Positions 1-64,000 of a stretch of DNA of 64,000 nucleotides are shown one piece after another (the stretch's first letter is position 1; the number at the start of each line of letters is the position of its first letter). The translations under genes and the position numbers were made by a program. A model generated the notes under the pieces. It had not been told where the DNA came from and made no database searches. It saw only the letters and a list, made by a program, of their open reading frames with translations. The stretch comes from Desulfatiglandales bacterium (GTDB lineage: Bacteria; Desulfobacterota; DSM-4660; Desulfatiglandales; Desulfatiglandaceae), in contig OY759599.1 in assembly GCA_963662465.1 (NCBI GenBank), positions 4,384,001 through 4,448,000 of the forward strand, read 5' to 3'.

Positions 1-1
1 C

Positions 2-1135
2 GATTTGGCCGAAATCTTTCTTGTCCAATTGCTGTTTGAGACTGTGGGCGGAGATGGGCGATAAGCTGTCAATGGGCATGCCGCTTGAAATCCAAGCTGC
101 CATGCCACCGGAAAGATAACCATATATATTATCATAACCGATTCTGTGGAGCTGGGTCGTCATCTGGTCATACTTATCCCGGTCATCCACCACCAGCAGA
201 AGATTGTCCGAAGGATCAACAACCATGCCGATCCAGTTGGCCATCTGCTTTTCAAATCCGATATTGATGGCGCCGGGGATATGAAATCCGCCGAAAGCAG
301 CAGTGTCCCGGGTATCGATAATGGTTGCGCCTTGTTGGCGGATCTGTTCAAACTGATCCGGATTCAGCGTTTGCTCCAGTGGGCAGCGCTCCAGAAGCGG
401 GGCGCCATGGGCATTGGTACTGATAATGTGCGTAAAACTTTTGGGCCTGACGGGAAAATCACCCGCAATCAGATCATGGAACGCATCAAACCCGGATAAC
501 TGAAGCACGGGCTGGGTCAGACGTTCATAGCCCAAGGTACTGCTGGCCTTGGCGCTTAACCCTTTGCCGCACAGAGAACCCTGCCCATGGGCAGGGAAAA
601 CCTCCAAATAATCCGGCAGGCGGTGCAGTTTTTCATAAAGAGAATTATACAGGTTTTTCACCTGTTCCTCTAAGACTTCCGCCCCGGCCAGATCCGGCCG
701 GCCGATGGAGCCCACGAAAAGAAGGTCTCCGGTAAGAATTAGCTCGGGGATGTCCGATCGAGCCTTATCCGTCACCAGAATCGATATGGAGTTCGGCGTA
801 TGGCCCGGGGTATTCAAAATTTCAAGCTTGACCATTCCGAACTCAATCACATCGCCTTCTTTCAGTTCTTTATGATCAAAGGTCACAGGCGTGCCTTCAC
901 CGTAATAAATAGCCGCTCCCGTGCGTGATTTTAATTCCTGGTTGCCGCTGACATGATCGGCATGCAAATGGGTTTCAACGATATGGGTGATCTTCATCCC
1001 CTCATCCCTGGATATGTCCATGTAATCCTGCACATCGCGCTTGGGATCCACAATCACAGCCTGCCTTGCGCCTGGACAGCCGATAACATAGGAATTACAA
1101 CCCAATCCCGGCACGGTAATCTGTTTAAAATACAT
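2..1135 (-). CDS. MBL-fold metallo-hydrolase with probable rhodanese domain (persulfide dioxygenase-like); runs off the left edge
   Basis: Manual translation from the ATG at 1135 gives MYFKQITVPGLGCNSYVIG...ETHLHADHVSG...TPGHTP. The HxHxDH motif is present. Absent from the ORF track, presumably because it runs off the window edge. Confidence 0.85.
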   Translation of the reverse strand, partial: MYFKQITVPGLGCNSYVIGCPGARQAVIVDPKRDVQDYMDISRDEGMKITHIVETHLHADHVSGNQELKSRTGAAIYYGEGTPVTFDHKELKEGDVIEFGMVKLEILNTPGHTPNSISILVTDKARSDIPELILTGDLLFVGSIGRPDLAGAEVLEEQVKNLYNSLYEKLHRLPDYLEVFPAHGQGSLCGKGLSAKASSTLGYERLTQPVLQLSGFDAFHDLIAGDFPVRPKSFTHIISTNAHGAPLLERCPLEQTLNPDQFEQIRQQGATIIDTRDTAAFGGFHIPGAINIGFEKQMANWIGMVVDPSDNLLLVVDDRDKYDQMTTQLHRIGYDNIYGYLSGGMAAWISSGMPIDSLSPISAHSLKQQLDKKDFGQI

Positions 1136-1296
1136 TTTTCAAATCCTTTCCCTGGTTGATTTTATAGAACGCGGAACCTTAATTTGGATAGACCAGGTTC
1201 CAGTTTGCAACGGAAATACAATAAGTTAAAAAAAAAATTAAGTTAAAAAGTTAAGGGCGTACCATTTTTCCTTACGATCTCCTTAGCGTACTGACA

Positions 1297-1401
1297 TTGA
1301 TGCACTCGTAAAAAGTCCGATTTCCGCTGTTTTAGGTAGCATAACCCGTTGATATTATTAGTGGCGATTTCATCGTTTTTGATTTTTTACGGGGCCATCA
1401 A
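1297..1401. mobile_element. Putative MITE (about 105 bp) abutting the last attC
   Basis: Imperfect terminal inverted repeats TTGATGCACTCGTAAAAAGTC / GATTTTTTACGGGGCCATCAA; no credible ORF. Confidence 0.5.
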
Positions 1402-1456
1402 CGAAAAGCTACGCGGCGCGGTTTTTTTTTGCGTCCGCTTGAGCGACAGGTTCGCC
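1396..1456 (-). other. attC site (last one visible in the array)
   Basis: Top strand GGCGAAC-CTGTCGCTCAAGCGGACGC...GCGCCGCGTAGCTTTTC-GTTGATG: an imperfect palindrome with AAC/GTT cores, downstream of the TA pair. Confidence 0.7.
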
Positions 1457-1538
1457 AGCTCCGACTTTCGCTTGTCAATAAGACGTTTTTCTTCCGCCAA
1501 AACATCCTGGTCAATGTGCAACGGCTTTGCCGAGTGAA

Positions 1539-1739
1539 TTACTCCATAGCCTCAGAGATGATCATGTCACCACGAAGGAGGTTATTTACAACGGAATTTA
1601 TGTCAGTTCTTTTCCTCTGTGCTATTTTCTCCACAAATTCTTTTACTTCTCCCACAAGGTAAATTGGCAGGTTCAGTTTTAGATCTGTACGATAGAATTT
1701 GCCCCTTTCTCCCTTTGAAAAATCATACTCTTTTCTCAT
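1539..1739 (-). CDS. BrnA-like antitoxin
   Basis: N-terminus MRKEYDFSKGERGKFY; its start overlaps the stop of the upstream BrnT gene. Confidence 0.75.
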   Translation of the reverse strand: MRKEYDFSKGERGKFYRTDLKLNLPIYLVGEVKEFVEKIAQRKRTDINSVVNNLLRGDMIISEAME

Positions 1740-2029
1740 TATTGCTCTCCATATGAATGGACTTCCCTTTTGGATGCCTTGCGGCTTGAAAAAATACGTA
1801 TTGTCGCAGAGGCTGGATTTTTACGAAATGTATGGAATACAAGCAAGAGCCTGGCATTCTTTAATATACCTAATGTGACCCACCTATCCTCATTCCCGCT
1901 ATGATCTGGATCATATATTGTAACGGCCATTAGATCAAGAAATACGGTTGCCGCTTCTTCAAAATTGACCCCATGTTTTCTCTTGTTCAATTGTGCTTTT
2001 TGGGGATCCCATTCGAAGTCATAATCCAT
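1739..2029 (-). CDS. BrnT-family toxin
   Basis: FEWDPQKAQLNKRKHGVNFEEA...EDRWVTLG...IRIFSSRKA. True start is probably ATG 2029; the upstream MNINWILSADI residues are intron RT-derived. Confidence 0.85.
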   Translation of the reverse strand: MDYDFEWDPQKAQLNKRKHGVNFEEAATVFLDLMAVTIYDPDHSGNEDRWVTLGILKNARLLLVFHTFRKNPASATIRIFSSRKASKREVHSYGEQ

Positions 2030-2239
2030 AATATCCGCGCTCAAAATCCAGTTTATATTCAAACCGGCACACTTTTCACGAAATTCTTTCAGCGCCGGGT
2101 AAGGAAACTTTTGGCTCTCCCAGGTAAGCGAAGACTCCGGGTTCCCGAGCTATCCATTTGAATCCATGCCCTGGTCTCAGACCCCGGTGGTGACCTCATT
2201 TACGCGGGTTCCCAAGGTTTCGGGCTTACCTCGGCGCGA
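2030..2239 (-). pseudogene. Multiply deleted remnant of a class E-like group II intron, inserted in an attC
   Basis: Three patches match the intron at 18525-22706: its 5' end (2198-2239), an internal RNA segment (2104-2197) and an RT fragment LKEFREKCAGLNINWILSADI (2030-2100). Confidence 0.8.
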
Positions 2240-2281
2240 GCAGCGTTGGGTTGGGTGATCTCCACAACACTTGATGAAACA

Positions 2282-2630
2282 TCATGCCGCATTCAGGGCT
2301 GGCTGTGATTCCACATAAGTAGCCGGAATTTGCTCTGTTGGTGACGCCTGAAAATGGGTAAGTTTCAAAAACTGGCGTACCGGCATTGTATTTACCACGT
2401 GTAAAACTAACTCACGTAAGTCTTCAGGTACCTCATTCAGTTTGTCTAACGCATAGCTACGGGGTCCATATTCAGTGTGTTCCGTCAAAATCGAAAAATG
2501 AAGTACAGTGATGCTAATCGCCCGACGTGTTTGTAAATTTACTCGTAAAAGAATGTGATCGGTTAATTCCACCCCCGTGACCGGTTCATTTTGCCGAAAG
2601 AAGATTTCCAGAATATCAGCTTCTCGGTCT
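2282..2630 (-). pseudogene. 5'-truncated DUF2283-like cassette gene
   Basis: The frame extends upstream of the listed ORF as DREADILEIFF... (like YDxEADxLxI). It has no start codon and is fused directly to a truncated attC. Confidence 0.5.
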
Positions 2631-2711
2631 CAGATTGAATCTGAGCGGGGGGACTCTGTGCTTTAAATCAAATCAATCCGCCCCGCTCAGTTCAATCTGT
2701 AGGGGTTCGAC
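2631..2711 (-). other. attC lacking its R' core
   Basis: R'' GTCGAAC (2705-2711) complements the cassette start GTTCGAC (3169-3175). Strong stem CAGATTGAACTGAGCGGGG/CCCCGCTCAGATTCAATCTG. No following GTT. Confidence 0.65.
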
Positions 2712-2717
2712 CTGGCG

Positions 2718-3146
2718 TCAATCCATCAAATACACTGCCGAAGTGTCGAATGCCTCCTCCGGCGTACCGTGCCAAGACCCGTTATCGAAAAAAGATGGCT
2801 CGTACTTCATATGGCTGTACGTATAGAAAGCCATCGACCATTTATCTTCGTTACCAAAGAATCGAAGGCGGCACAGATGCGTCGGGACATCACGCAATTG
2901 TGCAACACGCTCTTCACGTGATTTCCCTCCAAAAAGCTCTGGATTGTAGTCTGAGGGAACAAAAGGTTCTTTGTAGGCATCGATATAACAAAACTTCCCT
3001 TTGAACCTGACTTCGATCCGGTTATACTTTCCAGCATAGTATTTCTGCGCATGCGCAAGGATGCGTTGACGAATACGAGGTTTCTTGGCATCCGGAATTT
3101 TCGTACCCCCAGAGTGAGGGTCATAAATCCAAGTTTTTCTTTGCAT
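2718..3146 (-). CDS. Hypothetical cassette protein
   Basis: ORF (ATG 3146, MQRKTWIYDPHSGG) fills the space between the G/TT core at 3175 and the attC at 2711. Confidence 0.75.
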   Translation of the reverse strand: MQRKTWIYDPHSGGTKIPDAKKPRIRQRILAHAQKYYAGKYNRIEVRFKGKFCYIDAYKEPFVPSDYNPELFGGKSREERVAQLRDVPTHLCRLRFFGNEDKWSMAFYTYSHMKYEPSFFDNGSWHGTPEEAFDTSAVYLMD

Positions 3147-3168
3147 TTCAGTATACCTATTTATGCGA

Positions 3169-3303
3169 GTCGAACGACCGGGGTAAGTTACCGCCAACAT
3201 TGAGAACTAAGCAACTTACGGGTCCCTCTCCTGGCTTTCTTCGAGGAAGTAGCCGTGAAAAATCGCCATGTTGTTGGCGGTCTCCTTGACCCCATGGTTA
3301 CGT
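3169..3303 (-). other. attC site
   Basis: ACGTAAC...GTTCGAC cores with inner arms ACCGCCAACA/TGTTGGCGGT; 135 bp. Confidence 0.7.
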
Positions 3304-3427
3304 CAATATGGGGGCGTGAAAGGCAAAAGGGAGCTTAAGGTGAATCAAATTATTTGACTTTTTTCATGACATCCTTTAATCTTCCTAATATCCTAAGCTT
3401 ATTAATTAAATTGAAAAAGGTATATCA

Positions 3428-4653
3428 TTGGCGAAGTTACCATCTTATGTTCGTGAAGTAAATGTTGCATTTGAATATCTGTTAGAAGAGTACTGTAATG
3501 AAAGCTATGATATCACCGAATCCATAGCTGAAATAAATAATTACACCAATATAGACCCGGAATTCAACATTAATGATGAGGAAAAAATTGTTGCTTCTTT
3601 TTTAAAAAAGCCATGTCCATGTTCACGGAACTGTCAAAAACAACTAAATCAGGATGAAGTAATCAGCAACCGAGCATTTTTCCGATCTTTGGAAGAAGGA
3701 AAGGAACTACATTCTTCTGGTACAACTGAGGTCTTTGCTTTCCCACTCAGAATATTCGATTTCAGCTCGTTCAAAGAAAAACAGAGAGAGGAAAAGATTT
3801 GATTACCGCATTAGCATTGATCGTCCGGTGTGCAAGGCTGTTTTTCTGTTTTACTATGGAGAAACTTCAAAGAGATTAGACCGACTTAAGAACTATGTTA
3901 CTGGAAAAGCTATATCTATGCCGATTCACGGCAATTCTGGTCGCACACCTGCAAATGCATACGACATGTATGACAAAGAAAAAGTAAAATTATTTCTAAC
4001 AAATTTTCTGGCTATCCACGGATTGCCCGATCCTGGTCGAGATGTCAGAAAGGGAAAAGGTAAATTGCGAGTCCTTCTACCTTCGATTATGAACTTCAAC
4101 TCGGTACATCGGCAATATGCAATAAGTATTAAAGCTTCCGGCAAATCTCCCATTGCCTATCGAACTTTTATAAAGATTTGGAAGGAAGAGTTTCCACATG
4201 CCAAATTTAACGATCCTAGAAGCGATCTTTGCATGACATGTGAAGACTTTAAAAAGCGCTTAAATCAAGTTGCAGCGGTATTAGATGAAGAAAAGGAAAA
4301 AAAACAAGCGCAAATACATAAGGAAGCTCTTGACCATTTAAAACAAGTCAAGAAGGAACGGCTTTTCTATAAAGCAAATACAAAAATTGCAAATAGCTAT
4401 TGTCAAAAACTTGGCTCAGAAGCTCTCCATTCCAAACCCAGCAAACCGAATTCAAAAAACATTATGTCTCATTATTCATGGGACTTCGCCCAACAACTGC
4501 ATTACCCTTTTGAAGATCAGCAAGTTGGTCCTATTTTTTTTAAAACACCCCGAAGAACACAACTTTTTGGGGTATGTAACGAAGGAGTTCCGTGCCAATA
4601 TAACTACCTGATCGACGAAGAACACTTTCTCGGAAAAAATGCTAATACAGTTA
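3428..4653 (+). pseudogene. Frameshifted, IS-truncated transposase resembling eukaryotic Sola-type DDD transposases
   Basis: Motifs CPC..C, VCK..FL, HGN.GR.P, TF..IW..EFP, DLCMTC and SWDFAQQLHYP...GPIFFKTPR...FGVCNE...NYLIDE...GKNANTV. Frameshift near 3695; cut by the IS at 4654; AT-rich. Confidence 0.65.
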
Positions 4654-5960
4654 CGCATAAGTCTAAATGTTGTGGGGTTGTATAACCCATCAAAATTAAA
4701 AGGCGTTTTCGGTAAACAAGAATGCATTATGAACATTCATAACTTGAATCCAAGGTAAGTCAAATGTTTGGCCGTTGGCTAATTCAAAGGGACTTTTATG
4801 AGCATTTTTTGCGCCAGGTAAAAATGGGACAAAATTCCTGATAGTCGCATGTGCTCGAAAGAAAAGACTTGCCCATTTCTTATCTCGAAAACTCTCAATT
4901 TGTTTTAGTTTACGTTTGATTCCTTTTAAATAATTGTCAACAATGGAGGTTGTTTGTTTTATCCCATTTCTATTTTTATGAGAGGTATAATGAGTGGCAT
5001 TTTCTTTTAATTCTACTACCCTCTTTTTTAGTAATGGATGAGAAAATGCATCGTCATCTAATGCCTTAATCTTTACTTCCAAGTTAACTTTAGATGTGGA
5101 TGTTTTCAAAACTTTCTTAAATTTTTTATAAAGCTTGTCCACTTCTTGGTCGGTACATTTTGATTCTTTTTGATATTTTGATAGTGCATCGTAGAAGTTT
5201 TTCAAACAATGACGATGGCAATATCCGACCCAAATGTTATGGAATACGGTCTTGATAGCATTGGTTGAGGCTTTCCACTTATCTTTTGTTACACCAAGGA
5301 TTTTGAAGTCGATTTTTTGCAAAAAATCCTCAAATGAACCGCACAGGTTTTCTTCATCAACATGATCAACATAATCGGAGTGCCATACTAATAAATTTTC
5401 AGGATCGACCATAACTACAGAATAAGTTCTTAAATTTGGTTCTTTTTCAAAGCCCTCATCTTCCTGTAGATATCCTGAGCCTTTCACTCCTGCTCTTGTT
5501 AGTATTGTTGCAGGATGAAGTGTTCCTGCCCATCGATTCCAGTTCAAGATGGTCTGTTTGCTTTTGACACTTTTTTTGCCAATAATTTTAAGGCTTTCGA
5601 TGGCTCCTTGAATGCTCGCATTAAAACGGTACATATTCCGAAATACGTGCCCAATAATCTCTATACCAAAATTCTTTTCCCTTGGGAGAAAGCTGGGAAC
5701 AAGAGAGAACTTTTGTTTGCACTTCCGGCATTGTATCATGCGGATTGGGAATGTCTGTTGTTCTCCTCCATTCATTATTGTTTTTCGAGGATTCCCGCGG
5801 AAACCAGATAAAATATATTCTTTAGGTCCAGAACATGTTGAATTATGGCCTGTGTGGTGATCATATTTATCGAGTTTATCTAATACTTCAATGCGAAACT
5901 TCTTACTATCTTTTACGAGAGCATGATAGCTTTCGGTGTTATTATAAGGAAAGATATATG
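4654..5960 (-). mobile_element. Truncated copy (1307 bp) of the 2006-bp IS
   Basis: Starts with the IR CGCATAAGTCTAAATGTTGTGGGGTT and is near-identical to the 3' part of the full copies. Interrupted by the next copy at 5961. Confidence 0.9.
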
Positions 5961-7966
5961 CGCATAAGTCTAAATGTTGTGGGGTTGTATAACCCATCAA
6001 AATTAAAAGGCGTTTTCGGTAAACAAGAATGCATTATGAACATTCATAACTTGAATCCAAGGTAAGTCAAATGTTTGGCCGTTGGCTAATTCAAAGGGAC
6101 TTTTATGAGCATTTTTTGCGCCAGGTAAAAATGGGACAAAATTCCTGATAGTCGCATGTGCTCGAAAGAAAAGACTTGCCCATTTCTTATCTCGAAAACT
6201 CTCAATTTGTTTTAGTTTACGTTTGATTCCTTTTAAATAATTGTCAACAATGGAGGTTGTTTGTTTTATCCCATTTCTATTTTTATGAGAGGTATAATGA
6301 GTGGCATTTTCTTTTAATTCTACTACCCTCTTTTTTAGTAATGGATGAGAAAATGCATCGTCATCTAATGCCTTAATCTTTACTTCCAAGTTAACTTTAG
6401 ATGTGGATGTTTTCAAAACTTTCTTAAATTTTTTATAAAGCTTGTCCACTTCTTGGTCGGTACATTTTGATTCTTTTTGATATTTTGATAGTGCATCGTA
6501 GAAGTTTTTCAAACAATGACGATGGCAATATCCGACCCAAATGTTATGGAATACGGTCTTGATAGCATTGGTTGAGGCTTTCCACTTATCTTTTGTTACA
6601 CCAAGGATTTTGAAGTCGATTTTTTGCAAAAAATCCTCAAATGAACCGCACAGGTTTTCTTCATCAACATGATCAACATAATCGGAGTGCCATACTAATA
6701 AATTTTCAGGATCGACCATAACTACAGAATAAGTTCTTAAATTTGGTTCTTTTTCAAAGCCCTCATCTTCCTGTAGATATCCTGAGCCTTTCACTCCTGC
6801 TCTTGTTAGTATTGTTGCAGGATGAAGTGTTCCTGCCCATCGATTCCAGTTCAAGATGGTTTGTTTGCTTTTGACACTTTTTTTGCCAATAATTTTAAGG
6901 CTTTCGATGGCTCCTTGAATGCTCGCATTAAAACGGTACATATTCCGAAATACGTGCCCAATAATCTCTATACCAAAATTCTTTTCCCTTGGGAGAAAGC
7001 TGGGAACAAGAGAGAACTTTTGTTTGCACTTCCGGCATTGTATCATGCGGATTGGGAATGTCTGTTGTTCTCCTCCATTCATTATTGTTTTTCGAGGATT
7101 CCCGCGGAAACCAGATAAAATATATTCTTTAGGTCCAGAACATGTTGAATTATGGCCTGTGTGGTGATCATATTTATCGAGTTTATCTAATACTTCAATG
7201 CGAAACTTCTTACTATCTTTTACGAGAGCATGATAGCTTTCGGTGTTATTATAAGGAAAGATATATGTTTGATTTCCTCGTTTAGAAACAAGGTCTTCCA
7301 TTTTCTTTTTTACATTTTCGATTATGGATTTATCAAAAGATTTTAACATCCCTATCTCAAATGCAATACTTATTGTACTATCACGACTTTTTACATTATT
7401 CAATTTTTTAGTAATATTACTTATCATTGAACGAATTGAATAAAAGATTCTAATTTTCTGTCGATCCCGTTGTGTTTTTGGAATGCTTTTTTTCCCTTTT
7501 ATTGGCTTACAAATATCCCATAATTGACTTATTAACCTACCAAGTTCATCAATAAGAGCAGACAATGTTACATAAAAATATTGCAATGATTGAAACATCT
7601 CCCTTTCATTGATCCATGATCTGATGGCATTAATGCATTTCTCAATTTCAAAGAAAATCTCAGGATACTGTTTTGGATCGTAATAACATTGTCTTGCAAG
7701 TCTGTTTTGAGCTTTGTCCAACATTGTCAAAGCTCTCTTAATATTATTAATCATGTGCAACCTCTCTAATTTAACATAGACTGTTGCACTATGATTATGC
7801 ACACTTATCAAAAAAAGTCCCTAACTTTTTTCCGCTAAGGCGAATTCAGGAAAAAATGTTTGGCCTCACGAAATGCGCTTTGATTAGGATATTGATTCGG
7901 AACCGTTTAACAGATGAAATAATTTCAATATGTTAGAGTAAACCCCACAACATTTAGACTTATGCG
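5961..7966 (-). mobile_element. 2006-bp IS, full copy
   Basis: 26-bp terminal inverted repeats; flanks GATATATG and CAAAAAAC do not match, so there is no TSD. Confidence 0.92.
6003..7811 (-). CDS. DDE-type transposase (IS256/ISH6-like, family uncertain)
   Basis: Only long ORF between the IRs. CxxC finger, QEDE, TKDKW, CHRH and TTSIVDN motifs. Same protein as 20180-21988. Confidence 0.85.
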   Translation of the reverse strand: MISVHNHSATVYVKLERLHMINNIKRALTMLDKAQNRLARQCYYDPKQYPEIFFEIEKCINAIRSWINEREMFQSLQYFYVTLSALIDELGRLISQLWDICKPIKGKKSIPKTQRDRQKIRIFYSIRSMISNITKKLNNVKSRDSTISIAFEIGMLKSFDKSIIENVKKKMEDLVSKRGNQTYIFPYNNTESYHALVKDSKKFRIEVLDKLDKYDHHTGHNSTCSGPKEYILSGFRGNPRKTIMNGGEQQTFPIRMIQCRKCKQKFSLVPSFLPREKNFGIEIIGHVFRNMYRFNASIQGAIESLKIIGKKSVKSKQTILNWNRWAGTLHPATILTRAGVKGSGYLQEDEGFEKEPNLRTYSVVMVDPENLLVWHSDYVDHVDEENLCGSFEDFLQKIDFKILGVTKDKWKASTNAIKTVFHNIWVGYCHRHCLKNFYDALSKYQKESKCTDQEVDKLYKKFKKVLKTSTSKVNLEVKIKALDDDAFSHPLLKKRVVELKENATHYTSHKNRNGIKQTTSIVDNYLKGIKRKLKQIESFRDKKWASLFFRAHATIRNFVPFLPGAKNAHKSPFELANGQTFDLPWIQVMNVHNAFLFTENAF

Positions 7967-8285
7967 CAAAAAACACACTGATGCGAAAATGAACACATGC
8001 GTCACATGTCGGTTCATATAGTTCCCCTGTTATTTCAAGTGGTTGTAATGTTGGGAAACTAATATAATACAAACAGCTGTGAATGTCCATCGTTATTCCA
8101 GCATGTTATCGTATTGTTTTTGAATCCATTAAAAAATAATAATAGCTATGAATTACGACAATTTCGAATCAATCTATCAAGGCGCTCGTTCCTGTTCCCC
8201 TTATGGGCCTGTATCCTTACCGGGGATGTACTACCAATGCCTCTGATATCGTATTTTATCGTGGAGATGTTGTTCCGCCAAGTAA

Positions 8286-9496
8286 GTGCTGCCTGCCTCC
8301 TCGGCAAAATTTGCAGAACTTATTTTTAAAACGCGAACGATAAGTAAAGTGTTTAATGATCCGGAAGATGACGCCGATTCCGAAGACGGCGATAATCCGG
8401 AAGATGATCCCGGTCCAAAAGGCGGCAACCCCCCACCGAAAGGCCATGGTCGAAACGGTGCTTCGGCTTTTACCGGCGCCGAAAGAAAGTTCATAAGCCA
8501 CGAGAGTCTCAAACATGGTGACCCCTGTCCGGAATGTCCCAGGGGAAAAGTGTATCGGTTAAAAGTTCCCGAAAAGTTAATCCGGATTAAGGGTTCGCCG
8601 CCTTTAACGGGAACGATTTATGAACTGGAAAAGCTTCGCTGCAACCTGTGCGGCCAAATTTTTACCGCAACGCCTCCTGAAGATATGGGAACTCAGAAAC
8701 ATGATGAAACGGTTGCGGTTTCCATTGCCCTTCTAAAATACGCCAACGGCGTTCCTTTCTATCGGTTGCAGCAGTTTCAAGCCATGATGGGTGTTCCGGT
8801 TCCCGCATCAACCCAGTGGGGTATCGTTGAGCCATTGGGTTTGGAGGCCAAAGGGCCGTATATCGAACTACTGAAACAATCCGCACAGGGGGAGTTGTTC
8901 CACATTGACGATACGACGGGAAAAGTTCTGAGCCTCATGAAGGAAGGTGAAACCAAAAACGGTCGAAAAGGGATTTTTACCACCGGCGTTATATCCAAAA
9001 TGGATGACCGCCAGGCGGTTCTTTATTTTACCGGCAGAAATCACGCGGGTGAAAATCTGAAGGCGCTTCTTGAAAATCGCCTGACCGGTCTCAGTCCACC
9101 TCAGCTTATGTGCGATGCCTTGTCTCGAAATTCATCGGAGGATCTGGATGTCATTATGGCAAACTGCCTGACCCATGCCCGCCGATACTTCGTGGATGTC
9201 GCCCCGAGCTTTCCAGAAGAGTGCCGGTTTGTGATCGATACCCTTGCCAAAGTGTATCACAATGATCAGATTGCCAGGGACGAAAACATGTCACCCGAAG
9301 AGCGTCTGGCCTTCCATCAGGCTGAAAGCAAACCCTTGATGGATAAATTGTATTGCTGGCTCAACAAGCAATTGGACGAAAAACTCGTGGAACCGAATTC
9401 CGGTTTGGGAAAGGCAATTCAGTATATGCTGAATCACTGGAAGGCGTTAACCCGGTTCCTGGAAGTTCCTGGAGCGCCCCTTGACAACAACATCTG
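8286..9496 (+). pseudogene. IS66-family transposase TnpC, N-terminal part (interrupted by RIT)
   Basis: CPECP and CNLC zinc finger, PFYR, HIDDT, CLTHARRYF, LGKAIQY, PLDNNIC. Confidence 0.9.
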
Positions 9497-9625
9497 TTAT
9501 GCCGCGAGCGGCATAACAGATGTAATGCCGACTCCCGGATTATGCCGTATTGCCAATTTTATCCGTTTTAACTGGTCGAAACTGCGTTGGACCCCTTATT
9601 CTCATGGCTCTTTCAATCGGCATAA

Positions 9626-10621
9626 TCAAAGGCTCTCAAGGAATGTTAGCAAAGGGTCTTCAGGAAGATACCGATCAGGTATGGAACCACTTGCAGTGGT
9701 ATGGGCAAGGGCTTGCTCCTTAATTCCCATATCAGCATGCAAGTAGATTTGTGTTGTCTCATTTGATTCGTGCCCGAGCCAGAGAGCAATCACGGTCAGA
9801 TCAACACCACGTCGGAGCAGGCTCATGGCCGCCGAATGCCGCAAGGTGTGGGGTGTAACTGTTTTCCCTTTTAGGGATGGACATGTATGACTCGCCATGG
9901 CTGCATGTTTGGCAACGAGTCGCTGGAGAGCATCTGCACTGAGACGTAAACCGCGTGAGCTTGGGAAGAGAGGATCTTGTGGATGGCCATCTTGCTCCTT
10001 TAACCATTTCTTCAGCACTGCGACGACATCAGGGCGCAAAGGGGTACATCGCATCTTTCGACCCTTTCCGAGGCAACGGACGTGAGCACCGGTGCCGAGT
10101 TCCACATCCTTGCACTGAAGCGATGTGATTTCGCTATTTCGCAATCCTGTCTGTAAGGCGAGCAACAGGAGCGCTCGGTCACGCCTGCCGATCCATTTTT
10201 TTGAATCGGGAACTGCAACAAGAGCGGCAGTTTCTTCATCCGACAGGAACTCAACCGGACGGCGCTCGTACCGTTTGGCAGGGATCGCCAGAACCCTCTG
10301 ACAGTGCAATGACAGTGCGGGTTCACTGAAGGACACATACCGAAAGAAACCCTGCAGGGCGGAAAGGCGGTTATTCCGTGTCCGGATGCAATTACAGCGA
10401 TCAAATTCAAGGTGTTGAATAAACTTGCACAGGAAAGAAACATCGAGCTCTTCTATGCGCAGTTCAGAAGGCGAACGCCCGAAGTGTTTCGCGGCGAAGC
10501 GAAGCAACAGACGGAAGGTATCCCGGTATGCGGCAACAGTGTGCGGACTGGCGCCAAGCTGTGCGAGCAATCTGTCCGTAAAGAAACGCTGGAGAAGTGA
10601 TGAAAAGCTGGAGGCTTTCAT
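9626..10621 (-). CDS. RIT tyrosine recombinase (third gene)
   Basis: TGLR, GKGRK, HTLRH, LGHE and TQIY catalytic motifs. Confidence 0.9.
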   Translation of the reverse strand: MKASSFSSLLQRFFTDRLLAQLGASPHTVAAYRDTFRLLLRFAAKHFGRSPSELRIEELDVSFLCKFIQHLEFDRCNCIRTRNNRLSALQGFFRYVSFSEPALSLHCQRVLAIPAKRYERRPVEFLSDEETAALVAVPDSKKWIGRRDRALLLLALQTGLRNSEITSLQCKDVELGTGAHVRCLGKGRKMRCTPLRPDVVAVLKKWLKEQDGHPQDPLFPSSRGLRLSADALQRLVAKHAAMASHTCPSLKGKTVTPHTLRHSAAMSLLRRGVDLTVIALWLGHESNETTQIYLHADMGIKEQALAHTTASGSIPDRYLPEDPLLTFLESL

Positions 10622-11559
10622 TGTGCACCTCCTTGCCGGCCCATGTGCTCGGAAGCGAGCTGGAGGAGCTCCGGGACCGCCTCAATATACCAATAAGTAT
10701 GACTGACGTTTGAGTGGCCGAGATAGGAAGTGAGCTTTGGCAACTCTCTGTTCACGTCCAATCCGGCCTGATACCATTTGATAATTCTTCTTGTTGCAAA
10801 CGTATGCCTAAAATCCTGAAGCCTTGGTCCGCGACCGATTCGGCAGCCATCTTTTGCAGTTCGAAGACCGACAGCACATGATACTTTGGCGAATGTACGT
10901 CGGGCGGATCCAAGACTTAGTCTTGTGCCTCGTTCGGAGACAAAAAAACTGTTGGTCTGAAAACGTGTGTAAAAGTTATTGCGTCGATTTGCATAATCCA
11001 AAAGGGCGGAACATGTCGAATCGTCAATCGGAACAAAACGGGACTTTCCAAATTTCGTCTGCCGAATTACAAGAATACCGTTCTTTAGATCCACATCAGA
11101 CAGATTCAAAGCTACCACTTCACCTGGCCGAATACCCGTAACGGCAAGAAGACCTATGAGCGTCACATAGGTTAATGCGCGCAATCCCATCGGTGACGGG
11201 AGCAAAGCGGCCTCGATCATGAGATGTTCTATTTCCTGTTCGGTATAGATGTAGGGCTTACTGCGCCGATGACGGGCATTGAGGAGCCGTTTTGGCGGTA
11301 CTTCCGTTCGCGGGTCGAATGCACTCAGCCAAGCACCAAACTGCCTGACCATAGTAAGCCGGCGTGCCCATGTCGCTCTTTGCACATGCTTTGGCTGGCA
11401 CGCCCAACGAAGGGCGAGATCAGTGGTGATGAATTTTGCTCCCTGAAGGTCAAGGAAATCTACAAAATAGCCAAGTGTCGTGGCTGGCTCTTGTAGACGA
11501 GTACCGAGGGCACGGCGGACTGTTAAATACCGTGCAAGTGCGTCACGGATTGCAGTCAT
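10618..11559 (-). CDS. RIT tyrosine recombinase (second gene)
   Basis: TGIR, TKFGKSR, QDFRHTFA, YLGH and TYWY motifs; ATGA overlap with its neighbours. Confidence 0.9.
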   Translation of the reverse strand: MTAIRDALARYLTVRRALGTRLQEPATTLGYFVDFLDLQGAKFITTDLALRWACQPKHVQRATWARRLTMVRQFGAWLSAFDPRTEVPPKRLLNARHRRSKPYIYTEQEIEHLMIEAALLPSPMGLRALTYVTLIGLLAVTGIRPGEVVALNLSDVDLKNGILVIRQTKFGKSRFVPIDDSTCSALLDYANRRNNFYTRFQTNSFFVSERGTRLSLGSARRTFAKVSCAVGLRTAKDGCRIGRGPRLQDFRHTFATRRIIKWYQAGLDVNRELPKLTSYLGHSNVSHTYWYIEAVPELLQLASEHMGRQGGAQ

Positions 11560-11856
11560 CGCACACCTCCTTGACCCGGCCAAGGCGGAGCAATCCTTGG
11601 GCGCTAACCAAAATGGAACCAGTTTTGCTACTCCAAACGGAACCAGATATTGCGCACTGGTCTTTTCCTTTTAGAAGGGTTTTCTTGTAAATTTGTTAGA
11701 GGTTGCATGAAAGAGTATATCAGATGGTATTTTAAAAATGCTGGTGAGACACGTAGCGTTCTGGTTGAAGAATCAGTGATGAGGATACCATCAATATGGT
11801 GATGGCAGAGAAGAGGGGATTAGATTTTTCGGTTAAGGGCAATGCTTATTGAGGAA

Positions 11857-12066
11857 CTATTTGTCTATGTCATAGTCGTCCGGTAAATTCAGGAGGCCTC
11901 CCTTCGCCAATTGATCCTCAATCAAATATCCAATTTCCCCGTTTTTTTTCAGCTGTAGAATCATCCATTTGGGGAGACGAATGGTGAGCAGTTCACGTCT
12001 CAAATGTTCCGGTTTCTTTCTTCGGCCGGCGCCTACCCGTTTTCCACCTCTCATTTCAAGCTCCAA
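11857..12066 (-). CDS. Small basic hypothetical protein, possibly DNA-binding
   Basis: RGGKRVGAGR...TIRLP motif. Confidence 0.5.
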   Translation of the reverse strand: MELEMRGGKRVGAGRRKKPEHLRRELLTIRLPKWMILQLKKNGEIGYLIEDQLAKGGLLNLPDDYDIDK

Positions 12067-12152
12067 GACAAGGTAATTTCTGATATTCGTGTAACGAGAT
12101 TCAAACAGACCGGTGATATTCAGACCTCAAAACCGGCCCTTTGGCGAACATC

Positions 12153-12872
12153 TCATTTTCTGAGGGAAGGACCATCAATATGAATGTTGATGCAGCGATG
12201 GTTGAGACGATCCAGCAAGGCATCGACCATGTCCTTTGGTTCAAGCAGCGAATACCATTGTTCAGGTTGAAGATTGGTCGTAATAATTGTGGACCGACCG
12301 GCTTCATAGCGATCTTTCATGAGTTTAAAAAAGGCGTTCATCTGCTCTTTTTTGAGGGTCAGGTATCCCAGTTCATCGAGCAGAAGCAGGTCATATCTGC
12401 AAAGGGCATTGAGGAGTTTCGGGGTGGACCGATCTGCCAAAGACGCATAGAGCTGATCCAGCAAATCCTGAACATTATAAAAACGCCCCCGGTACCCGGC
12501 AATAATGGCTTGACGAAGGATCCCCACGGCCAATCCCGTTTTGCCGACGCCGGTTTTTCCATGGAACACGATGTTTTCTCTTCGGCTGATAAAGTCAAGG
12601 CCGGACAACGTCATGATCCGGCTCTTCTGTATTCCCGGCTGAAGATCAAACGGAAAGGAGTTGAGGGTCCATTCCCATGGAAGCTTTGCAATCTGGACCC
12701 GATAGATCATGCTGCGCTCCTGCCGGAAACGTAATTCCTCAGCCAGGAGATTGTAGATGACCTCGTGAATGGAAAAACCGTTCTTTTCAGCCGAAGCCAA
12801 CTGTTCTTCGAGAGCCTTCAGCATGCCTTTAAACTTCAAATCAATGAGTAACTGTTCAATTTTCTTTTTCAT
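12153..12872 (-). CDS. istB: IS21 helper ATPase IstB
   Basis: Walker A GKTGVGKT; LLLDELGY, IITTN and ALLDRL motifs. Confidence 0.93.
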   Translation of the reverse strand: MKKKIEQLLIDLKFKGMLKALEEQLASAEKNGFSIHEVIYNLLAEELRFRQERSMIYRVQIAKLPWEWTLNSFPFDLQPGIQKSRIMTLSGLDFISRRENIVFHGKTGVGKTGLAVGILRQAIIAGYRGRFYNVQDLLDQLYASLADRSTPKLLNALCRYDLLLLDELGYLTLKKEQMNAFFKLMKDRYEAGRSTIITTNLQPEQWYSLLEPKDMVDALLDRLNHRCINIHIDGPSLRK

Positions 12873-14251
12873 AGATCAAAAAAGTCTCCCGCGATATAAT
12901 CGAGAATAATGTTTTCCAGACGCGACAAATCAAAAAGTCCATATTTAAGCGCCTGTGTTATGGCTTTCAAAAAAGGTTCCCCGGGATAAGTGCGTTTCAG
13001 ATGAAGCAACCGACGTAACTTGACCACACCGCGACCGTGACTTCTTTTCTTCAGTTCAGCCACATACTCATCCAGGATGGCATCCTCTCCCGTCAACAGC
13101 TGTTCTTCTTTTGAAGGGATTCGGGGATCTTTTTTTCTTCGAATGGGAACATGGTGACCGGGCAGGGTTGTTCGGGTGTTGCGTTTATCCAGTATGCGGT
13201 CATGTTCCGCCACTTTTGTGTTTTTGTCGTAAACGATGACCTTGAGCCAATGTTTCTGTACTTCCAGGGAGTTCCCAATCAGCGCTTCAGGGACTGAATA
13301 GCGGTTGGTGTCCAAGTGCACATATCCCTGAACATCGGCTACCCTGTGTTCTGCCACATAGACTGGCGGCTGGTATGCCGGTAAATCAATGAGATATGGC
13401 TTTTCAATGACATAGGCCTCATCCGGCGTCATCCCTAAAGCCCGTTTAAACTTTTTATCGCTTGTATTCCGGCACCAGTCGATTGCCTGCCGGTTCAAAT
13501 CCTGCCAGCTAACAAATGTTCTACCGGGAAGAAAATTGTTTTCCACAAAATGAAAAGGCCTTTCCACACGGGCACTTCGATTGGCGTCTCCTACAGCATG
13601 GGCCTCAAACCGGGTTCCATACATATCGCCGAAGTATTTCATTTCAGGCGCAATCAATGCATCAGGCCCGGTGCCGCCGGCCACAATAACATTGGTGTTG
13701 TCAACCATGCACCGGGAACACACCCCGTCCATAAACTCGAATGCTTTTTTTAGGAAAACCTTGCACTCAAACCGGGTAAAACAGGGGTAATACTGAATAA
13801 AAATCCTTCGGCAAAAGGCCAGGGTCAGGGACGCGCACTGGGTCGACATTTTTTTCCCATTAATGACAACCAGATGGGGTGACGTATCATGCTGCATCTC
13901 CTGACCGGGTTTAAAATGGTATTGGCCCGCCCGTCTTTTTTTACGTTCCCGGATCTCGTACTTTCTCATAATCCAGGTCAGACTCTGATAAGGGATTTTG
14001 ATCTGTTGGCGGCTTTCCAGTTCCTCGGCTACTCGCACGGCATTTCCTTTACATTCCTTGAAAAGCTCGCGGATCAACGGGACATGTTCTTCATACCGGG
14101 AGTTCCTTTGGGGTACCGCCTCTTCGTCATGATCATCTAAAACCTTCGTGACGGTATTGCGACCGGCCTTCAGGGTTTTGGCGATGTCGCGCAAACTCAT
14201 GCCGGTTTTTTTCAATTCCACAATGGCATCTTTTTTGGATTGTCGGATCAT
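12869..14251 (-). CDS. istA: IS21 transposase IstA
   Basis: N-terminal HTH, PGQEMQHD, VDN, ARVERPF, NRYSVP. Confidence 0.92.
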   Translation of the reverse strand: MIRQSKKDAIVELKKTGMSLRDIAKTLKAGRNTVTKVLDDHDEEAVPQRNSRYEEHVPLIRELFKECKGNAVRVAEELESRQQIKIPYQSLTWIMRKYEIRERKKRRAGQYHFKPGQEMQHDTSPHLVVINGKKMSTQCASLTLAFCRRIFIQYYPCFTRFECKVFLKKAFEFMDGVCSRCMVDNTNVIVAGGTGPDALIAPEMKYFGDMYGTRFEAHAVGDANRSARVERPFHFVENNFLPGRTFVSWQDLNRQAIDWCRNTSDKKFKRALGMTPDEAYVIEKPYLIDLPAYQPPVYVAEHRVADVQGYVHLDTNRYSVPEALIGNSLEVQKHWLKVIVYDKNTKVAEHDRILDKRNTRTTLPGHHVPIRRKKDPRIPSKEEQLLTGEDAILDEYVAELKKRSHGRGVVKLRRLLHLKRTYPGEPFLKAITQALKYGLFDLSRLENIILDYIAGDFFDL

Positions 14252-15132
14252 AATTGGGTCGCTTTCTTGAGTTCCAGTGCTTGTTTTTCTATCTTTTTCA
14301 CCCAGGTTTTGAGCGTTTGTTTCTTCAACTGATCGCTTTTTGGGTAATGGACATGCGAAACGGTTTTCACCAGACGTTTGAGAACCGCATATACCATTTC
14401 AATATCCTTGAACCATTTGCCTTCCGGTCCATCATGAACTTCTTTGGCTTGTTTAGACTGGGTTCTTTGTTCGAGAACTTTTATGAAAAGGGATGGATTT
14501 TCCAGCATGTGGTCTCGAACAGACCGGTTGCTTTTCTGGTAATGTGCGTAGAAACGGGCCAGTTCCCTTGTGGATAGAGGTTCTTTTTCCAGGTGGGCCA
14601 ACAGTTTTTGTGCGTCTTCACCGTTGGCGCGCGCCAACGGCGCCATGACACGGCTGGCAGCCCAGGTTGAAAGTGAGCCTGCAATCACGGTTCTCAAAAT
14701 ATTTTCCGGCAGGGCTTCAACCAGGTCCAGCCGCCGTTTTACAAAACTCTTGTCGCGCCCTATTCGGGTTGCAATATGGGAGAGGCTGCACCCAAAACGC
14801 CGATGTAATTCCTGAAGTAAAACAGACTGCTCAATGACTTCCCATTGCCGTTCATTGGCCTTGGTTAAAAGCGAAAACATGGCATTTTGTTCGTTTTCTT
14901 TTGAGAATTGGACACATATCCGGTCCTTTCCACAAGCACAAAGCGCTCGAACACGCAGGTAGCCATCAATCAGAATCAGTTTGTCTTTTTCTTCAATAGC
15001 CAGGGCCGGAACGATCTGCCCGTAAGTTTCGATGGAATCCCTCAATCGCTTTAAAGCCTGGTGATTCATTATCCGGCAATGAGCGTAACGCAACTCCAGC
15101 AAATGAATATCAACGGTTCGGATGGATTCCAT
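14248..15132 (-). CDS. ParB/Srx N-terminal domain protein with HTH
   Basis: SIETYGQIVP and LIDGYLRVRA (ParB box-like); HTH IATRIGRDKSFVKRRL; overlaps the istA start. Confidence 0.8.
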   Translation of the reverse strand: MESIRTVDIHLLELRYAHCRIMNHQALKRLRDSIETYGQIVPALAIEEKDKLILIDGYLRVRALCACGKDRICVQFSKENEQNAMFSLLTKANERQWEVIEQSVLLQELHRRFGCSLSHIATRIGRDKSFVKRRLDLVEALPENILRTVIAGSLSTWAASRVMAPLARANGEDAQKLLAHLEKEPLSTRELARFYAHYQKSNRSVRDHMLENPSLFIKVLEQRTQSKQAKEVHDGPEGKWFKDIEMVYAVLKRLVKTVSHVHYPKSDQLKKQTLKTWVKKIEKQALELKKATQL

Positions 15133-15529
15133 ACCCAGTCTCCCGAAAGATTTCCTCTATGGTTTCTCCAAGACTGACCCAATTTCCTTGCCGGATCTCC
15201 TTTACCTGTTTCACAATCACAGGACGTCTGGGAAGCGAAAGAACCTGAAACAGACGGCCATCAAACCCAATCAGATCCTTGTCCAACAAGCCATCGCGGG
15301 CATCGATATATTGATCCAAATGCACCTTTAAAATCCGGCAGATTCTGTCGTAACCATAATAAGAGAGCCCGTTTTTGTCAGATACCAACACCAGAAAAAT
15401 GTAGAGCAGCAGCTCATGATGATTCAGGCTCTCCCAAAAGCCGTTTCTCAAAAAACGATGCTCCAGAAAGCCGAAGCTTCCATTGATGACACGCACTCTT
15501 TCGGGAAAAAGGACTCTTTTTTTGATCAT
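15110..15529 (-). CDS. Hypothetical winged-helix-like protein
   Basis: LLYIFLVLVSDKNGLSYYG..ICRIL; in an operon with the ParB-like gene. Confidence 0.65.
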   Translation of the reverse strand: MIKKRVLFPERVRVINGSFGFLEHRFLRNGFWESLNHHELLLYIFLVLVSDKNGLSYYGYDRICRILKVHLDQYIDARDGLLDKDLIGFDGRLFQVLSLPRRPVIVKQVKEIRQGNWVSLGETIEEIFRETGYGIHPNR

Positions 15530-15541
15530 TTTTTTCTCCTG

Positions 15542-15985
15542 TCATGGATATGGGGTTTTCTCAAAGCCTGTTACATCTGAAAAAACCCTCCCTGCATAAG
15601 CACGGCGAGGAAAATGGTCCACAACAACCCCGATCGACCCGCAAAAAAGACAGCTGGGTCGGTTCCCCGACCGCTTTTTGGGTTCAATATCACAGTCTTT
15701 TTGAGGTGTTGAACTATCATCACCAGGGTTCAGTCCATTTTTTTTGGATTTTTTTGTTTTTTCGTACAAACGACGGCGCTCTTTCCCTTTTTTCGAATTG
15801 CGGTATTTCCCCTGAGCTTTCCGGTGCAGCTGTCTTTGGCGTATCCTGCGACATCGTTCCCCACAATAGGCCTGGCCACGCCAACACGACCGACAGACGT
15901 GAAAAAAGCAACCACAACATCGGCATTGAACCACTCTTAAAAGGACATCTCCCATCATTCCGGCCTTGCAATTGGCCGGAAACAC
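15542..15985 (-). CDS. Cys-rich hypothetical protein
   Basis: CxxC...CRSCWRGQAYC...C and a C-terminal CLFCG; start codon uncertain. Confidence 0.55.
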   Translation of the reverse strand: MFPANCKAGMMGDVLLRVVQCRCCGCFFHVCRSCWRGQAYCGERCRRIRQRQLHRKAQGKYRNSKKGKERRRLYEKTKKSKKNGLNPGDDSSTPQKDCDIEPKKRSGNRPSCLFCGSIGVVVDHFPRRAYAGRVFSDVTGFEKTPYP

Positions 15986-16319
15986 ACTTATATAAAATTG
16001 GCGTGTGTGTGGCTTCCGGCTCTATCCGGTGGTCAAAAAAGAAGGCCCGAAGCGGCTACTTCGGGCCTTCACCATCCATTCTACAAAGTAAATCGCATTT
16101 CCACTTAACCAAGCCTCTGTCTTGGAAGAAGAAAACCAAATCCAAAGAAAATAGATTTTATAAAAATTTATTGAAAAGTAAATCTACATCAACGACTCCT
16201 TTGCCGCCACTTATGGATCCCTCATCGTCCGCTATACCTGAGGGCCGTACTCACTGGCGGTGACAGCCAATGGTTCAATTTCCATTAGCAAACTTGGTTC
16301 AGTTTTGATTAGCGTTGAA

Positions 16320-17532
16320 GAGCAATCTCACGGAGTGTCTCGAAATCGACCTTCGCGTAAATGGCTGTGGAACTCTGGGATTGATGACGGAGAACCTCAG
16401 AGATCTCAGCGATGGAGGCACCCTGGCGGATCATTCTGGTGGCCAGACCGTGGCGGAAGAGATGGGCTGCGCCACGGCTCGGAGCACATATGCCGGCTCG
16501 GGCAAATGCAAGGCGTACAATATGGCCAATCGCCCCTGGGCCGGCCAAGCCAACGCGTGGAGCAATCATTCGCAGAAAAACCCGTCGCGATACGCTATCT
16601 CCTCTGTCTTGACGTAGATAAACCGCTAAAGCATCTCCGACATCTGAGACCAATGGTAGTCGGTCCTGTACTTGGCCCTTGCCGCGAATAACGATCTCCC
16701 CGATCCGCCAGAGGATGTCACCGAGTTCTATCGTGATTATCTCTCCCGCACGCAGACCGAGTCGTGCAAGAAGAAGCAAAATGGCATAATCGCGTCTTCC
16801 ACGTGGCGTCGACAGATCGGTTGACGAAAGGATCCTTTCTACCTGGTCGGGGGTTAGAAAGCCAATTACCTCGGACTGATGCCATTTACGGACTCTGGGA
16901 ATCGATAGGGAAAAATCAATTGTTATTTCTTTGCGAAGGTAAAGAAACCGCAAGAATGATCGGAGGGCGGCGGCCAGAAGCCTCGAGTATTCTCTCGACC
17001 GGTTTTGAATGCGATCGAGGAGGAAATTTTGGATTGTCAGGGCATCCAATGCATGGAAAGAGATGCAACCGGTTTGGGCTAACCGATCATTGAGAAAATC
17101 ACTGATGAAAGGCGAATAAACAAGAATTGAGTTTTCGGCGAGTCCTCGCTCCTTTCGCAGGTATTCTATGTAGGTCCGCTTAAAATCATCCACGGGTGAA
17201 GCATCAAGTATTGGAGGATTTGGAACCACACCTTCTTGGCGCAGATAGCTGAGAAAAAGCCGCAGGGCAGCCATTTCGAATTTTATCCGGGCTTTTTGCC
17301 TTTTGTGCAAACGCTCCACGAATTCGGTCAGATGGGATTCGTTTAGATCGTTTACAGTAAGCCGCTTCCCCACTGTCCATCGGGCAAAAGAGGCAGCAAC
17401 TGGACGCTTTTTCCGTAGCGTCCGTTCTGCATACCCCAGAGTGCGAAGGTGTGATAGGAAGGAGTTGACATGGGTTTGACATAGGTTCGAATGCGGGTTG
17501 TTTTTCGATACGAAATTACTGAATGTTTTCAT
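16320..17532 (-). pseudogene. RIT tyrosine recombinase (first gene); its last ~10 codons are displaced to 11556-11595 by the IS21-like insertion
   Basis: LGLR, GKG, HLFRH, LRH and TAIYAKVD motifs; the rejoined end reads EIAPPWPGQGGVR*. Confidence 0.85.
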
Positions 17533-17667
17533 GTGGTCTCTCCTTTCGTTTGGCGGGATTGCCAAACCGAAGATCCCACAAAAATTATGCCGCGTCAGCA
17601 ACTACTTCAAGGCACGAATAATCCCACAAAATTCTTGTAATGCGGCATAATCCGGGAGTCGGCATTA

Positions 17668-17908
17668 CATCTGCGAAAGGGCTTTGAAAAAGGCCATTCT
17701 TCACAGAAAAAACTCCCTGTTTTACAAAACAGAGCATGGCGCCCTCATTGGAGACATCTTTATGAGCCTTATTCAGACCTGTGCCATGAACGGAGAAAAT
17801 CCGTACGAATATCTCCTGGCCATTCACAAAAATCCCGAGCTGGTAAAAGTAAACCCCGAAAACTGGCTTCCCTGGAATTACAGGCAAAATCTAAATTCCC
17901 AGCCTTAG
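17668..17908 (+). pseudogene. IS66 TnpC C-terminal part
   Basis: Continues DNNIC|ERALKKAILHRKNSLF...SLIQTC...NPYEYL...LPW. Confidence 0.9.
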
Positions 17909-18029
17909 TAACTCACAGATAATCAGATCGACAGAAGACGCCGGATAACGGAGCTCGCCACCTAGCGTCTTCCGGCCACCCAAAAAAAAATGAAAAAATT
18001 TGCCCTATGCAGGCTTGCAGAAAGGACAC

Positions 18030-18098
18030 GATCAACGGCACAAACAGGCGGGTCCATGTTCCTCTGTTTGTGCAGCACCGTAGACCAGTTTGTTCGAA
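18030..18098 (-). other. Truncated attC, cut by the probable IS66 right end
   Basis: R'' TTCGAAC lies just after the antitoxin stop; stem GCACAAACAG/CTGTTTGTGC; R' absent. Confidence 0.55.
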
Positions 18099-18107
18099 TC
18101 GATTTCA

Positions 18108-18335
18108 TTAAGCTTGGGCTTTATTTATGCGCTCTGCAATCCAGCTTTTGATTACGGATTGCGTCGCGATTCCAAGCCGCTTCGCTTCGCGATCGAGCAA
18201 TTCGATCATCCAGACCGGGAAGTCTACATTGATCCGCTTGTACTCGTGACCCGGACGGGTAGCCTTGGAGAAGTCGAGGTATTTGTCGACGTCTTCTCCA
18301 TCGTCAAACTTTTTGTCAAACTCCTTAGTCTTCAT
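18108..18335 (-). CDS. BrnA/CopG-like antitoxin
   Basis: EFDKKFDDGEDV...RINVDFPVWMI..LDREAKRLG...IKSWIAER. Confidence 0.85.
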   Translation of the reverse strand: MKTKEFDKKFDDGEDVDKYLDFSKATRPGHEYKRINVDFPVWMIELLDREAKRLGIATQSVIKSWIAERINKAQA

Positions 18336-18524
18336 ATCGTTCTATCTCCTTCGTACGTGAACGCCGGACGGAGATGATCCTTATTCTATCGCCGCGCGGT
18401 GTGAAAATCGCCGACCAATGCCTACTTCCGATTCGTCCGATCAACATGTAACGCGGTTCGCCTTGCGTGCGGGCAGGGACTTGCAGACGTTCTGGGTCCT
18501 CCCAGAGGGCTTGGGCCTCAACGA
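18325..18524 (-). pseudogene. 5'-truncated BrnT toxin fused in frame to an intron RT fragment
   Basis: FVEAQALWEDP...EPRYMLIG...IRIISVRRSR. Confidence 0.8.
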
Positions 18525-20137
18525 AGTTTATGTTCAAACCAGCACACTTTTCACGAAGTTCTTTCAGCGCCAGGTGTTGACTGTGACCCTCCCGAAATCC
18601 ATGGGAAACGTCATAAAACAAGGGCTCGTAAACCAGCCCCAGCAAAGCCGCCACCGCCTTCTGGACAATCTTGTCTTCCAGCGCCGGAATCCCTATCGGT
18701 CTCTTTTTACCGCCTTCCTTGTCCACCCATATGCGCTTGACCGGTGATGCAACGTACTGCCCTCTTCGCAGCCGTTCGTACAGTTTATAGAGGTTTTCAT
18801 TAAGATCGGCGGCATAGGTCTTCGCCGTTATCTTGTCAACTCCGGTCGACTCATTCTTACTCAAGCCCTTGAATGACTTTTTCAATAAATCAAAGTCTAT
18901 CCAATGCGCAAGTGATGTGAACACCGTTTGTGGATCGGCCATCCCCCGTATTGCTACCCGGGCAAGACTTGATTCACCGACCAGTACGGGGAGACCATGT
19001 GTACTCGGTTCTTCGGACTTCTGAGCAACCTGCTCCGCAATTTCCTGATTTTCCATTGATATGGGTTGTGACCTCTGAGTGTCTTCCATAGTTCCTATCA
19101 GAAAAACGTTATACCCTGCTTCACCTTCCCTACAGTGGGTCGCCTGGGCGTAACTTCCCCACCTTCCCGGCACCATCCTCGGCGCCATCGGTACTATGTT
19201 CCGCTAAGACTGCCAAAAGTCCCTCTCAAGCGCGTTCGCTTTTCGCTGTCCACACCTGATACCCTGTCTGCTTTCTTTCTTTGTGTTTCTTGCGACTCGT
19301 TTGCGGGTGAAAGCCTCCCGCTAACACCGGGGCTCTTGATCTCCCGGTACCCCTTGTCTTCCGGGTGTTTACACAAGGAGACTTTTGGCTCTCCCGAGTT
19401 CCCGAGCTATCCATTTGAATCCATGCCCTGGTCGTCGGGTAGAAATACGGCGCGCTCACCCTTAGGCAGAGAGTTTCCGTCTTGCACCCTTTCGGTTGTG
19501 CAGCGGGTTCCTAGTTCCGCCATAGCCAACGTTTCCGCAAGCCCCCCTCTCATCCCGGACGGTCGGATTTCCCGAGTCCGGTTGGCGGCCAGTGGTCTTC
19601 ATGTATTATCTCCGATACGCCTTCCCATATTACCGGAGGCTTAAGTACACGCCCACATACACCCCTCACTAATATGGTTTACTTATCGGATAGCCCGAGG
19701 CTCCGTTGACCAACTTTTACGGGCTCTGCGTCCCTTGTTTGGTGTCTTCCTTCCGGGCGACCACTGTACCGAGAGCCCCTTTGCCTTATCAGGGTATTAC
19801 CCCTCAAAGCGTCGCATTTACTGCGACATAGGCTGACATTACTCAACTCTCTTCGCTCATACGGGCTCATGCGCCGGACCAAACCCCTCTTGCTGCCTCG
19901 GCTTGTCACCTTGTGCAACACGTCTTCGCAGGTTGCTGCGTGCCCCTGCTGGGAGATGGCCCTTCCCGACGTTATCTCCTTAATCTTTATATGGGTGCCT
20001 GGACCCGTACCCCGCCGCGCTTCTCCGGTGCATTTGCTCGTTTCTTCCCGGAAAACATCGGCCTCACCTCAGTCTTAACAGGTTCGGCGCGCTGAAACCC
20101 CCACCGCATAGCAACTTCTACGATGGCCACCTTTTTC

Positions 20138-22143
20138 CGCATAAGTCTAAATGTTGTGGGGTTGTATAACCCATCAAAATTAAAAGGCGTTTTCGGTAAA
20201 CAAGAATGCATTATGAACATTCATAACTTGAATCCAAGGTAAGTCAAATGTTTGGCCGTTGGCTAATTCAAAGGGACTTTTATGAGCATTTTTTGCGCCA
20301 GGTAAAAATGGGACAAAATTCCTGATAGTCGCATGTGCTCGAAAGAAAAGACTTGCCCATTTCTTATCTCGAAAACTCTCAATTTGTTTTAGTTTACGTT
20401 TGATTCCTTTTAAATAATTGTCAACAATGGAGGTTGTTTGTTTTATCCCATTTCTATTTTTATGAGAGGTATAATGAGTGGCATTTTCTTTTAATTCTAC
20501 TACCCTCTTTTTTAGTAATGGATGAGAAAATGCATCGTCATCTAATGCCTTAATCTTTACTTCCAAGTTAACTTTAGATGTGGATGTTTTCAAAACTTTC
20601 TTAAATTTTTTATAAAGCTTGTCCACTTCTTGGTCGGTACATTTTGATTCTTTTTGATATTTTGATAGTGCATCGTAGAAGTTTTTCAAACAATGACGAT
20701 GGCAATATCCGACCCAAATGTTATGGAATACGGTCTTGATAGCATTGGTTGAGGCTTTCCACTTATCTTTTGTTACACCAAGGATTTTGAAGTCGATTTT
20801 TTGCAAAAAATCCTCAAATGAACCGCACAGGTTTTCTTCATCAACATGATCAACATAATCGGAGTGCCATACTAATAAATTTTCAGGATCGACCATAACT
20901 ACAGAATAAGTTCTTAAATTTGGTTCTTTTTCAAAGCCCTCATCTTCCTGTAGATATCCTGAGCCTTTCACTCCTGCTCTTGTTAGTATTGTTGCAGGAT
21001 GAAGTGTTCCTGCCCATCGATTCCAGTTCAAGATGGTCTGTTTGCTTTTGACACTTTTTTTGCCAATAATTTTAAGGCTTTCGATGGCTCCTTGAATGCT
21101 CGCATTAAAACGGTACATATTCCGAAATACGTGCCCAATAATCTCTATACCAAAATTCTTTTCCCTTGGGAGAAAGCTGGGAACAAGAGAGAACTTTTGT
21201 TTGCACTTCCGGCATTGTATCATGCGGATTGGGAATGTCTGTTGTTCTCCTCCATTCATTATTGTTTTTCGAGGATTCCCGCGGAAACCAGATAAAATAT
21301 ATTCTTTAGGTCCAGAACATGTTGAATTATGGCCTGTGTGGTGATCATATTTATCGAGTTTATCTAATACTTCAATGCGAAACTTCTTACTATCTTTTAC
21401 GAGAGCATGATAGCTTTCGGTGTTATTATAAGGAAAGATATATGTTTGATTTCCTCGTTTAGAAACAAGGTCTTCCATTTTCTTTTTTACATTTTCGATT
21501 ATGGATTTATCAAAAGATTTTAACATCCCTATCTCAAATGCAATACTGATTGTACTATCACGACTTTTTACATTATTCAATTTTTTAGTAATATTACTTA
21601 TCATTGAACGAATTGAATAAAAGATTCTAATTTTCTGTCGATCCCGTTGTGTTTTTGGAATGCTTTTTTTCCCTTTTATTGGCTTACAAATATCCCATAA
21701 TTGACTTATTAACCTACCAAGTTCATCAATAAGAGCAGACAATGTTACATAAAAATATTGCAATGATTGAAACATCTCCCTTTCATTGATCCATGATCTG
21801 ATGGCATTAATGCATTTCTCAATTTCAAAGAAAATCTCAGGATACTGTTTTGGATCGTAATAACATTGTCTTGCAAGTCTGTTTTGAGCTTTGTCCAACA
21901 TTGTCAAAGCTCTCTTAATATTATTAATCATGTGCAACCTCTCTAATTTAACATAGACTGTTGCACTATGATTATGCACACTTATCAAAAAAAGTCCCTA
22001 ACTTTTTTCCGCTAAGGCGAATTCAGGAAAAAATGTTTGGCCTCACGAAATGCGCTTTGATTAGGATATTGATTCTGAACCGTTTAACAGATGAAATAAT
22101 TTCAATATGTTAGAGTAAACCCCACAACATTTAGACTTATGCG
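20138..22143 (-). mobile_element. 2006-bp IS, full copy with 8-bp TSD
   Basis: 26-bp IRs; TSD CCTTTTTC at 20130-20137 and 22144-22151. Confidence 0.95.
20180..21988 (-). CDS. DDE-type transposase (same protein as 6003-7811)
   Basis: Identical 602-aa translation. Confidence 0.85.
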   Translation of the reverse strand: MISVHNHSATVYVKLERLHMINNIKRALTMLDKAQNRLARQCYYDPKQYPEIFFEIEKCINAIRSWINEREMFQSLQYFYVTLSALIDELGRLISQLWDICKPIKGKKSIPKTQRDRQKIRIFYSIRSMISNITKKLNNVKSRDSTISIAFEIGMLKSFDKSIIENVKKKMEDLVSKRGNQTYIFPYNNTESYHALVKDSKKFRIEVLDKLDKYDHHTGHNSTCSGPKEYILSGFRGNPRKTIMNGGEQQTFPIRMIQCRKCKQKFSLVPSFLPREKNFGIEIIGHVFRNMYRFNASIQGAIESLKIIGKKSVKSKQTILNWNRWAGTLHPATILTRAGVKGSGYLQEDEGFEKEPNLRTYSVVMVDPENLLVWHSDYVDHVDEENLCGSFEDFLQKIDFKILGVTKDKWKASTNAIKTVFHNIWVGYCHRHCLKNFYDALSKYQKESKCTDQEVDKLYKKFKKVLKTSTSKVNLEVKIKALDDDAFSHPLLKKRVVELKENATHYTSHKNRNGIKQTTSIVDNYLKGIKRKLKQIESFRDKKWASLFFRAHATIRNFVPFLPGAKNAHKSPFELANGQTFDLPWIQVMNVHNAFLFTENAF

Positions 22144-23089
22144 CCTTTTTCGAGGCTGCAGTCATTCCTTTATGTTCAAGCTCCCATACTTGCTAGGCCC
22201 CCAGGTTGCACCCACCGCTGGAGATCAACTTCTCCAGGGCGGCCGGGCCGTTTACACCACGCAATGGACATGAGGTTACCCTTCATGAACTGTGGTATCG
22301 CTACACACTCGAATCGAGCAATTAGTATGACGGAACTTTCACCCGCTAGATTAAGGCCTTGTCGGCCGCTACCTAAGACCCCGGTGGCAACCTCAACACT
22401 CGCCATGGCGCATCAAGGTTTGCTGCCTTCCGCTTGCTCCAAAGCGTCGGCTTTCTCCCACATTTGTAGGATTATCCAATGACCACAACTATACATTTTT
22501 CGGGGCTCAATACACGTCCTGGATTCTCGTTCCGTCCAGCTCCATACGCCGGTTACCCGGTTTGCACGTGGACTTCACTACCGAACTGGTGGCTAACCTT
22601 TGCTCGGGTGGGACTTTCGCTTTCCGCGATCACCCACTGGATAACAATAACCAATTTCATCCCGATTTACGCGGGTTCCCAAGGTTTCGGGCTTACCTCG
22701 GCGCGAGCAGCGTTTGCTTCGCCACTGTGGACGATCCTAAGTATACGGAATTTCGGCGAAAACAACTGCACCTTTCCAGATTGATAATGCCTTATTTTCT
22801 TTGGGAACTCGGTTTGATTTTCGTGTTTCCACGAAATGCCTTAGGATCATATCAATTTCGAATTCCCACCATTAAATGAAAAAAACTTCCTTTTTGATTC
22901 TCCCCCGCACTTCAGGTTGCTTTTATGTTTTTGTCATTCCTTTCTTAGATGCTGGGTACATTCTTACCTACTGGGGACATCCTTTTCTTTGTAAATGGGT
23001 TAGATTATGTCCTAAATTTTGACCGTCCTTATAAGGCAATCGACTGAAATTTCAGTGAAAGATGTCGTCGCAAAAGAGTTGCGCCCATT

Positions 23090-23464
23090 TCAAATAACAG
23101 CTTTAAACTCTATTTTTTCATCTCCAAATGTCGATTCAACCACTTTATGCATCCCATGTCCGGGATTTCGCTCTTTGAAGGTTTTAATCAACTGGTATTT
23201 AGACAATAATTTCAAATCATTATTGAGACTTACAGGTGTACGCTGCATTACCGACATAAGTTCAGAGAATATGACTTTTTTCTTTTTCCTCAAATATTGG
23301 ATCAGCTTGGTTCTCTCTGGTTTTAGTATGGCCATTAAGTCTGAAGGAGCAACCCATATTATATTTTTTGGAGTTAATTTACGGCCCTCATCAATTTCTT
23401 TTGCTGTTTCTTTTGCTGAAACAAAAAAATCAGAAAGATCCCCTGTCTTTATCTCGAGCGTCAT
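23090..23464 (-). CDS. HTH antitoxin-like protein (HVO_A0114/TumA-like)
   Basis: LKPERTKLI...SELM..MQR...NNDLKLL HTH; ATGA-coupled to the upstream toxin-like gene. Confidence 0.65.
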   Translation of the reverse strand: MTLEIKTGDLSDFFVSAKETAKEIDEGRKLTPKNIIWVAPSDLMAILKPERTKLIQYLRKKKKVIFSELMSVMQRTPVSLNNDLKLLSKYQLIKTFKERNPGHGMHKVVESTFGDEKIEFKAVI

Positions 23465-23778
23465 TTTATGAACTCCCTTACTTCTTTTTCAAATCTTTCT
23501 ACAAGTTCCCGATAACTTATAAATTTTTCAACCTCAGATATTTCTCCAAAGTAGTGCTTATGGTGGAAATTATGAGTATTGTCATAGCCTAAAACCCTGC
23601 CATTATCTCCAGAGAAAATAAGATGATTGATATAGGCCATGCTGTATTTTACTATTTCGCCCTGTTCATTCTCCCATGCATCAATTTTGACAAGTCCTCC
23701 CCCTCTTTTGGGATTTATGGAGAATTGTTCAGATACAACTTTTTTGAACTTGGTTTTGCCCGTTCGTTTGGATTTCAT
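23461..23778 (-). CDS. DUF6516/TumE-like toxin
   Basis: KYSMAY...RVLGYDNTHNFHHKH motif. Confidence 0.7.
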   Translation of the reverse strand: MKSKRTGKTKFKKVVSEQFSINPKRGGGLVKIDAWENEQGEIVKYSMAYINHLIFSGDNGRVLGYDNTHNFHHKHYFGEISEVEKFISYRELVERFEKEVREFIK

Positions 23779-23849
23779 TTAATCATACTATCAGACATCA
23801 AAGTAGTTGTAAATCTGCACTTACGACTATTCTTGAGGTATTCATTGGG

Positions 23850-26075
23850 GTCGAGTAGCCAGGGGATGTTGCCATCCCCCAGCCCTCTAAGAACCGTGCG
23901 TGCGCCGTTAAACGCACACGGCTCAAGCATTCCAAAGGCAAGCCCTTTCGGGGCTACCCGGTTGTGACGTTTTATGCTCTTTACGCCTGTCTGCCTTCTG
24001 CTGACTGCGTTGGGCATATCGTTTCCTGAAATAGTGTTCATATTTCGGATCGAAGGGGTTCGCATCCCCTCGAATTTTGACATGGCGTTTTATCTTGACG
24101 TCGTAAGCTTTCTCAAGTTCAATTCTAGCGGATTTCGCATAGCCGTCCTTGATCACCGCTGAAAAGGACCACGGACGAGATCCTTTTGACCAGTATTTAT
24201 CCACCAGCCAACTCTTACTCTTGCCCGAATGTTTCCTCCTCATCCATTGCCAAATATAGCTGTAGATACGGTGATCTACAAGCCCGAAAGTTCTACCGGA
24301 AACCACATGCCTGTGGTAATTGGCCCATCCCCTGATTTTGGGATTGAGCACTTTAATCAGGGTGTCGGCTCTTGATGCCGCATGCTTTCGGATCGTTTGC
24401 CGGATATTGCCTAAGAAGGCTTTCACGTTTTTACGAGAGGGCTTTATCAAGAGCTTCCCCTGGTATTTGCGTGGATTCTGTCCGAGAAAATCAAATCCTT
24501 CTTCTATCCTTGTGATCAACGTCTTTTCCGCTGAAAGCGAAAGTCCTCTTCGCTCCATAAATGCTTCAATTTCCAGCTTGATCTCATTTAGCATCTCTCT
24601 GGAATTCCCGGTGATGATGAAATCATCAGCGTAACGGATTACGTTTATCTTGGACCGTATATTGCCCTGGATTCTTATCGGGGCGGTACTTTTGGCTGCC
24701 GCTTCCAGACCATCCAGGACCATATTAGCCAATGTTGGAGAGATAATCCCGCCTTGCGGGGTTCCTCTGTAAGTCGGATAGAGCTTGCCTCCTTCCACAT
24801 AACCGGATTTCAGCCATTTCTGAAGCGTCCGTTTATCCATGGGGATATTTTCGAGCATCCATTGATGGCTGATTTCGTCAAAACAGGCCTTTATGTCTCC
24901 CTCCAAAATCCATGCGGGTGAGTAGCTCTTGGCCAGAGAAATAAAACAATGACCGATGGCATCCGCACATCCTCGATAGGCTCTGAACCCATAAGAGTTC
25001 GGATCGGCGGTGGTTTCCGCCACCGGATCAAGGGCCAGTTTGTGCAACGCCTGCATGGCTCTGTCTTTCATGGTGGGAATGCCCAATGGGCGTTTCTTGC
25101 CGTTTTTCTTGGGTATGTAAATTCGGCGCAGCGGTTTGGGTCGGTAAGTTCTTCGGTGCAGGTCTTTTGCCGCCTGCATTTTGTCAATGTGGGTGGACCA
25201 TATAACTTTATCCACTCCCGGCGTGCGTTTACCTCGGTTGGAAGTAACGCGCTTGATGGCCAACAACTTGGCATAAAACGAATGGGTCAAAAGCCATTGT
25301 ATTGCCTTAACCTTTCCCCATCGCTTTTCCTTCACAGCCTTTGCGATACGCACCTGCAGTCTTCTAACGTGCTCGCCGGCGGTTCTCCAGTTTATGGATT
25401 TCCACCAGTTTGTTCCGTCCAAAGGTGCACCAGTCGCCAAAATGGCCACCGTCATTTGCTTTCCCCTGTTTGAAGATTCTACAAATTATCTCGCAATGGA
25501 ACACCGGTCAGAAGTCTGCTCTCTTTCGAGCCGGATCATGTAGGTGATTACACCGTCAATCCGTATCCCCATCATTACAACGGGGCATTTGCTTTTTTCT
25601 GACATCCTTTACCCGCAACCCCATGGGCTCACCTTGCGGTTCGCTTTCCCCGTGGGGAGGATTACGGGCTTACCATGTTCCGCGTAAGTACCCGAGCAGG
25701 TTAGGTTCCGCCCGTACGCCGGTGGCACGACATCCGCGATGGAGGAGTTCGCAGCCCCCATACCTGGCCACATACCGTTTGGTCCAAGCCTTTCAGCATC
25801 TTAGGCTTGTTCTCGTGACGACGCTGCAGCGATTCACATGTGTTAACCATACTGCTCAATTCTAGCTCCCTTACCGCATGATGCTTGCAGAGTTGAGGTC
25901 TCCTCACGGTTCCCTCTCCCGGAAGATTCCGCGGGCTTCATTGTCCCGAGAGCTTCACACCCCCGGATTACTCCGGACGCATGTCCCGGTAGAATACCTG
26001 TTGCAGAAAACAGGGTTTTGTTATATGGTTTATATCAATATACAAAACAGCTACTTACGCGACATCACGTCGCAC
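23850..26075 (-). mobile_element. Complete group IIB (chloroplast-like class) intron inserted in an attC R' core
   Basis: 5' GTGCG at 26075; DV GAGCCGTGTGCG...CGCACGCACGGTTC; DVI ending TACTCGAC at 23850; EBS1 and EBS2 match the 5' exon. Confidence 0.93.
23923..25455 (-). CDS. ltrA: Group II intron reverse transcriptase/maturase, with no HNH domain evident
   Basis: RVT_N-type W..INW...VRRLQ.RIAKA; RPLGIPT, GTPQGG, RYADDF, GFDFLG; maturase LNPKIRGWANY. Confidence 0.93.
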   Translation of the reverse strand: MTVAILATGAPLDGTNWWKSINWRTAGEHVRRLQVRIAKAVKEKRWGKVKAIQWLLTHSFYAKLLAIKRVTSNRGKRTPGVDKVIWSTHIDKMQAAKDLHRRTYRPKPLRRIYIPKKNGKKRPLGIPTMKDRAMQALHKLALDPVAETTADPNSYGFRAYRGCADAIGHCFISLAKSYSPAWILEGDIKACFDEISHQWMLENIPMDKRTLQKWLKSGYVEGGKLYPTYRGTPQGGIISPTLANMVLDGLEAAAKSTAPIRIQGNIRSKINVIRYADDFIITGNSREMLNEIKLEIEAFMERRGLSLSAEKTLITRIEEGFDFLGQNPRKYQGKLLIKPSRKNVKAFLGNIRQTIRKHAASRADTLIKVLNPKIRGWANYHRHVVSGRTFGLVDHRIYSYIWQWMRRKHSGKSKSWLVDKYWSKGSRPWSFSAVIKDGYAKSARIELEKAYDVKIKRHVKIRGDANPFDPKYEHYFRKRYAQRSQQKADRRKEHKTSQPGSPERACLWNA

Positions 26076-26161
26076 GCGAACGACAAGCTCACCAGCGCCT
26101 CCTCCGGGCCCCCGCCGGAACCGCCCAAGTATCAGGCGTCTGGTGCAGCGTTTGGTTCGCA
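26076..26161 (-). other. attC of the DUF1566 cassette
   Basis: TGCGAAC-CAAACGCTGCACCAGACGCC...GGCGCTGGTGAGCTTGTC-GTTCGC|C. Confidence 0.88.
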
Positions 26162-26582
26162 ATTCCAACGGCATATATGAGTAGTGCGGGCTTTATTCAA
26201 AGCCAACAATCGATTTATGAAGGCATAAAAACGCTTATGGCTTCTTCACTGGCGTGCCTTCAGTGTGGTCCCCTTAGTTTCTACGATTACTTAAAAGCAT
26301 GTTTTTGGCTTCAAAAAGGTGCTTCTAAGAATTAAAAACACCGTTTTTTTTAAGTCAAACTAATGAATTCATGTCTATCTTCTTGGTCCGACCCCAGATC
26401 TCAATTTCCGTTCCCTTTTGTCGCAAATGTCTTTTCCATCCCTATCCGGTTCCTGCACACAATGGGCCGTTGTACCAGCGAGATCTCAACTATCGTCAGT
26501 GATTTAAATCTCAACCTATGACAACACCTGTTTTTCACGCCGATGCTTTCGAAATGTCGCGAAAAAGACGTATAATGCTGAA

Positions 26583-27992
26583 TTATCGGGGAACCACAGT
26601 TACACTCGGCTGTAATTTTATGGACCCACCACCTGTGGATACAGGACTGTAAATCTGGCTCGTTCCGTTGTGATCTGCGAAAGAATTTTTCCATCCGCCG
26701 CTGATGGTAACCATTCCAGCCTTTTTCCAATCAGGAGCTTCTGAATAAGTACCATCTGCGACCTTGATAAGTGAACCATCTTCAGCCGCTTCTAGAGCAA
26801 GATTAATCGTTTGATAGCAAGGTTCTTGACCACATTGTCCATGGTTATCGACATACAATAATGTTCCGGATTGTTTAGTACGAACTGGCCACACGTAGTA
26901 GTCATCGGACTTATCGTGGTCGTTCACGATGCCGTAGTCCATGATCACGACCCACGCGGCGTCGGTATGGTGCGCATTGGTAGTGGACGACCAGTAGTCT
27001 CCAGACTGAACATTTGCAAAGGGATGGCCCGCCGGTAGCGCAAGGGAATATTGAGAGAAATCCGTCAGGCTGAGAAGCTCCTTCCGGTTTGGCAATCGCC
27101 AGTCCGTGTAGCCGGCCGCATAGTCCCCGCATGTATAGCTCCCCGGATTGACGTTCAAGTCTGCCACCTTGGCCAAGGCGGTCTGCCAGGACATAGACCC
27201 AAAACAGTTGGCATCCTTGAGCCACATCAGTCCCGTCAGGTTGTCCGTCACCGTACCGTCCCCATTGTCGGCAAGCCGGGGGTCGGGCCAGCCCACGCCT
27301 CTTTGCAAAGCGCCGTCATCTCCGACTCCATAGCTCTGGGTCTGCCCGGTTTTCCACACGGCTGCCAGCGGGATTTTTGCGGCGCGAACCGCCCATACAT
27401 AGCTGCTGATGGACTTATTGTAGCCCTCCATGAACCCGTTGGCCATGTATATGCCCCACGCGTACCCGGTATCGTTTGCGTAGGTAGTTGATGACCAGTA
27501 ACTGAAAGACTGAACGTCCGAAAAACCGCTCAAATTCAACCAACTTCCCGAATCGTCAACTGCCGCGTTGTATAGGCTTTGCAATTCATTGACATTGGGA
27601 AGTGCCCAGTCTGAATAAGTCCCTGTGTAGCCGCCGCATGTATAACTCCCCGGATTGGCGTTCAAGTCTGTCACTTTGTCCAGGGCGGCCTGCCAGGTCA
27701 GAGACCCAAGACAATCGGCGTCTTTGAGCCACATCAATCCACTCAAATTATCGGTAATCGTCCCATCGCCATTGTCCGTGAAGCGAGGATTGGGCCAGGC
27801 CGCACCTGCTTGAATATCTCCATCTTGGCCGGTTCCGGCGCAAGGAATTACGTTGCCCCCCTCATCGTAGCATGTGATTTGGCCTGTTTTCGGAAGATCT
27901 ACCGTGCCTGCAAATAAAGTGTTCGCAGTCAGAAACAATGAACCCATGGCTAACATCACCAACACAAAAAACCTTAACTCTTTTCTCATCAC
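26583..27992 (-). CDS. Secreted protein with two DUF1566 (Lcl C-terminal) repeats; gene cassette
   Basis: Signal peptide; 2x DNGDGT.TDNL.GLMW...W.LPN..EL...YWSSTT...AW...YVW.VR; RBS AGGAGG; cassette start GTTCGCG matches R'' TGCGAAC. Confidence 0.88.
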   Translation of the reverse strand: MMRKELRFFVLVMLAMGSLFLTANTLFAGTVDLPKTGQITCYDEGGNVIPCAGTGQDGDIQAGAAWPNPRFTDNGDGTITDNLSGLMWLKDADCLGSLTWQAALDKVTDLNANPGSYTCGGYTGTYSDWALPNVNELQSLYNAAVDDSGSWLNLSGFSDVQSFSYWSSTTYANDTGYAWGIYMANGFMEGYNKSISSYVWAVRAAKIPLAAVWKTGQTQSYGVGDDGALQRGVGWPDPRLADNGDGTVTDNLTGLMWLKDANCFGSMSWQTALAKVADLNVNPGSYTCGDYAAGYTDWRLPNRKELLSLTDFSQYSLALPAGHPFANVQSGDYWSSTTNAHHTDAAWVVIMDYGIVNDHDKSDDYYVWPVRTKQSGTLLYVDNHGQCGQEPCYQTINLALEAAEDGSLIKVADGTYSEAPDWKKAGMVTISGGWKNSFADHNGTSQIYSPVSTGGGSIKLQPSVTVVPR

Positions 27993-28350
27993 ATTAGTAC
28001 CTCCTTGTCAAAATTTGAACGGATTATCAAAAAAATAGAAATCGTATATGTGCACTGGCGCAAGAAAAAACGGACAAAAAAAAATCCTAATTCCCCTACA
28101 CCTCCTGAAGGTGAACATCAGCAGGGGTGACCCCACCCAGTGTCGGCCGGGGAAACTGGAAATTACTCAAGTGAACCGTTTCCCCTAATGCCAGGTGGAC
28201 GCGTTCAACATATGCCTTATGGGAAGCTGCATATATTAGAGCATCAAAACCTTATCATTTGCCTATGGTGCCAAACATGTGAGCCTGCCATTTTGTTTCC
28301 TCTTGTCTCCTAAGAAGACAGCATAAAACCTGACGCAATGTCCTCTTGCA

Positions 28351-28481
28351 CGCGAACGTTTAGTTAACTGGAAAACGGGTTCAAAAAAATATATTATCAT
28401 TCCAGCTGGTGACTTCGTAGGAACCAACGCATTTCGGTTTATCTCCCAATACCAGTTTTCCAGTTCAACGGGGTGTTGGAC
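28351..28481 (-). other. attC of the IS91-like cassette (repeated at 29960, 31569, 33178, 34787, 36396, 38005 and 39614)
   Basis: GTCCAAC-ACCCCG-TTGAACTGGAAAAC...GTTTTCCAGTTAA-CTAAAC-GTT; extrahelical base in L''; 131 bp. Confidence 0.88.
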
Positions 28482-28722
28482 AGAGCCGCGGGTCATCAGC
28501 ACATACTTTGCCGGAAGCAGGAGATCGGCTATGGAGATTAAGGGAGCTTCTCAGCTGTCGCGTGACCTCTTTTTAACCCGTCATGGCCGGTTAAGGATGA
28601 TAAAATTCCTGCTTTCAATTGCATGATCCGTCAAAAACCCTGAAATATCGCGTTATTTATCCCTTTACCAAACGCCTCGCCATTCAAGTGCCTTTTTGAA
28701 TATGCTCATGTTTATTATCGTT

Positions 28723-29922
28723 TTACGCTGCCTGTGCATATACCGTATCCGGGTCCTTATTGAACCTCGGAAGACTTTTTGACTTTCTTACCGGTGCAAC
28801 TATTTTCAACGTAATAAGACGTTTCCCGCAAACTGGGCAACAATCCGGTTGCTCGTCGCTTCGCTGCTGCCACAGACTCTGCCAGTCCAGAAATTCCGTA
28901 TCTTCAAGTGCCGGTTGTCCCAGTATTTCCCGGCAGCGTGCCAGTTCTTTTTTTGCGTTGTGATGGTAAAGGCCGTATGAACGCACCATCATGGAATTCG
29001 CCAGGGGAACGTGTTGCAGGTAGCGGCCGATAAAGGTTTGAATCGGCAAGGTAATGAGTCTTACCCGCTCACGACCGTAATTGAAGGTGACGTTTCCGTT
29101 TTCAATGCGGAAGATGCGTTTATTTGAGATCGGTCCGCCTCTCAGATACCGGGCCAGGTAAATTAAGACCCCTTCTCCGTATGAATAGGTCTCCTTGAGT
29201 TTAACGTTCCACTTCTTACGGCGCCCCAACTTATTAAACAGGTTTCGCGCCTGCTGCGGTCCCATGCCTTCGGGCAGAATCAGTTCTTCACGGGCAAGGG
29301 CTTTTCTCAAATAGTGGAGATATTTTCCTCGAAAAACCGCCCGGACAATGCCAAACGGCAGAAGAAACGTTTTTGATGAAGCAATCCACTCGCCGGCGGA
29401 CAGACCACCGGCCGTCACCAAACAATGCAAATGGGGATGAAAATCCAATTTTCGGCTCCAGGTATGCAACGAGGCAATGATGCCGACTTTGGCCCCCAAA
29501 TGCTTCGGGTCTCCAAGGAGTTCGGAAAGGGTCTCGGTCGCGCTTTTGAACAGCAGATTAGCCATGACTTTACGGTTCAGCCGCCATAAGTCATGCAATT
29601 CATCGGAGATGGTGAAAATAACGTGGAAATGCTCGGCACTCAGGAGTCGGGCCTTTTGTTTCGCCAGCCACCGCTCAACCTGGGTGAAGGCGCAGAGTGG
29701 GCACATACGGTGTTTACACGAGTTATACCAGACCCTCTGGAAGTGACCATCCGGACATGCCTGGACGTGCCCCCCCAGAATGGACGTGCGGCAGGACATC
29801 AGACGATGAGCCGCCTCACGAATATGTTCCGGAAGACAATGCGTCTGATTATAGAGGGCATAGCCAAGAAGAAAGATGCCCTGAATCGTCGTTTCCACTG
29901 CGATTTCACCTATTTCTACCAA
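28723..29922 (-). CDS. IS91-family (Y2 HUH) transposase, copy 8 from attI
   Basis: Zn-binding CPDGH...SCKHRMCPLC; HUH HPHLH; Y2 YLARY; VRSYG; CPVCG. Confidence 0.92.
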   Translation of the reverse strand: MVEIGEIAVETTIQGIFLLGYALYNQTHCLPEHIREAAHRLMSCRTSILGGHVQACPDGHFQRVWYNSCKHRMCPLCAFTQVERWLAKQKARLLSAEHFHVIFTISDELHDLWRLNRKVMANLLFKSATETLSELLGDPKHLGAKVGIIASLHTWSRKLDFHPHLHCLVTAGGLSAGEWIASSKTFLLPFGIVRAVFRGKYLHYLRKALAREELILPEGMGPQQARNLFNKLGRRKKWNVKLKETYSYGEGVLIYLARYLRGGPISNKRIFRIENGNVTFNYGRERVRLITLPIQTFIGRYLQHVPLANSMMVRSYGLYHHNAKKELARCREILGQPALEDTEFLDWQSLWQQRSDEQPDCCPVCGKRLITLKIVAPVRKSKSLPRFNKDPDTVYAQAA

Positions 29923-30331
29923 TTTTCGACGTTAAGTTCCCCCGCTGTCCAGCGGGTCTGTCCAACGTTTAGTTAACTGGAAAACGGGTTCAAAAAAATA
30001 TATTATCATTCCAGCTGGTGACTTCGTAGGAACCAACGCATTTCGGTTTATCTCCCAATACCAGTTTTCCAGTTCAACGGGGTGTTGGACAGAGCCGCGG
30101 GTCATCAGCACATACTTTGCCGGAAGCAGGAGATCGGCTATGGAGATTAAGGGAGCTTCTCAGCTGTCGCGTGACCTCTTTTTAACCCGTCATGGCCGGT
30201 TAAGGATGATAAAATTCCTGCTTTCAATTGCATGATCCGTCAAAAACCCTGAAATATCGCGTTATTTATCCCTTTACCAAACGCCTCGCCATTCAAGTGC
30301 CTTTTTGAATATGCTCATGTTTATTATCGTT

Positions 30332-31531
30332 TTACGCTGCCTGTGCATATACCGTATCCGGGTCCTTATTGAACCTCGGAAGACTTTTTGACTTTCTTAC
30401 CGGTGCAACTATTTTCAACGTAATAAGACGTTTCCCGCAAACTGGGCAACAATCCGGTTGCTCGTCGCTTCGCTGCTGCCACAGACTCTGCCAGTCCAGA
30501 AATTCCGTATCTTCAAGTGCCGGTTGTCCCAGTATTTCCCGGCAGCGTGCCAGTTCTTTTTTTGCGTTGTGATGGTAAAGGCCGTATGAACGCACCATCA
30601 TGGAATTCGCCAGGGGAACGTGTTGCAGGTAGCGGCCGATAAAGGTTTGAATCGGCAAGGTAATGAGTCTTACCCGCTCACGACCGTAATTGAAGGTGAC
30701 GTTTCCGTTTTCAATGCGGAAGATGCGTTTATTTGAGATCGGTCCGCCTCTCAGATACCGGGCCAGGTAAATTAAGACCCCTTCTCCGTATGAATAGGTC
30801 TCCTTGAGTTTAACGTTCCACTTCTTACGGCGCCCCAACTTATTAAACAGGTTTCGCGCCTGCTGCGGTCCCATGCCTTCGGGCAGAATCAGTTCTTCAC
30901 GGGCAAGGGCTTTTCTCAAATAGTGGAGATATTTTCCTCGAAAAACCGCCCGGACAATGCCAAACGGCAGAAGAAACGTTTTTGATGAAGCAATCCACTC
31001 GCCGGCGGACAGACCACCGGCCGTCACCAAACAATGCAAATGGGGATGAAAATCCAATTTTCGGCTCCAGGTATGCAACGAGGCAATGATGCCGACTTTG
31101 GCCCCCAAATGCTTCGGGTCTCCAAGGAGTTCGGAAAGGGTCTCGGTCGCGCTTTTGAACAGCAGATTAGCCATGACTTTACGGTTCAGCCGCCATAAGT
31201 CATGCAATTCATCGGAGATGGTGAAAATAACGTGGAAATGCTCGGCACTCAGGAGTCGGGCCTTTTGTTTCGCCAGCCACCGCTCAACCTGGGTGAAGGC
31301 GCAGAGTGGGCACATACGGTGTTTACACGAGTTATACCAGACCCTCTGGAAGTGACCATCCGGACATGCCTGGACGTGCCCCCCCAGAATGGACGTGCGG
31401 CAGGACATCAGACGATGAGCCGCCTCACGAATATGTTCCGGAAGACAATGCGTCTGATTATAGAGGGCATAGCCAAGAAGAAAGATGCCCTGAATCGTCG
31501 TTTCCACTGCGATTTCACCTATTTCTACCAA
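30332..31531 (-). CDS. IS91-family transposase, copy 7
   Basis: Identical translation. Confidence 0.92.
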   Translation of the reverse strand: MVEIGEIAVETTIQGIFLLGYALYNQTHCLPEHIREAAHRLMSCRTSILGGHVQACPDGHFQRVWYNSCKHRMCPLCAFTQVERWLAKQKARLLSAEHFHVIFTISDELHDLWRLNRKVMANLLFKSATETLSELLGDPKHLGAKVGIIASLHTWSRKLDFHPHLHCLVTAGGLSAGEWIASSKTFLLPFGIVRAVFRGKYLHYLRKALAREELILPEGMGPQQARNLFNKLGRRKKWNVKLKETYSYGEGVLIYLARYLRGGPISNKRIFRIENGNVTFNYGRERVRLITLPIQTFIGRYLQHVPLANSMMVRSYGLYHHNAKKELARCREILGQPALEDTEFLDWQSLWQQRSDEQPDCCPVCGKRLITLKIVAPVRKSKSLPRFNKDPDTVYAQAA

Positions 31532-31940
31532 TTTTCGACGTTAAGTTCCCCCGCTGTCCAGCGGGTCTGTCCAACGTTTAGTTAACTGGAAAACGGGTTC
31601 AAAAAAATATATTATCATTCCAGCTGGTGACTTCGTAGGAACCAACGCATTTCGGTTTATCTCCCAATACCAGTTTTCCAGTTCAACGGGGTGTTGGACA
31701 GAGCCGCGGGTCATCAGCACATACTTTGCCGGAAGCAGGAGATCGGCTATGGAGATTAAGGGAGCTTCTCAGCTGTCGCGTGACCTCTTTTTAACCCGTC
31801 ATGGCCGGTTAAGGATGATAAAATTCCTGCTTTCAATTGCATGATCCGTCAAAAACCCTGAAATATCGCGTTATTTATCCCTTTACCAAACGCCTCGCCA
31901 TTCAAGTGCCTTTTTGAATATGCTCATGTTTATTATCGTT

Positions 31941-33140
31941 TTACGCTGCCTGTGCATATACCGTATCCGGGTCCTTATTGAACCTCGGAAGACTTTTTGA
32001 CTTTCTTACCGGTGCAACTATTTTCAACGTAATAAGACGTTTCCCGCAAACTGGGCAACAATCCGGTTGCTCGTCGCTTCGCTGCTGCCACAGACTCTGC
32101 CAGTCCAGAAATTCCGTATCTTCAAGTGCCGGTTGTCCCAGTATTTCCCGGCAGCGTGCCAGTTCTTTTTTTGCGTTGTGATGGTAAAGGCCGTATGAAC
32201 GCACCATCATGGAATTCGCCAGGGGAACGTGTTGCAGGTAGCGGCCGATAAAGGTTTGAATCGGCAAGGTAATGAGTCTTACCCGCTCACGACCGTAATT
32301 GAAGGTGACGTTTCCGTTTTCAATGCGGAAGATGCGTTTATTTGAGATCGGTCCGCCTCTCAGATACCGGGCCAGGTAAATTAAGACCCCTTCTCCGTAT
32401 GAATAGGTCTCCTTGAGTTTAACGTTCCACTTCTTACGGCGCCCCAACTTATTAAACAGGTTTCGCGCCTGCTGCGGTCCCATGCCTTCGGGCAGAATCA
32501 GTTCTTCACGGGCAAGGGCTTTTCTCAAATAGTGGAGATATTTTCCTCGAAAAACCGCCCGGACAATGCCAAACGGCAGAAGAAACGTTTTTGATGAAGC
32601 AATCCACTCGCCGGCGGACAGACCACCGGCCGTCACCAAACAATGCAAATGGGGATGAAAATCCAATTTTCGGCTCCAGGTATGCAACGAGGCAATGATG
32701 CCGACTTTGGCCCCCAAATGCTTCGGGTCTCCAAGGAGTTCGGAAAGGGTCTCGGTCGCGCTTTTGAACAGCAGATTAGCCATGACTTTACGGTTCAGCC
32801 GCCATAAGTCATGCAATTCATCGGAGATGGTGAAAATAACGTGGAAATGCTCGGCACTCAGGAGTCGGGCCTTTTGTTTCGCCAGCCACCGCTCAACCTG
32901 GGTGAAGGCGCAGAGTGGGCACATACGGTGTTTACACGAGTTATACCAGACCCTCTGGAAGTGACCATCCGGACATGCCTGGACGTGCCCCCCCAGAATG
33001 GACGTGCGGCAGGACATCAGACGATGAGCCGCCTCACGAATATGTTCCGGAAGACAATGCGTCTGATTATAGAGGGCATAGCCAAGAAGAAAGATGCCCT
33101 GAATCGTCGTTTCCACTGCGATTTCACCTATTTCTACCAA
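31941..33140 (-). CDS. IS91-family transposase, copy 6
   Basis: Identical translation. Confidence 0.92.
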   Translation of the reverse strand: MVEIGEIAVETTIQGIFLLGYALYNQTHCLPEHIREAAHRLMSCRTSILGGHVQACPDGHFQRVWYNSCKHRMCPLCAFTQVERWLAKQKARLLSAEHFHVIFTISDELHDLWRLNRKVMANLLFKSATETLSELLGDPKHLGAKVGIIASLHTWSRKLDFHPHLHCLVTAGGLSAGEWIASSKTFLLPFGIVRAVFRGKYLHYLRKALAREELILPEGMGPQQARNLFNKLGRRKKWNVKLKETYSYGEGVLIYLARYLRGGPISNKRIFRIENGNVTFNYGRERVRLITLPIQTFIGRYLQHVPLANSMMVRSYGLYHHNAKKELARCREILGQPALEDTEFLDWQSLWQQRSDEQPDCCPVCGKRLITLKIVAPVRKSKSLPRFNKDPDTVYAQAA

Positions 33141-33549
33141 TTTTCGACGTTAAGTTCCCCCGCTGTCCAGCGGGTCTGTCCAACGTTTAGTTAACTGGAA
33201 AACGGGTTCAAAAAAATATATTATCATTCCAGCTGGTGACTTCGTAGGAACCAACGCATTTCGGTTTATCTCCCAATACCAGTTTTCCAGTTCAACGGGG
33301 TGTTGGACAGAGCCGCGGGTCATCAGCACATACTTTGCCGGAAGCAGGAGATCGGCTATGGAGATTAAGGGAGCTTCTCAGCTGTCGCGTGACCTCTTTT
33401 TAACCCGTCATGGCCGGTTAAGGATGATAAAATTCCTGCTTTCAATTGCATGATCCGTCAAAAACCCTGAAATATCGCGTTATTTATCCCTTTACCAAAC
33501 GCCTCGCCATTCAAGTGCCTTTTTGAATATGCTCATGTTTATTATCGTT

Positions 33550-34749
33550 TTACGCTGCCTGTGCATATACCGTATCCGGGTCCTTATTGAACCTCGGAAG
33601 ACTTTTTGACTTTCTTACCGGTGCAACTATTTTCAACGTAATAAGACGTTTCCCGCAAACTGGGCAACAATCCGGTTGCTCGTCGCTTCGCTGCTGCCAC
33701 AGACTCTGCCAGTCCAGAAATTCCGTATCTTCAAGTGCCGGTTGTCCCAGTATTTCCCGGCAGCGTGCCAGTTCTTTTTTTGCGTTGTGATGGTAAAGGC
33801 CGTATGAACGCACCATCATGGAATTCGCCAGGGGAACGTGTTGCAGGTAGCGGCCGATAAAGGTTTGAATCGGCAAGGTAATGAGTCTTACCCGCTCACG
33901 ACCGTAATTGAAGGTGACGTTTCCGTTTTCAATGCGGAAGATGCGTTTATTTGAGATCGGTCCGCCTCTCAGATACCGGGCCAGGTAAATTAAGACCCCT
34001 TCTCCGTATGAATAGGTCTCCTTGAGTTTAACGTTCCACTTCTTACGGCGCCCCAACTTATTAAACAGGTTTCGCGCCTGCTGCGGTCCCATGCCTTCGG
34101 GCAGAATCAGTTCTTCACGGGCAAGGGCTTTTCTCAAATAGTGGAGATATTTTCCTCGAAAAACCGCCCGGACAATGCCAAACGGCAGAAGAAACGTTTT
34201 TGATGAAGCAATCCACTCGCCGGCGGACAGACCACCGGCCGTCACCAAACAATGCAAATGGGGATGAAAATCCAATTTTCGGCTCCAGGTATGCAACGAG
34301 GCAATGATGCCGACTTTGGCCCCCAAATGCTTCGGGTCTCCAAGGAGTTCGGAAAGGGTCTCGGTCGCGCTTTTGAACAGCAGATTAGCCATGACTTTAC
34401 GGTTCAGCCGCCATAAGTCATGCAATTCATCGGAGATGGTGAAAATAACGTGGAAATGCTCGGCACTCAGGAGTCGGGCCTTTTGTTTCGCCAGCCACCG
34501 CTCAACCTGGGTGAAGGCGCAGAGTGGGCACATACGGTGTTTACACGAGTTATACCAGACCCTCTGGAAGTGACCATCCGGACATGCCTGGACGTGCCCC
34601 CCCAGAATGGACGTGCGGCAGGACATCAGACGATGAGCCGCCTCACGAATATGTTCCGGAAGACAATGCGTCTGATTATAGAGGGCATAGCCAAGAAGAA
34701 AGATGCCCTGAATCGTCGTTTCCACTGCGATTTCACCTATTTCTACCAA
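33550..34749 (-). CDS. IS91-family transposase, copy 5
   Basis: Identical translation. Confidence 0.92.
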   Translation of the reverse strand: MVEIGEIAVETTIQGIFLLGYALYNQTHCLPEHIREAAHRLMSCRTSILGGHVQACPDGHFQRVWYNSCKHRMCPLCAFTQVERWLAKQKARLLSAEHFHVIFTISDELHDLWRLNRKVMANLLFKSATETLSELLGDPKHLGAKVGIIASLHTWSRKLDFHPHLHCLVTAGGLSAGEWIASSKTFLLPFGIVRAVFRGKYLHYLRKALAREELILPEGMGPQQARNLFNKLGRRKKWNVKLKETYSYGEGVLIYLARYLRGGPISNKRIFRIENGNVTFNYGRERVRLITLPIQTFIGRYLQHVPLANSMMVRSYGLYHHNAKKELARCREILGQPALEDTEFLDWQSLWQQRSDEQPDCCPVCGKRLITLKIVAPVRKSKSLPRFNKDPDTVYAQAA

Positions 34750-35158
34750 TTTTCGACGTTAAGTTCCCCCGCTGTCCAGCGGGTCTGTCCAACGTTTAGT
34801 TAACTGGAAAACGGGTTCAAAAAAATATATTATCATTCCAGCTGGTGACTTCGTAGGAACCAACGCATTTCGGTTTATCTCCCAATACCAGTTTTCCAGT
34901 TCAACGGGGTGTTGGACAGAGCCGCGGGTCATCAGCACATACTTTGCCGGAAGCAGGAGATCGGCTATGGAGATTAAGGGAGCTTCTCAGCTGTCGCGTG
35001 ACCTCTTTTTAACCCGTCATGGCCGGTTAAGGATGATAAAATTCCTGCTTTCAATTGCATGATCCGTCAAAAACCCTGAAATATCGCGTTATTTATCCCT
35101 TTACCAAACGCCTCGCCATTCAAGTGCCTTTTTGAATATGCTCATGTTTATTATCGTT

Positions 35159-36358
35159 TTACGCTGCCTGTGCATATACCGTATCCGGGTCCTTATTGAA
35201 CCTCGGAAGACTTTTTGACTTTCTTACCGGTGCAACTATTTTCAACGTAATAAGACGTTTCCCGCAAACTGGGCAACAATCCGGTTGCTCGTCGCTTCGC
35301 TGCTGCCACAGACTCTGCCAGTCCAGAAATTCCGTATCTTCAAGTGCCGGTTGTCCCAGTATTTCCCGGCAGCGTGCCAGTTCTTTTTTTGCGTTGTGAT
35401 GGTAAAGGCCGTATGAACGCACCATCATGGAATTCGCCAGGGGAACGTGTTGCAGGTAGCGGCCGATAAAGGTTTGAATCGGCAAGGTAATGAGTCTTAC
35501 CCGCTCACGACCGTAATTGAAGGTGACGTTTCCGTTTTCAATGCGGAAGATGCGTTTATTTGAGATCGGTCCGCCTCTCAGATACCGGGCCAGGTAAATT
35601 AAGACCCCTTCTCCGTATGAATAGGTCTCCTTGAGTTTAACGTTCCACTTCTTACGGCGCCCCAACTTATTAAACAGGTTTCGCGCCTGCTGCGGTCCCA
35701 TGCCTTCGGGCAGAATCAGTTCTTCACGGGCAAGGGCTTTTCTCAAATAGTGGAGATATTTTCCTCGAAAAACCGCCCGGACAATGCCAAACGGCAGAAG
35801 AAACGTTTTTGATGAAGCAATCCACTCGCCGGCGGACAGACCACCGGCCGTCACCAAACAATGCAAATGGGGATGAAAATCCAATTTTCGGCTCCAGGTA
35901 TGCAACGAGGCAATGATGCCGACTTTGGCCCCCAAATGCTTCGGGTCTCCAAGGAGTTCGGAAAGGGTCTCGGTCGCGCTTTTGAACAGCAGATTAGCCA
36001 TGACTTTACGGTTCAGCCGCCATAAGTCATGCAATTCATCGGAGATGGTGAAAATAACGTGGAAATGCTCGGCACTCAGGAGTCGGGCCTTTTGTTTCGC
36101 CAGCCACCGCTCAACCTGGGTGAAGGCGCAGAGTGGGCACATACGGTGTTTACACGAGTTATACCAGACCCTCTGGAAGTGACCATCCGGACATGCCTGG
36201 ACGTGCCCCCCCAGAATGGACGTGCGGCAGGACATCAGACGATGAGCCGCCTCACGAATATGTTCCGGAAGACAATGCGTCTGATTATAGAGGGCATAGC
36301 CAAGAAGAAAGATGCCCTGAATCGTCGTTTCCACTGCGATTTCACCTATTTCTACCAA
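35159..36358 (-). CDS. IS91-family transposase, copy 4
   Basis: Identical translation. Confidence 0.92.
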   Translation of the reverse strand: MVEIGEIAVETTIQGIFLLGYALYNQTHCLPEHIREAAHRLMSCRTSILGGHVQACPDGHFQRVWYNSCKHRMCPLCAFTQVERWLAKQKARLLSAEHFHVIFTISDELHDLWRLNRKVMANLLFKSATETLSELLGDPKHLGAKVGIIASLHTWSRKLDFHPHLHCLVTAGGLSAGEWIASSKTFLLPFGIVRAVFRGKYLHYLRKALAREELILPEGMGPQQARNLFNKLGRRKKWNVKLKETYSYGEGVLIYLARYLRGGPISNKRIFRIENGNVTFNYGRERVRLITLPIQTFIGRYLQHVPLANSMMVRSYGLYHHNAKKELARCREILGQPALEDTEFLDWQSLWQQRSDEQPDCCPVCGKRLITLKIVAPVRKSKSLPRFNKDPDTVYAQAA

Positions 36359-36767
36359 TTTTCGACGTTAAGTTCCCCCGCTGTCCAGCGGGTCTGTCCA
36401 ACGTTTAGTTAACTGGAAAACGGGTTCAAAAAAATATATTATCATTCCAGCTGGTGACTTCGTAGGAACCAACGCATTTCGGTTTATCTCCCAATACCAG
36501 TTTTCCAGTTCAACGGGGTGTTGGACAGAGCCGCGGGTCATCAGCACATACTTTGCCGGAAGCAGGAGATCGGCTATGGAGATTAAGGGAGCTTCTCAGC
36601 TGTCGCGTGACCTCTTTTTAACCCGTCATGGCCGGTTAAGGATGATAAAATTCCTGCTTTCAATTGCATGATCCGTCAAAAACCCTGAAATATCGCGTTA
36701 TTTATCCCTTTACCAAACGCCTCGCCATTCAAGTGCCTTTTTGAATATGCTCATGTTTATTATCGTT

Positions 36768-37967
36768 TTACGCTGCCTGTGCATATACCGTATCCGGGTC
36801 CTTATTGAACCTCGGAAGACTTTTTGACTTTCTTACCGGTGCAACTATTTTCAACGTAATAAGACGTTTCCCGCAAACTGGGCAACAATCCGGTTGCTCG
36901 TCGCTTCGCTGCTGCCACAGACTCTGCCAGTCCAGAAATTCCGTATCTTCAAGTGCCGGTTGTCCCAGTATTTCCCGGCAGCGTGCCAGTTCTTTTTTTG
37001 CGTTGTGATGGTAAAGGCCGTATGAACGCACCATCATGGAATTCGCCAGGGGAACGTGTTGCAGGTAGCGGCCGATAAAGGTTTGAATCGGCAAGGTAAT
37101 GAGTCTTACCCGCTCACGACCGTAATTGAAGGTGACGTTTCCGTTTTCAATGCGGAAGATGCGTTTATTTGAGATCGGTCCGCCTCTCAGATACCGGGCC
37201 AGGTAAATTAAGACCCCTTCTCCGTATGAATAGGTCTCCTTGAGTTTAACGTTCCACTTCTTACGGCGCCCCAACTTATTAAACAGGTTTCGCGCCTGCT
37301 GCGGTCCCATGCCTTCGGGCAGAATCAGTTCTTCACGGGCAAGGGCTTTTCTCAAATAGTGGAGATATTTTCCTCGAAAAACCGCCCGGACAATGCCAAA
37401 CGGCAGAAGAAACGTTTTTGATGAAGCAATCCACTCGCCGGCGGACAGACCACCGGCCGTCACCAAACAATGCAAATGGGGATGAAAATCCAATTTTCGG
37501 CTCCAGGTATGCAACGAGGCAATGATGCCGACTTTGGCCCCCAAATGCTTCGGGTCTCCAAGGAGTTCGGAAAGGGTCTCGGTCGCGCTTTTGAACAGCA
37601 GATTAGCCATGACTTTACGGTTCAGCCGCCATAAGTCATGCAATTCATCGGAGATGGTGAAAATAACGTGGAAATGCTCGGCACTCAGGAGTCGGGCCTT
37701 TTGTTTCGCCAGCCACCGCTCAACCTGGGTGAAGGCGCAGAGTGGGCACATACGGTGTTTACACGAGTTATACCAGACCCTCTGGAAGTGACCATCCGGA
37801 CATGCCTGGACGTGCCCCCCCAGAATGGACGTGCGGCAGGACATCAGACGATGAGCCGCCTCACGAATATGTTCCGGAAGACAATGCGTCTGATTATAGA
37901 GGGCATAGCCAAGAAGAAAGATGCCCTGAATCGTCGTTTCCACTGCGATTTCACCTATTTCTACCAA
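36768..37967 (-). CDS. IS91-family transposase, copy 3
   Basis: Identical translation. Confidence 0.92.
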   Translation of the reverse strand: MVEIGEIAVETTIQGIFLLGYALYNQTHCLPEHIREAAHRLMSCRTSILGGHVQACPDGHFQRVWYNSCKHRMCPLCAFTQVERWLAKQKARLLSAEHFHVIFTISDELHDLWRLNRKVMANLLFKSATETLSELLGDPKHLGAKVGIIASLHTWSRKLDFHPHLHCLVTAGGLSAGEWIASSKTFLLPFGIVRAVFRGKYLHYLRKALAREELILPEGMGPQQARNLFNKLGRRKKWNVKLKETYSYGEGVLIYLARYLRGGPISNKRIFRIENGNVTFNYGRERVRLITLPIQTFIGRYLQHVPLANSMMVRSYGLYHHNAKKELARCREILGQPALEDTEFLDWQSLWQQRSDEQPDCCPVCGKRLITLKIVAPVRKSKSLPRFNKDPDTVYAQAA

Positions 37968-38376
37968 TTTTCGACGTTAAGTTCCCCCGCTGTCCAGCGG
38001 GTCTGTCCAACGTTTAGTTAACTGGAAAACGGGTTCAAAAAAATATATTATCATTCCAGCTGGTGACTTCGTAGGAACCAACGCATTTCGGTTTATCTCC
38101 CAATACCAGTTTTCCAGTTCAACGGGGTGTTGGACAGAGCCGCGGGTCATCAGCACATACTTTGCCGGAAGCAGGAGATCGGCTATGGAGATTAAGGGAG
38201 CTTCTCAGCTGTCGCGTGACCTCTTTTTAACCCGTCATGGCCGGTTAAGGATGATAAAATTCCTGCTTTCAATTGCATGATCCGTCAAAAACCCTGAAAT
38301 ATCGCGTTATTTATCCCTTTACCAAACGCCTCGCCATTCAAGTGCCTTTTTGAATATGCTCATGTTTATTATCGTT

Positions 38377-39576
38377 TTACGCTGCCTGTGCATATACCGT
38401 ATCCGGGTCCTTATTGAACCTCGGAAGACTTTTTGACTTTCTTACCGGTGCAACTATTTTCAACGTAATAAGACGTTTCCCGCAAACTGGGCAACAATCC
38501 GGTTGCTCGTCGCTTCGCTGCTGCCACAGACTCTGCCAGTCCAGAAATTCCGTATCTTCAAGTGCCGGTTGTCCCAGTATTTCCCGGCAGCGTGCCAGTT
38601 CTTTTTTTGCGTTGTGATGGTAAAGGCCGTATGAACGCACCATCATGGAATTCGCCAGGGGAACGTGTTGCAGGTAGCGGCCGATAAAGGTTTGAATCGG
38701 CAAGGTAATGAGTCTTACCCGCTCACGACCGTAATTGAAGGTGACGTTTCCGTTTTCAATGCGGAAGATGCGTTTATTTGAGATCGGTCCGCCTCTCAGA
38801 TACCGGGCCAGGTAAATTAAGACCCCTTCTCCGTATGAATAGGTCTCCTTGAGTTTAACGTTCCACTTCTTACGGCGCCCCAACTTATTAAACAGGTTTC
38901 GCGCCTGCTGCGGTCCCATGCCTTCGGGCAGAATCAGTTCTTCACGGGCAAGGGCTTTTCTCAAATAGTGGAGATATTTTCCTCGAAAAACCGCCCGGAC
39001 AATGCCAAACGGCAGAAGAAACGTTTTTGATGAAGCAATCCACTCGCCGGCGGACAGACCACCGGCCGTCACCAAACAATGCAAATGGGGATGAAAATCC
39101 AATTTTCGGCTCCAGGTATGCAACGAGGCAATGATGCCGACTTTGGCCCCCAAATGCTTCGGGTCTCCAAGGAGTTCGGAAAGGGTCTCGGTCGCGCTTT
39201 TGAACAGCAGATTAGCCATGACTTTACGGTTCAGCCGCCATAAGTCATGCAATTCATCGGAGATGGTGAAAATAACGTGGAAATGCTCGGCACTCAGGAG
39301 TCGGGCCTTTTGTTTCGCCAGCCACCGCTCAACCTGGGTGAAGGCGCAGAGTGGGCACATACGGTGTTTACACGAGTTATACCAGACCCTCTGGAAGTGA
39401 CCATCCGGACATGCCTGGACGTGCCCCCCCAGAATGGACGTGCGGCAGGACATCAGACGATGAGCCGCCTCACGAATATGTTCCGGAAGACAATGCGTCT
39501 GATTATAGAGGGCATAGCCAAGAAGAAAGATGCCCTGAATCGTCGTTTCCACTGCGATTTCACCTATTTCTACCAA
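38377..39576 (-). CDS. IS91-family transposase, copy 2
   Basis: Identical translation. Confidence 0.92.
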   Translation of the reverse strand: MVEIGEIAVETTIQGIFLLGYALYNQTHCLPEHIREAAHRLMSCRTSILGGHVQACPDGHFQRVWYNSCKHRMCPLCAFTQVERWLAKQKARLLSAEHFHVIFTISDELHDLWRLNRKVMANLLFKSATETLSELLGDPKHLGAKVGIIASLHTWSRKLDFHPHLHCLVTAGGLSAGEWIASSKTFLLPFGIVRAVFRGKYLHYLRKALAREELILPEGMGPQQARNLFNKLGRRKKWNVKLKETYSYGEGVLIYLARYLRGGPISNKRIFRIENGNVTFNYGRERVRLITLPIQTFIGRYLQHVPLANSMMVRSYGLYHHNAKKELARCREILGQPALEDTEFLDWQSLWQQRSDEQPDCCPVCGKRLITLKIVAPVRKSKSLPRFNKDPDTVYAQAA

Positions 39577-39985
39577 TTTTCGACGTTAAGTTCCCCCGCT
39601 GTCCAGCGGGTCTGTCCAACGTTTAGTTAACTGGAAAACGGGTTCAAAAAAATATATTATCATTCCAGCTGGTGACTTCGTAGGAACCAACGCATTTCGG
39701 TTTATCTCCCAATACCAGTTTTCCAGTTCAACGGGGTGTTGGACAGAGCCGCGGGTCATCAGCACATACTTTGCCGGAAGCAGGAGATCGGCTATGGAGA
39801 TTAAGGGAGCTTCTCAGCTGTCGCGTGACCTCTTTTTAACCCGTCATGGCCGGTTAAGGATGATAAAATTCCTGCTTTCAATTGCATGATCCGTCAAAAA
39901 CCCTGAAATATCGCGTTATTTATCCCTTTACCAAACGCCTCGCCATTCAAGTGCCTTTTTGAATATGCTCATGTTTATTATCGTT

Positions 39986-41185
39986 TTACGCTGCCTGTGC
40001 ATATACCGTATCCGGGTCCTTATTGAACCTCGGAAGACTTTTTGACTTTCTTACCGGTGCAACTATTTTCAACGTAATAAGACGTTTCCCGCAAACTGGG
40101 CAACAATCCGGTTGCTCGTCGCTTCGCTGCTGCCACAGACTCTGCCAGTCCAGAAATTCCGTATCTTCAAGTGCCGGTTGTCCCAGTATTTCCCGGCAGC
40201 GTGCCAGTTCTTTTTTTGCGTTGTGATGGTAAAGGCCGTATGAACGCACCATCATGGAATTCGCCAGGGGAACGTGTTGCAGGTAGCGGCCGATAAAGGT
40301 TTGAATCGGCAAGGTAATGAGTCTTACCCGCTCACGACCGTAATTGAAGGTGACGTTTCCGTTTTCAATGCGGAAGATGCGTTTATTTGAGATCGGTCCG
40401 CCTCTCAGATACCGGGCCAGGTAAATTAAGACCCCTTCTCCGTATGAATAGGTCTCCTTGAGTTTAACGTTCCACTTCTTACGGCGCCCCAACTTATTAA
40501 ACAGGTTTCGCGCCTGCTGCGGTCCCATGCCTTCGGGCAGAATCAGTTCTTCACGGGCAAGGGCTTTTCTCAAATAGTGGAGATATTTTCCTCGAAAAAC
40601 CGCCCGGACAATGCCAAACGGCAGAAGAAACGTTTTTGATGAAGCAATCCACTCGCCGGCGGACAGACCACCGGCCGTCACCAAACAATGCAAATGGGGA
40701 TGAAAATCCAATTTTCGGCTCCAGGTATGCAACGAGGCAATGATGCCGACTTTGGCCCCCAAATGCTTCGGGTCTCCAAGGAGTTCGGAAAGGGTCTCGG
40801 TCGCGCTTTTGAACAGCAGATTAGCCATGACTTTACGGTTCAGCCGCCATAAGTCATGCAATTCATCGGAGATGGTGAAAATAACGTGGAAATGCTCGGC
40901 ACTCAGGAGTCGGGCCTTTTGTTTCGCCAGCCACCGCTCAACCTGGGTGAAGGCGCAGAGTGGGCACATACGGTGTTTACACGAGTTATACCAGACCCTC
41001 TGGAAGTGACCATCCGGACATGCCTGGACGTGCCCCCCCAGAATGGACGTGCGGCAGGACATCAGACGATGAGCCGCCTCACGAATATGTTCCGGAAGAC
41101 AATGCGTCTGATTATAGAGGGCATAGCCAAGAAGAAAGATGCCCTGAATCGTCGTTTCCACTGCGATTTCACCTATTTCTACCAA
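39986..41185 (-). CDS. IS91-family transposase, copy 1 (attI-proximal)
   Basis: Identical translation. Confidence 0.92.
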   Translation of the reverse strand: MVEIGEIAVETTIQGIFLLGYALYNQTHCLPEHIREAAHRLMSCRTSILGGHVQACPDGHFQRVWYNSCKHRMCPLCAFTQVERWLAKQKARLLSAEHFHVIFTISDELHDLWRLNRKVMANLLFKSATETLSELLGDPKHLGAKVGIIASLHTWSRKLDFHPHLHCLVTAGGLSAGEWIASSKTFLLPFGIVRAVFRGKYLHYLRKALAREELILPEGMGPQQARNLFNKLGRRKKWNVKLKETYSYGEGVLIYLARYLRGGPISNKRIFRIENGNVTFNYGRERVRLITLPIQTFIGRYLQHVPLANSMMVRSYGLYHHNAKKELARCREILGQPALEDTEFLDWQSLWQQRSDEQPDCCPVCGKRLITLKIVAPVRKSKSLPRFNKDPDTVYAQAA

Positions 41186-41222
41186 TTTTCGACGTTAAGT
41201 TCCCCCGCTGTCCAGCGGGTCT

Positions 41223-41263
41223 GTCCAACAGTCCTAATAGGTGGAAAATTTTCCACCTATTAG
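41223..41263 (-). other. attI site (crossover G41229/TT)
   Basis: Repeat identity ends at the GTT core (GGACT-GTTGGAC), about 135 bp upstream of the divergent intI. Confidence 0.8.
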
Positions 41264-41328
41264 CCCTATAACATGGAAAAAATTCCATCTATTGCCATAT
41301 TGAAGTCTAAAACATGGAAAAAATCCTA

Positions 41329-41358
41329 TTGACTTTTCCATCTATTGCGCAATATCGT
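41329..41358 (+). promoter_or_regulatory. Possible intI promoter
   Basis: TTGACT-N18-TATCGT just upstream of ATG 41366. Confidence 0.3.
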
Positions 41359-41365
41359 CAATAGC

Positions 41366-42361
41366 ATGGAAAAATCGAAAAAATTCCGACCGGATCCCAA
41401 ACTTCGTCTTATGGATCAGGTTCGACAAGTTCTACGCTATCACCACTACGCCTATCGCACAGAACAAACTTATTGCGATTGGATCATGCGCTATATCCGG
41501 TACCATGGGAGCAATACCCATCCTCGGAATATGGGTAAGAAAGAAATCGAAGCCTTTCTGTCCCATTTGGCGGTTCAACAACACGTTGCCGCCTCCACCC
41601 AGCGCCAAGCTCTTAATGCGATTATTTTCCTATACAAAAGAGTCCTTGATATTCCGGTTGACGAAGATCTTGACCCTGTCCGCGCCAAAAGACGCTCCCG
41701 CCCCCCGGTTGTCATGAGCCAACGGGAGGTTTCCATTGTTTTGGAACACATGCACGGTTTGCATCTCCTCATGGCGAAAATCCTGTACGGCAGCGGCCTG
41801 CGGTTAATGGAGTGCATCCGACTCCGTATTCGCGATCTTGATTTTGAACGCGGGCTTATTTACGTTCGAGCCGCAAAAGGCGGTAAGGACCGTACCACCC
41901 TTTTTCCGGAATCCCTCCACTCCCTCATGAAAAATCAGGTTGAAGCGGTTGAAAAACTTCATCGGCAGGACCTGGCGGATGGATATGGGGATGTTTATCT
42001 TCCAAACGCCCTTGCCCGCAAATACCCCAATGCCGCCAAATCCCTGGGTTGGCAATATGTATTTCCCTCAAAAAAACGCAGCAAGGATCCCCGATCAGGT
42101 AAAACAATGCGGCATCATGTTCTTGAATCCGGGCTCCAAAAAGCCGTGAAGGCCGCTGTTGGAAAGGCGGGACTTACAAAACCCGTCGGTTGTCATACCT
42201 TTCGCCATTCTTTTGCAACGCATTTGCTTGAAAACGGGGTGAACATTCGGGTGGTTCAGGAATTGTTGGGCCATGCGGATGTGAAGACCACCGAGATCTA
42301 CACCCACGTAATGGAAAAGGACATTTCCGTGGTTCGAAGTCCTTTGGATGGGCTTTTGTGA
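41366..42361 (+). CDS. intI: Integron integrase
   Basis: HYAYRTEQTY, ASTQRQAL, YGSGLR, KGGKDR; IntI-specific patch VYLPNALARKYPNA...WQYVFPS; HTFRHSFATHLL, LGHADVKTTEIYTH. Confidence 0.97.
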   Translation: MEKSKKFRPDPKLRLMDQVRQVLRYHHYAYRTEQTYCDWIMRYIRYHGSNTHPRNMGKKEIEAFLSHLAVQQHVAASTQRQALNAIIFLYKRVLDIPVDEDLDPVRAKRRSRPPVVMSQREVSIVLEHMHGLHLLMAKILYGSGLRLMECIRLRIRDLDFERGLIYVRAAKGGKDRTTLFPESLHSLMKNQVEAVEKLHRQDLADGYGDVYLPNALARKYPNAAKSLGWQYVFPSKKRSKDPRSGKTMRHHVLESGLQKAVKAAVGKAGLTKPVGCHTFRHSFATHLLENGVNIRVVQELLGHADVKTTEIYTHVMEKDISVVRSPLDGLL

Positions 42362-42731
42362 AGTTGTCTTCATTCGATATGCCCTGATGTGTTCGCTCAT
42401 CAATCCCGTAACCGGCCTGTAAAGTCGGCACTCAAACATCCCACCTTGCCGGCTTACCCGTTTTTCGGAACTTTGATAAAGAATTTCACTCCCGGCGGAA
42501 AAGGCAGGCATGCCGGGAGCGGAACAGGCAGGTTTTAAGGGGATGCTCCATATGAAAACCTTCGGCGAATCGTTCAGGGTTTGTATGGATTGAACAGCAG
42601 CATGTCAGGGATGATACTTGGAATGGAAACAAAGTCAAGAAAAATCGATTAAAGAATAGGGAATTTCTGAGGTTGAGGCGAGGGTCAGAGATCAGAAAAA
42701 CAAAGAACTGATCCGGTACATTCAGGCGTCG

Positions 42732-43283
42732 TTACTTAATTGTTTTCAGCAGTGCTTTAAACTCTGTTGTGCCGGCTTTCTTGAGAATTTGGAAGATAAT
42801 GGTCTCGGTTGAGGTGACGATGGCCCCGGCTTTCCCCATCAACGACAGTCCGATCTCTCGATTGTCTTCGGTTCTGGAATCGACGGCGTGATGCGGAACA
42901 TGAACCCTGTATCCCCGTTCCAGAAGGGAGACGCATGTCTGGAAAACGCAGATGTGGGTTTCAACGCCCGTAAGGATGATATTTTTGAGGTTCCCGGCTT
43001 CAATTCCGTCATTGAAAGCGTCCACATCACAGCAGTTGAAATGCAGTTTTTCAATGGGGTTGTAAACAGGCAGGGCCTCTTGAATGACCGGCAGGGTAGG
43101 TCCCAGGTGTTTGGAATACTGTTCCGTTAATATGACGGGCAGATGAAACACACGGGCAAGGTCAAGGAGTTTCAAAAGCCTGTCTATTACACGCTCTGCC
43201 TGGCCCATGACCTGCAGGAGTTTTTCCTGTGCATCTACGATGACAAGACCTGTATTCTCTTGGTTCAATAGCGAAATGGTCAT
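42732..43283 (-). CDS. Isochorismatase-family hydrolase
   Basis: VIVDAQEKL, TEQY, GVETHICVFQT. Confidence 0.88.
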   Translation of the reverse strand: MTISLLNQENTGLVIVDAQEKLLQVMGQAERVIDRLLKLLDLARVFHLPVILTEQYSKHLGPTLPVIQEALPVYNPIEKLHFNCCDVDAFNDGIEAGNLKNIILTGVETHICVFQTCVSLLERGYRVHVPHHAVDSRTEDNREIGLSLMGKAGAIVTSTETIIFQILKKAGTTEFKALLKTIK

Positions 43284-43322
43284 AATGTTATTAATTGTAT
43301 TCGGATCGCCATCTACTGTCAA

Positions 43323-44438
43323 CTACCGTTTTTTGTTTGCTTGCAAATTTGGTTTGGGTTCCCGTTGAATCAAAACCGCCCGTTCGGCGGCGGCAAGCGC
43401 ACCTTCGAGATAACCACCGTGTTGACTGGCAGTTTCCGTACCGGCAAAATGGACGGCGCCGTCCCAAATGGCAGTTTGACCTGCAGGGGGATAATAGAGG
43501 GGGTGTTCAATCATGGGCGGCTGGTCATACGGGGTGGCGGTAAAGGGTTCGCGTGCCCAATCCTGGTAAAAGAACGCCGTCGGCTGGGCTGCCGGTTTTC
43601 CGTAGAGAATGGCAAGTTGAGAGAGAATCGCCTCGGTGAGACGTTGTTGAGGGTTGCGTTGAACCGCCGGAATACCGAGAAACCCGGTCAGGCCATAGGG
43701 GCCATCACCGTTGTTGCTGCCGTCATGGATCTCGCCCATGGGTCCGCACTGGCTGAAAGCCTGGCCCGAGAGGTTTCTTTGCCGCCAGAAAGGTTCTTCA
43801 TAAAGGGCGCAGAATTTCGCCTGACCCGCCATCCAGGTACCGATTTTCAGCATGGCCTGGGTCAAATTGTGGGACAATTCAGGTTCAAAGAGAATGGTAG
43901 CGGCGGCAAGACGTGGCGGCAAGGCGAGGATTACCTTATTGGCGCTGAACCGTTTCCAGGGTGCTTTCTCCAGTTCGCCGACGCTGACCAGCACGCCGGC
44001 AGACTTTTTTTCGATTTTACAGACCGGGTGATTGAGTTTGACGGCGTTTTCAGGAATTAACTCACGGAGTTTCGCCATCAGGGCCATCATACCGCCCACA
44101 AGCCGCCAGGAAAGCGGTTCCATGGGGTAACCACTCACGGTCTGGACGGCACCGTTGGAATTCTGAAACCGGCCAAACCCCTCTTCAAACTGGCGATACC
44201 CCTCGAGCCCCAGATCGTAAATAAGACGCGCCATTTTCGGATGGATTGCAGGCCAGTACCAGGAGGGACCGAGATCGGAGAAAAACCCTTGATGTTCGGG
44301 GCTCAATATCCTGCCGCCGATGCGATCGCGGGCTTCGAGAACTACAAAAGATTCATTTCGTTGGGACAGCAGGCAAGCAGCATAAATACCGCTGAGACCG
44401 CCGCCGATGATCACAATATCAACTGTTTCAGTGGGCAT
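43323..44438 (-). CDS. Flavin monoamine oxidase-family protein
   Basis: GGGLSG, EARDRIGGR, DLGPSW, FAGTET...GYLEGA. Confidence 0.9.
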   Translation of the reverse strand: MPTETVDIVIIGGGLSGIYAACLLSQRNESFVVLEARDRIGGRILSPEHQGFFSDLGPSWYWPAIHPKMARLIYDLGLEGYRQFEEGFGRFQNSNGAVQTVSGYPMEPLSWRLVGGMMALMAKLRELIPENAVKLNHPVCKIEKKSAGVLVSVGELEKAPWKRFSANKVILALPPRLAAATILFEPELSHNLTQAMLKIGTWMAGQAKFCALYEEPFWRQRNLSGQAFSQCGPMGEIHDGSNNGDGPYGLTGFLGIPAVQRNPQQRLTEAILSQLAILYGKPAAQPTAFFYQDWAREPFTATPYDQPPMIEHPLYYPPAGQTAIWDGAVHFAGTETASQHGGYLEGALAAAERAVLIQREPKPNLQANKKR

Positions 44439-44442
44439 GGAA

Positions 44443-45159
44443 CTATTCCGGCGGCATAGTGCTCATGTCGGGGACCCAGCCCTCGGGCGTCTTTCGGTAC
44501 AGGGGGTATCGGATGGGCGACTTGACCAGTGAGGGCCATTTGGGGTCGATAGCTCCAAGGCGGTCTATCCAAACATTGGTCTCCCGATTGGCCACCACGA
44601 TCCCCACAAGTTCAATCCCCAGTTTTTCCACCAGTTTCAATTCAGCTGACAAGGTGCCGCCGGTGCTGATGACGTCCTCCACCAGAATGACCCGCTTGCC
44701 GTCAAGACGTTCCAGCAACTTGGGATCGATATAGACCTGCTTCGGCACGGTTGGACTTGTGATGGATGTAACGGGCACGGATAGTTCATCTTCGTACCAG
44801 AATTTACGGGAATAACCCAGGGGAACATAGCGCTCATGGCCCAGTTTCCTGGCCACAATGGGGGCATAAACCATCCCCAGGGTGGGCATCCCAATAACCA
44901 CTTCCGGATCCCACTGTTTGGCCAATTTGGCCATTTCCGTTGTCAGACGGTCTTCCACCTCAAAGGTCGTTTGATTGGAGCACAGAAAGGCGATGGCCGT
45001 ATCAAAATCAGGGGGCAAGGGGAGAAGGGGAAGGTCCAGCCAGTCACCGTCGGGAAGCTGAACCGGAACGCTGTCCTGATAGGGGGGGTGCGGAACCTCT
45101 TTCATTTCCGATGCCGGGATTAACCGTTCACAATTACTGCCTTTGCCTTTCAAATCCAT
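44443..45159 (-). CDS. Type I phosphoribosyltransferase
   Basis: PRPP loop VILVEDVISTGGT; start codon uncertain. Confidence 0.85.
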   Translation of the reverse strand: MDLKGKGSNCERLIPASEMKEVPHPPYQDSVPVQLPDGDWLDLPLLPLPPDFDTAIAFLCSNQTTFEVEDRLTTEMAKLAKQWDPEVVIGMPTLGMVYAPIVARKLGHERYVPLGYSRKFWYEDELSVPVTSITSPTVPKQVYIDPKLLERLDGKRVILVEDVISTGGTLSAELKLVEKLGIELVGIVVANRETNVWIDRLGAIDPKWPSLVKSPIRYPLYRKTPEGWVPDMSTMPPE

Positions 45160-45467
45160 GAAACACTCCTGTTCGTTCTGATGCGGCAAGCCGCGGTTGT
45201 AGGTTTTAGGACTTTGCCCTTTTCCCGCCGGAATATGTCCCAAAAGAGCCCGCATGTCAAGCCCCTTAAGAAAAGCCTCTGAAAACAAAAGGGAAAATGG
45301 GTGACAGGATTGTTTTTGCGACTTCTTTATTGACATAAACGGCCTTCCTTCCCTATATTCCGATCATATTCATCATCAGGATCGCAGGCAAAAGCATACC
45401 GGAGCGGTCCGGGTTTTTTCAGGATGATTCGAAAAAGAGAAAATCCAAAAAAGATAGACGAGGTTTC

Positions 45468-46355
45468 ATGGGAATGGCGGGGTTGTTACAAACCATATTG
45501 GGCGGCATCGGCGAGGGTTCCATCTATGCCCTTCTGGGGCTGTCATTTGTCCTGATTTTCGGCAAGCTGAGGATCTGTTCGGTCCTTCACGGGGACCTGG
45601 CCGTGCTGGGCGCCTATGCGGCTTACTGGTCTTTCGCCCTATGGAAAATTGACCCCTTCCTGAGTATGCTCTACCTGCTCCCCCTCTTTTTCGGGGGCGG
45701 CTACCTCATCCAGCGGTTTTTCCTGAAGCCTTTTATGGCCATGGAAACCTGGAAAGGACGATACCAGGGGCAAATCATGGTCACCTGGGGCATCGCACTG
45801 GTCATTATGGCCCTGGAGTATATCTTCTGGACCGGAACCTATCGAACCATTGCCACCGATTACCGGAACACGGCCTTCTTCATAGGGGATATCTCCCTGC
45901 CCTATGTACACCTGGCATCCATCGCCGGCGTCTTTGCCATCTATTTCCTGATCACCGCCCTGCTCAAGAGAACGGGGCTGGGGATCGCCTTGAGGGCCTG
46001 TTCCGACAACCGGACCGCCGCCATGCTGGCGGGGATCAACTACCACCGAATCTGCTCCCTGGCCTTCGGAATCTCAGCAGCCATTTCCGTGGTGGCCGGC
46101 ATCTTTTTTGCGCTGACCCATCAGATCACGCCGTCTTTGGGATTGAGCCTCACCTTCAAGGGTTGGGTTGCGGTCATCATGGGGGGAATGGGCAGCCTGG
46201 GAGGGGTGATTGCCGCAGGGCTTCTGCTGGGGGTCATCGAATCCCTCACCGCCTATTTCTATATCCCCGCCTTAAAAGAAGCGGCTCTCTATACGGCGCT
46301 CCTGGTCTTTTTGATTGCCAGGCCCGAAGGGCTGTTTAAACAGGCGAAAAACTGA
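45468..46355 (+). CDS. Branched-chain amino acid ABC permease (LivH-like)
   Basis: Hydrophobic; GIALRA, GGMGS, RPEGL. Confidence 0.9.
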   Translation: MGMAGLLQTILGGIGEGSIYALLGLSFVLIFGKLRICSVLHGDLAVLGAYAAYWSFALWKIDPFLSMLYLLPLFFGGGYLIQRFFLKPFMAMETWKGRYQGQIMVTWGIALVIMALEYIFWTGTYRTIATDYRNTAFFIGDISLPYVHLASIAGVFAIYFLITALLKRTGLGIALRACSDNRTAAMLAGINYHRICSLAFGISAAISVVAGIFFALTHQITPSLGLSLTFKGWVAVIMGGMGSLGGVIAAGLLLGVIESLTAYFYIPALKEAALYTALLVFLIARPEGLFKQAKN

Positions 46356-46377
46356 CGGGGAACCCAAAGGAATTCAT

Positions 46378-47337
46378 ATGAATTTAAAAAGATGGTGTTT
46401 GTGGGGCGCCGCGTGTTTCCTCCTGTTTCTGGCGATCCTTTTCAGCAATCATGCGGGCTTTTTATCCAATTTCATCGTTTACGCCTTCCTGTTTATCATC
46501 GCGGGGGAAGGGTGGAACTTATTGGGGGGCTATATCGGAGAAATCTCCTTCGGTCATGCGGTTTTCTTCGGCGTAGGCGCATACTGCGTGGGACTGCCCA
46601 TCGGATACGGTTATGACCCGCCATTGGCGCTCCTGGTGGTTCTGGGAGGGGTGGTGAGCGCCCTTTTGGCCTACATCCTGTCATTCCCACTTTTGAGAAT
46701 GCAGGGCTTTCCCTTCCTGATCGCCACCTTCGGCCTGGGGGTCATCTTTCAGAAGGTGTTTCATATTTCGAAATTTTTCTTTTCAACCCGCGGCATTTTC
46801 CTCCCTTCCGTCAACAACTACCTCCTCTACGCCGTCATCGGGGCCCTTGCCATCGCATCGGTGATCTTTACAAGATGGCTCGTGAGCCAGAACATCGGTC
46901 TGAGTTTCAGGGCCATTCGCGACGCCCCCGATGCGGCACGGATGTCCGGGGTAAACATCTTCAAAACAAAGATGACGGCCTTTGTCATCGGCGCCTTCAT
47001 GACCGGGATTGCCGGGGCTCTGTTCGCCCTCTATCGCAGCTATGTACAGCCTGTAACCTGTTTCAGCATGGCCATCAGCCTGACCATCCTGCTGGGCCCC
47101 TATATCGGGGGGATCGGAACGGTCATGGGGGCCGCCATCGGGGCCTTTGTGGTCCTGGGTCTGGAAGAGGTATCCAGAGATCTTTTCGTGCATGGACACC
47201 ACCTTTTTCTGGGGGGGATTCTGATCATCATCATGATGACCATGAGGGAGGGCATTTGGCCCGCAATGCTTCGTATTTTTAAAAAAATTCCACGGTTGGC
47301 GGGCCGGAAGGCCCCTGTATCAGAAGAAATTAGATAG
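46378..47337 (+). CDS. Branched-chain amino acid ABC permease (LivM-like)
   Basis: WNLLGGYIGEISFGHAVFFGVGAY. Confidence 0.9.
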   Translation: MNLKRWCLWGAACFLLFLAILFSNHAGFLSNFIVYAFLFIIAGEGWNLLGGYIGEISFGHAVFFGVGAYCVGLPIGYGYDPPLALLVVLGGVVSALLAYILSFPLLRMQGFPFLIATFGLGVIFQKVFHISKFFFSTRGIFLPSVNNYLLYAVIGALAIASVIFTRWLVSQNIGLSFRAIRDAPDAARMSGVNIFKTKMTAFVIGAFMTGIAGALFALYRSYVQPVTCFSMAISLTILLGPYIGGIGTVMGAAIGAFVVLGLEEVSRDLFVHGHHLFLGGILIIIMMTMREGIWPAMLRIFKKIPRLAGRKAPVSEEIR

Positions 47338-47366
47338 ATCCGAACATCACCAGCAAGGAACGCAAA

Positions 47367-48098
47367 ATGGGAATATTGGAGATAACCAACATCAACAAGG
47401 CCTTCGGAGGTCTTCAGGCCTTATCGGGAGTCACCATCAACATTGAAGAAGGAGAAACCTACGGACTGATCGGCACCAACGGCTCGGGGAAAACCACCCT
47501 CTTCAACATCGTTTGCGGATTTTTCAAGCCGGATACGGGGTCCATCACCTTCAGGAGCCGCAATATCACGGGCTTTGCACCGGATAAGGTCTGTAAAATG
47601 GGGATCGGAAGGTGTTTCCAGACGGTACAACCCTTCAGAAGCATGTCCCCCATGGAAAACGTCCGGGTAGCCAGGACCTATGGGCGAAAGGTCAAGAAAG
47701 ACAAAGAATTATCCCTGAACGACATTATGGACATTGTGGGTCTGACCCAAAAGAAGGACCGGGTTACGGAAAATCTCACCCTGCCGGATAAAAAGAATGT
47801 GGAAATCGCCAGAGCCCTGGCGGGGAATCCTGAATTAATCCTTTTTGACGAAGTGGCAAGCGGCCTCACCGCCAGGGAGATCGAAGGACGAATCGCGCTG
47901 ATGAAAAAACTTTCCAACATGGGGATCACCATCGTGGTGGTGGAACATATCATGAAGTTCATCAAGGGGATCTGCGACCGGGTGGGGGTCCTTCACACGG
48001 GCCAGCTGATTTGTGAAGGTCGTCCCGCCCAGGTGGCGGAAGATAAGCGGGTGATCGAGGCCTATCTGGGGAGTGGGTCCAGGGGGAAGACATCATGA
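47367..48098 (+). CDS. ABC ATP-binding protein (LivG-like)
   Basis: GTNGSGKTT; VIEAYLG. Confidence 0.9.
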   Translation: MGILEITNINKAFGGLQALSGVTINIEEGETYGLIGTNGSGKTTLFNIVCGFFKPDTGSITFRSRNITGFAPDKVCKMGIGRCFQTVQPFRSMSPMENVRVARTYGRKVKKDKELSLNDIMDIVGLTQKKDRVTENLTLPDKKNVEIARALAGNPELILFDEVASGLTAREIEGRIALMKKLSNMGITIVVVEHIMKFIKGICDRVGVLHTGQLICEGRPAQVAEDKRVIEAYLGSGSRGKTS

Positions 48099-48811
48099 AG
48101 GTCCTCGAAGTAAAAGAGATCACCGCGGGCTACGACAAAGAGATCGATGTTCTACACAACATCTCCCTGTTTGTGGAAGACCGGGAGTCGGTTTCCCTCA
48201 TCGGCGCCAACGGCGCCGGAAAGAGTACGCTCTTAAAAATCATATCGGGATTGCTGCACCCCAAAAAAGGTGAAATCGTTTATGAGGGGGAAAGGATCGA
48301 AAAGCTGGCGCCCCACCAGGTGGTGGAGAGGGGAATCATTCAAATCCCCGAGGAAAAGGAGACCTTCGCCACCCTTACCGTGGCTGAAAATCTGCGAGTG
48401 GTCTGCCAGACAAAACGATCCAGGGGAAAAAAAACCGAAAACCTGGCATTCGTATTGGAGACCTTTCCCGTGCTTGAGAACAGGAAGAATCAGGAAGCCC
48501 GGACCCTCAGTGGCGGCGAACGAAAAATGTTAGCGGTGGGGATGTCCATGATGGCCGAGCCCAGGATGCTCTTGCTGGATGATATTTCCGTGGGTCTGGC
48601 GCCCAAGGTGGTGGGGTTTCTGTACGACCGGCTGGAACAACTGCGGGATCTCCTCGAGATCCCCATTTTGATGGTGGAACAAAACGTTGAGATCGCTCTG
48701 GATTTTACGGAAAGGGGGTATGTGATCAGCGGCGGAGAGGTTGTCTTGACGGGACAGGCGGAAGACCTGAGAAACGCTCAGGCGGTAAAAGAATCCTATT
48801 TGGGCGCTTAA
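48095..48811 (+). CDS. ABC ATP-binding protein (LivF-like)
   Basis: GANGAGKST, LSGGE, VEQN. Confidence 0.9.
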   Translation: MKVLEVKEITAGYDKEIDVLHNISLFVEDRESVSLIGANGAGKSTLLKIISGLLHPKKGEIVYEGERIEKLAPHQVVERGIIQIPEEKETFATLTVAENLRVVCQTKRSRGKKTENLAFVLETFPVLENRKNQEARTLSGGERKMLAVGMSMMAEPRMLLLDDISVGLAPKVVGFLYDRLEQLRDLLEIPILMVEQNVEIALDFTERGYVISGGEVVLTGQAEDLRNAQAVKESYLGA

Positions 48812-48854
48812 TTAATTTTTTTAAAAAAAGAGTTTAAAGAAAGGGGAAGCAGGA

Positions 48855-50165
48855 ATGAAAAAAATGTTTTTGGTTATGGGAATGGCTGTAATCACGATGT
48901 TGTTTGCATCTTTGAACGTTTTTGCCGTCGAAAGCAAACCGCTGGATCCTCCGGGACCCGGAGTGGTGGCGCCGGGTGAAGACATTGTGATCGGCGGCAC
49001 CTTTACCCTGACGGGCCCCGTCTCTCATGCGGGTCGGATGACCCTGGAGGGGGCCGAGCGGGCCGTGAAGTATGTAAATGAAGAACTGGGGGGCATCCTG
49101 GGGCATCAGGTCAAACTCAAATATTATGATGATGAGTACCAGGAAGCCAAAATCACCATGTTGTATGAGAAGCTCATCAGCAGGGACAAAGTGGATCTCC
49201 TTGTTTCCCCCTATACGTCCCCCTTCCTGGCGGCCTGCCCCGTGGTTGACAAACACGGCATGCTCCTGTTCTGCAACGCCGCGGACAGCTATGTGGGCAA
49301 CGACAAGTATGGCCAGACCGTAGTGAACATTCAAATGGACGACCACTGGCGAGGCGGTATGTGGTGGCATGATGTGGCCGATTTTTTTGTGAATTTCGAA
49401 AAATGGAACTACAAAAAACTCCCCAAGCCCAAAACCGTCGCCGTATTGAACCTCAACATTTCATATGGGCACGAAGTGGCGGACTCGGTGATCAAATATC
49501 TGGAAAAAAACGGCTTCAAGGTGGTGTATCATGAGTTCTTCGAGCCGGTGGTGGGCGACTGGACCCCGGTGGTAACCAAATTGAAAGGCCTTAAGCCTGA
49601 CATCATTTTTCAGCCCCATTATTTTGAAGACTGCGTCACCTTTGTGCAGAAATGCCGCGAAATGAATTATTATGCCCCCTACATGATCATCGAGGGCATG
49701 GGCTGGGACCCGCTGTCATGGACCCATCCGGACATGGGCGGATTGCCGCCGGAAATCGCCAAGCGAGGCTTCTTCGGATACTCCGTGTTCAAACGAAAAT
49801 ATGACTCAGCCGGCAAGAAATATCTGGAAGAATTTACGACGAAGAAGTACGGACATTTCCCGGGCAACGACCATATCTGCGGTTTCATGGCCATCGAACT
49901 CATGGCCAAGGCAGCCAACAAGGCGGGTTCCCTCAAGAAGGAAGATATGATCAAGGCCATGATGGACAATACCTTTGACCTGGCCGGCTATGAATACAAA
50001 ATGAACAAAACCGGCGGCAACGCCGCGGCCTTCCATTGGGGCGTGGGGCAATATATCCCGGAAGACATTAAAAAAGCCGATTCAGGGCCTGATGACTGGT
50101 ATTGCGTCTGGCCCCCCAAGTATGAAGAACATAAACCCTTTTATCCTTTCCCCGGCTGGAAATAG
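48855..50165 (+). CDS. ABC substrate-binding protein (Liv family)
   Basis: Signal peptide; LTGP, GGILG, YDDE; position in the operon. Confidence 0.85.
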   Translation: MKKMFLVMGMAVITMLFASLNVFAVESKPLDPPGPGVVAPGEDIVIGGTFTLTGPVSHAGRMTLEGAERAVKYVNEELGGILGHQVKLKYYDDEYQEAKITMLYEKLISRDKVDLLVSPYTSPFLAACPVVDKHGMLLFCNAADSYVGNDKYGQTVVNIQMDDHWRGGMWWHDVADFFVNFEKWNYKKLPKPKTVAVLNLNISYGHEVADSVIKYLEKNGFKVVYHEFFEPVVGDWTPVVTKLKGLKPDIIFQPHYFEDCVTFVQKCREMNYYAPYMIIEGMGWDPLSWTHPDMGGLPPEIAKRGFFGYSVFKRKYDSAGKKYLEEFTTKKYGHFPGNDHICGFMAIELMAKAANKAGSLKKEDMIKAMMDNTFDLAGYEYKMNKTGGNAAAFHWGVGQYIPEDIKKADSGPDDWYCVWPPKYEEHKPFYPFPGWK

Positions 50166-50441
50166 TCGGTCTTTGGCCCGGGGCGAACGCTTTCACGTCC
50201 CCCTGAAAAAGGGGACGCCCGGGCATGACCGGGGAGAAGCGGATTAGGCGAATTAATATGATCGGGGCATTTTTTAAGCGCATTAAAGTTGCCGCTGCGC
50301 ATCCGCGTTTTGGATGTGGATATCCCTTTGCGGAAAGGGAATCTCGATTCCAGCCATTTTGAACTTTTCAAAGATCTCAAAATAAAGCGCACTGCGAATA
50401 TTTCGCCGCGGCGTTACCCGGACGTCTATCCATATGGCAGC

Positions 50442-50921
50442 TCAAAATTGATTGAGCTGTCGCCATATTGAATAAACGTAACCATGGGTTTTGGGAACAA
50501 TGCATTCAATGTTGCCTCTGGTTCTCACCTTGGTGACACGCAAATAGATATCCGTAACCACGCCCAGACCTTTATCCACTTCAATCCAGCCGCCTTTTCT
50601 GATTTTACCGCCGAATATGATCGCAAAACCGCTGATGATATTGGCGGCCGTGTGCTGCAGTCCCAAGCCGATGCCGATGCCGGCGGCACCCGCAAAAATC
50701 AGAAGAAACCGAAGATCGAGTCCCACAACCTTCAAGGAAATCAGAGTACCAATGACAATAAAAACATATTTGAACGTGGTATCGAGGGCATGCCCCAGAC
50801 CGGGGTCGACTCCAATGGAAGGATAAGGGTAAAGAGAAAAGATGCAGCTACAAAGGCAATGGATGAAATGGGGTAAATCCTGTATTTGATGATTCATTAT
50901 CGCAACGTCCTTTTTTTCCAT
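50442..50921 (-). pseudogene. MscS mechanosensitive channel fragment
   Basis: GIGIGLGLQ..AANIISG...G.VTDI.LR.T; short, with degenerate ends. Confidence 0.65.
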
Positions 50922-51190
50922 GGACTATTTTTTTCACTCCTTAGAGTGGATTTTGTGGTAAACCCTCATGACAAGGGATTTGCCACCCCCGTGCATGAAA
51001 ATGGCATCTACCGCTTTTAGGCTAACCGCTAACAGCTAATAGCTAACCGCTGCATTTTCATGGTAAAGATAAGATGAATTCGGCTCTCAAATGGTGGACG
51101 TTCTCTCGCGGGAATAAGACGTGCTGAAAAACAACATGTTTATCGGTGCGCCCGAAGAAAGCCACAATTTTTCCACTGTAAACAAAAGCC

Positions 51191-52753
51191 TTGTGCAATG
51201 TATCCCGGTTTAGCGGGACAAGGAGAAATAAGGTGCCAAAACGAACACCGCGCTGGGTGGTTCTCAGCTGTTCGGCCCTCCTCATTTTGGCGATGAACGG
51301 CTGCATGGTTGGACCGACTTATCACCCGCCGGATGTCTCCGGTTATACGAAACAAAAATGGCAGGCGTCCTTTTTGGAAGGCAGCGGAGCGCTGGACGGG
51401 CAAGCGCAACCGATGACGGTCTGGTGGCGCCAATTCAAGGACCCGGAGCTGAGCGGCCTGGTCGAAAAGCTCGTTGGTTCCAACCTTGCTCTGGCCGAGG
51501 CCAGGCAACGGATTGTCGAAGCCCGCGCCCGCAGGGGAATCGTGAATGCCGAGCGCCTGCCCCGAATGGATTTGACGGCAGATTACTTCCGGGCAGGTAC
51601 CGGGAAAGAAGCCTTAACGTTCCAGGGACCGCCCCCGGGCGAACAGATAAATCTCTATGCGGCCGGCGCTGTTGCCGGATGGGAACTCGACTTGTGGGGT
51701 CGGGTGGCGCACCTCATTGAATCCGCCGACGCTCAAATTGAAATCGGTTATGCGGACTACCATGATATGATGGTCTCTTTGGCCGCCGAACTGACCCTGG
51801 CCTACATCGATGCCCGAACCCTTCAGGCCCGACTGGAGATGGTGCGCCGCAATATCGTCCTGCAGGAGAAAACCGTGGCACTCTTCGAAACTCGATACCG
51901 AGCGGGAAACGGCGCACAGCTGCCGGTCGTACAGGCCAAACGGCTGCTGGAAAGCACGCGGGCATTTATCCCGGAATATAAGCGCGCGTTGACGGCGGCG
52001 GAGAATCGAATCAATGTGTTGCTCGGAAAACCACCGGAGGCAAACATTCTCAAACCAGGACCGTTGCCGTCGGTACCCCCTCTCATCGGTATCGGGCTTC
52101 CGGTGGATCTTCTGGTGCGGCGGCCCGACATCCGCGGGGCCGAACGCCGGTATGCCGCTGCGGTGGCCCAAATCGGCGCTGCCGAGGCGGATCAATATGT
52201 CCGGCTTTCGCTTTCAGGTACGCTGAAACTGCAGACCGACACCGTCGGCGCGCTGCTGGGCAAAGACGCCATCGTCTACATGCTGAGCCCTGGCCTTCAA
52301 TTTCCACTTTTCTCCGGAGGCCGAATCCGCGGCAATATCCAGGTTCGCCAATCCCAGGCGGAACAGGCACGGCTTGCGCTCGAGCAAAAAATCCTTGAAG
52401 CGCTTGCCGAGGTCGAGAACGCCGCCTTCGGCGTGGTTCGAAGCCAGGAGCAGGTGATCAACTTGACAGCCGCACAAAAAGCCGCCCAACAGAGCGTCCA
52501 CCTGACCGATACCCTTTACAGGGCCGGGTTGGACAATTTTTTTCAGGTCATTGACGCCGAAGAAAAGCTCGTTGCCCTGCAGGAGGATCTTCTTCTGACC
52601 AGGCAGAAAGCGCTGGCCCAGGTGGTCCAGCTCTACAGAGCCCTGGGCGGCGGCTGGCAGGTTCTGGAATCCCCGGAAGGGGATGGCGCTTCAACGGTGG
52701 AAGCGCCATCCCCAAAACCCCATAACACGGAAAGTGGAGCCTCAGCACGATGA
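51191..52753 (+). CDS. Efflux outer-membrane lipoprotein (NodT/TolC family)
   Basis: Lipobox NGC, WELDLWGR, RRPDI, LYRALGGGW; start codon uncertain. Confidence 0.9.
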   Translation: MCNVSRFSGTRRNKVPKRTPRWVVLSCSALLILAMNGCMVGPTYHPPDVSGYTKQKWQASFLEGSGALDGQAQPMTVWWRQFKDPELSGLVEKLVGSNLALAEARQRIVEARARRGIVNAERLPRMDLTADYFRAGTGKEALTFQGPPPGEQINLYAAGAVAGWELDLWGRVAHLIESADAQIEIGYADYHDMMVSLAAELTLAYIDARTLQARLEMVRRNIVLQEKTVALFETRYRAGNGAQLPVVQAKRLLESTRAFIPEYKRALTAAENRINVLLGKPPEANILKPGPLPSVPPLIGIGLPVDLLVRRPDIRGAERRYAAAVAQIGAAEADQYVRLSLSGTLKLQTDTVGALLGKDAIVYMLSPGLQFPLFSGGRIRGNIQVRQSQAEQARLALEQKILEALAEVENAAFGVVRSQEQVINLTAAQKAAQQSVHLTDTLYRAGLDNFFQVIDAEEKLVALQEDLLLTRQKALAQVVQLYRALGGGWQVLESPEGDGASTVEAPSPKPHNTESGASAR

Positions 52754-53817
52754 AACGAGTTCTCAAAAAGGTCATTCCAGCGGCTATGCTCATAGCGATC
52801 GGGATTTTGGGCGGCTGGTGGCTGTTCAAAATGGAGAAGCACAAATCCGAGACCGAAATTACGCTTTACGGCAATATCGATATCCGGAACGTGGCGTTGG
52901 CCTTTAACGAGACGGAGCGCATTACCGCGGTTTTGGTGGAAGAGGGCGATTGCGTCGAGCCGGGCCGGATTCTGGCGCGGCAGCAAACCAACCGCATGGA
53001 GGCCCAAATCAGGGAGATGCAGGCTCGGGTCGCCGCCCAGCAACAGGTGGTCAATCGCTTTAAAGCCGGTACCCGCCCGCAGGAGATTGACCAGGCACGG
53101 GCCGAGGTGAATGCCGCCAGGGTCAGGGCCGCAAATTCCAGACGGAATCTTGAGCGCATCCGGAAAACGGCGGGAACCGGGGCCACGAGTCGGCAAGCCG
53201 AGGACGATGCCCGAGCACAGACCGATGTGGACGATGCCCAGCTCAAGGTGAAGGAAAAGGCCCTCAACCTGGCGCTGGAGGGACCTCGAAAAGAAGATAC
53301 GGCCGCCGCCGAAGCAACGCTTGCGTCCCTCAAGGCTTCGCTTATGCTCTTGAATATAAGGCTTGCGGATATGACCCTGACGGCGCCGGCCACGGGTGTG
53401 ATCCAGAACCGGATACTGGAACCGGGAGATATGGGGGGCCCTACCCGACCGGTGTTCACGCTGGCGTTGATCAATCCCAAGTGGGCTCGGGCTTATGTGC
53501 CGGAGCCGGATCTGGGCCTCATTCATCTGGGCATGAAAGCCGGGATACTGAGCGATTCGTTCCCGGATCGCACCTTTGAAGGTTGGATCGGCTTTATTTC
53601 CCCCGTCGCCGAATTTACACCGAAGACCGTGGAGACCACGGATTTGCGGACTAAGCTGGTGTATGAAGTCAGGGTATACGTACACGATCCCAAAGATCTG
53701 CTCCGTCTGGGAATGCCGGTCACGGTCATCGTGAAAAAAACCGTTTCGGACACCCCCTCCCGACAGGGAAACGCCGCGCCTCCCAAGACATCCGCACCGG
53801 CCGATGCCGATGACTGA
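52750..53817 (+). CDS. Membrane fusion protein (YbhG/HlyD-like)
   Basis: LYGNIDIR; FISPVAEFTPKTVET...LVY. Confidence 0.9.
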   Translation: MKRVLKKVIPAAMLIAIGILGGWWLFKMEKHKSETEITLYGNIDIRNVALAFNETERITAVLVEEGDCVEPGRILARQQTNRMEAQIREMQARVAAQQQVVNRFKAGTRPQEIDQARAEVNAARVRAANSRRNLERIRKTAGTGATSRQAEDDARAQTDVDDAQLKVKEKALNLALEGPRKEDTAAAEATLASLKASLMLLNIRLADMTLTAPATGVIQNRILEPGDMGGPTRPVFTLALINPKWARAYVPEPDLGLIHLGMKAGILSDSFPDRTFEGWIGFISPVAEFTPKTVETTDLRTKLVYEVRVYVHDPKDLLRLGMPVTVIVKKTVSDTPSRQGNAAPPKTSAPADADD

Positions 53818-55666
53818 TCCCCTCGGTTCAGGAAAGACAGAGGGCGTTATGGAGAGGCAGTCCAGCCTACAGAGCGCGGCCGCGGCGGAGGTGGTGCTGG
53901 CGGTCCGGGACCTGAAAAAGGAATTTTCCGCCAGGAAGGGTCCCATGATTCGGGCCTTGCGCGGCGTTTCCATGGAAGCCCGCCGCGCACAGGTCACGGG
54001 ACTTGTGGGCGCGGACGGCGCCGGCAAAACCACCCTGATCCGCATGGCCGCGGGCCTCCTTGTTCCCACGGCCGGGTCCGTCACCGTCCTGGGGCTGGAC
54101 AGCGTGGCGCAAAGCATCGACATTCAGAGCCGTGTGGGCTATATGCCCCAGAAATTCGGCCTGTACCAGGACCTGACCGTGGCGGAGAACATGGCGTTGT
54201 ATGCCGATCTTCAAGGAGTGCCCCGCTCCGAGCGCAGTGAGCGCTACCGCCGTTTGCTCCATATGACCGGCCTCGGCGCGTATACCCGGCGCATGGCCGG
54301 TGCGCTTTCCGGCGGCATGAAGCAGAAGCTGGGGCTGGCCTGCTGCCTGATCAAATCGCCCGCCATGCTTTTATTGGATGAACCGACCGTGGGGGTGGAT
54401 CCGGTCTCGCGCAGGGAGCTGTGGACCATCGTCTATGAACTGATCGACAAAGACGGCATCGGCGTGTTGTTGTCAACCGCTTATCTGGACGAGGCGGAGC
54501 GATGCAGCCATATCATCGTATTGCATGAAGGCGCGGTGCTGGCCGAAGGAACACCCGGTCAATTCAAAGAGCGGGTGGCGGGCAGGGTGCAACTGGTAAC
54601 GCCGCCTCCGGGCATCAAACCCCGTCAGATACAGGCGCGCCTTGCGGGCAGGGTGCATATTGTGGATGCCACGATCCGTTCCGGTCGGGTGCGCGCCGTG
54701 AGCGATGCCGCCGCATCGCAAGTGGTGGCCGAGGCCCTGCCCGAGCCGTGGCGAGGCGGTATCCGGGAGACGCAGCCAACCTTCGAAGATGCATTTATGA
54801 CCATCATTCCGCACCCCGGCTTTCTGGAAGCCGACAGCGCCGGGCCCTCTTCCGGCGCAACAACCCCCGAAGCGGAAAAGGGCGTAAGCGAAAAAGGCGA
54901 ACAACCGATCGTCACAACCCGTGATCTGCAGAAGTTTTTCGGTCAGTTCGAGGCGGTCAAACGACTTACTTTCGAAGTACGGCGCGGTGAGATATTCGGC
55001 CTGCTGGGCCCCAACGGCGCCGGGAAAAGCACCACCTTCCGAATGCTGTGCGGACTGTTGAAAGTCAGTGCCGGGGAGATCAGCGTGGCCGGGCATGATT
55101 TACGTCGCGCCAGCTCCCGTGCCCGCGCCAGCCTGGGATACATGGCCCAGCAGTTCTCCCTCTACGGCCAGCTCAGCGTAGAGGAAAACCTGCGGTTTTT
55201 CGGCAGGGCTTATGGCCTTGACGCCGATCGGCTCCGTCTTCGGCTGGAATGGGCCTTTTCGGAATTCGGGCTCGGAAAGTGGCGCGACAATGCCGCAGGC
55301 AGCCTCCCTGGGGGTTATAAACAACGCCTGGCCATGGCCGCGGCCCTGCTGCACGATCCGGATATTCTCTTCCTGGACGAACCGACCTCCGGGGTGGATC
55401 CTTTTGCCCGGCGGGAGTTCTGGCTCAGGATAAATAATTTTGCCGAAAAGGGGGTTACCGTGGTGGTGACGACCCATTTCATGGAAGAATCCGAGTACTG
55501 CGACCGGATGTTGATCATGAGCCGGGGGGAAGCGCTGGCCATGGGCACGCCGACGGAAATCCGGGCATTGGCCCGTTCGGAGAAAAACCCCGAGCCGACC
55601 ATCGAAGATGCGTTCATCGCCCTGGCGGAAGGCAGCCTTAGCGGCCATGCGGGGGCGTCAAAATGA
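53804..55666 (+). CDS. Dual-domain ABC ATPase (YbhF-like)
   Basis: Two Walker A motifs; LSGGMKQKL. Confidence 0.9.
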   Translation: MPMTDPLGSGKTEGVMERQSSLQSAAAAEVVLAVRDLKKEFSARKGPMIRALRGVSMEARRAQVTGLVGADGAGKTTLIRMAAGLLVPTAGSVTVLGLDSVAQSIDIQSRVGYMPQKFGLYQDLTVAENMALYADLQGVPRSERSERYRRLLHMTGLGAYTRRMAGALSGGMKQKLGLACCLIKSPAMLLLDEPTVGVDPVSRRELWTIVYELIDKDGIGVLLSTAYLDEAERCSHIIVLHEGAVLAEGTPGQFKERVAGRVQLVTPPPGIKPRQIQARLAGRVHIVDATIRSGRVRAVSDAAASQVVAEALPEPWRGGIRETQPTFEDAFMTIIPHPGFLEADSAGPSSGATTPEAEKGVSEKGEQPIVTTRDLQKFFGQFEAVKRLTFEVRRGEIFGLLGPNGAGKSTTFRMLCGLLKVSAGEISVAGHDLRRASSRARASLGYMAQQFSLYGQLSVEENLRFFGRAYGLDADRLRLRLEWAFSEFGLGKWRDNAAGSLPGGYKQRLAMAAALLHDPDILFLDEPTSGVDPFARREFWLRINNFAEKGVTVVVTTHFMEESEYCDRMLIMSRGEALAMGTPTEIRALARSEKNPEPTIEDAFIALAEGSLSGHAGASK

Positions 55667-56796
55667 CGGCGCGCGCACTCTTTTTTATGCGTCTGTGGGG
55701 ATTTCTACGCAAGGAAATGCTCCAGATCCGACGTGATCCCAGCAGCATTGCCCTGGCCATTGTTCTGCCTCTGGTATTGCTTTTCATTTTTGGGTACGGG
55801 GTATCGCTGGATGCCGAGAACGTGCCCATTGCCATTGTACTCGACGACAACGGTCCGGCGGCCCGGCAGCTGGCTGCGCATTTTCATCTGTCCCCCTATT
55901 TCAAAGCCGACTACTTGAAATGCATGCCTGAAGCGATGGCTCTGCTCAACCGGGGGATCGTTGACGGCATTGTACACGTGCAGAGCGATTTTGCGTCCCG
56001 GCTGGATACGTGGCATCAAGCGCCGGTGCAACTGATTGTAAACGGCATCGATGCCAACCGTGCCCGCTTGACCCAGGGATATGCCCGGGGCGTGCTGCAA
56101 ACATGGACGGCAGTGCGTCGTGCGCAAGGTGAAGCGACGGCCGTCCCCGCCGTGGAGGTTACCCAACGGATCTGGTTCAACGAGGCGGCCGTCAGCCGGA
56201 ATTTTCTCGTGCCGGGACTCATCACCCTCATCATGACGCTGAGCGGAATCCTTTTGACCTCGCTGGTGGTGGCCCGCGAATGGGAACGGGGGACCATGGA
56301 GGCCATTCTGGTCACCCCGCTTCGCAGGATCGAACTGCTGCTGGGCAAGATATTGCCGTATTTTCTGCTGGGCATGCTGGGCATGGTTCTGTCCGTGGTG
56401 GTCGGCGCCACGCTTTTTCATGTACCGTTTCGTGGCTCCATGGGTGCGCTCATGGTATTGAGTGCGCTCTTCATGCTGGCTTCCATGGGTTTCGGGCTCT
56501 TCATATCGGCGGCCATTCGTGTCCAATTCGTGGCTGCCCAGATTTCCATTTTGGCGGGGTTTTTGCCCGCCTTATTTCTCTCGGGCCTTATTTTTGATCT
56601 GGAAAGCACCCCCGGCTTCATTCAAGTGATCAGCTATGTCGTCCCGGCACGATATTTCGTGACCATCAGTCATACCCTTTTCATGGCCGGCGATATCTGG
56701 CCGGTGCTGCTCCCCAACGCCCTGGCCCTGCTGGTCATGGCGGCGGTTTTTATCAGTCTCGCTTTTCGCAAAATCACCAAACGCCTGGAGGGTTGA
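55663..56796 (+). CDS. ABC-2 permease (YbhS-like)
   Basis: AREWERGTMEA. Confidence 0.9.
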   Translation: MTARALFFMRLWGFLRKEMLQIRRDPSSIALAIVLPLVLLFIFGYGVSLDAENVPIAIVLDDNGPAARQLAAHFHLSPYFKADYLKCMPEAMALLNRGIVDGIVHVQSDFASRLDTWHQAPVQLIVNGIDANRARLTQGYARGVLQTWTAVRRAQGEATAVPAVEVTQRIWFNEAAVSRNFLVPGLITLIMTLSGILLTSLVVAREWERGTMEAILVTPLRRIELLLGKILPYFLLGMLGMVLSVVVGATLFHVPFRGSMGALMVLSALFMLASMGFGLFISAAIRVQFVAAQISILAGFLPALFLSGLIFDLESTPGFIQVISYVVPARYFVTISHTLFMAGDIWPVLLPNALALLVMAAVFISLAFRKITKRLEG

Positions 56797-57917
56797 TGGA
56801 CAGCGTACGTCGCATTATCGCCTTGATGGTCAAGGAATTCTCCATGGTCCTGAAGGATCCCAAGAGCCGCTTTGTCATCATCGGCCCGCCGTTGATCCAG
56901 TTTTTCCTTTTCGGATATGCAGCGACCTATGATGTCACAAATGTCCGCTACGCGGTGTTCGACGAGTCCCGTACGTCTGAATCCCGGGAACTTTTGTCCC
57001 GGTTTAAAGGATCCGGGCATTTCGAGCTGACAAAGACCCTCTTAAGCGAAAATGAGATCCCCCTGGTCATCAACAGCCAGGAGGACCGGCTGGTTATTCA
57101 CATCGGCCCCCGGTTCAGCCGCAACCTTCATACCGGCCAGGCGGCGAAGGTACAGGTCATCGTGGACGGCCGCAATTCCAACGTGGCCCTGATCGCCCTG
57201 GGGTACATCGGCGCCATTGTCGAACAGTACAATCAAACCCTCGTCGAGACGGGCGTGGTCACCCTAAACGGTCCCGGCGTCTTGCTGGTAGACCGACCCT
57301 GGTTTAACGCCAATCTCCAGAGCCGGTGGTACATCGTATCGGCGCTTGGCGGCATCATCAGCATGGTGGTCGTCATGATTCTCACCAGCCTTTCGGTGGC
57401 ACGGGAGCGCGAATTCGGTACGTTTGACCAACTGCTGGTCGCACCGTTCATGCCCGGCGAAATTCTCATCGGCAAATCTCTGCCCGCCATGTTCTTCGGT
57501 CTCATGGATGCGCTGATATTCTGCCTGGGTGCGGTTCATTGGTTCGGGGTACCGTTTCGCGGAACCGTAACGGCTCTCATCCTGGCCTTTTCGTGTTTCA
57601 TCATTACCATGGTGGGGGTGGGGTTGTTGATTTCGTCTCTTTCCATGACCATGCAGCAAGCGCTTCTCGGGTCCTTTATCTTCATGATGCCATCGGTCAT
57701 CCTTTCCGGTTTCGCCACTCCCATAAAGAACATGCCCAACTGGCTCCAGATCGGCACACTGATCAATCCCATGCGCCATATTATCATCGCACTGCGCAAT
57801 ATATTTCTGGAAGGCGCCGGGGCCGGATTAGTCTGGCCACAGATCTGGCCGCTTTTGCTGATCGCATTTTTCACACTGTCGCTGGCGGCGTGGCTGTTTC
57901 GGCACCGATCGCAGTGA
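56793..57917 (+). CDS. ABC-2 permease (YbhR-like)
   Basis: AREREFGTFDQL. Confidence 0.9.
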   Translation: MMDSVRRIIALMVKEFSMVLKDPKSRFVIIGPPLIQFFLFGYAATYDVTNVRYAVFDESRTSESRELLSRFKGSGHFELTKTLLSENEIPLVINSQEDRLVIHIGPRFSRNLHTGQAAKVQVIVDGRNSNVALIALGYIGAIVEQYNQTLVETGVVTLNGPGVLLVDRPWFNANLQSRWYIVSALGGIISMVVVMILTSLSVAREREFGTFDQLLVAPFMPGEILIGKSLPAMFFGLMDALIFCLGAVHWFGVPFRGTVTALILAFSCFIITMVGVGLLISSLSMTMQQALLGSFIFMMPSVILSGFATPIKNMPNWLQIGTLINPMRHIIIALRNIFLEGAGAGLVWPQIWPLLLIAFFTLSLAAWLFRHRSQ

Positions 57918-58158
57918 TCAGAGGAAATAGCCGAAAACCCTATTTTTTTGTGATGGAGGGATCAAATAACGATGAGATTCCGGTGTATAATCTTTTTTCC
58001 CGCTGTCACCGGCTTTACACAAGGTTCCAGCATGTCCGGCGACCTGAAAGACCCGGGGAAAATCCGGCCCCACCCACAACCCGCGCAGGGCGGTTCTCCT
58101 TTCGCTGATCATCGCCATTGCGACCATTGGGCTGGGCCGGCTCAATATCATCGCTCCG

Positions 58159-59451
58159 GTGGTATCGATGTTCTTCCTGATATCCTATGGGTTGCTCAAT
58201 TACGCCACCTATTATGAAGCCCGATCGGAGAGCCCTTCCTTCAGGCCCCGGTTTCGATGGTACCACAAAAATGTCAGTCTTATCGGCGGAGTGGCTTGTC
58301 TCGGCGCCATGATGACCATCGATGTGACGGCGGGGACCATTTCGACGGTCGTACTCTTTGCCATCTATCAGTACCTCAAGCGCACCTCGGGGCCCGCGCG
58401 TTGGGCGGACAGCCGGCGTGCCTATCACCTCCAGCAGGTCCGTGAACATCTTCTGGCGGCGGATGCGGACCCAGACCACCCCCGAAGCTGGCGCCCCCAT
58501 GTACTGCTGTTTTCCGACGATTCCAAACACCGTAAGCGGCTTTTCGACTTTGCATCCTGGGTTCAGGGCCAGAGCGGATTCACGACAGCGGTCCAAATTC
58601 TTGAAGGGCAAGGCGCTAAAATTCTCAAAGAAAAGAAGGCAACCGAAGACGACCTGCGAAAAGATATTCAGGAACACGGGATCGCCGCATTTCCCCTCGT
58701 GGTCGCGGCCCCGGATCTCATGATGGGCGCTTATTCCCTGATCCAGGCTTTCGGTGTCGGGCCCCTCAAAGCCAACACCATCCTGTTGAACTGGGTGGAA
58801 CAGACCCCTTCGGAAGACCTTGAAGAGCGCGAAAACCGGTTCGGCCGAAATCTGCGCATCGCCTATTCGCTCGGGCGCAATATTGTGATCCTTTGTGCCA
58901 AACACACCGCATGGGAAACTTTGAAAACAGTTCCCCGGGAAAACCGTCGCATCGACGTCTGGTGGTGGGGGGATGCCACCAGCCGGTTGATGCTCCTTTT
59001 TGCGTATATGATGACCAGGAGCAAAGAATGGGAAGACGCCAAGATCCGGTTGCCGGCAGTTTGCATGGCGCCGGAATCCGATGGAACCGTTCAGGAGATT
59101 CGCGACGTACTCGATGATATCCAGATCGATGCGGAGCCGGAAGTGGTCATCCAGCCGAGTGCCGCGGACGCCGCAACCGATTCCCGGAAAATGGCGCTTA
59201 AAAATGGAAAAGCGGCGGAAAAAGCCTCTGACAAAGCAGACAAAAAACTTCGGAAGGTGGAAGAGGCCGCGAGTTCCAAAACAGACCCCGAGGAACTCAA
59301 GGAACTGAAAGCTGAAGCCGATGCAGCCGAGAAACAGGCCCATGAAGCCGCCCGAAAGGCGGCCAAGGCGGCGGCAAAGGCTGAAGACGCTGCGAAAAAA
59401 GCCGAAGCGTCCGGCGCCCCACTTCCGGATACCCAGAAAAATTCCGCTTAG
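58159..59451 (+). pseudogene. C-terminal part of a cation-chloride cotransporter/amino acid permease (SLC12-like)
   Basis: SMFFLISYGLLN, SPSFRPRF, WRPHVL, IDVWW; the N-terminal transmembrane region is missing. Confidence 0.7.
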
Positions 59452-59874
59452 TCCAACGTCCTTTGCCCATACGCTACTTTCAGCTTTGAGTATTTGGTCT
59501 TTGCTTGAAATTTGTCAGATTCTTTTTTTTTATGACAGGTGCTTTTGAATTTCCAGTGATTTCTAATGGCGGAATTGAGGTGTGTTGTACAACGAGAGGG
59601 ATGATTAGTTTAATGAACTGCGAATTCTGTGGTTTCTTTGTTGATTGTTTATGAGCTGCCTCCCTTGGTTAATATCCTGGAAATGGCGGCAATGAAAATG
59701 TGCGTTTATTTTTCTGTCAATGTTTGTTATTCAAAATTCCAGGCTGAAGCTGTCAAATGTTTCGTGCCGGATCATCAACGAAAAAGGTAAAATCGATCCA
59801 TCTCTTTATATATCTCCGTGGAAGGAAGCGATCATGACAATACCATTGTCGAAACAGCTGATGTATTAGTTGTC

Positions 59875-62025
59875 CTATTGTTTTAGTATTATTCTGGCAT
59901 CTACAACATCGAGTCCTTTTTCATAAAGAAGAACCGGGTTCAGATCCATTTCTTCAATTTCGGGGTAGGATTCAATAATCTCAGAGCACATGGAAATAAG
60001 CTTTCTCAATGTTGCTTTATCATATCCTTTTTGACCCCGCACTCCGTCTAAAAGCACGGAAGACCGTGTATCCTCCAGCATTCTTTTACAGGAAACCGGA
60101 GAAACCGGTAACACCCAGAAGGTGACATCTTTCATAATTTCAACCATGATACCGCCCAACCCGTACATGATCACCGGTCCGAACTGCTCATCTATTTTGG
60201 TGCCGATGATAATTTCAAGACCCTTCTGGGCCATTGGTGTAACAAGGACACCCCGGATGTCTGCATCTGGATTATAGGCCTTGGCACTTTTAATAATCTG
60301 TTGAAAGCCTTCTTTTACCTCACTTTCCGAACTCAGATTTAACTTAACTCCGCGGGCATCGCTTTTGTGCAGGATATCGGGTGAAACAATCTTTAGTACA
60401 ACGCTCCCTTTATGTTCTTTATTTCCAATAATTTTGCTTGCCATGGCCCAGGCGTCATCCTGATTTTTAGCCACCTGGCCTACCGATGTTGAGGCGCCAT
60501 GCAGCTTGATCAACTGTTTTGCTTCATGTTCTAAAAGGACATGACGGCCTTCTTTTTGAGCATTTTCAATAATCTGCCGGCCTTCTTTTCTGGCCTTGGC
60601 CCGCCAGTTAAAGACAAAATTGGTTTTCATATGGTATGAATTTAAAAATTTTCCATATTTACAGAGCGATGCCACACACTTACAGGAAACATCCAGAGAA
60701 TCATGAACCGGAATATCATAATGCCGAAGCAGATCCAGCGCCCTGGAGTCATATGAACTATATAGAGAATGTACGAAAATCGGTTTGTGTCTTTTTTTTA
60801 CCATTGCTCCGAATCGATGGGCCGCGGCTTCCTCTCCAATGGCAAGGCTTTTTTCAAACCGGATGCCATATCCCCCAAAAAGCCCAACGACCAATAAACC
60901 ACCGACATTGGGATCATTGAGTATGATCTTGGCACAATCCGCAAACAGACTTGGATCAGAATCCGTACCGCCCGCCACATCGACAGGATTCACAACAGAT
61001 GCGGCTTCAGGCAGAATTTTCCTTAATTTTCCCTTTGTTTTATCAGACAATTCAGGCAAATCAATCCCATAATCACTCAAAAGATCCGAGGCAATGGTGG
61101 CATGACCTCCGCCATCGGCAAGAATGGCAATGGTATTGGTTTTAATAGGGGGTTGACTGGAAAGGGTCTCTGCCACCGGAAACAGCTCATCTGAATTTTC
61201 AATCACAATAATACCGGCCCGGCCATAGGCCCGATTTGATACTTCACTCATCCCGGCTAAAGAGCCGGTATGTGAACCTGCCGATTTTTTACCCGTGGCG
61301 GACCTTCCGCTCTTTAGAAGTATAATCGGTTTTTCAATACTTGTTTTGTGGGCCTCCTGTAAAAATTTTCGTCCTTCACTCATACCCTCAACATACATCA
61401 GGATGGCTTTGGTCTCCGGATCATTTCTGAAAAATTCAAGATATTCATGAAACTTGATATCTGATTCATTACCAACGCCGACATAGTAGGTAAACCCTTC
61501 GTGTTTGCGGATCGTCGCCTCCGTGATAAGCGTCAGCGCCATGTTTCCGCTTTGACACAGCAAAGCGATGTTCCCCCTGGGGGGATTTTGAATGCCCACA
61601 AGGTTCATATTGGTTTTAAGATTGATCATTCCGGACGTGTTTGGCCCGATTAACCTGACACCGGTCTGTTTTGCCACGGTGACCGCTTCAAGTTCAAGTT
61701 CCTTCCCTTTGGCGCCCAGCTCCCTGAAACCACCGGCTATAATAATGGCGCCGGCGACCTTTTTTTCACCGCATTTTCTTAAAATTCCCGGGATTGTCCC
61801 GGCAGGTGTTGTAATCAAAGCAAGGTCAATGGGGGCATCAATTTGTGTAATATCTTTATAGCAGTTAAGTCCTAATATTTTATCTTCTTTTGGGTTTACG
61901 GGATAAATGTCCCCTTCAAAACCACCTGCCAAAAGAGTTTTAATGGCCTGGTAGCCCCGCTTGGTTTTATTTTTTGATGCACCGATAATGGCTACGGATT
62001 TGGCGTTGAGTACTCTATCTAACAT
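59875..62025 (-). CDS. ADP-forming acetate/acyl-CoA ligase (fused alpha-beta)
   Basis: CoA-binding IIGAS, GPNTSG, QSG, SHTGSLAG; ATP-grasp HKSD, FGPV, DLNP. Confidence 0.92.
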   Translation of the reverse strand: MLDRVLNAKSVAIIGASKNKTKRGYQAIKTLLAGGFEGDIYPVNPKEDKILGLNCYKDITQIDAPIDLALITTPAGTIPGILRKCGEKKVAGAIIIAGGFRELGAKGKELELEAVTVAKQTGVRLIGPNTSGMINLKTNMNLVGIQNPPRGNIALLCQSGNMALTLITEATIRKHEGFTYYVGVGNESDIKFHEYLEFFRNDPETKAILMYVEGMSEGRKFLQEAHKTSIEKPIILLKSGRSATGKKSAGSHTGSLAGMSEVSNRAYGRAGIIVIENSDELFPVAETLSSQPPIKTNTIAILADGGGHATIASDLLSDYGIDLPELSDKTKGKLRKILPEAASVVNPVDVAGGTDSDPSLFADCAKIILNDPNVGGLLVVGLFGGYGIRFEKSLAIGEEAAAHRFGAMVKKRHKPIFVHSLYSSYDSRALDLLRHYDIPVHDSLDVSCKCVASLCKYGKFLNSYHMKTNFVFNWRAKARKEGRQIIENAQKEGRHVLLEHEAKQLIKLHGASTSVGQVAKNQDDAWAMASKIIGNKEHKGSVVLKIVSPDILHKSDARGVKLNLSSESEVKEGFQQIIKSAKAYNPDADIRGVLVTPMAQKGLEIIIGTKIDEQFGPVIMYGLGGIMVEIMKDVTFWVLPVSPVSCKRMLEDTRSSVLLDGVRGQKGYDKATLRKLISMCSEIIESYPEIEEMDLNPVLLYEKGLDVVDARIILKQ

Positions 62026-62040
62026 AAGCTGTTTCCTTTG

Positions 62041-62814
62041 TTATTTTTTTCGTTGCTCAAAGCTTTCTAAAGACTGCTCTCTTTCTTTTGTTGAAACACA
62101 GGCCAGACAGCCTTCAACCTCATAATCCATCAATGCCTCGAGACTGCACTCGCCCTGGGCCATGAGAAAGCCCTTTTTGATGACTTTCAAGGAAAAAGAA
62201 GAATTAGCGGCAATCTTTTGGGCCATATCAATGGCCTCATCCATCAGTGCGTCCAGCGGTACGGCTTTGTTGACAAGGCCAATACGGGCAGCTTCAATGC
62301 CTGTAATGTTTTCCCCCGTAAACAATAGCTCTCTTGCCTTACCCGGCCCGACCAGATCCTGAACGAGACGAAATGCACCCCCTGTGACAGATGATATTAC
62401 TTTCGCCTCAGGGGATCCGATAAGAGCCTCTTCCGCTGCAATCCTGATATCACAGGCCAGAGCGAGCTCATACCCGGAACCCAGTGCATAGCCATTAATT
62501 GCCGCAATGGTTGGTTTTTCAAACCGGATGATCTTTCTGGATGCTTCCTGCAGGGATTCAAGGTATATTCTATAGTCTTCAATGCTTCTGTCTTTTGAAT
62601 CCTTAAGATCTGCCCCGGTTGAAAAAGCGCGGCCAACACCTGTGATAATAAGAGCCTTTACATTATTGTCCTGTTTTACCGTCTCAAGGGCATCCTGCAT
62701 CTCAATCCAGAGCTGCCGGTTCATGGCATTGAGCACTTTGGGCCTGTTCAACTTGATCAGTCCGATCATGTTGTTTTTTTCATAAATAATACATTCATAA
62801 CGCATGAGATTCAC
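62041..62814 (-). CDS. Enoyl-CoA hydratase/isomerase
   Basis: AFSTGADL; AAINGYALGSGYELALACD. Confidence 0.92.
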   Translation of the reverse strand: MNLMRYECIIYEKNNMIGLIKLNRPKVLNAMNRQLWIEMQDALETVKQDNNVKALIITGVGRAFSTGADLKDSKDRSIEDYRIYLESLQEASRKIIRFEKPTIAAINGYALGSGYELALACDIRIAAEEALIGSPEAKVISSVTGGAFRLVQDLVGPGKARELLFTGENITGIEAARIGLVNKAVPLDALMDEAIDMAQKIAANSSFSLKVIKKGFLMAQGECSLEALMDYEVEGCLACVSTKEREQSLESFEQRKK

Positions 62815-62817
62815 CTT

Positions 62818-62919
62818 TTATGATAGGAGTTGACCGAAATAGGTAATCATTACGACGATTGCGCCGACAATAATACCCCAAACGCCATACTTAATTTTAC
62901 TCGCACTTTCCGGTTTCAT
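62818..62919 (-). CDS. Possible 33-aa membrane peptide or gene fragment
   Basis: RBS AGGAGG; MKPESASKIKYGVWGIIVGAIVVMITYFGQLLS. Confidence 0.35.
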   Translation of the reverse strand: MKPESASKIKYGVWGIIVGAIVVMITYFGQLLS

Positions 62920-63007
62920 TGTTCCTACCTCCTTGAATTTGAGTTACACTTTGTGGGAACATCGCCACTGTTAAGCTTTGCCATGGAATTGGCGCCAAAA
63001 ATCCATC

Positions 63008-63931
63008 TCAAATTTCAATCTCGTAGAGGCGGTGTTCCCCGCTTAAACCCTTTAATCGGGCGAGATACATCTTTCCAGACGTTATCAGGCCATCTATTTT
63101 CTCTTTGGCCGATTGGGAAATAAGAAGCTTTGTGCCGAAATCCTTATTTGCACTTTCTATTCGGCTGGCAGTATTCACCACATCGCCTATAGCGGAAATT
63201 TTGCGCATGGTGCCAGTATCAAAATTGCCCACAATGGCTTTTCCAAAATTTATGCCTGACCTGATTGAAAAAGACCAATCAAACATTTTTCTGAGATACC
63301 TGTTAAACTCAGTCAAGGCTTCGTTCATATCTTGAACAGCATGCACCGCATCCAATACGGGATTCTTGCTCTCTTCGACTAGACCGAACAATGCCAGGAT
63401 ACCGTCGCCAGCCACATCGCTGATTACACCTTTATGCTGCACAATGATTTCGTTCATGGTTTGATAGTATCGGTTTAAAACATGCACCACGTCATAAGCA
63501 GGGAATGCCTCGGTGAACTGCGTATAGTTTTCAATGTCAGCAAATAAAATCGCCAGATCTTTTTCCTGGCCGAGTCTGGTACCGGGTAAATTATCAAACT
63601 GCTTTAAGACGATTTCCAAATCCAGCTTATCAACGACCGGACGTTTTATGGTGATGTCGCCTTTAATCCGGGTCTGGCAGGCCAGTCGAATAGTTTCAGG
63701 AAATCCCATTTTCTCCGCTAGAAGTGCCTCTGTCTCATTCCTGGTCCGACAGTTTTGCAATCCGTCCATGATATAAATCCGGCAGGTCGTACAACGGGCT
63801 TCACCGCCACAAGCATGAATCTGATCGATATCGGCCTTATGCAGGGCCTCAAGGACCGTATCATCGGGGGAGGCCGGAACAGTTTTATTATCTGTTTGTG
63901 AAAATATTCTAAACATTGCCATGCCCATCAA
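63008..63931 (-). CDS. 2Fe-2S ferredoxin fused to a class III adenylate/guanylate cyclase
   Basis: CGGEARCTTC...RLACQ; FADIENYT, GDG, IGDVVNTASRIE. Confidence 0.9.
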   Translation of the reverse strand: MMGMAMFRIFSQTDNKTVPASPDDTVLEALHKADIDQIHACGGEARCTTCRIYIMDGLQNCRTRNETEALLAEKMGFPETIRLACQTRIKGDITIKRPVVDKLDLEIVLKQFDNLPGTRLGQEKDLAILFADIENYTQFTEAFPAYDVVHVLNRYYQTMNEIIVQHKGVISDVAGDGILALFGLVEESKNPVLDAVHAVQDMNEALTEFNRYLRKMFDWSFSIRSGINFGKAIVGNFDTGTMRKISAIGDVVNTASRIESANKDFGTKLLISQSAKEKIDGLITSGKMYLARLKGLSGEHRLYEIEI

Positions 63932-64000
63932 GAGAGAATAAGTCTCAATCCAGGTTGATATAATCGATAATCAATTTTTAATCGCTGAATACATGATCCA

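Follow-up and report, generated by a model that had tools for sequence, protein, structure and literature searches.

Whether the cut-and-paste transposon superfamilies of eukaryotes have genuine prokaryotic members is disputed, and a broken gene in the chromosome of a Desulfatiglandales bacterium raises this question for one of them. The gene lies in a stretch of 64,000 nucleotides (contig OY759599.1, positions 4,384,001 to 4,448,000; hereafter the window), and the chromosome is complete, consisting of a single contig of 8.16 Mb. Translation of the + strand displays the motifs HGNSGRTP, DLCMTC, DFAQQLHYP, GPIFFKTPR, FGVCNE, NYLIDE and GKNANTV, a series that a first-pass annotation had likened to Sola-type DDD transposases of fungi, oomycetes and animals. 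A preprint of 2021 (10.1101/2021.09.26.461848) states, in its accessible part, that not one of the prokaryotic hits to eukaryotic DDE superfamilies could be confirmed. A review (PMC10741241) credits, in its accessible text, Bao et al. (2009) with Sola elements in bacteria, and the novelty of the present case is therefore modest. A literature search (DUF7869; Sola superfamily; bacterial Sola1 insertion sequences) retrieved no paper describing the bacterial elements reported here. With a probability of about 85%, we consider positions 3310–4653 of the window to be an inactivated relic of a bacterial, insertion sequence (IS)-like element of about 2.1 kb that is of the Sola type and most likely belongs to the Sola1 group.

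Positions 3310–4653 correspond to the left two-thirds of this element on the + strand, and nucleotide homology to relatives begins at about 3305 and ends at 4651–4653 (Table 1). The true terminus is the G at 3310; position 3331, near which a terminus had initially been placed, falls inside the terminal inverted repeat (TIR). The transposase gene is split into two ORFs, both on the + strand (3428–3802, 124 aa; 3735–4685, 316 aa), by a frameshift that had been suspected near 3695 and that DNA alignment locates as a 2-nt gap between 3692 and 3693, in an A-rich stretch, relative to 4 of 4 intact relatives. The part past the frameshift contains the motifs listed above and only the first of the putative catalytic aspartates (in WDFAQQ). 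The second and third aspartate, most of the DUF7869 domain and the right TIR are absent, some 225 C-terminal residues and the right end being missing. Homology stops at the edge of an incomplete copy of a 2007-bp IS, and hence the right end has been lost, as the first-pass annotation had assumed. The window copy is an inactivated relic that can neither make transposase nor be mobilized, and is in itself junk DNA. It has a left end only, and its own target-site duplication (TSD) is therefore not checkable within the window.

Table 1. Features of the transposon relic and of the adjoining IS copies in the window
Feature	Position	Strand	Evidence or remark
ATAT, TSD-like flank	3306..3309	.	fits AWWT of intact relatives; right-hand partner lost
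Left TIR, 35 nt, GGGGGCGTGAAAGG...GGTGAA	3310..3344	+	aligned to both inverted ends of the intact elements L003, L013-L025 and L042
Transposase gene, 5' part, residues 1 to ~88, TTG start	3428..3692	+	P0001 residues 1-90, tblastn 96.7%
Transposase gene past the frameshift, residues ~89-409	3693..4653	+	P0001 residues 85-409, tblastn 98.5%
Truncated copy (about 1310 bp) of the 2007-bp IS; end abuts the broken transposase gene	4654..5960	-	99.9% to window 20135-21444
Full copy of the 2007-bp IS, 602-aa transposase	5961..7967	-	99.85% over 2007 bp to window 20138-22144

The gene is AT-rich, as had been remarked before, with a GC content of 0.371 for the element versus 0.495 for the genome. A promoter proposed upstream of it, composed of TTGACT (3354–3359) and TTTAAT (3375–3380), consists of hexamers that both exist, with a spacer of 15 nt. 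A promoter scan reports only ATGACA-17-TATCCT at 3366–3394, i.e. 1 site versus 0.6 expected by chance, and the promoter as proposed does not rise above chance level.

Searching the whole 8.16-Mb contig by tblastn with the relatives P0001 and P0002 yields the window locus as the sole match, in two pieces, and no further piece of the transposase gene elsewhere in the genome. There is likewise no intact copy. Two left-end stubs of about 100 bp occur at other sites of the chromosome (G000:C1:883619-883724 and 5523547-5523652); their TIR carries 2–3 mismatches, each is preceded by ATAT, and each gives way after some 100 bp to a different repeat, of which the genome contains more than 10 partial copies. 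The right-end TIR, in reverse complement, is absent from the whole genome when up to 7 mismatches are allowed. The family appears to be extinct in its host.

Within the IS that cuts the element, the ORF at 4696–6000 of the truncated copy is a shortened form of the 602-aa ORF of the full copy, and the 602-aa protein displays weak matches to DUF6431 and IS256-like transposases only. The genome contains 32 hits to this IS, 20 of them full-length. Its copies are very abundant and nearly identical to each other (99.7–99.95%), and the full and the truncated copy adjoin head-to-tail in the window (4654–7967).

The window fragments alone have no usable match in Pfam or NCBIfam; they retain only about 30 residues of the DUF7869 domain (PF25273), which places them below its detection. 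Longer homologues of the window protein number 231, and the best 120 of these 231 all carry DUF7869. The closest among these 120 is P0001, which is 99% identical to the window copy, and an intact member of 634 aa (P0310) belongs to the 90% cluster of the window copy. In four full-length relatives DUF7869 is matched at E about 1e-24 over residues 378–563, and all of 38 aligned members match it. Full-length relatives match DUF7869 only, so that neither a bacterial IS family nor a non-transposase protein emerges as the best profile hit. Three aspartates (D354, D433 and D475 in P0002 numbering) are conserved without exception in the 38 aligned relatives (alignment A1) and are also present in animal-type ORFs of three metagenome loci (L071, L073, L090). 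In the intact relatives they are candidates for the DDD triad.

The AlphaFold model (mean pLDDT 73.5) predicts a succession of strand-strand-strand-helix-strand-helix-strand over residues 345–465. D354 would be located on the first strand, D433 where the fourth strand ends and D475 after the fifth strand, the last in a loop of low confidence (pLDDT below 50). The top Foldseek matches are IstA (E 6.9e-4), TnsB, Mos1 and retroviral integrases. VIA-align yields Z 8.2–8.7 to the cores of Mos1 and retroviral integrases over residues ~310–509, with an rmsd of 3.0–3.3 over 123–136 residues for the integrases; these scores are middling, as VIA-align warns that Z 7–8 is common by chance. Despite the middling scores, all top fold hits are DDE/D recombinases. 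Together with the conserved aspartates and the fold matches, the model shows that intact relatives have an RNase H-like transposase core with a candidate DDD triad, of which the window copy keeps the first aspartate only. The evidence further indicates that DUF7869, to which Pfam assigns no function, covers most of this core, beginning at the second strand and extending past the third aspartate. A likely function as the catalytic core of a DDD transposase may hence be given to this domain.

The ends of the element can be studied in its relatives. Among 64 loci from metagenome-assembled genomes (MAGs) and metagenomes, 45 display an inverted-repeat pair, mostly spanning 2.03–2.35 kb. Genuine TIRs of 33–54 nt are present at 44 of them, the 45th pair (L044) being a chance match of 13 nt. 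The TIRs of intact elements start with GGGG or GGCG and end with GGTGAA, and these elements carry a single ORF of about 635 aa. The four bases flanking them fit AWWT at 72 of 78 ends (39 scored elements), and left and right flank are identical in 19 of the 39 (permutation mean 11.3, p = 0.0003), counts in which L030 duplicates L005 and two elements, L013 (contig cut) and L065 (one G short), are mis-scored. Identical flanks are found in 12 of 15 elements on contigs of at least 3.4 kb and in 7 of 24 on shorter contigs. The flanks differ in the other 20 elements, 17 of which are among the 24 on short contigs, where we assume that the mismatches stem from chimeric assembly of repeats. Most matching flanks are palindromic (ATAT, AATT), in which case a duplication is indistinguishable from an extension of the repeat; the 21 cases of non-palindromic flanks include 5 direct-repeat and 2 inverted-repeat matches. 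In having a 4-bp TSD with a preference for AWWT and TIRs bounding an element with a single transposase, the intact relatives agree with what characterizes Sola elements.

An insertion preference for AWWT, with a 4-bp TSD, is called a "hallmark" of Sola1 transposons in the accessible part of PMC3845634, where the Sola1 TIR begins with GGACCG and autonomous copies of 2.3–2.8 kb carry an ORF of 630 aa. An AWWT 4-bp TSD is also reported for Sola2 in the accessible part of PMC3627910, and the available text of PMC10741241 describes Sola elements in general by DDD transposases and 4-bp TSDs. As far as these descriptions go, the bacterial elements are like Sola1 of animals in their single ORF of about 630 aa, in an autonomous size of about 2.1–2.8 kb, in TIRs starting with GG and in a 4-bp TSD with AWWT preference; the three invariant aspartates of the bacterial proteins, the candidate triad, correspond to the DDD of the superfamily. 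Unlike Sola1, they have a bacterial host, are compact, IS-like and without introns, and their sequences form a diverse clade of their own. Their proteins also have neither the Ser/Pro-rich tail nor the C-terminal CCHC knuckle of the animal-type ORFs mentioned above. Sola2 is similar in some of its motifs: DFAENY, SDGAxxQYKN and SHGKSxCDGxGGTxKR (PMC3627910, Additional file 10, in the part available) have bacterial counterparts in WDFAQQ, ADNCVGQNKN and GHTKFSPDGYFGLIKR, a likeness judged by eye on the printed alignment. The strings GQNK and GHTKF do not occur in the accessible text of that Sola2 alignment, in which PDF spaces may hide them. According to the same source, as far as available, the Sola2 transposase is longer (888 aa), and its N-terminal FYxxDEYSRxxPGKKD block is absent from the bacterial proteins. 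The affiliation with Sola at superfamily level, first proposed from motifs, is well supported by DUF7869, the animal kin, the candidate DDD triad, the TIRs and the 4-bp AWWT duplications in intact copies. Membership in the Sola1 group is most likely, and is inferred from the hallmarks described in the papers rather than from an aligned curated Sola1 protein.

It seems improbable that the element belongs to a catalogued bacterial IS family, such as ISAzo13 (PF07592), and is only superficially like eukaryotic Sola. ISAzo13 elements have similar sizes and ends that start with G, and their transposase is also RNase H-like and of the DDE type. PF07592 is assigned to 11% of the members of one Atlas cluster of DUF7869 proteins, and among the 38 aligned members it is matched by one, at E 0.094; this is far below threshold, however, and the profile is absent in the other 37. 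No NCBIfam IS model matches any of the four full-length relatives at E up to 0.1, and strong full-length similarity goes to animal DUF7869 proteins instead. The relationship with ISAzo13 would be remote at best, and an IS type unmatched by the NCBIfam IS models is thereby brought to notice.

A search with a profile of the family retrieves no copy in 60 relatives or in the other 208 genomes of the class. A search with PF25273 gives 0 matches in 61 related genomes and also 0 in 14 control genomes, and is thus uninformative; tblastn of P0002 against 72,556 plasmids gives no match. One metagenome scan, in turn, returned 562 relatives, and an exhaustive search returned 6382 representatives at E <= 0.001, a number that falls to 2596 at <= 1e-10 and to 464 at <= 1e-30. 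Among the hosts named for relatives are Ca. Thiomargarita nelsonii and MAGs assigned to Legionellales, Desulfobulbaceae, Thermodesulfobacteriota and Desulfobacterales; some relatives carry a Bacteroidota label, but on contigs of about 2 kb with doubtful binning. In a Gammaproteobacteria MAG, intact copies reside on a 185-kb contig beside genes for gyrase/topoisomerase IV subunit A, an amidohydrolase and a methyltransferase. Within this MAG, identities of 99.2% and 97.1% between the copies of a pair point to recent transposition. The first-pass annotation had thought of a rare prokaryotic member of the superfamily; the bacterial setting is secure, and with 562 relatives from a single scan the family is not so rare among uncultured bacteria. 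Starting from the window copy, hundreds of intact relatives came to light whose ends and target sites are defined.

The nearest non-bacterial relatives of the full-length proteins are proteins of sponges, corals and priapulids, and the nearest Atlas clusters are eukaryotic DUF7869 proteins of Mollusca and Arthropoda. The window fragment shares 35% identity with a protein of the sponge Halichondria (E 3e-48), and P0002 shares 37% over 589 aa with a protein of the coral Acropora (E 1e-119). Metagenome loci on large contigs encode relatives of 661–730 aa with Ser/Pro-rich tails and CCHC knuckles; one of these is 89% identical to a protein of Halichondria panicea, and others match proteins of Dysidea, Priapulus and Acropora. 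As a separate observation, one metagenome record (L068-L091, contigs up to 1.3 Mb) holds at least 20 DUF7869 copies that are 34–46% identical to the bacterial type, and the three ORFs inspected among them, at L071, L073 and L090, have CCHC-knuckle tails and appear to be animal (sponge-like) DNA.

Two trees bear on the origin of the bacterial elements. In a tree of 47 rows, a branch with SH-aLRT 100 sets apart the 23 bacterial-type rows, among them the window copy beside P0001; about 2 changes per site lie between this clade and the rows of sponge, coral and priapulid. In a tree of 62 rows the sister (SH-aLRT 97) of the bacterial-type clade is a second group, situated on contigs of about 2–4.5 kb and including one member from a Desulfobacterales MAG; with a midpoint root, both bacterial-type clades are nested among unlabelled lineages.

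A cross-domain transfer had been offered as an alternative to prokaryotic membership, and the trees argue against a recent one. We regard it as highly improbable that this bacterium or its close relatives took up a Sola transposon straight from an animal or protist. Such an acquisition could account for an element that is AT-rich relative to its host and not found in the 60 relatives or the other 208 genomes of the class, and it would fit a family whose diversity appears mostly eukaryotic, with animals as the named nearest Atlas clusters, many homologues of the sponge-type ORF on contigs of hundreds of kb to Mb, and representatives (the 6382 at E <= 0.001) that bear no taxon labels. The window copy, however, is 99% identical to a metagenome protein and lies deep within the bacterial-type clade, whose distance from the animal rows is large and whose sister group is also bacterial-type, and identity to animal proteins amounts to only 35–37%. 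The nesting among bacterial-type sequences, together with this low identity, implies that any transfer into the genome came from other bacteria, and a recent jump from animal to bacterium is unlikely.

An older event is a different matter. Since the bacterial-type clades are nested, under the midpoint root, among a diversity residing mostly on large contigs of eukaryote type, an ancient descent from a eukaryote-to-bacterium transfer is conceivable. Tentatively, and with clear reservations, the bacterial DUF7869 elements might be regarded as an uncatalogued, currently active IS family that represents a prokaryotic branch of Sola1 and that perhaps arose by such a transfer. A survey of 2021 reports no conclusive transfer of a transposon from a eukaryote to a bacterium.

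That the locus is eukaryotic contamination or a mis-assembly is scarcely credible: although the preprint of 2021 (10.1101/2021.09.26.461848), in the part available, judged all 65 'bacterial' eukaryotic-DDE hits unconfirmed and possibly contaminant, and although many relatives are found on contigs of ~2.1–2.7 kb for which MAG binning is unreliable, the window copy lies inside the 8.16-Mb contig between a BrnT gene and a bacterial IS with 20 full-length copies, two further left-end stubs exist elsewhere on the chromosome, and intact copies stand among bacterial housekeeping genes on the 185-kb contig. The locus therewith provides a clean, contamination-proof case of a Sola-type transposon within a complete bacterial chromosome.

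For the Sola-type element we propose the following mode of action. An intact element consists of one gene for a DDD transposase of about 635 aa between TIRs of about 35–40 nt. The transposase would bind the GGGG...GGTGAA repeats, and its RNase H-like core with D354, D433 and D475 (P0002 numbering) is predicted to cut and paste the element. Insertion would take place at AWWT sites by a 4-bp staggered cut that is subsequently duplicated. The window copy probably entered an ATAT site in a chromosome that is poorer in AT than the element itself. It would later have decayed by the 2-nt frameshift and by loss of its last ~720 bp, where the 2007-bp IS is now situated; the order of these events is our suggestion.

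The first-pass annotation had placed the gene within an integron, antisense to the gene cassettes. The element is bordered by a BrnT toxin gene, beside which stands a small ORF without family match. The antisense orientation holds, as the genes at 1539–3200 are on the - strand; these may be cassettes. The left flank is a mosaic of modules which occur separately in genomes of the same genus, and a weak attC-like candidate is located at 3192–3279 (-12 kcal/mol; z -2.0 when folded as 3185–3290). These modules and the weak hairpin are consistent with cassettes and do not prove them. Scanning with a strict attC pattern gave 14 candidates, none of which folds well; the candidate at 3192–3279 and the hairpins named next come from a looser pattern scan. 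An integron integrase is encoded at 41345–42361 (TIGR02249, 445.7 bits, cut-off 265), 36.7 kb from the element, and clear attC-like hairpins of 131 nt are confined to 29960–39744, between eight IS91-type genes beside this integrase.

These eight genes are ORFs of 399 aa for IS91-family transposases (NF033538, 357 bits) on the - strand at 28723–41185, with a period of 1609 bp. The 131-nt hairpin (GTCCAAC...GTTGGAC) is present between seven of the eight, and the array directly adjoins the integrase, looking like an amplified IS91-type gene cassette. Tandem Repeats Finder, with a longest period of 500, is blind to this array. At 2632–2707, between two small ORFs, the window contains a 76-nt repeat forming a strong single-stranded DNA hairpin (-25 kcal/mol, z -7.2), which is 88–91% conserved in two genomes of the same genus and could represent an attC or a REP-like element. 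Over its first 28 kb the window is a graveyard of mobile elements, with IS66, IS21 (IstB) and three tyrosine recombinases. At 23923–25455 (-) it encodes a complete group II intron reverse transcriptase/maturase, and an ORF of 287 aa at 18325–19188 (-) fuses a reverse transcriptase fragment with a BrnT toxin domain.

Follow-up and report, generated by a model that had tools for sequence, protein, structure and literature searches.

An En-less CL/IIB1 group II intron that probably homes to the 3′ end of integron attC sites

In a Desulfatiglandales bacterium a complete group II intron lies, in cassette sense, within an integron attC site. It is read here, at a probability of roughly 0.8, as a mobile, En-less element of the CL/IIB1 lineage that homes to the 3′ end of attC sites. 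Comparison of sequences among its relatives shows that the EBS1 loop recognises the R′ core through base pairing and changes with the R′ core of the attC family in each host. The features on which this reading depends are given below by their coordinates in the window, the whole stretch of 64,000 nucleotides that was analysed.

23850–26075, minus strand: complete group II intron of 2,226 nt (family A), from sequence reading and Rfam
25866–26015, minus strand: domain I core (Rfam RF02012, group-II-D1D4-7, 122.5 bits against a gathering threshold of 34)
23850–23926, minus strand: domains V and VI (RF00029, 55 bits against a gathering threshold of 40)
23923–25455, minus strand: intron-encoded RT/maturase ORF of 510 aa, with YADD and without an En domain, from domain profiles
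25747–25752, minus strand: EBS1, GCGAAC, intron nt 324–329, in the 9-nt terminal loop of a domain I hairpin, from fold and covariation
25805–25810, minus strand: ACAAGC, proposed as EBS2, complementary to GCTTGT of L′ and overlapping a conserved helix
26076–26161, minus strand: attC up to the insertion point, from palindrome alignment and a 56-member attC family found by nhmmer
23849, minus strand: C, with which the 3′ exon begins; base 7 of R′ and a candidate IBS3, from the junction as read
23461–23778, minus strand: TumE-family toxin of the downstream cassette
23090–23464, minus strand: HVO_A0114-like partner (antitoxin) in the same downstream cassette
22170 to about 22716, minus strand: neighbouring intron of a third family (Rfam D1D4-6 match at 22369–22617, minus strand)
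41345–42361, plus strand: integron integrase defining the array (TIGR02249, 445.7 bits against a cut-off of 265)

Read on the minus strand, the intron opens with GTGCG at 26075 and runs down to CTCGAC, ending at 23850; these ends, GUGCG...AC, agree with the GUGYG 5′ and AY 3′ boundary rule of group II introns. The host genome holds two further full copies that are 100% identical and two copies at 97% identity. Two family A copies start with AUGCG, a change that should hamper splicing. Contigs from four public runs, compared over 23000–26700, contained no exon–exon joint across the intron, although contigs of this kind cannot show its absence; nor did they yield usable information on strand or level.

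The 510-aa protein comprises RVT_N, RVT_1 and GIIM domains and scores 362.4 bits on TIGR04416, the group II RT/maturase equivalog (cut-off 300). Among RTs of solved structure it is nearest by far to T.el4h (6me0_C, 568 bits, compared with 144 for LtrA and 109–114 for IIC RTs), scores that do not place it with the class C RTs of IIC-attC introns. The T.el4h alignment spans residues 12–484 of the 562-aa chain and ends before its C-terminal En part, and a domain profile search of the 510-aa RT found no HNH or other nuclease family. An En domain belongs to the EcI5 IEP. It is also present in the TeI4 IEPs, which are CL/IIB1 proteins of 561 aa (PMC2882425). Because T.el4h is so clearly the nearest RT and the alignment to it stops before the En part, the intron is, as judged by RT scores against solved structures, on which its class rests, a CL/IIB1-type element that lost En. 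The first-pass annotation had called it a IIB-type intron whose RT lacks an evident HNH domain, and both statements agree with these scores and profiles.

The 5′ exon, 26076–26161, is an imperfect palindrome with the ends GCGAAC...GTTCGC. R″, (T)GCGAAC, occupies 26161–26155 and is followed by L″, a variable centre, an L′ containing GCTTGT (26088–26083), a spacer C (26082) and the first six bases of R′, GTTCGC (26081–26076). The exon end GCTTGT-C-GTTCGC, as first annotated, is thus read at 26088–26076 of the minus strand. The junction follows the sixth base of R′ (GTTCGC|C). Canonical IntI crossover in attC takes place at G|TT, and the insertion point is five bases 3′ of it, leaving the 6-bp R″/R′ pairing intact. 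Since the insertion is 3′ of the crossover, the geometry assigns the intron to the downstream TumE/antitoxin cassette, and the earlier claim that the core is split just after the crossover, making the intron part of that toxin–antitoxin cassette, holds on these grounds. With the integrase on the plus strand, the cassettes run leftward along the minus strand, and the intron shares their sense. The attI-side junction reads GTTGGA. The region 27500–41600 shows a repeat period of 1,609 bp.

When the ten palindromes upstream of intron copies, the occupied sites themselves, were made into a profile, nhmmer recovered 56 sites with it in the 8.16-Mb host genome. They cluster in arrays and without exception have the expected orientation; the integron integrases beside these arrays number five, four of them full-length and one partial. 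The alignment shows inverted cores ending AAC...GTT with an extra base on the 5′ arm, and the 3′ cores of other members read GTTGGAC, GTTAGCC, GTTAACC and others. By these sequence features the palindromes in the arrays are attC sites.

Family A has 12 5′ ends in the host genome, of which ten each interrupt a separate attC site at one and the same base, and these sites vary in centre and 3′ exon; the other two are a copy in tandem directly after another copy and one at a non-attC site ending GTTCGT. The 3′ exons diverge from the first or second base at every complete copy. Occupancy followed the match to the target. When 55 attC sites (one match without a 3′ end being dropped) were scored against GCTTGT-N-GTTCGC, 3/3 sites matching at 12/12 positions were filled, 6/13 at 11/12, 0/11 at 10/12, 1/19 at 9/12 and 0/9 with fewer matches; sites with at least 11 matches were filled in 9/16 cases, against 1/39 of the rest (Fisher p = 1.6e-5). 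The perfect 13-mer target occurs three times in 8.16 Mb and is filled each time. One IBS1 mismatch was present in 5/10 occupied attC sites. Of nine attC sites with GTTCGC, five are filled, and the four empty ones continue with A, G, T and G; C follows the intron at 5/10 complete 3′ ends, and this +1 C of the 3′ exon probably also counts in target choice. Short matches do not suffice: TCGTTCGC occurs 125 times in the host genome with only five occurrences filled, and CGTTCGCC occurs 159 times with none filled, so that a determinant beyond IBS1 and IBS3 must be required.

The EBS1 hairpin, with the stem ATGGGGG/CCTCCAT, is predicted in both the MFE and the centroid fold. Its GCGAAC is complementary to GTTCGC of R′ at 6/6 positions, the 6-nt loop pairing with the last six exon bases that is a trait of CL/IIB1 introns. 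A sister intron in the host genome (family B, 5′ end UUGCG) occupies 8–9 further attC sites at the same point; one copy has an intact RT of 494 aa, 54% identical, and eight copies are without a full ORF. Its EBS1 loops follow its exons: GCUAAC faces GTTAGC or GTTGGC, GUCAAC faces GTTGGC, and CUCGAA faces TTCGAG. Another genome, G105, has four ORF-less copies about 90% identical to family A that sit in a different attC family, and there the loop is altered to [CU]UUAAC, which pairs 5/6 with three of the four exons (GTTAAT, GTTAGA, TTTAAA); three of these copies have a common upstream cassette and are not independent, and the same applies to copies within one array. Two genomes from another family of the same order, G165 and G166, encode RTs 52–55% identical. 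Nine of their 12 5′ ends could be mapped, and 7/9 of these follow CGTT[AG]N(G), with an EBS1 loop of CUAACG.

Seventeen loci were recovered when metagenome contigs were scanned with the intron 5′ motif. In 14 of these the intron is preceded by GTTRR(N), with which an attC-like palindrome ends; the terminal GTT pairs with an AAC 49–81 nt upstream in 9/13 foldable exons (three of the nine being the same site). The other three loci follow an internal hairpin 40–50 nt past a RYYYAAC motif, and loops at these positions off R′ again match their own exons (CCAAGA/TCTTGG, CGAAGA/TCTTCG). Over all 49 unique intron/exon pairs, 24 were fully paired with one G-U allowed; permuting exons among introns 500 times gave on average 6.8 fully paired of 49 and never more than 13, one family B row out of register being counted as a miss and two short loci being omitted. 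EBS1–IBS1 pairing is, in these sequences, far beyond chance. The first-pass annotation had asked whether homologs are flanked by attC, whether the EBS co-varies with it, and whether close homologs with the same EBS might insert mainly elsewhere. The refuting case did not arise: the majority of relatives are at attC (10/12 host copies, 7/9 mapped ends in the two other genomes, 14/17 metagenome loci), and for EBS1 the covariation is seen in family B, G105, G165/G166 and the metagenomes as well as in the permutation test.

A further lineage, G106 (24 matches, RTs 50% identical), is again in sense orientation; its introns interrupt attC 14 nt downstream of the R″ AAC, and the remainder of attC follows the 3′ end in 3/4 loci examined. 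Its covarying EBS2 lies further 5′ (AGCGAC/GTCGCT, AACGAC/GTCGTT). Related introns thus appear, from sequence comparison, to read different parts of the attC top strand. A search of 105 genomes of the host's family with domain I DNA yielded only three weak relatives, and a peptide-pattern scan of genome contigs only nine loci. The neighbouring third-family intron had been taken for an IIC-attC intron in the same array, but that identification fails. Members of the third family, likewise in sense orientation, interrupt their attC sites once L″ has begun; one complete copy at another locus of the host genome has the rest of attC directly behind its 3′ end, and the RT fragment of the neighbouring intron is nearest LtrA (77 bits) and not IIC RTs. 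The neighbour is not an IIC-attC intron because these, as defined in PMC7923331, lie on the bottom strand, in antisense, at R″.

How the intron is confined to attC is less plain than the role of EBS1. The first-pass annotation had joined EBS1 with an EBS2, ACAAGC, to give 12/12 complementarity. The count stands, 6/6 for each half, with GCTTGT one base away from IBS1, but ACAAGC as EBS2 is doubtful. Recognition of the attC arm through 12 bp in the classical IIB manner, with GCGAAC pairing with R′ and ACAAGC with L′, is possible, though we lean against it. The distance to IBS1 is the classical one, family B keeps ACAAGC at the canonical EBS2 place (2 nt before a d2b-like helix), specificity demands more than IBS1, and among GTTCGC sites 3/3 with a perfect GCTTGT are filled against 2/6 with an imperfect one. 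In family A, however, ACAAGC shares 5 nt with the helix CAAGCC/GGCUUG, which shows compensatory changes in relatives (CAGGCC/GGCCUG, GAAGCC/GGCUUU), and ACAAGCC does not vary across relatives that lack GCTTGT in their exons, the G105 copies included; these keep ACAAGC without an IBS2 match. Moreover, GCTTGT is no commoner at filled attC sites (7/10) than at others (28/45), and the covarying EBS2 of G106 sits further 5′. The ACAAGC/GCTTGT match, taken alone, may be due to chance. A second candidate for EBS2, CACGAG, stands at the canonical position 2 nt before the helix and could pair, 6/7, with a CTGGTGA eight bases further 5′; it was rejected because a 100% identical copy at 6782939 of the host genome follows CCGCTGA. 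The EBS2 of TeI4h is described as likewise unreadable from structure (Mohr et al., PMC2882425).

Recognition might instead resemble that of IIC introns, with a short EBS1 (perhaps also EBS3) pairing combined with the attC hairpin or its single-strandedness and no EBS2 pairing, a reading we consider quite possible while still short of even odds. It would account for the empty 8-nt IBS1(+IBS3) matches outside attC, for the missing En domain, for the ectopic copy, which has an IBS1 match only, and for a d2 region unchanged in relatives from unrelated attC families. A folded top-strand hairpin, on the other hand, pairs R′ with R″ and would not leave R′ free for EBS1, and the EBS2/IBS2 covariation in G106 is clear. 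Two further readings would do away with attC homing altogether. Passive spread of one insertion through IntI cassette shuffling or array duplication draws on the intron's position 3′ of the crossover, from which it moves with the cassette, and on the upstream cassette common to three G105 copies; it is very improbable, since the 3′ exons and attC centres differ among complete host-genome copies, occupancy tracks the EBS/IBS match, and EBS1 varies with the local R′ in other genomes. That the palindromes are some other repeat family, making the link to integrons spurious, is less probable still: the GCGAAC/GTTCGC cores do deviate from RYYYAAC/GTTRRRY at the variable positions, and against this stand the AAC...GTT ends and extra 5′-arm base, the clustering of the 56 copies beside four full-length integrases in the expected orientation, and the members that read GTTGGAC, GTTAGCC and GTTAACC.

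Homing of an En-less CL/IIB1 intron to the 3′ end of attC, the reading preferred here, would proceed as follows, drawing on what is general to the family. The intron would be transcribed in cassette sense, its RT/maturase would help it to splice, and the lariat RNP would reverse-splice into the top strand of attC, where pairing of EBS1 with the R′ core would place the insertion at GTTCGC|C. The 8-nt matches lying outside attC are unoccupied, so target choice must depend on something more, which may be pairing of ACAAGC with L′ or else the structure or single-strandedness of attC. With no En domain, priming of cDNA synthesis would have to come from host replication. In RmInt1 and En-deficient Ll.LtrB, which are of other lineages and have no link to attC, retrohoming proceeds without second-strand cleavage and nascent strands at replication forks act as primers. 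To judge by the geometry, an insertion 5 nt 3′ of the crossover that keeps R″/R′ pairing intact should keep attC functional, and the intron should be carried along at the head of the downstream cassette; arrays would in turn supply many non-coding, horizontally mobile targets.

A broader reading, to which we give slightly better than even odds, is that the whole clade of En-less CL/IIB1 introns is an integron specialist, its lineages pairing, in a reprogrammable way, with different stretches of the attC top strand and always lying in cassette sense. Families A and B, G165/G166 and most metagenome relatives would read the R′ core, and G106 with three metagenome loci the L″ arm or the centre. 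Because all are in cassette sense, such introns would be removed from cassette transcripts by splicing, keep attC functional, stack on one another and move between genomes in cassettes.

An association of a non-IIC intron with attC is already known from one case, and the family A intron is not the first (PMC7923331). UHB.I2 (Sonbol & Siam 2021) is an IIB1/CL1 intron from a soda-lake metagenome integron, in cassette sense ‘immediately after’ attC and with a 5′ end of UUGCG; class E fragments are reported along with it, and the authors describe no exon conservation and speculate on a role for the hairpin (PMC7923331). By that published description it resembles the present intron in its IIB1/CL1 type, En-minus IEP, cassette orientation and position at attC, and its unusual UUGCG is shared with family B and the G165/G166 relatives. 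The report describes one complete intron and two fragments and gives, in that description, no attC/EBS pairing (PMC7923331), whereas here the junction lies inside R′, copies are many, targets are saturated and EBS1 covaries. IIC-attC introns (S.ma.I2 and relatives) are likewise En-less and home to attC, but they are of class C and enter the bottom strand, in antisense, at R″ (TTGT/T), by means of the hairpin and 3–4 bp of IBS1 (PMC7923331, PMC4424553); the family A intron, of CL/IIB1 type, shares the cassette strand and lies on the top strand, in sense, within R′, with a 6-bp EBS1. The Thermosynechococcus TeI4/TeI3 introns are CL/IIB1 like family A and include the closest solved RT (6me0); they too have proliferated within a genome by EBS divergence, with ORF-less derivatives and insertion into other introns, but the TeI4 IEPs retain En, and the introns target sites other than attC (Mohr et al. 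2010, PMC2882425). A review, in its account of attC homing, lists it for class C introns only (PMC4424553), and a full-text literature search found no EBS pairing of a non-IIC intron with attC beyond PMC7923331, whose supplements may detail the junction. New here are the exact R′ junction, the base-pairing logic with its covariation, the saturation of targets, and the attC habit across several lineages, genomes and metagenomes.

If the broader, clade-wide reading is true, attC homing would have been invented a second time, independently and with a logic unlike that of IIC-attC introns. The single earlier report of a IIB intron in an integron left the reason for its position open (PMC7923331), and a 6-nt guide loop directed at the R′ core makes that reason testable. 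Should the guide-loop reading hold, arrays would give a second class of intron landing pads that are safe, that multiply and that move horizontally; the introns would join cassettes, and by stacking, by internal promoters or by homology from one site to another they could shape the arrays; and the lineage would offer a natural base-pairing guide aimed at integron sites.

GC skew places the origin of the host genome near 5.74 Mb and the terminus near 1.78 Mb, and a weak gene-strand bias agrees. Set against these positions, the expectation of insertion on the lagging-strand template was not borne out, 11/12 copies (6/7 loci) having their sense strand on the leading-strand template instead. This leading-strand bias mirrors the orientation of the arrays and does not settle the mode of priming.

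At a single attC, the recombination site of the integron, introns were stacked end to end in the 8.16-Mb genome that contains the window (G000): between G000:C1:3329531 and ~3336500, a copy of family A (the CL/IIB1-type group II intron of the window) was followed by a second family A copy and then by a copy of its sister family B, each directly abutting. At G000 6780713, a family A copy was likewise followed directly by another intron-like 5′ end (GUGCGAUAC). Family A itself varied, with two copies (G000:C1:3337135 and 3345271) starting with AUGCG instead of GUGCG; these occupied different attC sites, and their 3′ exons differed. Both were among the six family A copies with an insertion of ~300 nt in the RT ORF, detected as a gap in the sequence matches.

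A third intron family was represented in the window by an intron that interrupted an attC site beyond the start of L′′, and further to the left by a fusion ORF and a short fragment, with a DUF6431 ORF in between:

22170 to ~22716, minus strand, sense orientation: third-family intron, with an Rfam D1D4-6 match and a sub-threshold D1D4-4 match
20180-21988: DUF6431 ORF, 602 aa, between the third-family intron and the RT–BrnT fusion ORF
18325-19188: ORF of 287 aa, the first ~120 residues of the third-family RT fused to a BrnT toxin domain
2198-2247, minus strand: third-family fragment of 50 nt that reproduces the family's 5′ end exactly

At 41.6 bits, the D1D4-4 match fell short of its gathering score (49), and a search for domain V downstream of the intron in the window found none. 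The 602-aa DUF6431 ORF occurred a second time at 6003-7811. Part of an attC arm preceded the 50-nt fragment, and a BrnT toxin gene lay nearby (1739-2062).

A related intron lineage in another genome, G106 (L022-L025 and L030-L058; RT 50% identical; 24 matches), also inserted inside attC, 14 nt 3′ of the AAC in R′′. EBS1 occurred there as CCGCUU and CACAAU, and EBS2 as AGCGAC and AACGAC; these variants matched their own exons. Some copies were nested in other introns.

Immediately adjoining attI and intI in the window was a series of transposase ORFs:

28723-41185, minus strand: eight identical IS91-family transposase ORFs of 399 aa each, with Y2_Tnp and Zn_Tnp_IS91 domains

The units were spaced at 1,609 bp, and the first base of the repeat unit lay directly 3′ of GTTGGA in the attI-side site (junction at ~41228). 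Elsewhere in G000, the same start sequence followed attC sites in three cases and an intron copy in one. The repeat could have arisen as a rolling-circle tandem or by cassette-like amplification, or it could be an artefact of the assembly.

Judged by GC skew, the bottom strand lay on the lagging-strand template for most of the 56 attC sites. The arrays in question (G000, 3.29-3.35 and 6.73-6.79 Mb) are therefore head-on to replication, whereas array orientation relative to replication in Vibrio chromosomal integrons is described as the opposite.

Follow-up and report, generated by a model that had tools for sequence, protein, structure and literature searches.

Integrons are usually viewed as neutral platforms, the cassettes of which are cargo useful to the host. 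In the genome of a Desulfatiglandales bacterium the attI site of one integron is followed by eight identical copies of a unit that encodes a transposase, which raises the question of what these units are and which enzymes have inserted and multiplied them. The window analysed comprises 64,000 nucleotides (GCA_963662465.1, OY759599.1:4384001-4448000); positions are counted from its first letter, and a slash within G/TT and similar sequences marks the crossover point.

Organization and copy number of the array

The array of IS91-transposase cassettes occupies positions 28357..41228 on the minus strand, as delimited by periodicity, junction sequences and read depth. A period of 1609 bp is exact over positions 28355-41229, corresponding to eight units and a 3-nt GTT overlap, with zero mismatches between neighbouring units. 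Copies 1-4 are located at 28357-29965, 29966-31574, 31575-33183 and 33184-34792, and copies 5-8 at 34793-36401, 36402-38010, 38011-39619 and 39620-41228, all on the minus strand. Along this strand attI, ending in AGGACTG, is followed by eight repeats of TTGGAC...AACTAAACG and then by TTCGCG. The array fits exactly between the G of attI on one side and the TT of the next cassette on the other; its junctions (attI-G/TTGGAC...AAACG/TTCGCG) are of the IntI-recombination type, and no target duplication is present at its ends apart from the GTT core. The eight copies have displaced the rest of the window's cassette array by 12.9 kb from attI. The 100% identity among the units says only that the array is recent.

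Copy number was estimated from word depth in Logan unitigs of two public runs (X3 and X4) of one sample, which are possibly the source data of the assembly itself and so perhaps not independent of it; unitig depth is a rough measure. The flanks have a depth of 33.6 (X3) and 43.9 (X4), and the unit has a depth of 350.7 and 424.4, or 10.4 and 9.7 times that of the flank, to be set against 8+1 identical copies in the genome plus one 99% copy. A 56-nt unitig across the unit-to-unit junction has a depth of 251.1 and 303.9, or 7.5 and 6.9 times the flank, where a factor of 7 is expected for eight tandem copies and circular copies would count at the same junction. Because the unit and junction depths match eight tandem plus two dispersed copies, the eightfold array is real and not an assembly artefact. 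The initial annotation had described eight 1609-bp units with these bounds and without target duplication, and both the exact periodicity and the junctions agree with it, as does the copy number obtained from depth.

The unit as an integron cassette

Each unit ends in an attC site of 131 nt, identified by its fold and boxes, which in copy 1 lies at 28351..28481 on the minus strand and is repeated at +1609 x k. In that copy the boxes, on the same strand, are R'' at 28475-28481, L'' at 28455-28469, L' at 28363-28376, and an R' composed of G 28357 and the TTCGCG of the next cassette. The site consists, in this order, of R'' (GTCCAAC), 5 nt of spacer, L'' (GTTgAACTGGAAAAC, which has a single extra base, G), L' (GTTTTCCAGTTAAC), another 5-nt spacer and R' (G/TTGGAC). 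Judged manually, without a covariance model, the site has the features of a canonical attC (R'' RYYYAAC, R' GTTRRRY, paired L'' and L', an extra base on the L'' side, a length of 57-141 nt), and its orientation relative to attI is canonical as well. L'' and L' covary among cassette lineages (ACTGG/CCAGT, ACAGG/CCTGT and ACCGG/CCGGT). In addition, the first 15 nt of the cassette pair with the 15 nt ending in R'', by which the R''/R' stem is lengthened to 15 bp.

The unit is bounded by a G/TT crossover at both ends, as are its other copies, and starts with a TTRRRY sequence; it lies downstream of attI and a divergent intI, with its gene along the array direction. These features support its assignment, as read from the DNA, to the true integron cassettes located at attI, and the earlier proposal of a cassette at attI ending in a 131-nt attC is upheld by the boxes, the fold and the G/TT junctions.

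The integrase gene intI (41345..42361, plus strand, with an in-frame ATG at 41366) is divergent from the cassettes. Its product matches TIGR02249 with 445.7 bits (cut-off 265) in an unbroken match over 1-315, and also the Pfam families Phage_integrase and Phage_int_SAM_4; the insert specific for the IntI subfamily is present, and the gene is a genuine intI. The region 41229..41344 (minus strand) contains the crossover G at 41229 and, upstream of it, a palindrome (AATAGGTGGAAAA/TTTTCCACCTATT) and repeated ATGGAAAAAAT-like motifs; from its position it would act as attI. A paralogous intI at G000 3287696-3288643 adjoins the same attI layout, with 124/140 nt alike.

On the other side of the array lies the cassette that was formerly the first (26081..28356, minus strand), which starts with TTCGCG, has its own attC and encodes a secreted protein with an Lcl_C domain (26583-27992, minus strand; Pfam Lcl_C 5.8e-59). 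Its attC (26075-26161, minus strand; R'' tGCGAAC, L'' GCTgCACCAGaCGCC, L' GGCGCTGGTGAGC, R' GTTCGCG) represents an attC family of which the genome contains at least 53 members. A group II intron (23850..26075, minus strand; Rfam RF02012 122.5 bits, RF00029 55 bits) with a reverse transcriptase/maturase (TIGR04416, 362 bits) sits 6 nt into the R' of this attC (GTTCGC^GTGCGAC), in the orientation of the cassettes.

The transposase gene and conserved elements of the unit

The gene for the Y2/HUH IS91-family transposase, identified by Pfam and NCBIfam matches, lies at 28723..29898 on the minus strand in copy 1, and copies 2-8 have it at +1609 x k. The longest open reading frame starts with TTG at 29922 and comprises 399 aa; an alignment of 11 copies indicates GTG 29898 as the likelier start, giving 391 aa. 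The protein matches Y2_Tnp (5e-49), Zn_Tnp_IS91 (2e-24) and NF033538 (357 bits, cut-off 125), and the HPHLH (HUH) motif and both tyrosines (YLARY) are invariant in alignment A1. It has the N-terminal zinc-binding domain, HUH motif and two catalytic tyrosines that characterize the IS91 family. Between lineages with dS of at least 0.17 the dN/dS ratio is 0.03-0.13, about 0.1. The comparison of copies indicates that the gene is under purifying selection, and from the invariant HUH and tyrosine residues and the dN/dS the transposase is predicted to be functional. The transposase is the only gene of the 1609-bp unit and intact, as first annotated: a same-strand upstream tyrosine recombinase is lacking, and no Pfam matches are present in the unit's three antisense open reading frames or in one reading frame across attC. 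The most distant IS91-type genes elsewhere in the genome share only 24% identity.

Between the gene and attC lie approximately 240 nt of conserved non-coding DNA. The box AATCTCCATAG (28529..28539, minus strand), approximately 45 nt before R'' in every unit, is invariant in 11/11 aligned copies, one of which is merely 73% alike, and may be considered a candidate origin-like site for the transposase. The sequence CCATA[GA] is found downstream of the gene in 59 of 64 related loci. The same untranslated region contains a small hairpin, TTAACCGGCCATGACGGGTTAA (28573..28594, minus strand), which in the alignment of copies is conserved in every unit. At the 5' end of the cassette (29941..29965, minus strand, and likewise in every unit) TTGGAC and AGA precede the hairpin CCCGCTG-GA-CAGCGGG; here 23-29 nt are invariant across 11 copies, and this end is regarded as a candidate for a terminus-like site. 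Among 63 related loci, 35 have the layout GTTNNAY, 3-4 nt and a perfect hairpin of at least 5 bp, with ten distinct, covarying stems; in 200 shuffles it was found in 0.35 loci on average and in no more than 4.

Further copies in the genome

Nine further copies of the cassette (A-I) bring the total in the genome to seventeen. They are located directly after attI (B, E and H) or directly after the attC of another cassette (A, F, G and I), copies C and D having a group II intron at the 5' end; copies F and G share one 6.7-kb duplication and are hence not independent. Five places in the genome score above the TIGR02249 cut-off, and at the three best-scoring of these the cassette is the first at attI. 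No other tandemly repeated cassettes were found in five self-compared integron regions of the genome.

In a second integron the 1609 bp are 100% identical, with intI and attI 94.7% alike (1128/1191) and unrelated downstream DNA; the cassette has moved recently and precisely between the two integrons. The attI sites used by the cassette are of two unrelated sequence types. The precise transfer and the two attI types speak for insertion by the cognate IntI and against insertion by the transposase. Following GTT, the next base differs between copies (C, A or G, with one GAT), and the upstream flanks end in ...CTG, ...ATG or ...TCG. Copy C is followed by G/AT, not G/TT, and one Natroniella copy likewise, which would fit secondary GWT sites. 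The copies do not lie consistently beside GTTC/CTTG as in an IS91-type insertion; the constant part is the integron core GTT.

Related cassettes and sister elements

Related loci with shared ends number 76, from Thermodesulfobacteriota, Nitrospirota, Nitrospinota, Pseudomonadota and Bacillota. Sixty of the loci have sufficient flanking sequence, and 13 of these 60 have a divergent IntI homologue no more than 1.5 kb upstream; in 7 of these 13 the gap between the homologue and the cassette start is 86-349 nt. A strict test finds the end architecture in 27 of the 57 loci having both flanks, and pairing of L'' with L' in 16 of 29. By eye, more loci seem to fit the end architecture than pass these tests, an impression to which no count is attached. 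A same-strand recombinase directly upstream is seen in 1 of the 76 loci (L110; tblastn).

Perfect tandem copies occur elsewhere too: two at L040, two in Undibacterium nitidum (L072) and three in Natroniella. In U. nitidum a canonical IntI gave no match at E<=1e-30, and in Natroniella the only candidate found was an IntI-like recombinase, 1.5 kb upstream of the first copy; the sites upstream of three Natroniella copies do not fold attC-like. In such tandems either IntI is dispensable, or another recombinase substitutes for it.

Sister elements are found among the IS91-like elements with a tyrosine recombinase gene upstream (Int+Y2), a group with members in ISfinder. Their recombinases reach 188-218 bits against TIGR02249, under the cut-off because the IntI insert is missing. 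Like the window cassette, they have at the 5' end GTTGAAC, an 8-nt extension and a GC hairpin, and at the 3' end AATCCCCATAG, a complementary extension with GTCCAAC, a long hairpin and GTT. This architecture (GTTRRAY with a hairpin; CCATAG box with an attC-like hairpin) was read in two G013 copies, L040, L014, L015 and L018, all of which carry a recombinase and the CCATAG box; no such box was seen in the recombinase-carrying L021. The Int+Y2 transposases share 33-39% identity with that of the window. Whereas they carry their own IntI-like recombinase, the window cassette has none and adjoins a true IntI. At L040, the two tandem recombinase-less cassettes lie exactly at the G/TT of an Int+Y2 terminal hairpin. 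In the tree the Int+Y2 elements group in a single clade (SH-aLRT 95) separate from the recombinase-less elements, the branching order being compatible with either loss or gain of the recombinase. The role of the IntI-like recombinases in this subgroup of IS91 elements has, to our knowledge, not been explained. The statement of the initial annotation that relatives of such a size come with a tyrosine recombinase of their own, which the single-gene unit lacks, gains support from the Int+Y2 elements.

Comparison with known systems

The description of the cassette as an undescribed system is overstated, since a family member is catalogued: a report on IncN blaIMP-6 plasmids gives gcISKpn22, an INTEGRALL name, as the fourth cassette carried by the class 1 integron In722 (PMC6262049). 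Like the window unit, gcISKpn22 is a cassette that contains an IS91-family transposase gene (371 aa, with HPHIH and YLARY both intact) but no recombinase gene. Its start, G/TTGAAC, directly follows the attC of aadA2, and its own attC (...TAAGCG/TTAGAT) forms its end, where the 3'-conserved segment starts. Its protein shares 44-50% identity with the gammaproteobacterial clade of the family and 37% with the window's protein. Unlike the window unit, it is present as a single copy, last in the array, in a mobile class 1 integron, and its 5' hairpin looks imperfect. In a literature search gcISKpn22 appeared only as a database label; no analysis of its ends, family, position bias, amplification or mechanism was found.

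With IS91, IS801, IS1294 and ISCR the window unit shares the Y2/HUH transposase with N-terminal zinc-binding domain, and with canonical IS91 and ISCR elements the absence of DDE-type inverted repeats and target duplication; ISCR1 also occurs in (complex) class 1 integrons (PMC8876359). In contrast to canonical IS91 and ISCR elements, the unit is bounded by integron crossovers, ends in attC and occupies cassette positions, including attI, and unlike in canonical IS91 the flanking tetranucleotide is not consistently GTTC/CTTG. As in ordinary cassettes, one gene and an attC lie in the usual orientation at attI G/TT, with a hybrid R' at each junction. Ordinary cassettes do not, however, have a selected transposase as cargo, approximately 240 nt of conserved non-coding DNA, a 15-bp R''/R' stem, seventeen copies per genome or perfect tandem amplification. 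The IS1111-attC insertion sequences and group IIC-attC introns, other mobile elements specialised on integron sites (PMC9229058), are likewise parasites of integron recombination sites. They interrupt attC by means of their own DDE transposase or reverse transcriptase, whereas the window unit constitutes a cassette and apparently depends on the integrase of the integron.

Mechanism of insertion and amplification

The interpretation that we favour, and to which we assign an even chance, is that of a selfish IS91-derived cassette which IntI inserts in trans and for which the transposase drives a replicative rolling-circle supply of single strands. We infer IntI as the inserting enzyme, the generation of single strands by the HUH enzyme, and the mode of array growth; the part given to the HUH enzyme rests on the purifying selection, the conserved cis elements outside attC and the tandem copies without canonical IntI. 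In IS91 rolling-circle transposition the bottom strand is displaced, from the end downstream of the gene. The element would have kept its Y2/HUH transposase and its own ends, i.e., the 5' hairpin, the box AATCTCCATAG and, at the terminus, a hairpin that would be a working attC. Being recombinase-less, the cassette would be inserted in trans by the integron integrase at the G/TT of attI or of another attC, and the transposase would still be required for its spread. Most likely the transposase would nick the conserved ends and drive rolling-circle copying, which would free the bottom strand in single-stranded form, the form in which attC folds and IntI recombines. Insertion would be replicative, the donor copy remaining and a new copy arriving at attI, and repeated insertion, or insertion of a rolling-circle concatemer, would give rise to eight identical tandem copies.

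The integer array itself is the same whether produced by IntI re-insertion, by unequal exchange through RecA or IntI, or by a rolling circle, and the transposase could be under purifying selection for a route of transposition that does not involve the integron. It is conceivable, with distinctly less weight than the favoured interpretation, that IntI acts alone, the transposase gene being mere cargo and the array resulting from IntI re-insertion or from unequal exchange by attC x attC recombination or RecA. All junctions are standard IntI junctions, and re-insertion at attI and cassette duplication, reportedly established in the work of Escudero, Loot and Mazel, are normal integron behaviour; from two copies on, homologous exchange can expand an array without a special enzyme. 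As would be the case for any cassette, In722 occurs with and without the related cassette, ISKpn22+/- variants having been mentioned (PMC12772345). Action of IntI alone leaves unexplained, however, a dN/dS near 0.1 in a gene that is of no use to the host, the conserved 240-nt untranslated region, the 5' hairpin found across phyla and the ends common to recombinase-carrying relatives. Nor does it explain why, in the integron regions compared, only this cassette is perfectly tandem, and why perfect tandems are found again in three further genomes, in two of which no canonical IntI was matched.

It is improbable that the Y2 transposase acts alone by cutting the GTT core of attI or attC, so that an IS91 element homes without IntI and builds the array by rolling-circle transposition. 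IS91-family elements insert beside a GTTC/CTTG tetranucleotide without duplication, and GTTC does follow the cassette in the window, in copies E and F/G and at L011; other copies are followed by GTTA, GTTG or GATG. The copies and tandem copies in genomes without a canonical IntI, and the Natroniella sites that lack an attC-like fold, would suit such homing, but Natroniella has the IntI-like recombinase near its first copy. In addition, attI sites have little in common apart from GTT, each being recognised by its cognate IntI, whereas here the exact G/TT crossover is found at two unrelated attI types and diverse IntI adjoin 13 other loci; the terminal hairpin, moreover, possesses extra bases and spacers of the kind read by IntI. 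Finally, an inflation by the assembler of one or two real copies at attI is highly implausible: perfect repeats exceeding short-read length do assemble poorly and the depth runs may be the assembly's own data, but the genome was assembled into one closed contig of 8.16 Mb and the unit and junction depths are those of eight tandem plus two dispersed copies.

Implications for integron biology

In this genome the cargo is a transposase under selection that holds the best-expressed position in three integrons. The cassette family spans at least five phyla, with one relative inside a clinical class 1 integron, and its recurrence across phyla with a shared design points to a mobile element that makes copies of itself by way of integrons. 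If IntI alone moves the cassette, it would still represent a clear family of selfish cassettes, of use as a natural marker for recent activity of integrons. If the HUH enzyme supplies single-stranded attC, as the favoured interpretation holds, this would offer a direct, testable handle on a limiting step of integron recombination, the origin of the folded single-stranded attC, and would account for the IntI-like recombinases in the IS91 subgroup. Tentatively, the Y2/HUH transposase and the integron integrase may form a two-enzyme replicative pathway, in which the peeled-off single strand folds into attC and is pasted by IntI at attI. If so, the cassette would be a dedicated integron parasite, and no earlier example is known of a cassette that produces the substrate for its own recombination; the IntI-like recombinase and attC-like ends of the sister elements would then point to a common origin with attC/IntI recombination, and this IS91 lineage would be a possible source of attC sites.

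The tandem array and its read support

A direct periodicity test gives an exact 1609-nt periodicity over 28355-41229, corresponding to eight units plus three bases, with zero differences between neighbouring units anywhere across the array. On the minus strand the junctions read ...CCACCTATTAGGACTG / TTGGACAGACCC ... GTTAACTAAACG (eight times) / TTCGCGTGCAAG..., where slashes, here and below, mark the boundaries. The three-base overlap at the ends of the array is the GTT core, the crossover point of integron recombination. Periodicity and junctions together place the cassettes at 28357-41228, which is exactly the extent, in eight 1609-bp units, proposed in the initial annotation. Tandem Repeats Finder, with a longest allowed period of 500 versus the 1609 present here, reported no array. 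Among the loci examined, this is the largest tandem amplification.

Three public sequencing runs contain the stretch, two of which (X3 and X4) derive from one sample. In X3 and X4, which may be the assembly's own data, the Logan unitig depths, a coarse measure, are 33.6 and 43.9 for single-copy flanks (1x), 350.7 and 424.4 for the cassette unit (10.4x and 9.7x the flank) and 251.1 and 303.9 for a 56-nt unitig spanning the unit-to-unit junction (7.5x and 6.9x), a junction that circular copies would raise as well. Eight tandem copies have seven such junctions, and a unit depth of about 10x is expected because the genome contains nine identical copies, eight in the array and one elsewhere, and a further copy with 99% identity; the depths of both runs agree with these values. 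The third run, X5, from another sample with the same organism label, contains related cassettes beside the other of the two attI types in the genome and no unit-to-unit junction in its contigs, which show presence, not absence. Overlapping ends occur in one of twelve short contigs (L105, 55 nt), which adds no evidence for circles or tandem copies.

The host integron and the neighbours of the array

The window holds a real integron. The divergent gene at 41345-42361 matches the integron integrase model TIGR02249 with 445.7 bits (cut-off 265) over the full length of the model. The cassette that follows the array starts with TTCGCG, encodes a secreted Lcl_C-domain protein and carries an attC of its own (R'' tGCGAAC, L'' GCTgCACCAGaCGCC, L' GGCGCTGGTGAGC, R' GTTCGCG). 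The genome contains at least 53 members of the family to which this attC belongs, and they cluster in arrays. A strict RYYYAAC...GTTRRRY scan without fold filter recovered only the attC of the IS91 cassette; that of the neighbour was identified by reading and by the family pattern.

A group II intron (23850-26075, minus strand) interrupts the Lcl_C attC after the first six bases of its R' box (GTTCGC^GTGCGAC), in the orientation of the cassettes. Published attC-targeting group IIC introns, as far as described in PMC9229058, usually have the opposite orientation. Further intron copies lie on the minus strand at 4651-7267 and 20135-22144, with 602-aa reverse transcriptases at 6003-7811 and 20180-21988, and Rfam RF02005 matches 22369-22617. 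A 1307-nt tandem partial duplication with 99.9% identity leaves a truncated reverse-transcriptase frame of 434 aa at 4696-6000. Past the intron in the Lcl_C attC, a two-gene cassette-like unit (23090-23778, minus strand) encodes a TumE-family toxin (PF20126, 8.6e-10) and a small protein resembling HVO_A0114 (5.4e-6, slightly below the Pfam cut-off), and is probably a toxin-antitoxin cassette. Toxin-antitoxin pairs are typical content of chromosomal integrons.

Transposase gene and cassette ends

Each unit contains one 399-aa open reading frame on the minus strand, with a likely GTG start that gives 391 aa. The protein matches the Pfam domains Y2_Tnp (5e-49) and Zn_Tnp_IS91 (2e-24) and the NCBIfam model NF033538 for IS91 family transposases (357 bits, cut-off 125). 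It contains the HUH motif HPHLH and the tyrosine pair YLARY, both invariant across six diverged family members, and the description of the gene as an intact HUH/Y2 transposase is upheld. Comparisons of lineages separated by a dS of 0.17 or more give dN/dS values of 0.03-0.13, indicating that the transposase has been kept functional. No Pfam match was obtained for three antisense frames of the unit or for a further frame that overlies the attC.

The gene is followed by 241 nt of non-coding DNA and a 131-nt attC. Box-by-box reading of this site gives R'' GTCCAAC, spacer ACCCC, L'' GTTgAACTGGAAAAC with one extra base, L' GTTTTCCAGTTAAC, spacer TAAAC and R' G/TTGGAC, and thus bears out the attC assigned earlier to the unit end from its R'' and the TTGGAC start. 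The extra base is on the L'' side, the orientation expected with the integrase gene to the right. Reverse complementarity between the cassette's first 15 nt and the 15 nt up to and including R'' extends the attC stem by eight pairs beyond the usual length. Lineages show covariation in the L''/L' stem, with ACTGG opposite CCAGT, ACAGG opposite CCTGT and ACCGG opposite CCGGT.

Eleven aligned copies show little or no variation in the first 23-29 nt, with a GC hairpin three bases after TTGGAC, in a box AATCTCCATAG of the non-coding DNA and in the last 18 nt up to the end of R''. These conserved non-coding parts look like cis sites of the transposase. RNAalifold returned no structure for the 5' hairpin, the loops of unequal length being left unaligned, and a geometry count with a shuffle control was used instead.

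Further copies in the genome

The genome, a single contig of 8.16 Mb, contains nine further cassette copies (A-I) at 73-100% DNA identity. Copies B, E and H directly follow the G of attI, copies A, F, G and I directly follow the G of another cassette's attC, and copies C and D have a group II intron at their 5' end. At C and D (genome positions 3339700 and 3354083) this is the same kind of intron as that in the Lcl_C attC, abutting as ...CTCGAC/CAGACCC. Copies F and G are not independent, because both lie, with their neighbours, within a 6.7-kb segmental duplication (99.7%; 6740378-6747061 and 6782943-6789626) in the largest cassette array.

TIGR02249 scores above its cut-off at five places in the genome, and the IS91 cassette is the first cassette at all three full-length ones with more than 440 bits. 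In five integron regions of the genome that were each compared with themselves, no other cassette is tandemly repeated. Three adjacent tyrosine recombinase genes with weak TIGR02249 matches recur at four places (about 8286-11583 and 16309-17601 of the window, with the third gene 5 kb away from the other two, and genome positions 1582688-1585373, 2491659-2494343 and 7140750-7143435), an arrangement that matches recombinase-in-trio elements.

Over all 1609 bp, copy B does not differ from the window unit, while intI and attI beside it are 94.7% alike to those of the window (1128/1191) and the downstream DNA is unrelated. A segment bounded exactly by two crossover points has thus moved recently between two diverged integrons. 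The cassette copies use two attI types of unrelated sequence. In copy E (genome positions 3745944-3747483) and at two loci from other sources, L035 and L036, an attI-like stretch of 30-228 nt (palindrome TTATCAGG...CCTGATAA, 5 nt, G/TT) precedes the cassette, with no intI within 2.5-3.4 kb upstream. Either intI has been lost at these places or attI DNA has been carried along with the cassette, and the comparison is compatible with both.

A family of IS91-derived cassettes

Matches are present in 10 of 61 related genomes, the own genome included, and in two congeners copies with 85-87% identity directly follow the second attI type. When one genome per species was scanned, 76 loci with 35-87% identity were obtained, in Thermodesulfobacteriota, Nitrospirota, Nitrospinota, Pseudomonadota and Bacillota. 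A strict end test, demanding a GTTRRRY start able to pair at no fewer than 11 of 15 positions with the sequence that terminates in R'' behind the CCATAG box, is passed by 27 of the 57 loci with both flanks; more fit by eye and were left uncounted. The CCATA[GA] box is found in 59 of 64 related loci, and a crude L''/L' pairing test is passed by 16 of 29. GTTNNAY followed after 3-4 nt by a perfect hairpin of at least 5 bp occurs in 35 of 63 loci (shuffles: mean 0.35, maximum 4), with ten different hairpin stems among the related loci. The initial annotation had proposed a search for homologues with attC ends next to intI. Of the 60 loci whose upstream flank reaches 1.5 kb or more, 13 have a divergent IntI homologue, 46-66% identical to that of the window, within 1.5 kb upstream, at 86-349 nt from the cassette start in seven of them.

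Perfect tandem copies elsewhere number two in the scaffold L040, two in Undibacterium nitidum (L072) and three in a complete Natroniella genome (L111). No IntI match at E<=1e-30 was found in U. nitidum, and none over the TIGR02249 cut-off in Natroniella, which has only an IntI-like recombinase (350 aa, NF040815 231 bits) 1.5 kb upstream of the first copy. In the Natroniella locus (L111, 2264-13207) this recombinase is followed by an unknown 367-aa gene, a single Y2 unit and, after a spacer of 1.9 kb, a perfect tandem array of three Y2 units of 1627 bp each; the sites upstream of three of the copies do not fold like attC.

A plasmid search gave, as the closest annotated relatives, sequences with at most 39% identity, one of which is located in the class 1 integron In722 of IncN plasmids, in the order intI1, aac(6')-Ib, blaIMP-6, aadA2, 'IS91 family transposase', qacEdelta1. 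Reading of the DNA (L112, an IncN plasmid with In722, 3913-5366) reveals a true fourth cassette of this clinical resistance integron, between aadA2 and qacEdelta1. It starts G/TTGAAC after the aadA2 attC, and its own attC ends ...TAAGCG/TTAGAT at the start of the 3'-conserved segment. The protein shares 44-50% identity with the family's gammaproteobacterial clade, and the 5' hairpin looks imperfect in comparison with the environmental relatives. The INTEGRALL description, as quoted in PMC6262049, reads 'intI1, aacA4'-3, blaIMP-6, aadA2, and gcISKpn22', and In722 is mentioned with and without ISKpn22 in PMC12772345.

The initial annotation saw here a candidate for an undescribed system, but the kind of element is not wholly undescribed, since one member has been catalogued as gcISKpn22. 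In the openly searchable literature, no study was found that treats IS91-type cassettes as a family or deals with their ends, attI position, tandem amplification or mechanism. The cassette belongs to a family of IS91-derived integron cassettes that is widespread but barely described; the original observation is real, and with the extent of this family and the largest tandem amplification it is richer than first reported.

Sister elements with their own recombinase

In homologues with 33-39% identity, the gene immediately upstream encodes a tyrosine recombinase, as had been stated for IS91-like relatives. Two copies in one genome delimit a recombinase-linked element of 2.58 kb, whose ends are the same as those of the cassette: GTTGAAC, an extension and a GC hairpin at the 5' end, and AATCCCCATAG, the complementary extension with GTCCAAC, a long hairpin and GTT at the 3' end. 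The recombinases score 188-218 bits against TIGR02249, where the match is split into two segments that leave out the IntI insert, and 183-231 bits against NF040815, and are thus IntI-like but not IntI. In L040 (928-6143) an element with recombinase and Y2 transposase is followed by two perfect tandem recombinase-less Y2 cassettes, exactly at G/TT of its terminal hairpin. The left edge of L040 contains a partial IntI homologue, and the scaffold is filed under an archaeal bin, yet resembles the co-cultured Desulfobacteraceae scaffolds L039 and L041.

A quick maximum-likelihood tree was made of 78 transposases, eleven loci being omitted because of a short match or an interrupting stop or undetermined residue. 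Six recombinase-linked sequences form one clade (SH-aLRT 95) and 66 recombinase-less sequences another (SH-aLRT 90), with four more recombinase-less ones apart. The tree leaves the order of the three groups open, so that loss and gain of the recombinase are both compatible with it.

Possible mechanism of amplification

The analysis shows the anatomy of the cassette, its exact junctions and copy number, its recent transfer, the selection on its gene, the conservation of its ends and its recurrence in other genomes. We infer, with good support, that IntI is the inserting enzyme, because the element lies exactly at the crossover point of various attI sites, each recognised only by its cognate integrase, and, with moderate support, that the transposase still acts on the cassette's own ends. 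A model joining rolling-circle copying by the transposase to insertion by IntI has, in our judgement, about an even chance of being correct. The transposase would nick at the conserved ends and drive rolling-circle copying, which would release the cassette as bottom-strand single-stranded DNA, a step that builds on the direction of strand displacement in IS91. The ends of this strand would fold into the attC, and IntI would recombine it with attI. Insertion would thus be replicative, and identical copies could pile up at attI.

Movement by IntI only, with expansion of the array by RecA or IntI, is a rather unlikely explanation. The exact attI junctions are in line with it, but the cassette has kept 240 nt of conserved spacer, which an ordinary cassette would have no reason to do. 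An HUH-only element homing to GTT cores is improbable: the tandem copies in U. nitidum and Natroniella might fit such homing, and the use of diverse attI sites argues for IntI. Given the junction depth in the reads, an assembly artefact as the source of the array is extremely improbable. The joint action of the HUH transposase and the integron integrase is a proposal, and one that is directly testable.
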